Shown: positions 1-64,000 of the stretch, in pieces
Numbering within the stretch: the first letter of the stretch is position 1
Layout: each line of letters begins with the position of its first letter
DNA from: Piromyces finnis finn
Taxonomy: Eukaryota; Fungi; Neocallimastigomycota
Length of the DNA: 64,000 bases
NCBI GenBank assembly: GCA_002104945.1
Contig: MCFH01000006.1
Coordinates: forward strand, 620,001-684,000
Direction of reading: 5' to 3'
Made by a program: the position numbers and the translations under genes
Notes under the pieces: model-generated
The model's input: the letters and a program-made list of their open reading frames with translations, nothing else
Told to the model about the DNA's origin: nothing
Database searches by the model: none

Positions 1-105
1 AAATGGATTTTAATAGCAAATGTAATTATTTTTTTTTTATAAATATACAATAACACCAACAAAAAACAACAATAATAAACATAATAATAATAATAAACAT
101 AATAA

Positions 106-201
<96 letters not shown>

Positions 202-210
202 TAATAATAA

Positions 211-278
<68 letters not shown>

Positions 279-945
279 TAGGAATGTATTAAAAGAAACA
301 ACTTCTTCAGTTTCTTTTCAATTGTTGCCGGTCTTAACTTAACACCAGTTTCAAGATTAAAAAAGACATGGGATGTAAGATACAAAAAAATATATATATA
401 ATAAAATACATGTATAAAAAATCTCAAATTTATGATAATAATTATTTATTATTAGGGTTTATCTGAAAAATACACTAAATTATGGAATGAGCTTGAAAAA
501 ATATGTGATCCATCAAGAAATATGAAGAATTACAGAGATTTATTATTAAAATCTACACCACCGATTGTTCCATTTTTACGTAAATTTTCTTTAATAATAA
601 TATTTATATATATTATTATTTAAATAATTTTGTTTAATAATAAATAATAAAAAAACAACCTTTTATTATATTGATATATACATACATAAAATAGCAATAT
701 ATTTAAAAGATCTAACATTTATGAATGATGGTAATGAAGCTAAAATTAATGGAATGATTAACTTTGATAAATTACGTATGATGGCAAAAAGAGTAAAAGA
801 TATATCAAAATTGGTTAATTATTCATATACCAATATAAATATTGATAATACATTACAGAATTATATATCTCATCCAATGACAAAGGATTTGAAAGATTTG
901 AAAAATTTAAGTTTAACTATAGAACCAAAAGAAACCAAAAAATAA
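1..945 (+). CDS. RasGEF (CDC25-type) domain protein, 3' part; gene starts upstream of the window
   Basis: Manually spliced exons 1-21, 282-374, 456-579 and 695-945 with GT..AG introns give KWILIAN/ECIKRNNFFSFFSIVAGLNLTPVSRLKKTWD/GLSEKYTKLWNELEKICDPSRNMKNYRDLLLKSTPPIVPFL/PIYLKDLTFMNDGNEAKINGMINFDKLRMMAK. These match typical RasGEF motifs (NNF..AIVAGL, VSRLKKTW, PFLxIYLKDLTF, INFxKLR). Confidence 0.9.
111..279 (+). repeat. (AAT)n microsatellite inside a RasGEF intron
   Basis: Directly visible. It is the source of the spurious poly-Ile ORF 26..427(-). Confidence 0.95.
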
Positions 946-2787
946 TTAAGAATATACGCTATTGATTATATATTATGTATTCTATATATAATTTAATATA
1001 TTTTTTTTTTTCCCGTTTTTTAGTTACAACAAAAACAAACAAACAAATAAACAAACAAAAAAAAAAGAAAGAAAAATAAAACATAAAAGATATCATAATA
1101 TACATATATACTGTTTAAAAAGAATTAAAGTTGAATAAAATATAATAGTATTATTTTTAATAAAAGTTAATTGTTAAAGAAAAAATAATTCTTTTAATAA
1201 AAGATTATTTAATAAGAGAGTTTTTGCTATTTTTTATTTCTTTATATTTAATAATGTGAAATATTAAATATAATGAAAGTAATATCTATTATATATTAGT
1301 TCCCTTTTTTTAATAGTTTTCAAGATTTATAATCTATCCTTTTTTTTTATTATTATTATTTTATTTTAGTTATTTAAAGTATTTCAAATTAATAGATTTC
1401 TCTTTTATTTTAAAATAATATTAAAAAATGTGGATTTTAAATTAATATAGGATAAATTCTATATTAAGATTTTTATACACTAAAATATTTAATTTATTAA
1501 TAATACATTGATATAATAAATTATTAATATATTATGAATAATTTAAAAAATGTTTAGAATTAATATTTAATTATTTAATAGTTTATTTATTTAAATATTT
1601 ATTATTCGTTTATTCAATTAATTATTTTTTCTTTTTTCTTTTTTTTTTTTTTTTTTTTTTTTCTTTTTATATTATAAAGGTATCTAATTTTTCTAATTTT
1701 TTTTATTATTATTTTTATTTTTAGTTTTTATATAATTATTTCTTTTTTAAAAAAAAATTTAAATGAGATGGTTTGAAGTTGATTCATCAGAATTTAACTA
1801 ATAATTTGCCTGTTTTTAAATTAAACTTGATTTACCTAATTCAGTATAACTTTAATTTATTTCCCATGTTCCATGTTGATACTTGAACCATCGTTTATTT
1901 TTCATGCATATTGTTAATGTACTTATAATGTTCACAGAATATGATGAATATAATACAATATTAAATAATATAATATTATATAATATTCATAATAGATAGA
2001 GTCTTTTTTTTTTTTTTCATTTCATTCTATTTTAATTTTTTATTTTCATTATTGTTTAATATTTTTATTCAATAATAATCCTTTTTTTTTTTTTTTTTAA
2101 TTCATTCTTATTTGATCATGAATCTTTACTTGAATTAATGCAATACTATTGGCATGCAATGAAGTAATACTTTGTTGACGTTTAAAATTGTTTATAGTTG
2201 ACATCCTACGCATGTTTTAATATTTTACTTTATTGTAAAAATATTATTTGTACATGATTTAAAAATGTATTACATATTGTACATTGATCTTAATTATTAA
2301 ATTAATTTTGGAATTTAAATCAATTTATAATATATTGATATGTAACAATTTATTATATAATAATATATTAAGAAATAATATAAATTAATAAGTATTTATC
2401 AAGAGATCGAATAGTTTCTTTTTAATATAAATGCTCATATATTATAAATTGAAAATTTTATATATGGAAATAAATGAATTCAATTTTATTTGTCGGATAA
2501 CACATAATATTACAATTTTTTTTTTTTTTTTTTTTTTTCTACACTCACAAAAATCTTCATTATTAATCAAAGGTAAATAATACTATTAAAAGTGTGTATA
2601 TATATAAAAGATTGAATTACTTTTTTTTTTTTTTTTTACTATATTATTATATATAATTACTATAAATTTATTTTTTTTATTATAGAATAAAATTAAAAAG
2701 TTTTTGTATTTATTTATTATTTTAATTTAATTATATAATTTATTAATTTCAATACATTTTAATACTTTGTAAATTATAAAAAGAAAA

Positions 2788-4378
2788 ATGGCTGAAGCAA
2801 GAATTTATAATACTGTTTTAGAAGCTATTGGTAATACCCCATTAGTTCGTTTAAATAAGATTCCACAATCTTTAGGTGTTGATTGTGAAGTTTGTAAGTA
2901 AAATAAAAAAAAAAGAAAAATTAAATAAAAAATAAAAAATATTTTATATAAAAATAAAAAATAATTTATAATAAATTTAATGAAATAGATTTTTTTATTA
3001 TTAATACATCATTTTAAAATATAATTGCTTTAATAAAATTTATGAATATTATATTAATCATAATTATGGATTATATATAGTGGTTAAATGTGAATGGTTC
3101 AATGCTGGTGGTAGTGTTAAAGATAGAATTGGTCTTCGTATGGTCGAAGATGCTGAAAAGGCTGGTATTCTTAAGCCAGGATCTACTATTATTGAACCAA
3201 CTTCAGGTAATACCGGTATTGGTTTAGCTTTAGCTGGTGCTGTTAAGGGTTACAGAGTTATTATTACTCTTCCAGAAAAGATGAGTAAGGAAAAGTGTGA
3301 TGTTTTAAAGGCTTTTGGTGCTGAAGTTATTCGTACCCCAACTGAAGCCGCTTGGGATTCTGAAGAATCTCACATTGGTGTTGCTAAGAAATTAAACAAG
3401 GAAATTCCAAACTCTGTTATTTTAGATCAATACGGTAACCCAAGTAACCCACTTGCTCACTATGATGGTACTGGTGAAGAAATTTACAAGGCTACTGGAG
3501 GTAAGGTTGATTACTTCTTCGCTAGTGCTGGTACTGGTGGTACTATTACTGGTACTGCTAAAAAGTTAAAGGAAAAGATTCCAAACATTAAGGTTGTTGG
3601 TATTGATCCATTCGGTTCAATTATTGCTAGACCAGAAAGTTTAAATGATGGTATTTACTCTTACAAGGTTGAAGGTATTGGTTACGATTTTATTCCAGAT
3701 GTATTAAACTACCAATACATTGATGAATGGATGAAGAGTGAAGATAGAGAATCATTTGTTATGTCTCGCAGATTAATTCAAGAAGAAGGTCTCTTATGTG
3801 GTGGTTCCGCTGGTGCCACTGTTTACAGTGCTCTTAAATATGCCAAGGAACACAATTTAAAGAAAAGTGATAGAATTGTTATTTTATTAGCTGATTCAGT
3901 CAGAAATTACATGACTAAGTTCTTAGATGAAAGATGGATGGAAAACAATGATTACTATAACACTACTGGAAGAAAGAATATTAGAAACAATTACGGTAAT
4001 GCTACTATTAAGGACTTAGGTTTAAGTCCAGCTAAGACTGCTTCATTTAACACTACTATTAAAGAAGCTTATGAAATTTTAAAGACTGAAAATAAGGAAC
4101 AATTACCAATTGTTAATGAAGATGGTACTGTTAATACTTTTGTTTCTATCAGATCTATTCTTGATGCTATATCTGAAGGTAAAAATACCTTTGAAGATTC
4201 AGTTTCTAAGATTAGTACAAAATTCAGTAATGATAATTCTTTAAGTATTGATGCTAAGTTAACCTATGCCATCACCTTATTCGATAAGCAAACTGATATA
4301 TATGCTGTTGACAAGAATAATGATGTTTACCAAATTAAGAGTGTTGACTTATTAAACTATCTTACTAAGAAGAACTAA
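2788..4378 (+). CDS. CYS4: Cystathionine beta-synthase (PLP fold-II catalytic domain plus C-terminal CBS/Bateman domain; no N-terminal heme extension)
   Basis: Exon 1 is 2788-2893 (MAEARIYNTVLEAIGNTPLVRLNKIPQSLGVDCEV), intron 2894-3080 (GTAAGT..TAG), exon 2 is 3081-4378. Motifs include KCEWFNAGGSVKDR (PLP lysine), EPTSGNTGIG, GTGGT, YKVEGIGYDF and EGLLCGGSAG. Confidence 0.95.
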
Positions 4379-5034
4379 ATTTGGAAAAAATATTTTCATC
4401 AATAATATAGATAAAATAGTATATTAAATGTTTCAAACAATAAGCAAAGCAATTGAAATTTAATATCCATTGTATAATTAAAAATAGTAAAAAATATAAT
4501 TTGATTATATAACAGATTATAGTTTCAAAATAATATATATATAAACATAATACAATCAGAATAAAAAAAAATAATAACGATCACCAAAATAAACGTTAAT
4601 TCATTTTATAAGTATAAAAAGTACATATAGTATAAAAACATAAAATATCATTTAGTTATCATATATTAATTATCATAATAAATTAAAAATTACTATAATT
4701 AATAATGAAGATGTTAATTACTAACTATAGTATTTAACGCTTTTTTTTTTTTTAGAAAAAAAAATATTTTATAAAAAAAATAATTTAATAAAACGTAAAT
4801 AACATAAAAAAAATAATATTATTAAAATGAAAAAAAAAAAAAAATGAAAAAAAGAATTAATGATTTAGTGTTTTAGAATTAAATATTTGTATTTGTATAT
4901 AATTAATGAGTGTAAATTTAATTTGATAAAAATATTAAGAATTCTACTGAAAGAAAGGTAAAAAAAAAAGTTTTTTTTTTTTTTTTCTTCTTCCTTTTAC
5001 AGTTATTTAGGTCTCTTGTTTCATGTATATATAC

Positions 5035-5069
<35 letters not shown>

Positions 5070-5117
5070 ATTTCTATGGGAAACTATTTTTTGATAAATT
5101 TATTAAGATATCATAAA

Positions 5118-5261
5118 TAACGCCGAAGTCATACCGAACTTTCCAAATGTTCCGTACACAAGGGTCAATCGTTTATAATTTTAACGAATGAAATTCTTAA
5201 TGCCTCATAGGTGAATTTAGTGAACGTTACATACACTAACCTATCTTACGGTTTTTCTTTT
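5118..5261 (+). ncRNA. Candidate structured non-coding RNA (unidentified)
   Basis: GC-enriched island with three hairpins readable by eye (5131-5157, 5169-5187, 5207-5244), followed by a T-run. No convincing ORF and no recognised RNA family. Confidence 0.2.
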
Positions 5262-5481
5262 AATTTTATTTCCCCTAAAGAAATATTAGAAATATAGGAT
5301 AATGAAAGAAAACTATTATGTTGCTTCATCCTCATAAAATATAATGAAAAAAAAAAAAAAAAATTAAAGCTTGAAATGATATAATAGTTTTCTTTTGTTA
5401 TATTTTATAATTTTTAAATTTATAGGTTTATATATATTGTATTTTATTAAAATGTGTATTACTTAATATATCTATTTAAAT

Positions 5482-5519
<38 letters not shown>

Positions 5520-8106
5520 TACAGTACTTTACTCTAAATAGTTAAACAAATTTCACTTTATATTAAATTTTCTTTTAACTAAAATTCATTACGAGTACTT
5601 TTATATATTTAATAATAACACTATTTATTATTATTTTTTTTTATAATATTATTTTATAATTAAGTAATATTATAAAAAAAAAAAAAAGAAACAATTTTGA
5701 TTTTGTGTTAATCAAATCTAAAACTTTTTTTTTTTTAACAAATAATCTATATAGTATTATAAATGTATTCATATGCAATAAACAATAAATATTATTATTT
5801 TTATTTGCTTTGATAAAATATTTTCTATTAAAAGTTCCAAAAAGTAATAATATGTTTATTCCGTTAATTGAAAAGATATATAAAATTTAATAGTATTTAT
5901 ACCTTATACCAAAATTTATTTTAACCATAATTTTCTCATTTCTTTTTAATGTTATCAAAAATAATTTTTTCATTATGAGTATATAATGTAATCGTTTTAA
6001 TTTTTTTAATTTTTTTTATAAAAAATGAAATAAATCAATATATATATAGTTATGACATCAAACAATTACAATTTGAAAAGATATACTGATATATTTGATT
6101 TTTAATAGTATCTATTTTATATGAATGATATATCATAATTTCTTATTGATGATTTGTTATTTTATATTATCCTAAGTATTTAATGATATAAAATATAATT
6201 ATATATTACATTTTTTCAATCGCTTTTTTATATATAAAATAAAATAAATAATAATTATTTACTTTTATTTTTCCTTTAAGCAAACCCAAATAATTTTTTT
6301 TTTTTTTGCTAATTATAAAATTTTAATATAAAATTAATTAATCAAATAAAATTTAATTAAATTACACATTAGAAAAATAACTTTAATAAATAAAAAATAA
6401 ATTAAAAAAGAGAAAAAATTAAAAATTTAAAATGAGACATATCGATATGAAATAGAAAGACACAAAAAAAATTATGCTGATATTATGTGAAATTATGAAA
6501 TTACTTTGCATAAAAATAATAAAAAAAAGGATTTAATATTTAATATTAATAATATTTAATGTTAATAATAATGCATAATATGCAAGAGGGTGAAAATATA
6601 TATTTTATTAATATATTAATGAATAAATGATCTGTTAAATAAAAAATTTATTATAAATCGATGTAATAATAGTAAAATTATATATGGTTGTTACTAGATA
6701 TGATGGTTATATATAGTGTATAATGTATATTAGTTGATATTAGTAGAAAATATCTTTTTTTAAATAATGAAAAAGTTTTATTATTGTATAAATAATTATG
6801 CTAATGCGATTCAATTCCTTCATGTAAATTTTATTATATAACCTCGTGTATATATACGAAATAAATATATTTGAGGAATATACAATATTATTTATATTTT
6901 TTTTAAAAAATATATACAATTTTAATATAATAAAAAAAAGAACAGTAGAATTTATTAATAATGATTTGATATTTGATTATTTTTATTTATATAGCAATTT
7001 GTAATTAAAAAAAATTAATAATATATATCATAAAAAGCTTATAATATCTTATTAATTGATGAATAAGAATATTGAATAGGATATTAATATAATTATACTT
7101 CAATTTGAATAATATTATGCGTAATATTTTTAAGGAGTTAAACGACTTTTTAATGATGTTGTTAGTAATATTCATCGTAAGAAATATGAATTTTAGGAAA
7201 AGAGATTTAAATGGTGTTATTCATTATAATATTTTGCTTCTTCTCAGAGTAATAGCATTAATCCTCAAAATTGATATAATTTAATTTCATAGAATAATTT
7301 TTATAAAAAAAAAGAATTCGTTTTTATAACCCAGAACAATTTGGTTTTTATTATAGGAAAATATTTTTCTTAATTAAGAAAAAATAAACTTAATAGCAGA
7401 TATATCCATAGACATTAACTTTTCATTCAAGAAATGTTGTTTTTTTTTAATGATATTTAAAAAGATATGATTTAACCCCCATTAGTAATACTATATTAAA
7501 TGGACAATATTTACAGTAGATTATAATTAAAAGATCATGAAGAATAAAATAGAAATAAAATTTAATAGGAATAGATAGTTTTAATTTTTTTATCTATAGT
7601 AAAAAAATCTATATAGATTTTTATGTTATATTGTTATTAATTAAAAAAAAAAAAGACCTAATTTAGATTGTTTTTGATATTTTTTGAGTTTTATTTTCTT
7701 TTTTTATTATTTTTATTATTATTATTATTCAATATATCTATTTTTTCTATGAATTTTGTTATTATTATTATTATTATTATTATATATTTTATTTTAAATA
7801 CATTTAAGATAATATATTTATGTATTTTAGGATAAAGAAAAAATATTAAATATATGGAATGTAAATATTAAAAAAAATCTATAATGTGAATTGTGCATTT
7901 ATATACATATGCTTTTTATGATTTAGCCATGTTAAAAATATATAAAATTTAAATAGATTTATTTCATTCAAAAAAGAAATTTTTTTTCTTTTTTTTTCTT
8001 TTTCTAATGAAAATAGTTTAGTTCAATGATAATATAATATTATAAAATCTTTATGTTGATGATGATATCATTTATGTCATTTATATCATATTTTTTATAC
8101 ATCCTA

Positions 8107-10592
<2,486 letters not shown>

Positions 10593-11134
10593 TTTTCCCT
10601 ATAAAAATTTTTTTTTCTCAAAATTCCTTTTTTTTCTTTGTTTATATGTATAAATAAAAGGATTTTATATTATTTATATTATTTATTTAAAATAACTATA
10701 TATAAAAAAACTACATTCAAAGCTTTTATAATTTTATCTCTTAATATATAATATATATATATTTTTTTTTGAAAAACTTTCCCTTAATTAACTTTTTATT
10801 TTTTAAACTTTAAATAAAAATTTTAAAGTTTAAATGAAAAACATGTTTTCCTTTCAATAATATATATATTATGTATATTATATAATAAAAACCAAAATTG
10901 GAAAGAAAATTTTAAACTGCTATTATTATGAAAAAAAAGAAGATATAAAATAATAATACTAAATAACTATTTATTATCCCTTTACATAATAAAATGTTAA
11001 TATTAAATTTAAAAAAAAAAAGTTTAAAAATGAGTTATAAAAAATATTTTTAATTTATAAAAAAGTATAAATCTGATATATAAATATTATAATCTTGATT
11101 TTTTAAAAGTTTTCATTGTTTACAAAACTTACTC

Positions 11135-11475
<341 letters not shown>

Positions 11476-12354
11476 GTTTATTATTTAGCGGTAGCAACTT
11501 TTTTAAAATTTTTATTAATTAAAATTTTATTAAAAAATAAAAAAAAATAAAAAAAGGTATATCCTTTACCTGAGTGTTGCCCATAATTGGCCAATAACTT
11601 TAGGCATAGTTTTGTTAAGAAATTTCCAAATGATCGACAAAAACGGTTTACTAATATTTATTTATTTATTTATTTGTATATTATTATTATTATTAGTAGT
11701 AGTAGTAATAGTAACGGCAGCAAATTTTCAAACTTTTATTTTAATTAAAAATATAATAAAATGTAATTAAAAAAAATAAATTTAATAAATAATAAATTTA
11801 AAAGTATAAAACAATGGGTGTTAATGTTATATTTTAATTATTTAAAAAAAAAAAAAAGGCCACCTAACTATTATATCTATTATTAAATGTAATAATTGTA
11901 CTTTATATTAAATGGTTGTTTTTATTTGAAACATCAAAATATATATATATTCATTATTACAAATAATTTACCCAATAATTCATATATAAAATTATTATCT
12001 ATAAAAATTGACCTGGAGATTTATTATTATTATTATTTATAGAGAATATGTGTAAAGAAGGAAAAAAAAAAAAACTTTTTTCTTTTAAATAATAACTTTT
12101 ATTTTTAAAAATAATTTATTTCTTTTTATATATATTTACTTCAATAATTACAAATTCAATTTTAAATAAAATTTCTATAACGAAAGATGAGTAATAACTT
12201 TCTCTTTTTTTAATAAAAAAAATAATTAAAATAATTTAAAAATATAGATAATATTGAGTATAATTTGGATTTTATAAATGGCGTAGAGTATATATATTGT
12301 TAATTACATTTTTTAAAAGATACACTATCTTTTACTCTCATCGGGAAAAGGTAT

Positions 12355-14247
12355 TTATTTACATTCACTTGGAAGATCGAAATTATCAGTGTAAACAATT
12401 TTAGATCCAGTTTCTTCAGGTGGTTGAGCATTAACACCCATACCACGCTTAGCAAAACCTTTCCAGATAGCACAATGTAATTTACTGTCGTTGAAACGTT
12501 GTTTTTGGGCAAGAACAAGAGCATCACGAGCTTCTAAGAAGCTTGGGTTACATGGTTGAATCTTTACAGCATCAATAACAAGTTGAATAGCAAGAACATT
12601 ACCTTCTGATTTACTATTAATGTTACCCTTTGAAACATCTTCGGAAACACCACGTAATTCAATAAAGTTCCATAATACTTCATTTAAAGCGTTAACCCAA
12701 ACTTCACCACCTTCATGGCATTCTAATTGACCATTTGCATTATAGGTTAATGAACTGTAGGTTAAGTTATTAATAGTCATATCAGAACAAATTGGCTTTG
12801 ATCTGGCATAAGTACCGTAAAGCCATTCAAACATATTATGAGCATCACTGCGTTTACTTGATTTAGTAAGTTCCATAGCAATAGCAAAGAAATCACTCCA
12901 ACCTTCACTAAGAGCATTGGATTCATCACTACTTAAGCATGAAGTCTTATCTGGTCCACCAGTTAAACGTTGAGTAACACCATGACTGTACTCATGAATA
13001 ATAATTTGATTGACAAAGGATGAATCTCTTTCTGGAGATTTTGAAGTGAATGGGTAGAGTCTCATTTTTGGTGAGTAACCATCAACTGGAGTAGCAAAGT
13101 TAGCGTTGTTAGTACCAGAACGATCTTGAATTAAAACTTTAACTGGGTCGTTACCAGCACCACCCTTACCAAAGTTGTTGACTTGGAAATTACCAAATTG
13201 TTCATTGAAACCAAATTTGTAGTAGACATCGTGTAATTTGTTAGTTAAAACGAATACATTGGTAGCAGCGGCACCAAAGTAACTTTCAACCTTTTTAGAA
13301 TTAAGATCTAATGGGTAATCAAAAATTAAGTCAGCACCACCATAGGCTCTATTGGTTACCATATCAATTTCAGAACCTTGATGATTTTCTTGAACGATAA
13401 TATTGTTACCAGAGGTATCATTTGATGTAGTTTTTTCATCAGTTTTATGCCATCCTAATGGGGAAGCATTTTTATCGTATGGATCAACAAAAAGCATACG
13501 TCCACCAGTGATATCAACCTTATTCCAAGGAATAGCATTGTAAACGGCATGACTAGCAATGTTTTCAACATTTAATAAACCACCAGTAGTACTACTTACT
13601 CTAGCTAAATACCATATTTGACCAACTTCAAGAGATAATTCCCATACACTGTCAACATATTTTTCAGAAATAGTAATATATTTCTTTTCAGCTCTTGCCT
13701 TTTTATCAATAGTAAATTTGACACCATCGATAGTGTAAATACCATTCTTTTCTGTAAATTCAGTTTCATCTTTATCATATGGATAGTTGAAGTATTCAGC
13801 AACTTTAGCTAAAGCATCTTCAACATCTAAATTTAAATCTTCAAGTCCATGATCAGCTGGGTTAAATGGTTCAACATCTTCCCATACAGCAATACCTGAA
13901 GAAATAATAGATCTACTTGGAATATCAATGTTAATGTTGGCAGCACTATTGATAATTTCATAACCATTTACAGCTTGAGAAACATGAACATAAGCTGTTT
14001 TAGCTTCATCATTTCTTAAAACATTTCCAATCTTAAATTCCATGTTTGGATAATCTCTTTTTAAAGCATCAAGAGAAATTTGTGTTATATTTAATGGTGT
14101 TGCAACTGCACTGCTAACAGCAGCTGAACTCTGTGCTGGTTTTTCGTAATATTTAACAGTTTTCTTTGGGAAAAAACCACCAGCATTAGCAGCTGAAAAA
14201 ACAGAAGATGCAATGATTAAAGCATTCTTTAAATTACAGTATTTCAT
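12355..14247 (-). CDS. Secreted M36 (fungalysin) metalloprotease with signal peptide and propeptide
   Basis: Intronless 630-aa ORF. It has an N-terminal signal peptide, the zinc motif HEYSH, a downstream LSEGWSD, and the family motifs NNANFATPVDGYSPKMRLY, HEGGEVW and QPCNPSFLEARDA..GFAKRGMG. Confidence 0.93.
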   Translation of the reverse strand: MKYCNLKNALIIASSVFSAANAGGFFPKKTVKYYEKPAQSSAAVSSAVATPLNITQISLDALKRDYPNMEFKIGNVLRNDEAKTAYVHVSQAVNGYEIINSAANINIDIPSRSIISSGIAVWEDVEPFNPADHGLEDLNLDVEDALAKVAEYFNYPYDKDETEFTEKNGIYTIDGVKFTIDKKARAEKKYITISEKYVDSVWELSLEVGQIWYLARVSSTTGGLLNVENIASHAVYNAIPWNKVDITGGRMLFVDPYDKNASPLGWHKTDEKTTSNDTSGNNIIVQENHQGSEIDMVTNRAYGGADLIFDYPLDLNSKKVESYFGAAATNVFVLTNKLHDVYYKFGFNEQFGNFQVNNFGKGGAGNDPVKVLIQDRSGTNNANFATPVDGYSPKMRLYPFTSKSPERDSSFVNQIIIHEYSHGVTQRLTGGPDKTSCLSSDESNALSEGWSDFFAIAMELTKSSKRSDAHNMFEWLYGTYARSKPICSDMTINNLTYSSLTYNANGQLECHEGGEVWVNALNEVLWNFIELRGVSEDVSKGNINSKSEGNVLAIQLVIDAVKIQPCNPSFLEARDALVLAQKQRFNDSKLHCAIWKGFAKRGMGVNAQPPEETGSKIVYTDNFDLPSECK

Positions 14248-16401
14248 TTTGAATTTTCTTTATAAATTTTAAATTATTGTTTAAGTATGTATATTAATAG
14301 ATTATTTAATTTTTTTTTTAAAAAAAAAAAAACAGTTAAAATTAATTAATATTTTTTTTTAAAATTTAATAATTTATGAATTTTTATATATTATATAAAT
14401 TAAAATTAATACTTACTTTTTATATATCCAATATTATACAAATAATTTTAATTTATAAACAATACAATTTTATTTACTTTTTTACTGTTAAAAATATTAA
14501 ATTCAATATATTTACAAATTCTTTTTATTATTATAAATAATAATAATTATGTTAAAAAAAGAATTAATAAATATAATGTTAAAAAATATAAATATATATA
14601 TAAACTATATCAAATAGTTTTTTATTATTTTTTTTTTGTATATATTACAAAATTCAAAAAAAGATCTTTTAATTCTCTTTTTTAAAATCTTTATTTATAT
14701 ATAAAAATAATTTTTTTAATAAAATTACTTTTTTAAATTAGATAATAAATATTTATAAATACAAAATGATAATAATAAATTAACTTTTAAAAAATATTTT
14801 AAATACTTTTTGAGAATATTTATATGAAATTTTGAATTGTTTATATGATGATTATGGAATTTTTTTTTAATTTATTTTTTATGTTTAAGAATTTATTCAA
14901 AATATATTAAATTATTTAAAATAATATATGTGGCTATATATATTATTATATTAATAGTATGAATTAAGTATATAAAACATTAAGTAAATTTATATATTTT
15001 ATTATAATAAAATATTACCAATTTTTCTTTAATTAAGTTTTGTCTTTTAAATTTCATTGGAAATAAAATAATATTTTATAACAACGGTTAATAATTATAC
15101 ATATATTAGAATATATTATTTATATATCTAAAATGCAGGTGTAACCATTAAAAATTAATTAATAACTCTATATATAACGGTTAAATTTTTAAAATCATTT
15201 TTTTAATATATTTTATATATAATAAAAATATTTGTATAATAATAAATTAATTTTATTATATAATAAATATATTTGATAATTTAAACTAATATTTTTCTAT
15301 AATTAGAGAATAGTATTATTCATAATATATTATATTATAATTTAATATATTTAATATATATGATTATCTAATAATTATATAATAAATACAAACATTTTAT
15401 TTAATTAAAATTAAATCAATATGGTAATAATATATTATTTTAATATTACACAAATTTTTAATCTATTTTTTTAATTAATTATAAGAACCTTATAAAATAA
15501 TATACTCCATGTGGTACAATAATGGTATTTAATAAATTTTAATATAAAATTAATTTTAAAAATTATTAAATAATAATATTATGATATGAAATATTTCCGT
15601 TTTTTTTTTTTGTTCCTATTGACAGAATATTAGGCAATTATATTTTGAAAATGTAGAAATGTTTATACTGTAGATTTTACAAACTTTAAAGAAGCATCTT
15701 AAAATATTATACTATTAAAATTATAAACTATGAATTAATTTTCGTATATATAATTTTTAAATTCCTATATTTGAATAAATATTATTTAATTTAGAACTAG
15801 AATTACATATAAAAAAGTTAACATGATCACATTAATATAGGATGAAATTTTACATTAAAAATAATAATTGTTAAGTAATCACATTCCTAAATCATAATTA
15901 TTTGTTTCAGTGTTTACTATTTATTAAATAAAAAAAATAAAATGAACCATACATAAACTATCAAATTATAAAAATTAAAAATTAAAATAATAAATAAGGT
16001 TTGAATTTATTAATTTTTTAAAATTTTTTAAAAATCAAGGTATATAGGAATTAATTTTCACTCCTTAGTTTATGCCTAAGTATGTTAATGGTTGCTATTT
16101 TTTGCTTTTTTTTTTTTTGAAAATTGACAATTAGGAACCTTTTTTTTTCTCCTTCATAAGAGTGATATTACATTTAAATGAGTTTCTTTTTTTTAAAAAA
16201 AAAAAAAAGGCCATATATAATTTATTTATATATATTTAATAAAAAATTTATATAAAAAAAAATAAGGGCTGTTATTAAAAAAAAAAGCACCATAAGCAAC
16301 ATAGATAATGAAATATAAAAATCAATGTATAGATAATAAAGTAATAGCATAAAATAATTATTATCAATAGTAAATAATAAAAAATATCATAAATATATAA
16401 T

Positions 16402-16545
16402 AATATTATTAATAATAGCATCATTATTAATATTAAATAATATGAATATTATTAATAATAGCATCATTATTAATATTAAATAATATGAATATTATTAATA
16501 ATAGCATCATTATTAATATTAAATAATATGAATATTATTAATAGT
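16402..16545 (+). repeat. 43-bp tandem repeat, about 3.3 copies, followed by degenerate partial copies to about 16630
   Basis: The unit AATATTATTAATAATAGCATCATTATTAATATTAAATAATATG is repeated directly. Confidence 0.85.
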
Positions 16546-19500
16546 AATAGTATAATATAAAAATATACTATTTAGAATACATCATTATTAAATAATATGA
16601 ATATTATTATAATATAAAAATATACTAATTAGAATTAAAGTATTATGTTCGCTTAATTTTGTTGGTTTAAGAATTTGAAACAGCAAAATAAAACTTTATC
16701 CATAATAATAACGAAGATAACTAAATTAATGAATAAATAACTATGTAAATAAATAAATAAATAATAAATTAATGAATAAATAAATAAATACTCTTTTTTT
16801 TTTTAATTTAAAATTATTAGTATTGACCGTTAAAATAATAGGTTGATTAATTAATTTTTTAATTTTTAATACTATAAAATATTAATATTTTAAATCAATT
16901 TATTAATAATAAATTATTGTGTTAATTGATTCACAAGAAAAAGTGACCAATAATTCTTTAGATTATGGTGAAAAGATTAAACTTTTTATGGAATGGAAAA
17001 GTATTATATCAATCAAAAAAAAAAAAAAAAAAACTAGGAATAAGTAAATGATGACTTTGCAAAATTCTTTATTTAAAATAAAGGGATTATTTATGTAAAA
17101 TCTTTAATTATTAAAAATTTTAATAAATATTTTTATCATACTGAAAAAAAAGTCAATCCTAAGAAATGACATTACTTTATTATGCTGAATACATTAAAAT
17201 ATATATATTTTTTATTTTTTATTTTGAAATTTGCAACATTTTTTTACCATAAATATAATTTTAAACTTTTTAAAGTTTTATTTATTATGTTTCATATTAA
17301 TTTTTGAATTTTATTTTTTATACTAAAATAGTTATAATTAAAATTTTTTTTTAAAAAAAATTTGAAAATGATTTTAATTTAAAATTATTTCATTATTCAA
17401 ATATAATCTTTTTTTAAATAATAATTAGATGTACAATAATATGGCAATTAAAATAATAGCCTTAATAATAAAAATAAAATGTTGACTCTTTCAGTATCAG
17501 TAAAAATAGAAAAATATTAATAAAGAAATCATTGTAAAAATTAGTCTATATAAAAGAATTTAAAATAAATAAGCATACATCTAAAATATATATATTTTTT
17601 TTGTACTTTTGATTGGGATACATTCTTTTTAATTATTGTAAATAGTTAAAGTACCATTCTTTCATTATAACTAATTATAGTTAGATTTTTGCTTTAATCA
17701 CTTTATTTTATTAAGATATGAAACCATTTTTGAAATTACCTATCCTTTTTTATTAGTATTATTATTATTCTTTCAACTTTCAAATTAATATATTTTATGT
17801 CATTAGGATGGATACATAAAATTACTAAAAAAAGGCTACCATCTACCATAAATATCAATTTTACTTTTATCCATATAAAAATTGATAATCTTTTGTGGAA
17901 CAAATAATTTTTAATGATTAATGAAAAGGTAAAACAAATTTAATATAAAAATATTAATCCTATCATGAGTTTTTATGAAATTTTCTTAATTTTCATTGGT
18001 TTAAATTGATAATTAAAAAATAAAATGAAAAAATCGTTTTTTTATAGGTAGAATAAATGATTTTACATTTTAATTTTAATAAATAATAATATTTATTAAT
18101 AATGACGGCTCAATCTTTCAAATTATATTAATTTTAGTTTCTTGTGTAACAAACCTTTTTTATGATGTTAATTTGTCATTATATTGTTATGTTTGTAACC
18201 ATATTAAATATTCCTATATTAATAGATAAATAGGGATACATTATTAATGGGTTAGGTTTAAATGATTTCATATGTAAATATTATAAATATCAATTTACTT
18301 ATAATAAACAAAATTATTTATAATGAATATAATTTTGATGATAGAAAAAAAAGAATAATTGAAATTAGAATATTTTTAATTTAATAACAATAATAAATTT
18401 TAATAATCGTTACCATTATATCATTGAAATATTTTTATTTTAATATCTATCCTCTTTTCTAAAACATTTAATAAAAATTGTTTCATCTTACTATCAAATT
18501 ATCATACTTCAATAATTATGGATTAAATTTAATTTATTATGGATATTTTTTAAACTTTAATTTATAATAAAATTATTATATATTCTCCAAAATATTTGAT
18601 TTTTAATTAAAATAAATTAATTAAAACTTTGAAAAATGGCCATATGAGAAATATAAGAGAAAATATTATTGATTATTTCGACTGGTTTATTAATTTAATT
18701 TATTTCAAATGTGTACTTAAAAAAATTATAATAATAAAAACAATAATATGATAAAATATGATAATAATAGTGATATTAATAATAATAATAATGATAGTAA
18801 TAATAAATGATTTAATTATAAAAAACGATATAATTAATATGAATAATATGAAATAATATGACATAATAATGGCATTATTATTTAATCTTGTTTATTAGTT
18901 CTATTTTTTATTTTAAATATTATTTATATTATTTATATATTATGTTTTTTCATATAAAGTTTAAAATTTTAATTATTATATCAAATACATATTTCTTTTT
19001 TTTAAAATATGTGAATTTACATGCTTTTTTTTTTTTAATAAAAAAAAGCTTTAATCAAATAAAAAAAAATATATTATTTATAGTATTATGTAAATTATAA
19101 ATTATGTGTTATTAACATGGTAATCATTAAGTTTTTTTTCTATACAATAAAAAACATATATATTGTATTTTTATTGATCTGGTAAAATATAAGAATTGGA
19201 ATATAAGTAAACTTCATTAAATATACTCATATGATTTAATTTGTATATATAATTATTTTTTTTACTGTAACTTTAAAAACCTGATATTTTCAAAATTTAC
19301 TTTCTTTCATAACTTTTTAAAGTTATTGTTTATCGGAATAATAAAAGATTGTCTATATTAATATCATTTTATGAAAGTATTTCGAATTACTAGTTTTCCT
19401 TTTTTTTTTTTTCAAGTCATTGATTATTGATTTGTTATTATTTCAAAACTTTAAATATTAAATTTTTATAATTAGAATTTATTAGAGACTCATTATTAAT

Positions 19501-19939
19501 ATGAAACTAGTTTTGTTTATATGGCATTGGTGGTACATTTTAAAAATCTTTGACTAATTTATGAAATGATTTCTTAATTAAAATATATTAAATTTTTATT
19601 TGTTTATTTTTAATTCAAACAATTTCAAGAAATCCTAGGACACTTTATTTTTTAATTAATTATTAATATTTAGTATTTTCAAAATAATTGGTATATTATT
19701 ATTAATTTTTTTTTCTTTTAATACTAACCATATATATTTTCATATTATACTCTTATTTATTTATTTATATTACTTTTGTACAATTAAAAAAAAAACATAA
19801 AAATAAAATATACATAATTTTATATTTATGATAGTATTTGTTTATGTTATGTATATACATATAAATATTTTTAAAAATTATAATATATAGTTTTAATATA
19901 TAATATTATATTTTAGCTAATAAAAATTCTTTTGTTAAA

Positions 19940-21056
19940 TTATTTAGAATAATATTGTGATTCAACTGCAAAAGAAAGATCTCCACCAAGGAAATCAACA
20001 ATAGCTGGTACTTCTGAATCTTTAAATGTTTTAGCATAGGGAACACGATTTGCAAGCGAATAACTTTTACCATAACATTTATATTCTCCAACTCTAGCTG
20101 TATTTCTATAATCTTCATAACCAGAGAAAGTTTTCCATCCTAGTGAATTTAATCTTAATCCCAAAATTTCCGTTCTGTTATAAATGACATAACAATACTT
20201 TTTCCATAAACGACCTAAATAAAATGTTATTCCTTCATCTGCAACAATTTTTGAATTGAAGAAAAGGAAACCACTTTCTTCAAAGTTACTATCTTCATTT
20301 CCCTTTTTATTATTTTTGATGTCATTAATTTAAAGAATATTTTCAATATATCATAATATTTTATAATTATGAAAGAAATAAAAAAAATAAAATTTAATAG
20401 TTAATTTCATTAATAATTTATATCTTAATCCATTTAAAATTTTAAAAGTAAAATTTAATTTTTTTATAATTACATTGGCTGTAACATATCCTGTTTTTCC
20501 ATCTTTACCAACAACATGAATAATACAATTTTCAAAACCAGCACGACCAAATCCCCAAATAATATCTGTAACTCCACGAATGAAACAATTTCTAAAGTAG
20601 TGTATTCCATGATATGAAAGTAAAGTGTTTCTATGACTTAAAAAATTACAATTATTAAAGAAACATTTATCACCATAAACATAAAGAGCAGGAGCTTGTG
20701 AATTTGGTCCTGGGAAGGGTGCAGTATTTTGAAAGGTAATGTCAAAAGCTTTAAAGTTATTTGCTATAATTCTAACGGTTGCACATTCTGTACTACTACC
20801 AGTTTTGTAATTATTTAAATCACCAACAATAACCACCTTATCTCTATTTTGACCGATTAATGTAACATAATCTTTTTGAATTGTTACTTGTTCCTCGTAT
20901 ATACCATCCTTTATATAAATTATTCTTTCTTCTAAAGCTATCGGAGGTAAATCATTGATAGCATCTTGAATCTAAATAGTATTTAATAAAAAAAAATAAA
21001 TAAAATTGTTTAATTACCTAATACATTTATTATAATTATCATTATTATCATTATTA

Positions 21057-21154
<98 letters not shown>

Positions 21155-21342
21155 TATATATATTTTACTCTTAAGAGAAATATTTATCTTATAAAATATA
21201 AGTATTATATTTTTACACTATAATAATGTCCAGAACCATCCGTTGCAACTACAATAGTATCATCTGGAAGTTTATTTTGATCATAAGCAAATACTAACTG
21301 TACAAAAAGTGCAGATAATAAAATTCTTAATGATAATATCAT
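19940..21342 (-). CDS. Secreted pectin methylesterase (CE8) homolog with substituted catalytic motif
   Basis: Exons 21342-21217 (signal peptide, VVATDGSGHYYS), 20971-20474 (IQDAIN...IYIKDGIYEEQV...QAPAL...SHRNTL...GVTDIIWG) and 20302-19940 (...YLGRLW...GW...GEYKCYG), with GT..AG introns and continuous frame. Confidence 0.88.
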
Positions 21343-22764
21343 AATTGAAATAGAATTACTTTTCAATACTATTTAATTAATTTTTAGGAAATGGATATGA
21401 ATATTTCACTGAACAAATATTAATTATATATTATTTAAAAAAAAAAAAAAAGAAAAAAAAGAAAGAAATTATAATTTGGAAACCTACTAATAATATTATT
21501 TTAAATATATATATTTAAAAAAAAAGTTTTATTTAAACTTTTTGAAAGATTATTTAAAATAAAATAAAAAAAAAAAAAACTTTAATCTTTTATTATTCAA
21601 AAATTTAAATTTTGAGAAAAATTACTATCAAGGTTATAGTTTTTAATCTTAATCTCACATAGCCAAATAATAAATGATATCTAATAATAATTAAGTATAA
21701 ACTTTAATAATATAAAAATATGTAAAGTTTAGTAGTCATTAAAACTATAAAAAGTTTTTTTTTTAAAAAAAATATAAATAGTGAAAAAAATATAATTTAT
21801 TTGAACATTTTTAATTTTATATTATTAAGTTAATAATAAAACCTAATCCTAATGAAAGTTAATTTTTTATAAATTTATAAGTAAATGTGAAAATAAAATT
21901 TAAAACAATATATTTTTATATTGTAAATTTATGGAAGATTCAAATTATTAGTTATTTAATTACTTATACATTTGTTAATAAAATAAAAAAGAAATAATGT
22001 ATAAATAATATTAATTTAATAGCATTTAAATTAGAAAGCAAATAAATAAAAAAATAACACTTTTATTGTTCTAGGCTTTTATAATTTGTATTGTTAAAAG
22101 TATACATAATTTTTAATAATCTTTATAGATTTTTTTCTTTTTATTTTCATAAGAAATTATAGGAATTAAGTCTTATTCACACCATTATTATTTTTACCCT
22201 TTTTTAAATAAAATAATTAATAAATTTTTTATTTTTAAAGTTATGTTAACTCTTGATAAAGCATGTAAATTAATATTAATATCATTAAAGAATGTATTAA
22301 AGTTTTATTCATATACGTTTTGATACTAAGACTCATGTTCGAAATTAATTAGATTATTTATTTACATTCATATTTCATATATTTCTATTTTAATTCTTAT
22401 AATAGAATAAATTTCTTAATTGTATATTTTTATATTTAATTTTATTATTTACTTAATTTAATACAACATAAAAACATTTTATTTCAGTAAATTATATTAG
22501 TAAAATTTTATTTACTTCCCTAATTTTTTTTATTTATATTATATAAATATTTATTATATTTAAACAATCTTTTTTTTATTTTTATTTTTTAGTTTTTTAT
22601 TATTTTTATATAAAAATATTATAATATTATTTATTATAATATTAAACAACTACATTTTATAGCTAATATTAAAATAATAACATATGTTTATATACAATTA
22701 ATTTAAAACAATTAAATTTATAATATTTAGTTTAAATTTTAAATACTTTTTGAAATATTTTTAT

Positions 22765-23709
22765 CTAGTTAGTTTCAACGATAGTTGGTAAAGTCTTAGT
22801 AGTTTTAATTATAGGTAAAGTTTTAGTAGTTGGAACAACTGGTGCAATTGGTACTTCAGGAGCTTCAGGAGCTTCTGGTAATGATTTTGGAGCAGATGTT
22901 TCTGGAGTAATTGGAGCTTCTGGAGCTTCTGGTAATGACTTTGGAGCTGGTGTTTCTGGAGTAATTGGAGCTTCTGGAGCTTCTGGTAATGACTTTGGAG
23001 CTGGTGTTTCAGGTAATGATTTTGGGGCTGGAGTTTCAGCATCTTCTTCACCAGCTAAAACACTATTTGTTGGTAAAGCCTTAGCTGGTAAGGTTTTAGT
23101 AGATTGAACAATTGGAACTTCTGGACCTACTGGTTCTTGTAATGACTTTGGTGATTGTGTTTCTGGTATAGATTTTGGAGCTGGTGTTTCAAGTAATGAT
23201 TTTGGAGAAGGAGTTTCTGGAATTGACTTTGGAGCAGCTATTTCATCATCTTCTTCAGCAATTAAATTATTCGTAACAGTTGGTAAAGTTTTAGAATGTA
23301 AAGTTTTAGAATGTAAAGTCTTAGTAGTTGGGACTACTGGTGCTATTGGAGCTTCTAGAGTTTCTGATAAAGTCTTTGGAGCTGGAGTTTCTGGAACAAC
23401 TAGTTTATTCAATGATTTTGGAGCTGGTGTTTCTGAAACAATTGGTTCTTTTAATGATTTTGGAGCTGGTGTTTCTGGAACAACTGGTACTTCTGGAACA
23501 ACAGTAGTTTCTGGTAAAACTTTTGGTGGTAAAGTTTTAGTAGATGGAACTACTGGTGCAATTGGTTCAACTGGTTCAATTGGTAAAATAGGTTCAACTG
23601 GTTCAACTGGTGCAATTCCAACTTGAGTTGGTTCTTCATCAGAAATTGGTAAACCAATAGCATTTAAAGATAAAGAAAGAACAATACCGAAAACAAGAGA
23701 GAAACGCAT
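22765..23709 (-). CDS. Secreted Pro/Thr/Glu/Lys-rich repeat protein, copy G1 (314 aa)
   Basis: Intronless ORF with signal peptide MRFSLVFGIVLSLSLNAIG, PAPKS(L/I)PE and TKTLP repeats, and no Cys or Trp. Confidence 0.9.
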   Translation of the reverse strand: MRFSLVFGIVLSLSLNAIGLPISDEEPTQVGIAPVEPVEPILPIEPVEPIAPVVPSTKTLPPKVLPETTVVPEVPVVPETPAPKSLKEPIVSETPAPKSLNKLVVPETPAPKTLSETLEAPIAPVVPTTKTLHSKTLHSKTLPTVTNNLIAEEDDEIAAPKSIPETPSPKSLLETPAPKSIPETQSPKSLQEPVGPEVPIVQSTKTLPAKALPTNSVLAGEEDAETPAPKSLPETPAPKSLPEAPEAPITPETPAPKSLPEAPEAPITPETSAPKSLPEAPEAPEVPIAPVVPTTKTLPIIKTTKTLPTIVETN

Positions 23710-24271
23710 TTTGAAATATTTGTAATAAGTTTACTTTTTAAATTTAGAATTATTTATTTATTATTCTTTTTATTTTTTTATTTTTATAAAAGAATATTAT
23801 TATTATTAAATACAAATTGTATTATAATTATTAAAAAAAAAAGGAAAGGAATTTTACCCTATTTATATTTTTTTTAATAAATATTAATATATTAATAAAT
23901 AATAATTAATTTTAATAATATTTTAATTTTAATAATATATTTTAATAATGAATAATATTAAAACAATTTATTATATATGATTATAATTGAAACCAATTAT
24001 TTATTCATTTCTAATAACAAATATCATAAAATAGGATAAAAAAAAGGAGAATATTTTTATTATGAAAGAAGTAATAATATCATATTAACATGATTTAATA
24101 TAAAAATATAATAATAATTAAAATTTGTAATTATGATATTAATAAATACAAAGAATGAAAATCAATGATAGTAACAAACTTTAAAAATATTTAAAATGAA
24201 TTTTGAACCAATTTTGAATGATAAACGTAACACAATAATATCATAAGGAATATTTTAAATATTTTTGAAAA
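22765..24271 (-). repeat. Inverted-repeat arm (gene plus about 0.56 kb upstream), pairing with 25250-26794
   Basis: 23710-24271 is the near-exact reverse complement of 25250-25813. The same arm recurs at all seven intact copies. Confidence 0.9.
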
Positions 24272-25249
24272 ATAGTAATAAATGTTAATTAGTGATAAAT
24301 GTTACACTCGAATTATTAAAATTCCTTTTTTTTTTCATTTTTTAAAATAATAAAAAATAGCCTTTTACATTTTAAATAAAATTATAATAAAGAACTTTAT
24401 TTAAATTAATAGAAAATTAAATTTTATTGCTTTTTTAATAGTAAAATAATAACTTTTGGAAAAAATAAGTGAAAAAAACTTTATTATTTAATTTCATTAA
24501 TAATTATTGACTAAATAAAAGTGTATTTTTTCTTAATAAGTCATTAATATATTATAAAATGAGAAATATAATTGAAATGATATTTTATTATTATAATTAT
24601 ATTTATATTATAAAAAAAAATAAATTATTAAAAAATTTAAGAAAATTAATATTGAAATAATTAAAAGAAAACAATTAAGAATTAATATTTACAAAAATTC
24701 CAAAATGAAATATTCAATTTTGTAAGAAATATTGATAGAAATAAAAAAATATTATTAATAATTTTTAAAAAAAATCTTTGAAAAATACCAAAATAATTTT
24801 ATCAAATGAAAAAAAAATAATATTGTAAGAACGATATTATTATAATTTAGTATTCTGTCTAATAGTTTTAACTAATAACATTTACATTTGTAAAATTATT
24901 ATATAGTTACAATAAATGTATGTATATATAAAATATATAATATTGGTATACCTAAACAAACAATTATCCTAATTTTCTAACCTTTGAATTATAAATAAAG
25001 AAAGATATTAATAAAGTAATTTTGCCTATCTTTTGAATATAAATACATATAGAGTCATATATAGTATTAAATAAAATAACAATAAATTATAAAGGGTTAG
25101 ATAATAAAAATAAATAAAAATACCATCTTTATTCTTAAAAATTGTTTCAAAGTTATTAAATAAGTATTTTTAATAATCAATAGAATTTGTTTTGAACAAA
25201 TCTTTCCTTTCTATATTTATTTTTATTATAAAAAGCAATTTAATATACT
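24272..25249 (+). repeat. Divergent spacer S1 (forward orientation, X end to Y end)
   Basis: Begins ATAGTAATAAATGTTAATTAGTGATAAATGTTACACTCG (X) and ends ...ATCTTTCCTTTCTATATT...AAAAGCAATTTAATATACT (Y). Reverse-complement homologs lie at about 30450-31415 and 36069-37221. Confidence 0.85.
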
Positions 25250-25813
25250 TTTTTCAAAAATATTTTAAAATATTTCTTATGATATTATTGTGTTACGTTT
25301 ATCATTTAAAATTGGTTCAAAATTCATTTTAAATATTTTTAAAGTTTGTTACTATCATTGATTTTCATTCTTTGTATTTATTAATATCATAATTACAAAT
25401 TTTAATTATTATTATATTTTTATATTAAATCATGTTAATATGATATTATTACTTCTTTCATAATAAAAATATTCTCCTTTTTTTTATCCTATTTTATGAT
25501 ATTTGTTATTAGAAATGAATAAATAATTGGTTTCAATTATAATCATATATAATAAATTGTTTTAATATTATTCATTATTAAAATATATTATTAAAATTAA
25601 AATATTATTAAAATTAATTATTATTTATTAATATATTAATATTTATTAAAAAAAATATAAATAGGGTAAAATTCCTTTTCTTTTTTTTTTAATAATTATA
25701 ATACAATTTGTATTTAATAATAATAATATTCTTTTATAAAAATAAAAAAATAAAAAGAATAATAAATAAATAATTCTAAATTTAAAAAGTAAACTTATTA
25801 CAAATATTTCAAA
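25250..25813 (+). promoter_or_regulatory. Conserved upstream (putative promoter) arm of G2, shared by all copies
   Basis: About 560 bp is retained upstream of each copy (partly deleted at G4). A TATAAATA box lies about 158 bp before the ATG (25656-25663), which is weak evidence in such AT-rich DNA. Confidence 0.45.
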
Positions 25814-26794
25814 ATGCGTTTCTCTCTTGTTTTCGGTATTGTTCTTTCTTTATCTTTAAATGCTATTGGTTTACCAATTTCTGATGAAGAACCAATTCAA
25901 GTTGGAATTGCACCAGTTGAACCAGTTGAACCTATTTTACCAATTGAACCAGTTGAACCAATTGCACCAGTAGTTCCATCTACTAAAACTTTACCACCAA
26001 AAGTTTTACCAGAAACTACTGTTGTTCCAGAAGTACCAGTTGTTCCAGAAACACCAGCTCCAAAATCATTAAATAAACCAGTAGCACCAGAAACACCAGC
26101 TCCAAAGTCTTTATCAGAAGCTCCTGAAGTTCCAATAGCACCAGCTGCTCCATCTACTAAAACATTACATTCTAAAACTTTACATTCTAAAACTTTACCA
26201 ACTGTTACGAATAATTTAATTGCTGAAGAAGAAGATGAAATAGCTGCTCCAAAGTCAATTCCAGAAACTCCTTCTCCAAAATCATTACTTGAAACACCAG
26301 CTCCAAAATCTATACCAGAAGCTCTAGAAGTATCAGTTGCTCCAGAAGCACCAGCTCCAAAAGCCATACCAGAAAAACCAGCTCCAAAGTCATTAAAAGA
26401 ACCAGTAGGTCCAGAAGTTCCAATTGTTCAATCTACTAAAACCTTACCAGCTAAGTCTTTACCAACAAATAGTGTTTTAGCTGGTGAAGAAGATGCTGAA
26501 ACTCCAGCCCCAAAATCATTACCTGAAACATCAGCTCCAAAGTCATTACCAGAAACTCCAGAAGCTCCAATTACTCCAGAAACATCAGCTCCAAAAGCCG
26601 TACCAGAAGCTCCAGAAGTACCAATTACTCCAGAAACTCCTGCTCCAAAGTCATTACCAGAAGCTCCGGAAGCTCCTGAAGTACCAATTGCTCCAGTTAT
26701 TCCAACTACTAAAACTATTGTTATTCAAACTACTAAAACTTTACCTATCATTAAAACTACTAAGACCTTACCAACTATCATTGAAACTAACTAG
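25814..26794 (+). CDS. Secreted repeat protein, copy G2 (326 aa)
   Basis: Intact paralog of G1 with the same signal peptide and the C-terminus TKTLPTIIETN. Confidence 0.9.
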   Translation: MRFSLVFGIVLSLSLNAIGLPISDEEPIQVGIAPVEPVEPILPIEPVEPIAPVVPSTKTLPPKVLPETTVVPEVPVVPETPAPKSLNKPVAPETPAPKSLSEAPEVPIAPAAPSTKTLHSKTLHSKTLPTVTNNLIAEEEDEIAAPKSIPETPSPKSLLETPAPKSIPEALEVSVAPEAPAPKAIPEKPAPKSLKEPVGPEVPIVQSTKTLPAKSLPTNSVLAGEEDAETPAPKSLPETSAPKSLPETPEAPITPETSAPKAVPEAPEVPITPETPAPKSLPEAPEAPEVPIAPVIPTTKTIVIQTTKTLPIIKTTKTLPTIIETN

Positions 26795-27897
26795 ATAAAA
26801 CTATTTTATAATTTTATATTAGATTAAAATTAAAATTAACAGTTATAAGATTAATTTTAAATCTTATAGTATAATTTAGAAATTTCGAATTAATTGTATA
26901 AATAGAATTTTTTTTAATGTATAGAAATTTTTTTCTTAATTTTATAAAATAAAACTTAAAATGTGTAATAAATTCCTTAATTTTTTAATAAAATAAAATA
27001 TAATAAAATATAAATAATATTAATTTATATTAATATTTATAAAATTTATATTTCTTGTTTATTTCTAAATTGTTTTGTGTTAATAAGTATGAATTTTGAC
27101 AAAATAAATAGAAAATAATGTAATAAATTATAAAATAATATGATTACGAAAAAACTACGATTAGCAATAACAATATTTATATATTTTTAAACTACTTTTT
27201 AATCTAATTATATTTTAGAATTTTTGAAATATTTTCTGATTGACTTAAATTATAAATAACTGATATTCTTATAGTATAATTAAATGTATTCTTAATTATA
27301 CATAATTATTAAATATTATTTAAATTTGATGAAAAAATCATGAATATTCAATAATTTTTGAAATATAATTATATATATATTATTTTATATATCCTATATA
27401 TAAATATTTTGTTATAAACACTCGAAATATCCATATTGCTTAATTAGTTTATTTTGTCTGTTCTAGTTAACAATATCCATTAAAAATCCTATATTATTAT
27501 TCAGTGTTAGATAATATTAATTAAACTTAAAAACATTTTTCAATATGATATTTTTATGTATTCTTAAAAAGTTATTTTATTCTATTTAAGAAATATAAAA
27601 AAATAACATCAAATTAAAATATGCTTAGTTTAAGTAGAGAGATTAACTGTGTAGGAATTCAAATATAACTAAAAAAAATTTAAATATTAATTGGAATTCT
27701 ATTTTACTATATTTTACTTTATTTATTATACTTACATACTATTAAAAAATAAAAGAACTTCATAAATATTTTTTAATTTTTATTTGTAATATATTATATA
27801 TACTTAACTTTAAAAAATTGATTGTATATTTTAATTCATACTTTAATTTTTTGTAGCTTTTTGAAATACTTTTTATTTAGTTAGTTTTATTGATAGT

Positions 27898-28173
27898 TTA
27901 TAAGGTCTTAGTGGTTTTAATGAAAATAATAGTTTGAACAATTGGAGCTTCTAGAGTTTCAGATAAAAATTTTGGAGCTGGTCTTTCTGGAACAACTGAG
28001 ATTTCTGGAATAATAATAAATTCTGGTAGAGCTATTGATGGTAAAATTTTAGTAGATGGAACAATTGGTTCAATTCCAACTTGAGATTGTTCTTCATCAG
28101 AAATTAGAAAACTAATAACTATAACATTTAAAAATAAATAAAGAGTATTACCGAGAAGGAGAAAGAAATTCAT
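27898..28173 (-). pseudogene. Degenerate, shortened paralog of the secreted repeat gene (91 aa)
   Basis: MNFFLLLGNTLYLFLNVIVISFLISDEEQSQVGIEPIVPSTKILP...PERPAPKFLSETLEAPI...KTTKTL*. The CCA codon of KTLP has become TAA, with the remnant ACTATCAATAAAACTAACTAA following. Large internal deletions are present. Confidence 0.75.
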
Positions 28174-28636
28174 TTTGATATATTTAAATATTAATACGTT
28201 AATACTGTCTAAATTTAAATGGTTTAATTATTATACTTTATATTTTTATATAATATTATTTTTATCATTCAAGTTATAAATTCTACTATAATTATTGAAA
28301 AAAGAATATTTTACTTTATTTATCTTTTTTTTTTAATAAATATTAACATATTGGAATATATTATTTATTATGATATAATTGATAGAAATTTTGAAGTAGT
28401 GAAAATATTTGAAAATTCTTGAATTAAATTATAATCAATTAAAATAATTTCCTCTACTAATTTCTAAATTAATAAATTTAAGAAAATTAGATTTTCATAA
28501 TAACACATTGCAAACTTTACTGGACACATTATAGACCATGCATTTTTAAAAAAATAAAGTCATTGTAGATAATAATTTAATTCCTCACTTTTAAAGAAAT
28601 AAAAGCTATTTTAAAAACAAAAAAATTAAGCTTATT

Positions 28637-28760
<124 letters not shown>

Positions 28761-29042
28761 TAAAATTAATTATAATATTATATTTTTTATATTTTTTACA
28801 TTTACTTTATTATATTTAATTTTATTATATTTTTGAATATAAAAAAAAGTCCTTTACATATTTTTTCTAATTTTTATTAATTAAAAGACTGAAATATTTA
28901 TTTTACATAAATAAAAAAAAATAAATATTTACATTTAATTTAAAATTATTAAATCTAAAATTTTAATAACTAATTTTATAATTATTAATTCATAATTTTT
29001 AATTTTTCATATTTTTTTAATGAAATAATGAAATGCTTGCAT

Positions 29043-29888
29043 CTAGTTAGTTTCAATGATAGTTGGTAAGGTCTTAGTAGTTTTAATGACAGGTAAAGTT
29101 TTAGTAGTTTGAATAACAATAGTTTTAGTAGTTGGAATAACTGGAGCAATTGGTACTTCAGGAGTTTCTGGAACTTCTAGAGCTTCTGGTAATGACTTTG
29201 GAGCTGGTGTTTCTGGAGTAATTGGAGCTTCTGGAGCTTCTGGTAATGATTTTGGAGCTGGTGTTTCAGATAATGATTTTGGGGCTGGAGTTTCAGCATC
29301 TTCTTCACCAGCTAAAACATTATTTGTTGGTAAAGACTTAGCTGGTAAGGTTTTAGTAGATTGAAAAATTGGAACTTCTGGACCTATTGGTTCTTTTAAT
29401 GATTTTGGGGCTGGTTTTTCTGGTATAGATTTTGGAGCTGGTGTTTCAAGTAATGATTTTGGAGATAGAGTTTCTGGAATTGACTTTGGAACAGCTATTT
29501 CATCTTCTTCTTCAGCAATTAAATTATTCGTAACAGTTGGTAAAGTTTTAGAATGTAAAGTTTTAGAATGTAATGTTTTAGTAGATGGAACAACTGGTGC
29601 TATTGGAACTTCAGGAGCTTCTGATAAAGACTTTGGAGCTGGTGTTTCTGGTGCTACTGGTTTATTTAATGATTTTGGAGCTGGTGTTTCTGGAACAATT
29701 GGTACTTCTGGAACAACAGTAGTTTCTGGTAAAGCTTTTGGTGGTAAAGTTTTAGTAGATGGAACTACTGGTGCAATTGGTTCAACTGGTGTAATTCCAA
29801 CTTGAATTGGTTCTTCATCAGAAATTGGTAAACCAATAACATTTAAAGATAAAGAAAGAACAATACCGAAAACAAGAGAGAAACGCAT
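29043..29888 (-). CDS. Secreted repeat protein, copy G3 (281 aa)
   Basis: Intact paralog with a Y-type upstream spacer end and a D2-type 3' flank. Confidence 0.9.
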   Translation of the reverse strand: MRFSLVFGIVLSLSLNVIGLPISDEEPIQVGITPVEPIAPVVPSTKTLPPKALPETTVVPEVPIVPETPAPKSLNKPVAPETPAPKSLSEAPEVPIAPVVPSTKTLHSKTLHSKTLPTVTNNLIAEEEDEIAVPKSIPETLSPKSLLETPAPKSIPEKPAPKSLKEPIGPEVPIFQSTKTLPAKSLPTNNVLAGEEDAETPAPKSLSETPAPKSLPEAPEAPITPETPAPKSLPEALEVPETPEVPIAPVIPTTKTIVIQTTKTLPVIKTTKTLPTIIETN

Positions 29889-30449
29889 TTTGAAATATTT
29901 GTAATAAGTTTACTTTTTAAATTTAGAATTATTTATTTATTATTCTTTTTATTTTTTATTTTTATATAAGAGTATTATTATTATTATATACAAATTGTAT
30001 TATAATTATTAAAAAAAAAAGAAAAGGAATTTTACCCTATTTATATTTTTTTAATAAATATTAATATATTAATAAATAATTATTTGTTTTAATAATATTT
30101 TAATTTTAATAATATATTTTAATAATGAATAATATTAAAACAATTTATTATATATGATTATAATTGAAACCAATTATTTATTCATTTCTAATAACAAATA
30201 TCATAAAATAGGATAAAAAAAAGGAGAATATTTTTATTATGAAAGAAGTAATAATATCATATTAACATGATTTAATATAAAAATATAATAATAATTAAAA
30301 TTTGTAATTATGATATTAATAAATACAAAGAATGAAAATCAATGATAGTAACAAACTTTAAAAATATTTAAAATGAATTTTGAACCAATTTTGAATGATA
30401 AACGTAACACAATAATATCATAAGAAATATTTTAAAATATTTTTGAAAA

Positions 30450-31415
30450 AAGTATATTAAATTGCTTTTTATAATAAAAATATATATAGAAAGGAAAGAT
30501 TTGTTCAAAACAAATTCTATTGATTATTAAAAATACTTATTTAATAATTTTGAAACAATTTTTAAGAATAAAGATGGTATTTTTATTTATTTTTATTATC
30601 TAACCCTTTATAATTTATTGTTATTTTATTTAATATTATATATGACTATATATGTATTTATATTCAAAAGATAAGCAAAATTACTTTATTAATATCTTTC
30701 TTTATTTATAATTCAAAGGTTAGAAAATTAGGATAATTGTTTGTTTAGGTATACCAATATTATATATTTTATATATACATACATTTATTGTAACTATATA
30801 ATAATTTTACAAATGTAAATGTAATTAGTTAAAACTATTAGACAGAATACTAAATTATAATAATATCGTTCTTACAATATTTTTTTTTCATTTGATAAAA
30901 TTATTTTGGTATTTTTCAAAGATTTTTTTTAAAAATTATTAATAATATTTTTTTATTTCTATCAATATTTCTTACAAAATTGAATATTTCATTTTGGAAT
31001 TTTTGTAAATATTAATTCTTAATTGTTTTTTTTTTAATTATTTCAATATTAATTTTCTTTAATTTTTTAATAATTATTTATTTTTATAGTATAAATATAA
31101 TTATAATAATAAAATATCATTTCAATTATATTTCTCATTTTATAATAATAATTAATGACTTATTAAGAAAAAATGCACTTTTATTTAGTCAATAATTATT
31201 AATGAAATTAAATAATAAAGTTTTTTTCACTTATTTTTTCCAAAGGTTATTATTTTACTATTAAAAAAGCAATACAATTTAATTTTCTATTAATTTAAAT
31301 AAAGTTCTTTATTATAATTTTATTTAAAATGTAAAAGGCTATTTTTTATTATTTTAAAAAATGAAAAAAAAAAAAGGAATTTTAATAATTCAAGTGTAAC
31401 ATTTATCACTAATTA
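30450..31415 (-). repeat. Divergent spacer S2, inverted relative to S1
   Basis: Starts AGTATATTAAATTGCTTTTATAATAAAAA...GAAAGGAAAGAT (reverse complement of the S1 Y end) and ends ...AATTCAAGTGTAACATTTATCACTAATT (reverse complement of the X end). Confidence 0.85.
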
Positions 31416-31830
31416 TATCACAACTACAAATTTTAATTATTATTATATTTTTATATTAAATCATGTTAATATGATATTATTATTTCTTATTACTTCTTTC
31501 ATAATAAAAATATTCTCCTTTTTTTTATCCTATTTTATGATATTTGTTATTAGAAATGAATAAATAATTGGTTTCAATTATAATCATATATAATAAATTG
31601 TTTTAATATTATTCATTATTAAAATATATTATTAAAATACTATTAATACAATATGTTAATATTTATGAAAAAAATATAAATAGGGCAAAAATTTCTTTTC
31701 TTTTTTTAATTATTATAATACAATTTGCATTTAATAATAATAATACTCTTTTATAAAAATAAAAAAATAAAAAGAATAATAAATAAATAATTCTAAATTT
31801 AAAAAGTAAACTTATTACAAATATTTCAAA

Positions 31831-32715
31831 ATGCGTTTCTCTCTTGTTTTCGGTATTGTTCTTTCTTTATCTTTAAATGTTATTGGTTTACCAATTTCTG
31901 ATGAAGAACCAATTCAAGTTGGAATTACACCAGTTGAACCAATTGCACCAGTAGTTCCATCTACTAAAACTTTACCACCAAAAGCTTTACCAGAAACTAC
32001 TGTTGTTCCAGAAGTACCAATTGTTCCAGAAACACCGGCTCCAAAATCATTAAATAAACCAGTAGCACCAGAAACACCAGCTCCAAAGTCTTTATCAGAA
32101 GCTCCTGAAGTTCCAATAGCACCAGTTGTTCCATCTACTAAAACTTTACATTCTAAAACTTTACCAACTGTTACGAATAATTTAATTGCTGAAGAAGATG
32201 ATGAAAATGCTGCTACAAAATCAATTCCAGAAACTCCTTCTCCAAAATCATTATTTGAAACACCAGCTCCAAAATCTATACCAGAAACACAATCACCAAA
32301 ATCATTACAAGAACCAGTAGGTCCAGAAGCTCCAATTGTTCAATCTACTAAAACCTTACCAGCTAAGTCTTTACCAACAAATAATATTTTAGCTGGTGAA
32401 GAAGATGCTGAAACTGCAGCCCCAAAATCATTATCTGAAACACCAGCTCCAAAGACATTACCAGAAGCTCCAGAAGCTCCAATTACTCCAGAAACACCAG
32501 CTCCAAAAGCCATACCAGAAGCTCCAGAAGCTCCAGAAGTACCAATTACTCCAGAAACACCTGCTCCAAAGTCATTACCAGAAGCTCCAGAAGCTCCTGA
32601 AGTACTAATAGCTCCAGTTATTCCAACTACTAAAACTAATATTATTCAAACTACTAAAACCTTACCTATCATTAAAACTACTAAGACCTTACCAACTATC
32701 ATTGAAACTAACTAG
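31831..32715 (+). CDS. Secreted repeat protein, copy G4 (294 aa)
   Basis: Intact paralog with X-type upstream and D2-type 3' flank. Confidence 0.9.
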   Translation: MRFSLVFGIVLSLSLNVIGLPISDEEPIQVGITPVEPIAPVVPSTKTLPPKALPETTVVPEVPIVPETPAPKSLNKPVAPETPAPKSLSEAPEVPIAPVVPSTKTLHSKTLPTVTNNLIAEEDDENAATKSIPETPSPKSLFETPAPKSIPETQSPKSLQEPVGPEAPIVQSTKTLPAKSLPTNNILAGEEDAETAAPKSLSETPAPKTLPEAPEAPITPETPAPKAIPEAPEAPEVPITPETPAPKSLPEAPEAPEVLIAPVIPTTKTNIIQTTKTLPIIKTTKTLPTIIETN

Positions 32716-33037
32716 ATACAAGCATTTCATTATTTTATTATTTCATTTAAAAAAATATGAAAAATTAAAAATTATGAATTAATAATTATAAAATTAGTTA
32801 TTAAAATTTTAGATTTAATAATTTTAAATTAAATGTAAATATTTATTTTTTTTATTTATGTAAAATAAATATTTTAGTCTTTTAATTAATAAAAATTAGA
32901 AAAAATATATAAATGACTTTTTTTTATATTCAAAAATATAATAAAATTAAATATAATAAAGTAAATGTAAAAAAAATAAAAAATATAATATTATAATTAA
33001 TTTTAATTTATTAATTTATTTATTTATTTTTGTTGTA

Positions 33038-33105
<68 letters not shown>

Positions 33106-33179
33106 CATTATTATTATCATTATTATTATTATCATTATTATTATTATTATCATTATTATTATCATTATTATTATTATTA

Positions 33180-33248
<69 letters not shown>

Positions 33249-33260
33249 ATTATATATCAA

Positions 33261-33312
<52 letters not shown>
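33038..33312 (+). repeat. (ATT)n/(ATC) interrupted microsatellite in spacer T2
   Basis: Directly visible. Confidence 0.95.
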
Positions 33313-33899
33313 TCTTTTTTAATTTATTTATTAATTTATTATTTATTATGTATTTATTAAAGTGTATTTCTAAATTTCATATTTTTATTCTTTTTGAATT
33401 AGTTTCGTATTTTTAATAAATAAGCTTATTTTTTTTTTAAAATGGCTTTTATTTCTTTTAAAAGTGAGGAATTACATTATTATTTACAATGATTTTTTTT
33501 AATAATATATGGTCTATAATATGTCTAATAAAATTGTAATGAATTATTATAAAAATCTAATTTTCTTTTTAATATTTTAATTTGGAAATTAGTAGAGGTA
33601 ATTATTTTAATTGATTATAACTTAAATCAAAAAATTTTAAATATTTTTCACTGCTTCAAAATTTCTATCAATTATATCATATTAAAATTGCTAAATATTT
33701 TTATTATTTAATAAATAAATATATACCAATATGTTAATATTTATTAAAAAAAAGATATATAGAGTAAAATATTCTTTTTTTTCAATAATCATAGTAGAAT
33801 TTATAACTTGCATAATAAAAATAATATTATGAAAAAATATAAAGTATAATAATTAAACCATTTTTAATTTAAACAGTATTAATATTTAAATATATCAAA

Positions 33900-34136
33900 A
33901 TGAATTACTTTCTCTTTCTCGTTAATACTCTTTATTTATTTTTAAATATTATAGTTATTAGTTTTCTAATTTCTGATGAAGAACAAACTCAAGTTGGAAT
34001 TGCACCAATTGAATCAGTTAAACTAATTGAATTAGTTGAACCAATTATGCCAATTGTTCCACATACTAAAATTTTATCATCAAAAGCTTTAAAAATATTA
34101 AATATATATTATTATATTTCAATCATCAAATTTTAA
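33900..34136 (+). pseudogene. Degenerate, 3'-truncated paralog of the secreted repeat gene (78 aa)
   Basis: MNYFLFLVNTLYLFLNIIVISFLISDEEQTQVGIAPIESVKLIELVEPIMPIVPHTKILSSKAL, then runs into non-homologous AT-rich sequence. Confidence 0.75.
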
Positions 34137-34562
34137 ATAATATTTAATAATTATTTATAATTAAGAATACATTTAATTATGCTATAAGAATATCAGTTAT
34201 TTATAATTTAAGTCAATCAGAAAATATTTCAAAAATTCTAAAATATTAATAGATTAAAAAGTGGTATAATCTAAGATGTGAAAAATATATAAATTTTATT
34301 ATTGATAATCATAATATTTTCCTAACCACATTATTTTATATTATATTTTATTTTACTTTATTTATTTTTATTATATTTTATTTTATTAAAAAACAAAGGA
34401 ATTTCATACACATTTTAAATTTTAATTAGTTATAAAATAACATTAAAAACATTCTATATATATAATTAATTCGAAATTTTTAAATTATACAAAGATTTAT
34501 AATTAATTTTATAATTGTTAATTTTAATTTTAATCTAATATAAAATTATAAAATAGTTTTAT

Positions 34563-35507
34563 CTAGTTAGTTTCAATGATAGTTGGTAAGGTCTTAGTAG
34601 TTTTAATGATAGGTAAGGTTTTAGTAGTTTGAATAACAATAGTTTTAGTAGTTGGAATAACTGGAGCAATTGGTACTTCAGGAGCTTCTGGAGCTTCTGG
34701 TAATGACTTTGGAGCAGGAGTTTCTGGAGTAATTGGAGCTTCTGGAGCTTCTGATAATGACTTTGGAGCTGGTGTTTCTGGAGTAATTGGAGCTTCTGGA
34801 GCTTCTGGTAATGACTTTGGAGCTGGTGTTTCAGGTAATGATTTTGGGGCTGGAGTTTCAGCATCTTCTTCACCAGCTAAAACACTATTTGTTGGTAAAG
34901 ACTTAGCTGGTAAGGTTTTAGTAGATTGAACAATTGGAACTTCTGGACCTACTGGTTCTTTTAATGATTTTGGGGCTGGTGTTTCTGGTATGGCCTTTGG
35001 AGCTGGTGCTTCTGGAGCAACTGATACTTCTAGAGCTTCTGGTATAGATTTTGGAGCTGGTGTTTCAAGTAATGATTTTGGAGAAGGAGTTTCTGGAATT
35101 GACTTTGGACCAGCCATTTCATCATCTTCTTCAGCAATTAAATTATTCGTAACAGTTGGTAAAGTTTTAGAATGTAAAGTTTTAGAATGTAATGTTTTAG
35201 TAGATGGAACAACTGGTGCTATTGGAACTTCAGGAGCTTCTGATAAAGACTTTGGAGCTGGAGTTTCTGGAACAACTGGTTTATTTAATGATTTTGGAGC
35301 CGGTGTTTCTGGAACAATTGGTACTTCTGGAACAACAGTAGTTTCTGGTAAAACTTTTGGTGGTAAAGTTTTAGTAGATGGAACTACTGGTGCAATTGGT
35401 TCAACTGGTGTAATTCCAACTTGAATTGGTTCTTCATCAGAAATTGGTAAACCAATAACATTTAAAGATAAAGAAAGAACAATACCGAAAACAAGAGAGA
35501 AACGCAT
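34563..35507 (-). CDS. Secreted repeat protein, copy G5 (314 aa)
   Basis: Intact paralog with Y-type upstream and D1-type 3' flank. Confidence 0.9.
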   Translation of the reverse strand: MRFSLVFGIVLSLSLNVIGLPISDEEPIQVGITPVEPIAPVVPSTKTLPPKVLPETTVVPEVPIVPETPAPKSLNKPVVPETPAPKSLSEAPEVPIAPVVPSTKTLHSKTLHSKTLPTVTNNLIAEEDDEMAGPKSIPETPSPKSLLETPAPKSIPEALEVSVAPEAPAPKAIPETPAPKSLKEPVGPEVPIVQSTKTLPAKSLPTNSVLAGEEDAETPAPKSLPETPAPKSLPEAPEAPITPETPAPKSLSEAPEAPITPETPAPKSLPEAPEAPEVPIAPVIPTTKTIVIQTTKTLPIIKTTKTLPTIIETN

Positions 35508-36068
35508 TTTGAAATATTTGTAATAATTTTACTTTTTAAATTTAGAATTATTTATTTATTATTCTTTTTATTTTTTATTTTTATAAAAGAATATTATTAT
35601 TATTAAATACAAATTGTATTATAATTATTAAAAAAAAAGAAAAGGAATTTTACCCTATTTATATTTTTTTTAATAAATATTAATATATTAATAAATAATA
35701 ATTAATTTTAATAATATTTTAATTTTAATAATATATTTTAATAATGAATAATATTAAAACAATTTATTATATATGATTATAATTGAAACCAATTATTTAT
35801 TCATTTCTAATAACAAATATCATAAAATAGGATAAAAAAAAGGAGAATATTTTTATTATGAAAGAAGTAATAATATCATATTAACATGATTTAATATAAA
35901 AATATAATAATAATTAAAATTTGTAATTATGATATTAATAAATACAAAGAATGAAAATCAATGATAGTAACAAACTTTAAAAATATTTAAAATGAATTTT
36001 GAACCAATTTTGAATGATAAACGTAACACAATAATATCATAAGAAATATTTTAAAATATTTTTGAAAA

Positions 36069-37221
36069 AAGTATATTAAATTGCTTTTTATAATAAAAAT
36101 ATATATAGAAAGGAAAGATTTGTTCAAAACAAATTCTATTGATTATTAAAAATACTTATTTAATAATTTTGAAACAATTTTTAAGAATAAAGATGGTATT
36201 TTTATGTATTTTTATTATCTAACCCTTTATAATTTATTGTTATTTTATTTAATACTATATATAACTCTATATGTATTTATATTCAAAAGATAGGCAAAAT
36301 TACTTTATTAATATCTTTCTTTATTTATAATTCAAAGGTTAGAAAATTAGGATAATTGTTTGTTTAGGTATACCAATATTATATATTTTATATATACATA
36401 CATTTATTGTAACTATATAATAATTTTACAAATGTAAATATTATTAGCTTACAACAGAATTTACTCGAGAGAATACTAAATTATAATAAAATCATACTTA
36501 TAATACTACTTTTTTTCATTTAATATCAATTACAATTAGTTCATTTTTGTAGTATAATTTTATACATAATAGAACATAATTTTTTACTTTTTTTTTTATA
36601 TCAATTTTTAAATTATATTAATATTTATTTTTATTTAATATAATTGTAATTATTTAAAATGCGTTTTAATCAACAGGTGGTTTATTAATTAAAATATTTA
36701 TAATTTTTTTTGATATTTTTCAAAGATTTTTTAAAATTATTAATAATATTTTTTTATTTCTATTAATATTTCTTACAAAATTAAATATTTTGTTTTAGAA
36801 TTTATGTCAATATTAATTCTTAATTGTTTTTTTTTTAATTATTTCAATATTAATTTTCTAAAATTTTTTAATAATTATTTATTTTTATAGTATAAATATA
36901 ATTATATTTTTCATTTTATAATATATTAATGACTTATTAAGAAAAAATACACTTTTATTTAGTCAATAATTATTAATGAAATTAAATAATAAAGTTTTTT
37001 TCACTTATTTTTTCCAAAAGTTATTATTTTACTATTAAAAAAGCAATACAATTTAATTTTCTATTAATTTAAATAAAGTTCTTTATTATAAAGTTCTTTA
37101 TTATAATTTTATTTAAAATGTAAAAGGCTATTTTTTATTATTTTAAAAAATGAAAAAAAAAAAAAAGGAATTTTAATAATTCAAGTGTAACATTTATCAC
37201 TAATTAACATTTATTACTATT
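36069..37221 (-). repeat. Divergent spacer S3, inverted relative to S1, with a divergent/extra internal segment (about 36440-36710)
   Basis: Y end on the left and X end on the right, as in S2. Confidence 0.85.
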
Positions 37222-37758
37222 TTTCAAAAATATTTAAAATATTTCTTATGATATTATTGTGTTACGTTTATCATTCAAAATTGGTTCAAAATTCATTTTA
37301 AATATTTTTAAAGTTTGTTACTATCATTGATTTTCATTCTTTGTATTTATTAATATCATAATTACAAATTTTAATTATTATTATATTTTTATATTAAATC
37401 ATGTTAATATGATATTATTACTTCTTTCATAATAAAAATATTCCCCTTTTTTTTATCCTATTTTATGATATTTGTTATTAGAAATGAATAAATAATTGGT
37501 TTCAATTATAATCATATATAATAAATTATTTTAATATTATTCGTTATTAAAATATATTATTAAAATACTATTAATACAATATGTTAATATTTATGAAAAA
37601 AATATAAATAGGGCAAAAATTTCTTTTCTTTTTTTAATAATTATAATACAATTTGCATTTAATAATAATAATACTCTTTTATAAAAATAAAAAAATAAAA
37701 AGAATAATAAATAAATAATTCTAAATTTAAAAAATAAACTTATTACAAATATTTCAAA

Positions 37759-38640
37759 ATGCGTTTCTCTCTTGTTTTCGGTATTGTTCTTTCTTTATCT
37801 TTAAATGCTATTGGTTTACCAATTTCTGATGAAGAACCAATTCAAGTTGGAATTACACCAGTTGAACCAATTGCACCAGTAGTTCCATCTACTAAAACGT
37901 TACCACCAAAAGCTTTACCAGAAACTACTGTTGTTCCAGAAGTACCAGTTGTTCCAGAAACACCGGCTCCAAAATCATTAAATAAACCAGTAGCACCAGA
38001 AACACCAGCTCCAAAGTCTTTATCAGAAGCTCCTGAAGTTCCAATAGCACCAGTTGTTCCATCTACTAAAACTTTACATTCTAAAACTTTACATTCTAAA
38101 ACTTTACCAACTGTTACGAATAATTTAATTGCTGAAGAAGAAGATGAAATAGCTGCTCCAAAGTCAATTCCAGAAACTCCTTCTCCAAAATCATTACTTG
38201 AAACACCAGCTCCAAAATCTATACCAGAAGCTCTAGAAGTATCAGTTGCTCCAGAAGCACCAGCTCCAAAGGCCATACCAGAAAAACCAGCCCCAAAATC
38301 ATTACCTGAAACACCAGCTCCAAAGTCATTACCAGAAGCTCCAGAAGCTCCAATTACTTCAGAAACACCAGCTCCAAAAGCCATACCAGAAGCTCCAGAA
38401 GCTCTAGAAGTACCAATTACTCCAGAAACACCTGCTCCAAAGTCATTACCAGAAGTTCCAGAAGTACCAATTAATCCAGAAACACCTGCTCCAAAGTCAT
38501 TACCAGAAGCTCCAGAAGCTCCTGAAGTACCAATTGCTCCAGTTATTCCAACTACTAAAACTATTGTTATTCAAACTACTAAAACTTTACCTATCATTAA
38601 AACTACTAAGACCTTACCAACTATCATTGAAACTAACTAG
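37759..38640 (+). CDS. Secreted repeat protein, copy G6 (293 aa)
   Basis: Intact paralog with X-type upstream and D1-type 3' flank; lacks one 42-aa module. Confidence 0.9.
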   Translation: MRFSLVFGIVLSLSLNAIGLPISDEEPIQVGITPVEPIAPVVPSTKTLPPKALPETTVVPEVPVVPETPAPKSLNKPVAPETPAPKSLSEAPEVPIAPVVPSTKTLHSKTLHSKTLPTVTNNLIAEEEDEIAAPKSIPETPSPKSLLETPAPKSIPEALEVSVAPEAPAPKAIPEKPAPKSLPETPAPKSLPEAPEAPITSETPAPKAIPEAPEALEVPITPETPAPKSLPEVPEVPINPETPAPKSLPEAPEAPEVPIAPVIPTTKTIVIQTTKTLPIIKTTKTLPTIIETN

Positions 38641-39741
38641 ATAAAACTATTTTATAATTTTATATTAGATTAAAATTAAAGTTAACAATTATAAAATTAA
38701 TTTTAAACCTTAGTATAATTTAGTAATTTCGAATTAATTGTATAAATAGAATTTTTTTTAATGTATAGAAATTTTTTTCTTAATTTTATAAAATAAAACT
38801 TAAAATGTGTAATAAATTCCTTAATTTTTTAATAAAATAAAATTTAATAAAATATAAATAATATTAATTTATATTAATATTAATAAAATTTATATTTCTT
38901 GTTTATTTCTAAATTGTTTTGTGTTAATAAGTATGAATTTTGACAAAATAAATAGAAAATAATGCAATAAATTATAAAATAATATGATTAAGAAAAAACT
39001 ACGATTAGCAATAACAATATTTATATATTTTTAAACTACTTTTTAATCTAATTATATTTTAGAATTTTTGAAATATTTTCTGATTGACTTAAATTATAAA
39101 TAACTGATATTCTTATAGCATAATTAAATGTATTCTTAATTATACATAATTATTAAATATTATTTAAATTTGATGAAAAAATCATGAATATTCAATAATT
39201 TTTGAAATATAATTATATATATATTATTTTATATATCCTATATATAAATATTTTGTTATAAACACTCGAAATATCCATATTGCTTAATTAGTTTATTTTG
39301 TCTGTTCTAGTTAACAATATCCATTAAAAATCCTATATTATTATTCAGTGTTAGATAATATTAATTAAACTTAAAAACATTTTTCAATATGATATTTTTA
39401 TGTATTCTTAAAAAGTTATTTTATTCTATTTAAGAAATATAAAAAAATAACATCAAATTAAAATATGTTTAGTTTAAGTAGAGAGATTAACTGTGTTGGA
39501 ATTCAAATATAACTAAAAAAAATTTAAATATTAATTGGAATTCTATTTTACTATATTTTACTTTATTTATTATACTTACATACTATTAAAAAATAAAAGA
39601 ACTTCATAAATATTTTTTAATTTTTATTTGTAATATATTATATATATTTAACTTTAAAAAATTGATTGTATATTTTAATTTATACTTTAATTTTTTGTAG
39701 CTTTTTGAAATACTTTTTATTTAGTTAGTTTTATTGATAGT

Positions 39742-40017
39742 TTATAAGGTCTTAGTGGTTTTAATGAAAATAATAGTTTGAACAATTGGAGCTTCTAGAG
39801 TTTCAGATAAAAATTTTGGAGCTGGTCTTTCTGGAACAACTGAGATTTCTGGAATAATAGTAAATTCTGGTAAAGCTATTGATGGTAAAATTTTAGTAGA
39901 TGGAACAATTGGTTCAATTCCAACTTGAGATTGTTCTTCATCAGAAATTAGAAAACTAATAACTATAACATTTAAAAATAAATAAAGAGTATTACCGAGA
40001 AGGAGAAAGAAATTCAT
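39742..40017 (-). pseudogene. Degenerate paralog (91 aa), near-identical to 27898-28173
   Basis: Translation differs by one residue (EFTII vs EFIII). Confidence 0.75.
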
Positions 40018-40582
40018 TTTGATATATTTAAATATTAATACGTTAATACTGTCTAAATTTAAATGGTTTAATTATTATACTTTATATTTTTATATAATAT
40101 TATTTTTATCATTCAAGTTATAAATTCTACTATAATTATTGAAAAAAGAATATTTTACTTTATTTACCTTTTTTTTTAATAAATATTAACATATTGGAAT
40201 ATATTATTTATTATGATATAATTGATAGAAATTTTGAAGTAGTGAAAATATTTGAAAATTCTTGAATTAAATTATAATCAATTAAAATAATTTCCTCTAC
40301 TAATTTCTAAATTAATAAATTTAAGAAAATTAGATTTTCATAATAACACATTACAAACTTTACTGGACACATTATAGACCATGCATTTTTAAAAAAATAA
40401 AGTCATTGTAGATAATAATTTAATTCCTCACTTTTAAAAGAAATAAAAGCCATTTTAAAAAAAAAATAAGCTTATTTATAAAAAATACAAAACTAATTCA
40501 AAAAGAATAAAAATATGAAATTTAGAAATACACTTTAATAAATACATAATAAATAATAAATTAATAAATAAATTAAAAAAGA

Positions 40583-40763
<181 letters not shown>

Positions 40764-41047
40764 TAAAATTAATTATAATATTATATTTTTTATATTTTTT
40801 ACATTTACTTTATTATATTTAATTTTATTATATTTTTGAATATAAAAAAAAGTCCTTTACATATTTTTTCTAATTTTTATTAATTAAAAGACTGAAATAT
40901 TTATTTTACATAAATAAAAAAAAATAAATATTTACATTTAATTTAAAATTATTAAATCTAAAATTTAAATAACTAATTTTATAATTATTAATTTTTTTAA
41001 TTTTTCATATTTTTTTATGAAATAATGAAATAATGAAATGCTTGTAT

Positions 41048-41992
41048 CTAGTTAGTTTCAATGATAGTTGGTAAGGTCTTAGTAGTTTTAATGACAGGTA
41101 AAGTTTTAGTAGTTTGAATAACAATAGTTTTAGTAGTTGGAACAACTGGAGTAATTAGTACTTCAGGAGCTTCTGGAGCTTCTGGTAATGACTTTGGAGC
41201 TGGTGTTTCTGGAGTAATTGGAGCTTCTGGAGCTTCTGGTAATGACTTTGGAGCTGGTGTTTCTGGAGTAATTGGAGCTTCTGGAGCTTCTGGTAATGAC
41301 TTTGGAGCTGGTGTTTCAGGTAATGATTTTGGGGCTACAGTTTCAGCATCTTCTTCACCAGCTAAAACACTATTTGTTGGTAAAGACTTAGCTGATAAGG
41401 TTTTAGTAGATTGAACAATTGGAGCTTCTGGACCTACTGGTTCTTGTAATGTCTTTGGGGCTGGTTTTTCTGGTATGGCCTTTGGAGCTGGTGCTTCTGG
41501 AGCAACTGATACTTCTGGAGCTTCTGGTATAGATTTTGGAGCTGGTGTTTCAAGTAATGATTTTGGAGAAGGAGTTTCTGGAATTGACTTTGGAACAGCT
41601 ATTTCATCTTCTTCTTCAGCAATTAAATTATTCGTAACAGTTGGTAAAGTTTTAGAATGTAAAGTTTTAGAATGTAAAGTTTTAGTAGATGGAACAACTG
41701 GTGCTATTGGAACTTCAGGAGCTTCTGATAATGATTTTGGAACTGGTGTTTCTGAAACAACTGGTTTATTTAATGATTTTGGAGCTGGCGTTTCTGGAAC
41801 AACTGGTACTTCTGGAACAACAGTAGTTTCTGGTAAAGCTTTTGGTGGTAAAGTTTTAGTAGATGGAACTACTGGTGCAATTGGTTCAACTGGTGTAATT
41901 CCAACTTGAATTGGTTCTTCATCAGAAATTGGTAAACCAATAACATTTAAAGATAAAGAAAGAACAATACCGAAAACAAGAGAGAAACGCAT
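41048..41992 (-). CDS. Secreted repeat protein, copy G7 (314 aa)
   Basis: Intact paralog with X-type upstream and D2-type 3' flank. Confidence 0.9.
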   Translation of the reverse strand: MRFSLVFGIVLSLSLNVIGLPISDEEPIQVGITPVEPIAPVVPSTKTLPPKALPETTVVPEVPVVPETPAPKSLNKPVVSETPVPKSLSEAPEVPIAPVVPSTKTLHSKTLHSKTLPTVTNNLIAEEEDEIAVPKSIPETPSPKSLLETPAPKSIPEAPEVSVAPEAPAPKAIPEKPAPKTLQEPVGPEAPIVQSTKTLSAKSLPTNSVLAGEEDAETVAPKSLPETPAPKSLPEAPEAPITPETPAPKSLPEAPEAPITPETPAPKSLPEAPEAPEVLITPVVPTTKTIVIQTTKTLPVIKTTKTLPTIIETN

Positions 41993-42553
41993 TTTGAAAT
42001 ATTTGTAATAATTTTACTTTTTAAATTTAGAATTATTTATTTATTATTCTTTTTATTTTTTTATTTTTATAAAAGAATATTATTATTATTAAATACAAAT
42101 TGTATTATAATTATTAAAAAAAAAAGAAAAGGAATTTTACCCTATTTATATCTTTTTTAATGAATATTAATATATTAATAAATAATAATTAATTTTAATA
42201 ATATTTTAATTTTAATAATATATTTTAATAATGAATAATATTAAAACAATTTATTATATATGATTATAATTGAAACCAATTATTTATTCATTTCTAATAA
42301 CAAATATCATAAAATAGGATAAAAAAAAGGAGAATATTTTTATTATGAAAGAAGTAATAATATCATATTAACATGATTTAATATAAAAATATAATAATAA
42401 TTAAAATTTGTAATTATGATATTAATAAATACAAAGAATGAAAATCAATGATAGTAACAAACTTTAAAAATATTTAAAATGAATTTTGAACCAATTTTGA
42501 ATGATAAACGTAACACAATAATATCATAAGGAATATTTTAAATATTTTTGAAA

Positions 42554-42818
42554 AATAGTAATAAATGTTAATTAGTGATAAATGTTACACTCGAATTATT
42601 AAAATTCCTTTTTTTTTTTCATTTTTTAAAATAATAAAAAATAGCCTTTTACATTTTAAATAAAATTATAATAAAGAACTTTATAATAAAGAACTTTATT
42701 TAAATTAATAGAAAATTAAATTGTATTGCTTTTTTAATAGTAAAATAATAACTTTTGGAAAAAATAAGTGAAAAAAACTTTATTATTTAATTTCATTAAT
42801 AATTATTGACTAAATAAA
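42554..42818 (+). repeat. Truncated spacer S4 (X end only, forward orientation); right boundary of the array
   Basis: Matches 24272 to about 24520, then homology stops abruptly after AATTATTGACTAAATAAA. Confidence 0.8.
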
Positions 42819-43221
42819 GAGGTTATATTCAATAAAAAGATATTAAAATTAATTAATGATTTACATAAGAACATATATGTAATAATAAATTTAATATTAT
42901 AAGATTTATTATTAAAATGAATATAAATATTAGTTCATTGATCTATTGATATAATATTAAATTTACTAAAATTTTAAAATAATTATAAAGATTTTTAAAT
43001 ATTATCCTTATTTTTGTATAATATCATTATTTTTTTATTTAAGTCTTAGAGTAAGAATTTTTTTTTTTTTTTTTTAATTATCATTTTATGTAAAAAAATA
43101 TATATATAAATTATAAATTTACACTAAAAATAAAAAAGAAAAAGAAAATAATAAGGAAAAATAAATGGTTAAAATTGGTTCTTTTATCAACTTTTTTTTT
43201 ATTTTTATTTTTATTTATTAT

Positions 43222-43257
<36 letters not shown>

Positions 43258-44773
43258 TTTTAATAGTTTGTCATAGATGGTAAATAATATTATATAAATC
43301 GATCCTAACTATAAGAAAAAAATAAATTGAAAAATAAAATATAAAAAAAAAAAAAAAAAAAAAATTAAAGTAAAACAATATTAATCATTTTTTTTTCTTT
43401 CATTATATATTTTTATAATAGAAATATGGGTTTTTTCTGTGAAGTTTACATTCTTGTTCAAAATTCATTCACTGAAAATTAATAATAAATAGAATATTAT
43501 TTAATTTTTTTTTCTTTAAAATGAATTTTTTTAATATAATATTTTTTAAACTATTTTTTTTTCTTCTCTTTTATAATAAAAAGGTATTATTCAACGCACA
43601 TAACTATATATACATTGTCAAGATAATAGATGATTTTAATATATACAATCCATTTTTTATCTATCTTAATATCTTTCTTCTTTTTATATAAAGAAAATAA
43701 TAAATAAAAAATTTTAATTTTTTTCTCGTTTATGAAGTTATTATGTTTTAAAGTTCGAAAAAGTGATTAATTAATAAAAGTGAGATTGAAATAATATATA
43801 TATATATAAATATAAGAATAAACAATATGTAACTATGATAAATAAAAAAAGTGCTTGCTTTAATCATAATAGTAATGTTGTAATAACTTCAATAAAAATC
43901 TATTTATCATTGACCATGTATTTTAGAAATGTTGAAAAAAATGTTTATATTCTCTTGAAACACTTGTTCTTTCTGTGTTTGGTAATAATGTGAATTAGTT
44001 ACTAATTATATTTAAAATATTTCGTTCTTATTATTTTAGAAAAAAAAAATATTATACATTAGTAATAGTTTAAAAATATATATAAATATTATCACAGATA
44101 AAGGCCATATTTTTTGATTTCATTTTCTCTTTTTTAAAAATGATAAATTACACTTTTTACTATATATTTTTTTTTTTTTTCTTGTGTAATGAACTTTATT
44201 AATAGTATTATTCATTTCATCCTTCCTTATTTATCATTCTTTCCAATATTTTTTCTTTTTTTTTATCTTATTAAATTCTATTTTTTATTTATTCAATTGG
44301 AAATGTTTTTTTTTTTTTTTTCATTAAAATAATTAGCATCATCATCACTATTAAGACCCTTCTATATTTTTTGTTCAATAAAGACTTGCTTTAATAATGA
44401 TTTAATCCTAAAATAAGGAAAGAATTACTGAATAAAAGTTGAACAATAATTTTTTGGCATATTTGATCCATTTTTCTTATTCTATTTCATAAGAAATTTT
44501 TTTTAAAACTATATAAAATGACTGGAAATATTATAGGGATTTAATAATTCACATTATTATTACCAATTTGTTTATTCTGATAACGATAATGTAAATTATT
44601 TTATCTAAATGACAATATATTGTCAAATTCTAATAAGGAATACTTTTAGAATTTATAAAAAAAATTTCGAGAATCAATGCATTAAAGTTTAAAATCTGTT
44701 TTTATAAGAATAAATAAATGTGTTAATACAAATATAATATAAACCATTATTTTTAATACTTATTTTCAACTTA

Positions 44774-47368
44774 CTAATTTCCAACAGCAACTGGGAAATA
44801 ACTTTGCATTGGATTTATTGGATTATAATTAATGTTATTATTGATGTGTTGGTTTGAGTAATAATTATTGTAAAATCCATAATTATTGTTATTATAATAG
44901 TTTAAATTCATTTTATTAAAGGGTTGATTACCATTATTGTAATAACTTGAGGCATAATTATTTTGATAAACAAAATAATAGTTAGATGCCATAGCATAGG
45001 AAAGATTCATAAAATTCATTTGGTTTTGATTTGCTATTGGCATGGAATAGGTAAATGAATTGTAATTATTAAAGTAATTGTTATGGCTATTCATGGTAGT
45101 TGCATTATTATTATTATTATTGTAATGTGAATGCATAGTCTTATTAAAACTGTTCTTATGTTTAATCTTTAAACCTGGTGGAGTACGTAATGAATTATAA
45201 TTATTATTTTTAGCATGTACAGTATTCATATTATAAAAGGCTGGGTCTTCACAAGGCTTCATCTTTCCAGAAGATACAGCCTTGTTTCTTTCAATACTTT
45301 CAATTAATAACCTTAAAGAAGTGCTACCAGTACTCTTTACTCTTGTAGTAGCAATGTTTTCTGTCTTATTTTCCTTTTCTAATTTCTTACTAACTTCTTT
45401 CTTAAATAGTGCTCTTTTATGATAACTATGCATATCTTTCCATTCCTTACTACCATTATCATAATGAGAAGTTTCATCAGAGTAAAAAATTAGTTCTTCA
45501 TCAAACTTTTCAGAAGATCCTAATTCACTTGTGTAACTACTATTTGTGTTATTAATTTCGGTTGAGGAAAGATTTAAATGAGAATGAATATATCCATTTT
45601 TATGTGGGTAGTTAATATTCTTTGGAGAGGATGGTTCCATAAAGGACCATGGTGTATTTTTCTTGGCTTCTTCAAACATTGTTCTTTCTTCTTTTTCAGA
45701 AAGACTACTGGAATTATATTGCCTATCCATTCCATTTTTAATAAATGAAGTGTCTCCAATAACAGTTGGAGAAATAGAATTAGCAAATGAGGATGGATGA
45801 CAAAATGAAAAGTTTTGTCCATTTATTGGTGATGGTTCATATAAAGTAGAAACTGGTGAAATTTTTTCTAAAACATCCTTTGGTAATTCATTGTATTTTT
45901 CATCAACATCTGGGACATTATAGAAGTGAAGATAACTTCTACTTCTGGAACGATGTTGATTATTTTCTAATTTTTCTCTTCTCTCACCATAACTCCAGTT
46001 AGCTGATGGAGAAGATGAACAATATTTGTCAAAGTTTTGACTCAACATTGTCTTCTTTTCTTCAAAAACTGGCATCTTATCATCACTAATAGTGATAATT
46101 TCTTCTTCTGGTTCATCTTCATTATTTTCAATTTCTTCATTATCTTCATCATAGACTTCTTCGTATTCCTTTTCAAATTCTTCTCTAGATTTTTGATAAT
46201 ATTCATCATCATAGTAGACATCAATTTTGTTAAAAATTTCAACCATTTCTTCTAAAGTACAACGGTTGCATGGACAAAAAGCAAAAATTTTTTTAACAAG
46301 ATCATTGAATTCGAGTGAAAAACCAAACTTTTTTCTCAAAAAATCTGGATCATCATTGACGAAAATCATAAAACATTCATCATCAAGTGAGGCTGAAAAC
46401 CATGGGTTACGTCCAAATAATAAATTAATAAGAATGATACCCATAGCCCAAGCATCATTAGCTCTTGCAGAATAACCGATTTCTCTTGGCTTATACTTGT
46501 TAAATGGATCAGTGTTTTCATGATCTAAAAATGTGATTGTTTCTTCATCCATAAAATCTGAAGCAACAGCATCATTAATACATTCAGGTGGAATGTATCT
46601 TAAACTACCACAGCCAAAAGCTTCAGAGAAATCATTTTTGGTGCAGAGACCAAAATCAGTCAATTTAACATCATAATCGTTATTATTACCATAAAAACGA
46701 ATTAAAATATTTTCAGGCTTAAGATCACGATGGTAAATACCGTTTTTATGACAGTATAATAAAGCATCTGCTATCTTGTTGAAAATATAACGAACATCTT
46801 TTTCAGCTAAACCACCATAATTATTCTTTTCAATGCCACAATAATCTTGAGTAAGAATATCATATAAATCAATATCACATAAATCTAATACAAGGAATAA
46901 AAACTTTTTGTTATCAATAATATGATGAAGATTAAGAATATTTGGATGTGATCCTAAATCAATTAAAGTTTCAGCTTCAAGAAGTTGATTAGAAAGTTGG
47001 TCATCATTTAAATCTATCTTTGGGATACATTTGACTGCAAAACATTTACCATCTTCTCTCTTACCAATAAAAACAGCAGCAAAAGAACCATTACCAATTA
47101 AATCAACTAAAAGATAAGAGTGTCTTCTGTTACAGATATTACCAGATATGGTTGTACCGATCAAACTTCTTAATTGATACTTTTCAACAATTGTTTCATG
47201 CTCTTTTTCGTTATTTTCTTCATCTTCATTGGATTCACATGAAGTCATTGATTCTTTGATATTATTCATTTCTAAACTTTGATCTTTTTCATTCGAATAA
47301 TAATCAAAATCAGTACAATGATCTCCATTAAAGGAGTTCATTTTATAATCAAATTCTGGAACTATCAT
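44774..47368 (-). CDS. Ser/Thr protein kinase, Ran1/Pat1 (Ksp1/Sks1/Vhs1-like) family, with long disordered Asn/Tyr-rich C-terminus
   Basis: Intronless 864-aa ORF with LIGNGSFAAV, FAVKCI, HRDLKPEN, TDFG, CGSLRYIPPE and NDAWAMGIILINLLFGRNPW. The GRNPW tail and xPE motif are typical of this family. Confidence 0.85.
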   Translation of the reverse strand: MIVPEFDYKMNSFNGDHCTDFDYYSNEKDQSLEMNNIKESMTSCESNEDEENNEKEHETIVEKYQLRSLIGTTISGNICNRRHSYLLVDLIGNGSFAAVFIGKREDGKCFAVKCIPKIDLNDDQLSNQLLEAETLIDLGSHPNILNLHHIIDNKKFLFLVLDLCDIDLYDILTQDYCGIEKNNYGGLAEKDVRYIFNKIADALLYCHKNGIYHRDLKPENILIRFYGNNNDYDVKLTDFGLCTKNDFSEAFGCGSLRYIPPECINDAVASDFMDEETITFLDHENTDPFNKYKPREIGYSARANDAWAMGIILINLLFGRNPWFSASLDDECFMIFVNDDPDFLRKKFGFSLEFNDLVKKIFAFCPCNRCTLEEMVEIFNKIDVYYDDEYYQKSREEFEKEYEEVYDEDNEEIENNEDEPEEEIITISDDKMPVFEEKKTMLSQNFDKYCSSSPSANWSYGERREKLENNQHRSRSRSYLHFYNVPDVDEKYNELPKDVLEKISPVSTLYEPSPINGQNFSFCHPSSFANSISPTVIGDTSFIKNGMDRQYNSSSLSEKEERTMFEEAKKNTPWSFMEPSSPKNINYPHKNGYIHSHLNLSSTEINNTNSSYTSELGSSEKFDEELIFYSDETSHYDNGSKEWKDMHSYHKRALFKKEVSKKLEKENKTENIATTRVKSTGSTSLRLLIESIERNKAVSSGKMKPCEDPAFYNMNTVHAKNNNYNSLRTPPGLKIKHKNSFNKTMHSHYNNNNNNATTMNSHNNYFNNYNSFTYSMPIANQNQMNFMNLSYAMASNYYFVYQNNYASSYYNNGNQPFNKMNLNYYNNNNYGFYNNYYSNQHINNNINYNPINPMQSYFPVAVGN

Positions 47369-50300
47369 TTTAAACTTAAAAAAAAAATAATAATAAAAAT
47401 AATTTCTTTCGTTATTTCTTTCTTTTTTTTGTAATTGATTTTGATTTTTTTTTTCGTATGTGATTGAATGCTTTTTTTTTTTATAAAAAAATAACTTTTT
47501 AATTATTTTATTTTATAGTTTTGATTTTTTTAATGTTTTTTTTTTTTTTTTTTTTTTTTTTGGCTTTTCTGTTAAATTTTGTTGTTATTAAAATTTAATA
47601 TATTCTTTAGGAATTTATTGTTAAATAAAATAAAAATTATAAAATAATAAAAGTATTCACTGACAATATTTCAGCTTTATGCTTCAATTAAATTTTATAA
47701 TTTTTTAAAATATAAAAAATAAATGCTAAATATTTAAAAGAAAATTGAATTGATTTTGGAATAAAAAAATTTTTTTGTATGTTTTTTATATTTTTTTTTT
47801 TTTTTTTGAGTTTTTGTATTTTTTTTTTGCTTTTGACTAATATTACAAAGTATTTTTTATGTTTTATGATAATAATTTTAAAAAATATCTTTAATAATAT
47901 TAATTTTTTATTTGCGAGTAATTAATTAACTGTAATATATTATTTAAATAATAATAAAAAAGAAGCAAAATAAAAAATATAATTTATATTTTCTATTTTT
48001 TAAGATTATAATAGATTTTGATAAGTCTTCTCTTTTTATATTTCTTTAAAAAATATATTTATGATAAACAAATAAATTCTTTTTTGTGTGCTATATATAT
48101 GTAAAAAAAAAAGGTTGATTGCTTTCTTTATACAATGAATATTTTTCAAAAGAATTACTTTAAAAATATCTAATTGATAATCAATTATTATCTTGAATAT
48201 TTTTAGAAAAATAAATTTACTTCTTTTGTAAAATTTATTATTATATAAACTGAAATTTTTGTTGGGTTTATATTTTATTGTCAAATAAAATAAATTGTTG
48301 AATGGATTTTACTATATCTTTAATAGAATAAAATTTATAATATAGTATTGATTTCTTTTAAATTTCTTTTTGAATTTTTTTTCTTTCAAATATTTGAAAA
48401 AAAAGTAATAATACTATGTATTGAGTGAAATAATAAATAAATTGAATGCTATACTTTGCAATCTTTTGGATATTCCATTATTTCTTATTATTATCAATTT
48501 TTCAAAAAATGAATAATTTAAATTATTTTATTACTTTAATAATAATTCTTTCTTTTTTCTAGTTACTATGTATTAATTATAAAAAATAAAAAAACAATTT
48601 TAAAAAATAAATATTATCTATTTTTTAAAATACATTTATTAAAGGGTCAAATATATTACTTTTTTAATAAATAAATAAATTTTATGCCTTGTCTTTTAAT
48701 TTATAGAAAATTTATAAAAAAATAAATATCTAACTAATTTCTTTTAGTATTTAACATTATTAAATTTTGAATCTTATGTTGTTTTTTGGATGAAGTATTA
48801 CTTTAATCTTTTACCAATTAATATTTAGAGTAATAAAAAAACATTTAAGCTAAAAACTTTTTATTTTTTACTATTAAAATATTAAATAAAAGGTTGTCGT
48901 TTGTAATAAAAATATTAAAAATAAAAATGAAAAGAAATAACTATTTATAAAAGTTAAAACAATTTAAATTACCTTTATGTATATTATTGGGGGTTTAGTA
49001 ATATAAATTAATATAGCTAAATTTTAAATGAGTTTTTCTTTTTAATTGAAGGTTTTTACACTACTATATAATATTTATACTACTTTCAAATGAATGAAAT
49101 TTAAAATTTAAATTTATGTATGTGGAAATCTTGTTGATATGTATAATGAAATGCTATTATCTTTTAAAATATAAAGCTTATAAGTATTTTGGTTTATTTG
49201 AATATATATTTCTATACAATTATTATTATAGATTTATGATTTATATAATATTTAATATTAACAAAAATATATTACCTTTATTAATTTTTATTTTTAATAA
49301 TTTAATTTTTAATTTATTTTAAATTTATTGTTTATTAAATTTTATTTGTTTATTTAAATTTATTATTTTTATAGTTTTATTCTCTTTAGTTTTACTTTTT
49401 TTTATAAAAAAAAGTTTATATGTTTATTGTGTTGTATATTTTTAAAACAATTAGTTAAATTGAATTACTTTTTACTATTTGAAATTCATTTTAATTATTT
49501 GATTTGTTGCTTTAATAATTTACTTTAATTCCTAATAAATAATCTATTTCGAAAAATTTATATTTAATAAAATTGTATTATATTAATACTATTTTTATTA
49601 TCGTCTCATTTTATTTAAAATATCTCTATAGTGCTAAAATTTAATTTGGCACACTTTTATTTTTCTTTATCAAAATTTTTTCATTTTGTTTAGATTACAA
49701 AAATTGTGTATTATTTATTTCTATTGTAATATTTAACGGAACTTTAATATATATTCTTATTTGGATACTTTGATTTTTAAATTTTAAGGGATTAAGTTGA
49801 ATAATCAATATAAATATTGAAATATGAGGGAAAAGTTGTTATTTTTTTTATTTATTGAAATAAAAAAAGGTGGTAAATAAATGTTTAAATTATTAATAAT
49901 AGCTGTTAAACTATTAAGAAAGGGTGTTATAAGGGGTTTTTTTTTATTGAACTATTTTTTTTATGAAAAAAACAATAAAAGAGGACTATTATAAATAGTA
50001 TTGAATGGACAAAAAACAATATTATTAATTTTTTAATATAATAAATAATTAGTATATTTATATAATGTATTTATATTTTAGTATATATATTTTAATTACC
50101 ATAAATATGTCTCTTTTTATTTAAAAAAAAAATGATTTTTTGATTTAAATTAAAATAAAAAAGAACTTTTTATTTTAATTTTATTTTTCCTTTTTCTTTT
50201 ATTTTTTTAGTAAAGAACTTTTTTTATAGTTATTCACTATTTAATAAACCTTTTATTTTAAAAATTTATTAAAAGTAGTTTTCTCTTTTTTAAAAGGACT

Positions 50301-52000
50301 ATTTTTTAATAGGTATTGTTCTTAACTATATATCTTCCTATAGTATCATTAAAATTAAAATAATTATATTTACTAATAAAATACAATAATTTTTTATTTC
50401 ATCCTATAATTTATAAAAAATTAAAAAAAAAAAAAAAATAGAAATATAAAGGGAAAATCTTATATATATATCAAAAAAGTTTTTAATTAAATTTTTAAAG
50501 CAAAATAGATACATCAATAATAATAAATAAGAATTAATATATTTATATTAATATGGAATAATATTAATTATTAGTTAATGGAAATATTATATTTATTGAA
50601 TATACTATATAATATAGTTAATATATTGATATTTTATATTATTTTTTATGGAATTAAATAATATGAATAATTCAAATAAAATTCATCATTTTAATAAAGG
50701 TTATCGATAGAGCAAAATAAATTAATATATATACTATATATTATAATATATTTTCAAATATATATTTTAACTTATTACATCATAAGTATTGTTGCTTTTT
50801 TTCTTATATATTCATAGTTATAATATAATAATCTAAATTAATATATTATAGTCTATTTAAATAAGCATATTTCATAACATATTATAATATAAAATTTATT
50901 ACTTGTATATATTATAATAATAGTAAATATAAAAATTAAATTGAATAGTTTTATATTATCTATTTTTAATTTATTTTAGTATTTTTCCATATAAAACCAA
51001 TGCTAATATAATATACATTCAATATGTATTTAATATATATAAATATAATTTATTCATAAATTTAATAATATATTAAACTATTTAGATTCAATATATTTAT
51101 AATATATGATTGCTAATCCTCATTTTTTAGACTATTCAATGATTTGTAAAGTTAAATCATTTGATATACATCTACTACTAAAGTTTAAATAAACTTTTCT
51201 TTTCTATTAAATTTAATTCAATAGTAATTACATATTGCAATATATTCTAATAAATAAACATTCATAAAAATTAAATGAAAATAAAATAAATAATAAAAAT
51301 AAAAATTATAAAAAAGCAGACCGCTATCAAAAAAAAAAGAATTACAATTAAAGTTTGATAAGCAAAAAGTCATAGGAATATTGTTGAATGACAGGCTGAG
51401 TTTAATTTTTTTCCCAGAAATAAGTGGTTGATGATAGAATTTTCAATTGCTGGATCTTAAAATTATTATTATTATTATTATTGTTATTATTATTATTATT
51501 CTTATTATTATTATTATTCTTATTATTTATTTATTTATTTTTGTTGTTATATGTAATTATTATTTCATAGTAAAATAATTCAATAGTGTATATCATCATT
51601 AATTTAAACAACTATATAAAAATAAAAAATGATTATTCAGTGAAAGTATGATGCCTTCCCACCTTTACTAATATTTAAAAGGTAGAGAAAAATGACAATA
51701 TATAACATTATTTTTAAATTTAACTATTTCTTTCTCTTTCCTCTTTTCTGAGATTTTTGTTTTATTATAAATTAATATCAAATATATTGGAACAATATAT
51801 TATTTATATTATAATAATATATTTCAGTCAATTGAGCCAAATACTTTTTTTTGGTTTTTAAATTTATTATAATTTAAAGTTTATTATTACATTTCTGTAG
51901 AATAGAATGTTGAAATGTAATAATAAAACATTAAATAATAAGTAATTTAAAATAAGACCTTTATTTTATCATTATATATTAATATTATACAAAAACATTT

Positions 52001-52031
<31 letters not shown>

Positions 52032-55000
52032 GAAACAAAGATTAATTTATAATGATAGTAGATAGAAAAAAAATTTTTTTTCTTATTCTCAAATTTGTTA
52101 TTATTGATTTTTACTATTATTAACACTTGCTTACACGCCAATATAATAAATATTATAAATATTGTCAATACATAAAAATGTGTTAAAGTAACCATAACTA
52201 TAAAATAATACAATTAAAAAAAAATAAATAACTAACCTATTTTATCAATAAAAATTATACTTTTTTTTTTGGTGTTGTCCCATTTTTTTATGTATTTCTT
52301 TTTAATTAATTTTTATATTTATTTATTATTATTTGTTATATATGATAAGTAATTAATTTTTTTTAAAAAAGCCAAATATTTATAATATATTTAAGTAAAA
52401 AAAAAACTTTATTCTCTTTACTTTTTCTTTTTTTTTTTTTTTATAAAAACTATTGAAAATAAAATATGAATATATAATAATAAAAAAAAGTTTTTATTTT
52501 CATTATAAATAAAATTAGAAATATAAAAATATATTTATATTAATGGCTGAATTAATTATGAAAAAAAAAAGTTTTTCTTTTATTCAAATGTACTGTCAGT
52601 AATGGGTGACAAAAGTATTTTTAGAATAATCACTTGTTTTTTTACAATTTAATTATTTCCTTTTTTCATTTTTTTAAAAATGTTCATGTGATTATATCAC
52701 ATGTTACATCACAAATTACAACCATGATGATATAAAATCTCCTAAATAAATTGTTAAGAATCCTATACTAATTTAATTGGTTAATCTATAAAATTTTCTT
52801 TGAACAAAGCACCAAATCAATAATGATATCTTGATTTATAATCAAAAAAAGGAACAATTATTTAATTTCTAATTTTAGTATGTCTTCAGCTTTTATATAT
52901 AATTTTATAAAATATTAAAAGTATTTTTCTATTAATAAATAAATAAAAGGATAAGTTTTTTCCTCAAAAAAAAAAAAAAAAAAAAATGTTTAAAATAAAA
53001 GATAAATAGTAAGATAAAATATAGTTGTCAATGACAACTTATTAAAATTTCATTTCCTAATAGAAAGAAAATTAAAAGTTTATTATTATTATTTTTTTTT
53101 TTCGTTGGATTTAGTATTTTCTTTTATTTTTTTTTAACTTACCTTTTATATATAAATGATTTTAGAACTATGTAAAGTTGGGTTACAAAGTTGAAAATCT
53201 TTTGTTTTAAATATTTTAAATTTTACACTACTATCCTTATCTTCTATACATTAGCAATGAAAAACATTATTGAATTTATAAGTTTATATATGCTTATGAT
53301 TTATCAATAATGAAAATCATATCGACTTTAAAATATTATATAAAATTATTATTGAAAAAAACATCAAACAATAATAATTTTTCAATAATATCATTGATCT
53401 TTTATTATATAAATGGAAATAATTCTGTTAATTAAAAATATAGTTTACAAATTTAATTACCTTTAACAATAGTCAATTTTCTTTTCATTATACTAAGTAA
53501 TAAATAAAATGTTATAATAAAAGTTGATGGATTTTATTAATCATTTTTATATATCTTATTTAAATATTTACAAAATTAAAACTATTATAAAAGATAATTT
53601 TTATATTATAAAATAATTTTAATTTTATAAAGGAACTATAAAATAATTATCAATTTACTTCATTAATATATAATAAAATAATATATTATCGTTTTATCAT
53701 AATACTTTTTATATAATATTTTGTTTTAAAATAATTATTGTTTATAAAAATTAGTAACGACATCAAATATTTATAAATGTATCTTTATTTTCTTATTTAA
53801 ATTATTAAAATCATTATTTCATTATTAATTATAAAAATCTTTTATTATATGTATATATTATAAAACATTACATATAAAATTAATATTTTTTAAATATATA
53901 CAATGTTACTTTTATTACTTTAAAGAGTAGAATGTAGAATAGTATAAAAATAAACTATTCTATTATAATAGAACATGTAATTATTATAATTAATCGTTTT
54001 ATATAAATAATATATAAAAAAATTTTTTCTATAGTTAATTTTCATCTACCAATCTATTACTTATTAATTACCTATTATATTAAAAAAAAAAAAAAAGAAA
54101 AACTGAATGATAAGTTTTTATTATGGTAATTAACACCCTAAATATTATAAAACAATTTAACAAACTAAATTTTATTAAATTGTTATTTATCATGATAGTA
54201 ATAAATATTTTGTGGCTTGATTATATATTATTAATTCTACTAATAATTAACATTATTTTTTTTCATTCCCTTTGGTATTTCTTTTCTATAGTCTTTGAAT
54301 ATTCTTTAATTTATTCCTTTACATATATAAAATTTTTAATGAGAAATTAAATTTATTAATTTTAAATATTAAAACCATTAAATATTATTTGATAAGAGGT
54401 ACTTTATACCATGCTCTGAGAAAGTCAGGTTTCTTCTTATTCTTCCTTACATGAATTAATATAATATTTATTTTTTTTAAATAGTTATAGCTATAAACAC
54501 ATTTTCTATTCATTAGAGAATAAATGGTCTTTATTATCATTCAATACTACAACAATATCTATTTCATTATTAAAAAAAGTAAATATTAATTTATAATTAT
54601 TTCAATTAGTCAAATCATCGATGTTTTTCTAATCAACTTGTGTTTTTAATATATATATATATATATTATTTAAAATAAAAAATTTAGCAGAGAGAAACAA
54701 TAAATAATAAATAGTATAATTATTTTTAAATATTAATAACCTTTTATATAATATATAGATAGTCTACCTAACAGAACAACTATTATTAGTATATTATAAC
54801 TAATTACACTTACCTCAGATACTTAAGTATGATTTTAAAATAAACCAAATATTATTATCAATGATTACCTTTTAGATTTATTCAAATTTTAGCTACATCC
54901 ATAAATCTTCCAGTAATTTTTTGTTTCACTTTTGAAAAAAATATTTATATTGATAAAAATTTATATTAATATTTTACTTTTTGTTAACTTTTAAAGTACT

Positions 55001-57673
55001 TTTTTATATACAAAGAATATTTTATTTAATATATTATGTGGCTCGACTTTTTACAAATAAATATAATACAAATATTGTTTTTTTATTATTAAATAAAATT
55101 TAGTATATTAATTTAAATTTAATTTATTTTCTTTGGTTGTTTTAATAATATTTCTATGTAATGTCCTATTAAAATTCTGTCATAATTTTCTTTATTTTCC
55201 TAATTTAGAGTTGTGTTACATTAGTACCATAGTGGTGTAAGGTAGTAAAAATTTCAATTTTATCATGTCATGACATTAATGTATTTAATACTATTCAATT
55301 ATTGGTTATAATTCAATTTCAAGATATTATGTAATTATGACTGAAATTTTGAAGAATAAAATTTCATATTTTTTTTTCCCTTTCTATTCAATAAAAAAAT
55401 TAAAGTTTTTTTAATGAAAGTAAAATTTTTTGTTATTTAATAACTATTAACAAATCATTAATTAGTTATTTTTTTTCATAAGAGAATAGCAACACTTTTA
55501 AATGTGCTCAAAATGTATCATACAACAAAGATGATTGGTTTTGTTTAGTCATAAATTAAAAAAAAAAATATTCTTTGTATCACCATAAAATTTTTTTTTT
55601 CCATCATAATGGTAAATAAATTTTAATTTTTTGTATAAAAAGTATATTCTATTCTTCTTTACAAGTCATCTTAGGTAGAACATCATTTAATATAATTAAA
55701 TATCATATCAATTATACAAATGGTAATAAAACCAATTTAAATTAAATAGTTTTTTTTTTTAATCATGAATTTTAAATAAAAGTAAAATAGAATTTTAGTC
55801 ATTGGCAGTTATTCCCTAATATTTTTTATATTTTTTGAAATCATAAAAAGTAGGAATAGAAATAATACTGGATGCTACTATTAAAACTCCCACTTTTTTA
55901 ATTATTATTTCGTCAAAGATCATTTCTATGACAATATTTAATATTATCAATAGAAAATAAAAATTAATCACAAAATAATTAAAATTATGAATTTAGAAAA
56001 TTTTTTAATTTATATTTTAATTATTAAATTAATAAATATATATAACGAATAGAATAATAATATATGATAAAAGAATAATAGTATAAAACAAATTAAATTA
56101 AAATTAAAATTATTAATATTTTAAATCATCGTAAAAAAAAAAGAAATGGAAAATTGAAACAAAAGAAATAATAAAAAAATATTTTTTATTGCTATTTAAT
56201 ATATTTATAATAAATTCATAATATATTTATTTTAAATCAATAATATTGAAATCAATAGTATTGAATATTGTATAATCAATATATAAATTTTATATTGAAT
56301 AAAAAACAAAAATTTTATTTAAATATTAAATAAGGCATTTGTTTAATTTTATTAATTAATTTATTTATTTTATATTTATTTGTTTATTAATAAACTTTAT
56401 TTATAATTAAAGATTTTATGAAAAGGATAAACTTTTATAAACTTCATGGATCCTGCTGCTGCTGCTGCTTCTGCTACTGAAAATTTCACCCATAATAATA
56501 ACAACAATTATTTTTAATAAAATAAAATTAATAAAAAATTTTCTTTTCTTTTTTTTTTTTTAAACAATTTCATTCTTTATTATTATTTTATTTTTTTTTT
56601 TTTTTACAAAGTCATATTTATATATTTATTTATTTTTTTATTTTTAACTATTAATGTTAAATAATAATTTAAAATAATAATAATAATAATAATAATAAAT
56701 AATTATTTTATTTATTATTTTACATTAATATATTCCTTCATAATTATTTAAATTGTTATTTTATTTAAAGATATAATAATTATAATTATTAAATCTTAAA
56801 TTGAATAATAGATATTCATAATAAATAATATACATTTGAATACTTTTACTTCTTAATAATTTTGAGAAAAAAAAAAGTATTTGTTATATATGTATATAAG
56901 CGTTTAAATTCTTTTTTAATATATATTTATTTTGAAATAGTATATATATAAATAAAAAAGAAGTAAACGTTATAATATTATATGTAAAGTCATTGTTACC
57001 CTGTAATTCAAAAAAGTTATTAAATTTGAAAAAGTCAAATACAAATAACAATACTTATATTTTATTCAAAAAATAATAAACAAAATTAAAAAATAAAGAA
57101 AAAAAAATTGCTAAACCAATTAAAAAGTATAGAAAGAAGAAAAAGTAAAAACGTCCAAAAAAAAAAAAACTTGATTGTGTATGATATTTTTTTTTTTTTC
57201 CATATTTATTTTCAATATATAAAAATCAAACACCTTGAGGATATATAAATAAAATATTGAAAAAAAAATTGTAATATAAAAAACAACTAATACCTACAAA
57301 TTAAAGTTTTTTTTCTTATATTTCCATTTTTAAAGAAAGAAAACAATTGTAATAATAATTATTTAAAACGAGTAGTATTTAATAACTATTACCTTTAAAT
57401 AAGCATACAATACAATACAAATCAATAAAAACAAAACATTTTATTATTAGATTTTAGTAATATATATAATATATATATTTTTTTTGAAAGAAAAAGAAAA
57501 AAAATAAAGGTAAGTCTTCATATTTTTAAAGTATAAAATATCAAAAAAAAAAAAAATAATATTAAGTAATACTATTTTTTTTAAAAAAAATTTAATAATA
57601 AAATAATTTTATTTAAAAGAATATATAAGCTTTTACATTAAAAAAAATAATAAATATATAATAAAGAAAGAAA

Positions 57674-60600
57674 ATGGGTATGTTAAAAATTTTAAAAGGC
57701 AAAAGTTCAAATAAACTTTACGTTAATAGTTCTAATACATATGATATTACCAAAAAACAATACAAAGAAATTAAAAGAAGAGCATGTCCTTGGAAATTTA
57801 CTGTAGTAGAAAGTAATAATGGTTCTTACTACAGTCGTGAAGTATTGGTATATTCCTATATTCAAAATAATGGTATTCAACAATTAAGATTTCAGAATAA
57901 AAAAGGTCATAAAATTTCAAGTCAGACTCAACTTCCATTTTATTTTAGTAAACCTTACAGTATTTCTACTGAATTTTATTACTATGAAATTAAGATTATC
58001 AAAAATAGTGATAGTAAAATTTATTTTGGTTTAGGTTTATCAAACTACACATTTTCAGATCTTCCTGGTACAACACCCGGTAGTGTTAGTTATAACACCT
58101 CAGGTTTAATTTACGCTAATGGTAGTGTAGCAGCTTATGCTCAAGTTGTTAATGAAGGTGATATTGTTGGTATTGGTTACTACCCATCAAATGGAAATAT
58201 CTTTTTTACACTTAATGGGAAATATATTCAAACTCTATCTGGTAGTGTTGTAAAAAAGCAACGTTTCTTCCCTCATTTAGGTAGTGATGGTGAATGTACT
58301 TTAGAAGTCAATTTTGGTATGAATCAGTTTGTTTACAAACCTAGTGATTATAATAAATATCTAACCACGGAGGAATTAAACAATATAAATATTAAGGAAA
58401 ATGAAAAAAATGATGAGGATTTAAACACAGTATTATTTAAGGATTCATATTCTTCCCTTCCAAAAGTAGACATTCCACAAACTGAATCTATTAAAGTTAA
58501 TGAGGCATCAAGTGAAGCTACAAATAATATATCCTATATTGAAAATGCTAACAAGAAAACAGGTAATTATCCAATTTAAAATCATATCACCCAATTCAAT
58601 CCATTGGATAATTAAATCATAAATATTATTTGGTTATCTATTATTATTGTTGTTGTTGTTGTTGTTGTTGTTTAATTATATTTTTTTTCCAAAATTAATA
58701 ATTCAAACTAACGTGTAATTGCAATTTTTTTTTTTCGTTTTATTTTAATGCTATCTTATAAAGATAATCAAGGTTTAGATTTCTTTGATTCTGTTGATAG
58801 TGCTGAAGTTAACTTTACTTCAAATATTCAAAATTCTTCTTCAACCTTATTTACACCTACCTCTGACTCATCCTCATTGAAATATAATTCATATGCATCT
58901 TCCTCTTCAACTATTTTCAATAGTAATAATAATAATTTTGGATCTAATGTTCAAACAACGTTATACCCAATTTGTGAAGATACTAGTGTCAATAATGAAT
59001 TAATTCCGGTTTCTAGTATGAATAGCATGTCTATATCTCAAAATCCATCTAATCCATTCTCACCAATGTATATGAATAACAATATGAATGGTGGTAATAT
59101 GAACACTAGTTTTACTAATTCACTAAATACTAGTTTTAGTAGTACTATGAATAATAATAACAACTATAATTATACAAACTATAATTCCACAGCATCTTCC
59201 TATAACCCAAATAATCCATTTAATAGTTTAGTGAGTAATATCAATACAACTAATAACTCAAATTTATTGCTTGGCGGTAATACTTCATTTGATAGTTCAT
59301 TTAGTAATACTAATAACTTTAGTACTGTAGGCCATAGTTTTACATATAATGATAGTTCTTTATTCAATAATAATTATTCCAATAGCAATAATAGCGCAAG
59401 TAAAAATAGTAATCCATTTGATAATAATAATTCTGAAATCAATAGATTTAATAGTTCTTTCACCAGTAGTAATAGTACAATGACCCCATTCAATAATAAC
59501 CAATTATTATCAAGTACTACTACTTCTAATTGGATATCAACATCTTCCAATGCAACATCAAGTCAAAATAATATGAATACTGGAACAACAAGCTTTGTTT
59601 CAAGTCCAATATTAACCCTCACTAAAACGATGTCTTTAAGAGATGACAAAAGAACGTCATTCTCTAATGTCGGAATAAATAATACAAAACATTTATCAAT
59701 TAATAATATTAATTTGACGACATCATCTCCTTCAATACGTTTAAATAGTAATAGTCGTGATTTATCAAATAAATCATTTTTAAATATCAATACAAATACA
59801 AGTAGTCCTGCTTTTTCTAATTTAAGCAGTAATCTTAGCTCTCCAATCAATTCACCATTTAGTTCTTCTCTAAATTCCCCATCAATGGCTGGATCACCTA
59901 ATCTTGGTAGTAATAATTTAGGCAATACTAGTATGAATGGCTTTAATAATGCTAATATTTTAGCCAATACTAGTATGAATGACATTAATAGTACAAATAA
60001 TTTAGCCAATACTAGTATGAATGACATTAATAGTACAAATAATTTAAGCAATACTAGTATGAATGACTTTAATAATGCTAATATTTTAGCCAATACTAGT
60101 ATGAATGACATTAATAGTACAAATAATTTAGGTAATACTAGTATGAGTGACTTTAATAATGCAAATATTTTAGCCAATACTAGTATGAGTGACTTTAATA
60201 ATGCAAATATTTTAGCCAATACTAGTATGAATGATTTTAATAATGCAAATATTTTAGCCAATACTAGTATGGACTCTAGTTTTTCCTTTAACAATAATAC
60301 TACGACGGGTATAGCTCATGCCAATACATACAATAGTTTCATGAGTAACAATAATACCAATACAAATTTGTCTAATTCTATTTTCAATAGAAATAGTTTT
60401 GCTGGTATTAATAACTCCATGAATGACACTTTTATTGGAAAAAGCCAAACAACCTTCATTCCATCTACTCCATCAAATAATAATTTGATAAAGAATTCCT
60501 ACTCCTTTACAATGAGTTCTTCTTCAAGCAATCCATTTAATACACCATTAAATAACAGTAGCAATACTTTATCTAATTTAAATAATCCATTTGGAACACC

Positions 60601-60838
60601 ATCTAATAGTAATAGTACAAAACAATTGACTTTTGAATCATCATCCCCTATTACATCCTCTAAAACTTTGTCCTATCATGCTCCAGTCTTATCAAGTAAT
60701 GGCCAAACAACCACTTCAACGACTGCATGGAATGATGCCTTTAGTTCATCTACTAATGATAATTTTAAGACTTCAACACCAATGATATCTTCTACTTCTC
60801 CAAAAATGGATACTCCTAATTTTATAAGTATTCATTAG
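57674..60838 (+). CDS. SPRY/B30.2-domain protein with a long Asn/Ser-rich tail containing NPF motifs (two exons, about 987 aa)
   Basis: Exon 1 (57674-58562) contains YYYEIKI...FGLG...LPG..PGSVSYNTSG...GDIVGIGY...IFFTLNG...FPHLG...EVNFG..FVY. Intron 58563-58763 has GTAATT, a CTAAC branch point at about 58708 and AAAG. Splicing joins G+AT in frame with ORF 58748..60838. Confidence 0.8.
59912..60273 (+). repeat. Coding 42-bp (14-aa) tandem repeat, about 9 units: N(N/I)L(A/G/S)NTSM(N/S)D(I/F)N(S/N)(T/A)
   Basis: Visible in both DNA (AATACTAGTATG in every unit) and protein. Confidence 0.9.
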
Positions 60839-61031
60839 ACATACGAAGGAATAACACCGCCCATCAAAGAGTGAAAAATAAAAAAAAAAATACTGTAATA
60901 CCAACAAAAGGTAAAACTGAAAATAAGTAAAACAAAAAAATTCTTTTTTTTTTTTTTTTCTCATCTTTATATACAAATAAAAAATCAAGATTAGAATAAT
61001 ATCCAAAAGCAAAAAAAAAAAAAAAAAAAAA

Positions 61032-61032
<1 letters not shown>

Positions 61033-61098
<66 letters not shown>
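61033..61098 (+). repeat. (AAT)n microsatellite
   Basis: Directly visible. Confidence 0.9.
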
Positions 61099-61101
<3 letters not shown>

Positions 61102-61859
61102 TAAAATACTAATATATAAATAAAATAAAAAATAATAATAGTAATAATAAAACTAAAGCGTCATTATATTATTGTCATCATTGTCATCATTGGTATTACA
61201 AATAAAAAGAAAATAAATAAAATATATATTAAAAGTTAATATAAATAATCAATAATTATTTCATATATATTTTTTAAAAAAGAAAAGAAAGAAAAGAAAA
61301 ATAATAATTATCATTTAATTTTATTTTATTTTTTTTTTAATATGAAAGTTTTTTTTCTTTCTTATTTCATTTTATTTTTTTCTTTTCTATTCCTTTTTTT
61401 TTTTTTTTTTTTTTTTTTAATCCTAACGATTCATTCCAACTTTTTTTTTTTTTTTATAATTTTTTTTTTATGTCTACCTCACTTCCCTCAAAAATATCTT
61501 AATTAGACGTATGATACTCTACCATACACTATTACTTATGGTCATTAATTTCAAGGCATGGTAAAAAAAAAAAAAAATATTATAAATAATAATATATAGT
61601 AATAAAATAAAAATAAATAAAAAATAAATGCATACATTATGATTAAATAACAGTAATAAAATTAAACAACGACAACAAAAAAAAAAAATAAAAAAAAAAA
61701 AAAAAATAACAACTCAAAATAATAAATAAATAAAAAGAAAATAAAAAAGAAAAAATAAAAAGAAAAAATATAAAAATAAATAATAATCAGAAGAATTGAA
61801 ATAAAATTAAAAAAAAAAAAAAAAGGTCCTTTTTAATTTTTAATTGAATATATATAAAC

Positions 61860-61890
<31 letters not shown>

Positions 61891-64000
61891 AATAAAATAA
61901 TAAACTATTTTATACCATACAAGTTTTCTTTTTTTCCTAATTAATTGATCCGATAAATAGTGATCTATTTATTAAATATATATATATATATATTAAATTA
62001 TTTCTCCATTTTACTTTAACTAGTTTTTGTGTTAATGCTTATATACGTCGTTTTAGTAAATGAAAAAAAAAAAAAAATTTTTTTTATATTATTGTTCATT
62101 TAATTAATAATATTCCCACAATGTCACATTATTCTTTGGAGTGAAAAGTCACATAAACTAGTGGAAAAGACTCATAGTAATAAATATCCTTTAAAAAAAG
62201 AGAGTCAGTTAAGTTATTATTATTTGAAAAAAAATTTATAATTCATAATTCAAAAGGAATTGGCATCGAAGAATAAGAAAAATTAAAGATCTTTTCGTCC
62301 TCTTTACTCTCTATGTAATTTTCTTTTATTAATTTGTGGTTTCATTTTAATTTTTATATATTTTATTTTTCTATTTTATTTAAATATAATGTATTTTAAT
62401 AAAACTAAAACATTAATAAATTCATTAATGCATTTTCAATATATATATATATACAAAACAATAAAAATATTTCTATACTAATTATTAAACATTACACATC
62501 TAAAGAAAATCCTACGAATATGAAAATGTATATGTTTCATGATCATGAAAATGTATAATGTAATGAAATCCTAACCTAACCATCTTTCTTTCTCATCTTG
62601 TCGTGATACTTTATATATACCTTATGTTTAATCGTTGGACATAATATAAAGAAAATTTTTTTTATATTTTTTTTAATGATTTAATAATTCTAATGATTGA
62701 CAAATAAAAATAACAATAACAATAAAAAATAGATAATGAATAAAGGATTCTACATTCTACTCTTTAGCTTATCATAACATTTTGATAGTCAATAACTAAT
62801 ATTAGCCAATTTAAAAAAAAAAAAGTATTTTTATATATTGATTTAAATAATCATTATACTTTAACAATAAAATTTATTCTATTACAACACTTTAAACCAA
62901 ATAGTTTCTTTTTTTTTTTATTTTTTTACTTTAACTTTTTTTTTCCTTATTCTATAAATATTAATAATTTTATTGAGATAATCCAATAAAAATGTATATA
63001 TTAAAATAGTTTATAAATTCTTTATATCTTTATCACTATCAATATTATTTATTATTAATGTACATTCAATTTTTAAACTCCGTTTATTTCTTATTAAAAG
63101 AATAAAGAATTGATGAAATTAACTAATAATCATTTTTATGTAATATCTAAAATAAAAAATAATATTAAATCTTGTTTTAAATTTCTAATTCTTTCATTAA
63201 ATATAAACCGACCGTTTTCAATTTTTTTAACCATTCTTTTAAACTTAATTATTTAAGAATCATTTCTACCGTTTATTTTTCTTTAACCTTTTTAACGGCA
63301 TGTTTCAATTATATCTAATTTTATTTTAAAGAGAAAACCTACTTTTCAATTTTTTTTCTATTTTTATGTTTTTACAATTAATAAAAAAATAGTACATTTT
63401 GGTGCAACAATGTATCAATAATTTGTCTCACCACCACAAAATTTCTATAAAATAAGATTTAAGCTATAACAATCAATTCCTCCTTTCTGTATTGCTTATG
63501 TTTTACAACCCCAACATTCCAATTTAACAAAATAGGTTTAAAATATCTAAAAGATGAAATTCTGAAACCTAAAAAATTATATATTTATAAATATAAAAAA
63601 AAAAATTTTTTTTTTGAATATTATAGGTTTCACAAAAAAAATTATACTTTCAAAAAAATTTATTATCAAATAATGAATTGATGAAATTTTTCCTATAATT
63701 TTTTCATGTAAAAAAAAAAAAAATTTCTAATCTTTTTTTTTTTTTCATTGAATATCTTTTCAATTTTTATTATTTAGTATTATTGCTTTGTATTCAATAG
63801 TTGCTAAAATATTTCATTCATTAGTTCATCAATTACTATTATTGCTTTTATTAATTATTTTTTTTTTACCCAATTAATATATAAATGAAAAACTATAAAT
63901 AGTTTAATACCAATAAATTCACTTGAATTTATTATGGAAGGTTGGCTTTTTTGAGGCAACATTTTACATTTTTTATTACAAAGAGTTATGATTAATTTAT

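Follow-up and report, generated by a model that had tools for sequence, protein, structure and literature searches.

A past block inversion as the probable origin of two hybrid genes in an alternating paralog array of an anaerobic gut fungus

INTRODUCTION

Inversion by nonallelic homologous recombination (NAHR) between inverted low-copy repeats is exemplified by the int22h inversion of the human F8 gene. The ampliconic palindromes of the human Y chromosome stay alike by arm-to-arm gene conversion, and programmed DNA inversion is represented by the bacterial invertases, the shufflons, and the FLP system of the yeast 2-micron plasmid. Inverted repeats are also known substrates of replicative triplications with an inverted center (PMC4352052, PMC11293582, PMC10766183).

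Here, we describe an array of alternating paralogs in the anaerobic gut fungus Piromyces finnis whose arrangement can be compared with these systems, here with the first two. As with int22h in F8, the breakpoints would lie in kilobase-size inverted homologous repeats, the segment between them would have been flipped, and both reciprocal recombinant repeats would have been kept at its ends. Unlike in F8, the repeats are intact protein-coding paralogs, so that both products would be hybrid genes of working length; moreover, the event falls within a larger alternating array, and its uninverted state is reconstructed from the types of the spacers. As in the Y palindromes, inverted gene pairs are near-identical: head-to-head neighbors are 99 to 100% identical in promoter and 5' coding sequence (CDS), and a second locus of the same family is a palindrome with arms that are 99% alike. 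Unlike the Y palindromes, the arms in the array are short (1 to 2 kb) and multicopy, and conversion tracts are patchy and do not cover whole arms.

RESULTS

Layout of the array and the protein family

The window, a stretch of 64 kb, contains seven intact paralogs, G1 to G7, on alternating strands, separated by head-to-head (S) and tail-to-tail (T) spacers (Table 1). Fainter homology extends past the end of the array, up to ~42932. The copies flanking each spacer lie in opposite orientations and, over ~1.6 kb reaching from ~550 nt before the ATG as far as the stop codon, are 93 to 99% identical. One internal block that is present in the other copies is absent from G6, and a 15-nt duplication is common to the X side of S3 and S4. 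The family consists of intronless paralogs for a secreted, disordered, proline-rich repeat protein. No Pfam match was found for the array protein, and the Atlas returned only an unstructured model (pLDDT of 0.34) with unnamed look-alikes under chance level. Neither a word-index protein search nor a metagenome scan found family members, and exact-protein look-ups of G3 and G6 gave no match. A second copy of the array, a possible collapsed haplotype, was searched for in the assembly, and none was present (genome DNA searches avoided positions 31338 to 31385 in S2 and their close copy in S1).

Table 1. Features of the paralog array (positions are those of the window)
Feature	Positions	Strand	Description	Basis
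Array	22593..42835		Whole array: 7 paralogs with S and T spacers	Boundaries incl. self-BLAST
G1	22765..23709	-	314 aa; upstream class X; own 3' flank at array edge	
S1	23710..25813	+	Forward; unique core C1 (24278-25245), type alpha; X side faces G1, Y side faces G2	
G2	25814..26794	+	326 aa; class Y/D1	
T1	26795..29042	+	Forward; type alpha; contains degenerate gene copy 27898-28173 (-) and (ATT)n tract	
G3	29043..29888	-	281 aa; intact ORF; hybrid Y/D2; homology common to all copies, 29043-30424	
Exchange interval in G3	29091..29395	-	Likeliest interval, weakly supported	Site analysis
S2	29889..31830	-	Reverse; core C2 (30455-31414), type alpha, 98.3% identical to reverse complement of C1	
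G4	31831..32715	+	294 aa; class X/D2; 147-nt deletion at distal promoter edge	
T2	32716..34562	-	Reverse; type beta, ~90% identical to T1/T3; ~680-nt deletion; remnant gene copy 33900-34136 (+)	
G5	34563..35507	-	314 aa; class Y/D1	
S3	35508..37758	-	Reverse; core C3 (36074-37214); center type beta, 91% identical to C1/C2; ~190-nt insertion	
G6	37759..38640	+	293 aa; intact ORF; hybrid X/D1; common homology 37245-38640	
Exchange interval in G6	38306..38592	+	Likeliest interval, weakly supported	Site analysis
T3	38641..41047	+	Forward; type alpha, 98.9% identical to T1; degenerate gene copy 39742-40017 (-)	
G7	41048..41992	-	314 aa; class X/D2	
S4	41993..42835	+	Forward; only common promoter and X side of core, then unique flank	

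G3 and G6 join flanks of opposite parental classes

Distal upstream sequence (beyond about -550) was split into two classes, X (G1, G4, G6, and G7) and Y (G2, G3, and G5), with 1 to 3 mismatches in 226 to 281 positions within X and 4 to 5 in 293 within Y, against ~40% between X and Y. The D1 3' motif was found exactly three times, at the stops of G2, G5, and G6, and the D2 3' motif likewise exactly three times, at those of G3, G4, and G7 (0 expected by chance for either motif). G2 and G5 are thus Y/D1 and G4 and G7 are X/D2, G3 is Y/D2, and G6 is X/D1; for G2 to G7 these upstream and downstream classes are exactly those assigned in an earlier, sequence-only reading of this DNA. That reading had also taken G3 and G6 for reciprocal recombinants, and each of them indeed joins flanks of opposite parental classes, the other classifiable copies being Y/D1 or X/D2. 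Informative sites in G3 were G2-like over G7-like at 161:3 upstream and 1:81 downstream, and those in G6 were G7-like over G2-like at 128:12 upstream and 3:77 downstream. A change of parent between flanks was seen only in G3 and G6 (Fisher P = 1e-30 to 1e-60); in each of the four controls (G2, G5, G4, and G7), one majority parent prevailed across both flanks. The idea that a block flip had swapped gene halves together with promoters holds for the distal upstream sequence and for the 3' end and flank, but is overstated for the promoters, because five of the seven genes hardly differ over the proximal ~440 to 550 nt upstream (G4 and G6 have a common variant).

The common interior is a conversion mosaic

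G3 (minus strand) and G6 (plus strand), inverted relative to each other at the ends of the block, have ~1.58 kb in common, which begins ~550 nt before the ATG and runs up to the stop. When both were aligned to G2/G5 and G4/G7, as had been proposed for mapping the crossover, a change of parent showed between their upstream and downstream flanks, but the interior was a patchwork in which informative sites alternate, and triplet site analysis shows no clean switch. Because gene conversion has made a mosaic of the common 1.58 kb, the exchange point is not cleanly mappable. The best exchange interval comprises alignment columns 2175 to 2533, with three supporting and two conflicting sites: the last 5'-type sites are at columns 1942 and 2174, the first 3'-type site is at 2534, and sites 1599 and 2025 conflict. 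The exchange points implied for G3 and for G6 are in only loose agreement; our best guess is that the crossover probably lay within the 3' third of the CDS, not halfway. Promoter and 5' CDS are near-identical in inverted neighbors (1 mismatch in 430 positions for G1-G2 and 1 in 273 for G3-G4), and judging from these alignments, the copies evidently undergo frequent sequence exchange, inverted neighbors included. The paralog alignment behind the flank and site analyses keeps positions 31338 to 31385 unmasked; the same positions (in S2) were masked in the spacer-core alignments and in the self-alignment of the whole array.

Spacer orientations and spacer types

Self-BLAST and MAFFT alignment of the spacer cores and tail-to-tail spacers placed S1, S4, T1, and T3 in forward orientation and S2, T2, and S3 as reverse complements, which bears out the order forward, forward, reverse, reverse, reverse, forward, forward given earlier for the seven spacers. 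S1 lines up with S4 directly and with S2 and S3 once these are reverse complemented; T1 and T3 are direct, and T2 is alignable only as a reverse complement. Among single events, only an inversion whose breakpoints fall in G3 and G6 makes this order regular. The spacers are of two sequence types, alpha (C1, C2, T1, and T3) and beta (the center of C3 and the whole of T2). Within type alpha, C1 and the reverse complement of C2 differ at 15 of 907 positions (98.3% identical), and T1 and T3 differ at 23 of 2,112 (98.9% identical); the center of C3 has diverged by ~9%, and T2 by ~10%, from their alpha partners.

With the block between G3 and G6 un-inverted, the units follow in the order alpha, beta, alpha. 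Both alpha pairs (C1/C2 and T1/T3) then become collinear direct repeats at one shared spacing of ~11.9 kb, the beta pair, C3 and T2, falls together in the unit between the alpha units, and the X sides of C3 and C4 also form a direct pair ~12 kb apart. The same order pairs G1 with G4, which have a 54-nt deletion and linked variants in common. This regularity of the reconstructed order, which neither in-place flips of the three spacers nor an inverted triplication would yield, is support for a block inversion that is independent of the flank classes and goes beyond the earlier reading. Self-alignment of the whole array, which gave 8.3 kb at 84.8% for the present order and 8.6 kb at 87.4% for the un-inverted order, does not tell the two apart, since BLAST opens gaps across the 1-kb cores; the test of order relied instead on segment-by-segment comparison.

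The spacer types also bear on an account in which no spacer moved and S2, T2, and S3 were each inverted in place, by a crossover or inverted conversion of their own between the flanking genes. Every spacer sits between inverted homologous genes, so that each could flip alone; conversion between inverted neighbors is evident, and such flips would end in the same flank classes. They would, however, amount to three events in place of one, and the ancestral units would have coupled an alpha core with a beta T spacer and a beta core with an alpha T spacer, with alpha spacings of 6 kb for the cores but 12 kb for the T spacers, which no single duplication explains. We therefore regard in-place flips as unlikely.

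Divergence between copies also bears on a replicative inverted triplication, in which template switching of the DUP-TRP/INV-DUP or ODIRA type would have produced the array in one complex event. The tail-to-tail modules G2-T1-G3, G4-T2-G5, and G6-T3-G7 do run forward, reverse, forward, and in this order of three related modules, as in its mediation by inverted repeats, the array resembles DUP-TRP/INV-DUP rearrangements (PMC11293582, PMC4352052) and yeast ODIRA (PMC10766183). However, copies made in one event should have diverged equally, and those of the array differ in age (~10% for T2 and ~9% for the center of C3, against 1 to 2% for T1/T3 and C1/C2). The upstream types at the junctions also misfit, since an ODIRA-type product would put one type on G3 and G7, and G3 has Y whereas G7 has X. 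Three switches would be required, in agreement with the earlier view that template switching needs more switches, and an origin by triplication seems exceedingly improbable.

DISCUSSION

The reading that we prefer, with a probability of roughly two in three, is that homologous recombination between inverted paralogs once flipped the block, after a two-unit duplication, and left two hybrid genes. A duplication of two units (~11.9 kb) would have come first; its copies are now 1 to 2% diverged. One reciprocal crossover, by NAHR between inverted repeats, would then have recombined the third copy (minus strand) with the sixth (plus strand) and flipped ~9 kb, made up of the 5' portions of these two genes together with S2, G4, T2, G5, and S3. 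G3 would thereby have gained Y-type upstream sequence and 5' CDS fused to a D2-type 3' end, and G6 X-type upstream sequence and 5' CDS fused to a D1-type 3' end. Such a crossover between G3 and G6, proposed before from the sequence alone, accounts for both hybrid flank combinations, and the spacer types give it added support. We infer a single event, a crossover, that belongs to the past and is fixed, as opposed to a running switch. Where a direct tandem array of ~6-kb units had been supposed, the last duplication seems to have been a step of two units (~12 kb) and not part of a uniform 6-kb array. Counting against a block inversion after duplication, the interior of G3 and G6 has no single clean switch, the promoters of G4 and G6 have a private block of variants that would not be expected from the alpha/beta periodicity, and S4 contains only a truncated right end of the proposed 12-kb duplication, which calls for one further event or more.

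An identical signature is expected if the true locus is a regular, un-inverted array and reads were misjoined through the inverted repeats of ~1.6 kb, and the region would be hard to assemble, since the flanks are repeated too (T1/T3 and C1/C2). The window is gap free, with no N in its 64 kb, and G3 and G6 are clean, intact ORFs. Repeats of 1.6 kb are usually spanned by long reads, and the source project of the genome reportedly used long reads, which counts against such a misjoin. An assembly artefact is accordingly an improbable source of the present order.

The block inversion that we favor is an ordinary kind of rearrangement. Were the same homologous exchange still flipping blocks measurably in a culture, isomers would coexist and new hybrids would arise; the array offers recombination substrate everywhere, and its copies are being homogenized, inverted ones included. 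As in programmed inversion systems, a segment between inverted repeats would have been flipped, changing which gene parts join. Unlike in those systems, the array is without a site-specific recombinase or short specific sites, and the repeats are long, diverged genes. No recombinase gene was found among the ORFs examined in the window: the long ORFs scanned were cystathionine-synthase-like, M36 peptidase, pectinesterase, kinase, and SPRY domain ORFs, and one 696-aa ORF had no family match. Spontaneous crossover between diverged repeats of 1.6 kb is normally rare per generation. Ongoing inversion is therefore very unlikely, and it is highly improbable that the array generates diversity, with homologous exchange between inverted and direct copies flipping blocks and reshuffling gene parts so often that several isomers and several sets of hybrid secreted proteins occur in one culture. 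If true, the fungus would have an equivalent of a shufflon that works without a recombinase.

Taken together, flank classes and the two spacer types point to one block inversion, preceded by a two-unit duplication, in preference to the alternatives considered, and the locus is a clear case of a rearrangement history that can be read from a single sequence. It indicates that in anaerobic gut fungi, whose genomes are very AT rich, gene families are shaped by homologous exchange between inverted copies, and that intact hybrid genes can result from it.

Setting of the array and the gene family

The genome assembly searched comprised 56,455,805 bases in 232 contigs; the window has no N bases, and its G+C content per 2-kb step lay between 13 and 31%. 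By Pfam, the neighbors of the array are a fungalysin M36 peptidase, a pectinesterase fragment, a protein kinase, and a PLP enzyme with a CBS domain. The ORF just left of the array (20351-20836, minus strand) aligns with the middle part of the pectinesterase domain alone, at profile positions 63 to 181 of 298, and probably represents either a single exon of a split gene or a fragment. The ORFs of G1 to G7 are all intact, alternate in strand, and differ in length only in frame. Their proteins share an N terminus resembling a signal peptide (judged by eye), followed by proline-rich repeats and a conserved C terminus. The family had no Pfam match, a word-index protein search and a metagenome scan found no relatives, and the Atlas structure model is unstructured (pLDDT 0.34). 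Further members occur elsewhere in the same assembly, which holds no second high-identity copy, outside the array, of the tail-to-tail spacers (T1 to T3) or of the unique cores (C1 to C4) of the head-to-head spacers (S1 to S4).

Two of the further paralogs, at a second locus (L016) ~380 kb from the array on the same contig, form a palindrome whose arms are 98 to 99% complementary and enclose a 925-nt spacer, ~600 nt of which is 75% identical to part of T1. A convergent gene pair around a T-like spacer is therefore an old module of the family.

Positions of the array genes, the degenerate gene copies, and the second locus (window positions unless another frame is named)
Feature	Position	Strand	Product
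G1	22765-23709	-	314 aa
G2	25814-26794	+	326 aa
G3	29043-29888	-	281 aa
G4	31831-32715	+	294 aa
G5	34563-35507	-	314 aa
G6	37759-38640	+	293 aa
G7	41048-41992	-	314 aa
Degenerate gene copy in T1	27898-28173	-	ORF, 91 aa
Degenerate gene copy in T2	33900-34136	+	ORF, 78 aa
Degenerate gene copy in T3	39742-40017	-	ORF, 91 aa
Two further paralogs	L016:1258-6005 (contig 1037258-1042005)	tail-to-tail	374 and 331 aa

Flank classes and spacer orientations

All seven genes share a stretch of ~1.58 kb that starts ~550 nt before the ATG and ends at the stop codon. Upstream of it lie two mutually unalignable classes, X (G1, G4, G6, and G7; 1 to 3 mismatches in 226 to 281 positions within the class) and Y (G2, G3, and G5; 4 to 5 mismatches in 293). 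Downstream, G2, G5, and G6 belong to class D1 and G3, G4, and G7 to class D2, whereas G1, at the array edge, has a 3' flank of its own. The two 16-mers that define D1 and D2 occurred exactly three times each, at the stops of the member genes, where none would be expected by chance. G3 (Y/D2) and G6 (X/D1) are thus both hybrid. When their informative sites were scored against one parent per class (G2 and G7), G2-like and G7-like sites in G3 numbered 161 to 3 upstream and 1 to 81 downstream, and G7-like and G2-like sites in G6 numbered 128 to 12 upstream and 3 to 77 downstream (Fisher P of 1e-30 to 1e-60 for the change of parent between flanks); G2, G5, G4, and G7 each kept one majority parent across both flanks. 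Motif counts, alignment, and informative sites therefore agreed on the classes that the sequence-only reading had proposed. Window positions 31338-31385 were masked in the spacer-core alignments, left out of the later sequence searches, and retained in the seven-gene alignment from which the informative sites were counted.

The spacer orientations were likewise as claimed, by both self-BLAST and alignments. S1 was collinear with the reverse complements of S2 and S3 across the entire ~1-kb unique core, S4 was direct with S1 on the X side only, and T1 and T3 were mutually direct, T2 being alignable only as the reverse complement. Within every T spacer there is a short, degenerate copy of the gene 5' end, the strand of which tracks spacer orientation. 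On its D2 side, every T spacer also has a long (ATT)n-type microsatellite (28600-28900, 32900-33330, and 40500-40940); these are unequal in length, and that of T2 is broken up by ATC/ATG units.

A proposed block inversion between G3 and G6

The order of spacer orientations from left to right is F F R R R F F, with phase changes at G3 and G6. These two genes are oppositely oriented, and one inversion broken within them regularizes the array, the sole single event that does so. The spacers are of two sequence types. In the alpha type, C1 has 15 mismatches in 907 core positions to the reverse complement of C2 (98.3% identity), and T1 has 23 in 2,112 to T3 (98.9%, microsatellite left out). In the beta type, the C3 center has only 91% identity to C1 and C2, with a ~190-nt insertion, and T2 is ~90% identical to T1 and T3 with a ~680-nt deletion. 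The insertion (about 36525-36700) is private to S3. A 15-nt duplication is common to the X sides of C3 and C4 and absent from C1 and C2.

In the present order, C1 and C2 lie 6 kb apart in opposite orientations, and T1 and T3 lie 11.85 kb apart in the same orientation, so that the alpha copies as now ordered cannot derive from one duplication. When the G3-to-G6 block is turned back, the order becomes (C1, T1) alpha, (C3, T2) beta, (C2, T3) alpha, and then G7 with the truncated C4, the X side of which is of the beta kind; C1-C2, T1-T3, and C3-C4 all become direct pairs ~12 kb apart, and G1 pairs with G4, both of which have a 54-nt deletion with linked variants. The inversion would thereby account for spacer order in addition to orientation, and it would have to be younger than the alpha duplication. 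If S2, T2, and S3 had instead each been flipped in place, in three separate events, identical flank classes would result, and these classes alone do not separate such flips from one inversion. The flips would, however, imply ancestral units alpha-alpha, alpha-beta, and beta-alpha, with no common period, and we regard them as unlikely. A misjoining of inverted repeats in the assembly seems equally improbable.

We favor, at a probability of roughly 0.68, an inversion that took place in the past through homologous recombination of inverted paralogs. A two-unit tandem duplication (~12 kb), its copies since diverged by 1 to 2%, would have been followed by one block inversion through recombination between G3 and G6, leaving two intact hybrid genes. 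The earlier proposal of one crossover is retained for the G3/G6 inversion, which fits orientation and order, but the last duplication in the array would have been a two-unit step. The right end of that duplication is truncated within S4, so that at least one further event is required. An inversion switch that is still running appears quite unlikely. The tail-to-tail modules run forward, reverse, forward, an arrangement that DUP-TRP/INV-DUP events and yeast ODIRA generate (PMC11293582, PMC4352052, PMC10766183). However, copies born together in a replicative inverted triplication should be equally diverged (observed, 1% versus 10%), and its forward modules should have the same junction sequence, whereas G3 is Y-type and G7 X-type upstream; we consider such an origin very improbable.

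Exchange point and promoter regions

The sequence-only reading had suggested mapping the crossover by alignment of G3 and G6. Both genes had hybrid flanks, but within the common 1.58 kb parent states alternated in a patchwork with no clean switch, a mosaic showing that copies often exchange sequence. Among sites at which G3 and G6 differ and each state is found in other copies too, alignment columns 1942 and 2174 had the 5' pattern and 2534 the 3' pattern, with 1599 and 2025 in conflict. The best exchange interval, based on these very few sites, would be 29091-29395 (G3) and 38306-38592 (G6), both within the last, repeat-rich third of the coding sequence, giving an inverted block of about 8.9 to 9.5 kb.

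The ~550 nt upstream (e.g., 23710-24277 and 25246-25813) varied less among copies than the coding region did: within ~440 nt of the ATG, G1, G2, G3, G5, and G7 had 1 to 9 differences (per ~430 positions). Between head-to-head neighbors, 5' coding mismatches were 8/309 (G1-G2) and 1/273 (G3-G4), and promoter mismatches 1/430 (G1-G2). This likeness, which includes oppositely oriented neighbors, is a sign of ongoing homogenization. Of the claimed swap of 5' and 3' halves and promoters, what holds is that the distal upstream region and the 3' end, together with the adjoining flank, changed partner; since proximal promoters are near-identical, the inversion would mainly have exchanged those two parts and not functional promoters. 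The G4 and G6 promoters share a private block of ~15 variants ~100 to 215 nt before the ATG (about 31615-31730 and 37545-37660). This block is not predicted by alpha/beta unit periodicity and would be explained by conversion of one gene by the other, the two being direct copies. G4 also has a 147-nt deletion at about 31415, at the border of the common promoter and the X-type distal sequence.

The mechanism of the proposed inversion is well known, and the locus would add a new, fairly neat example from an anaerobic fungus.
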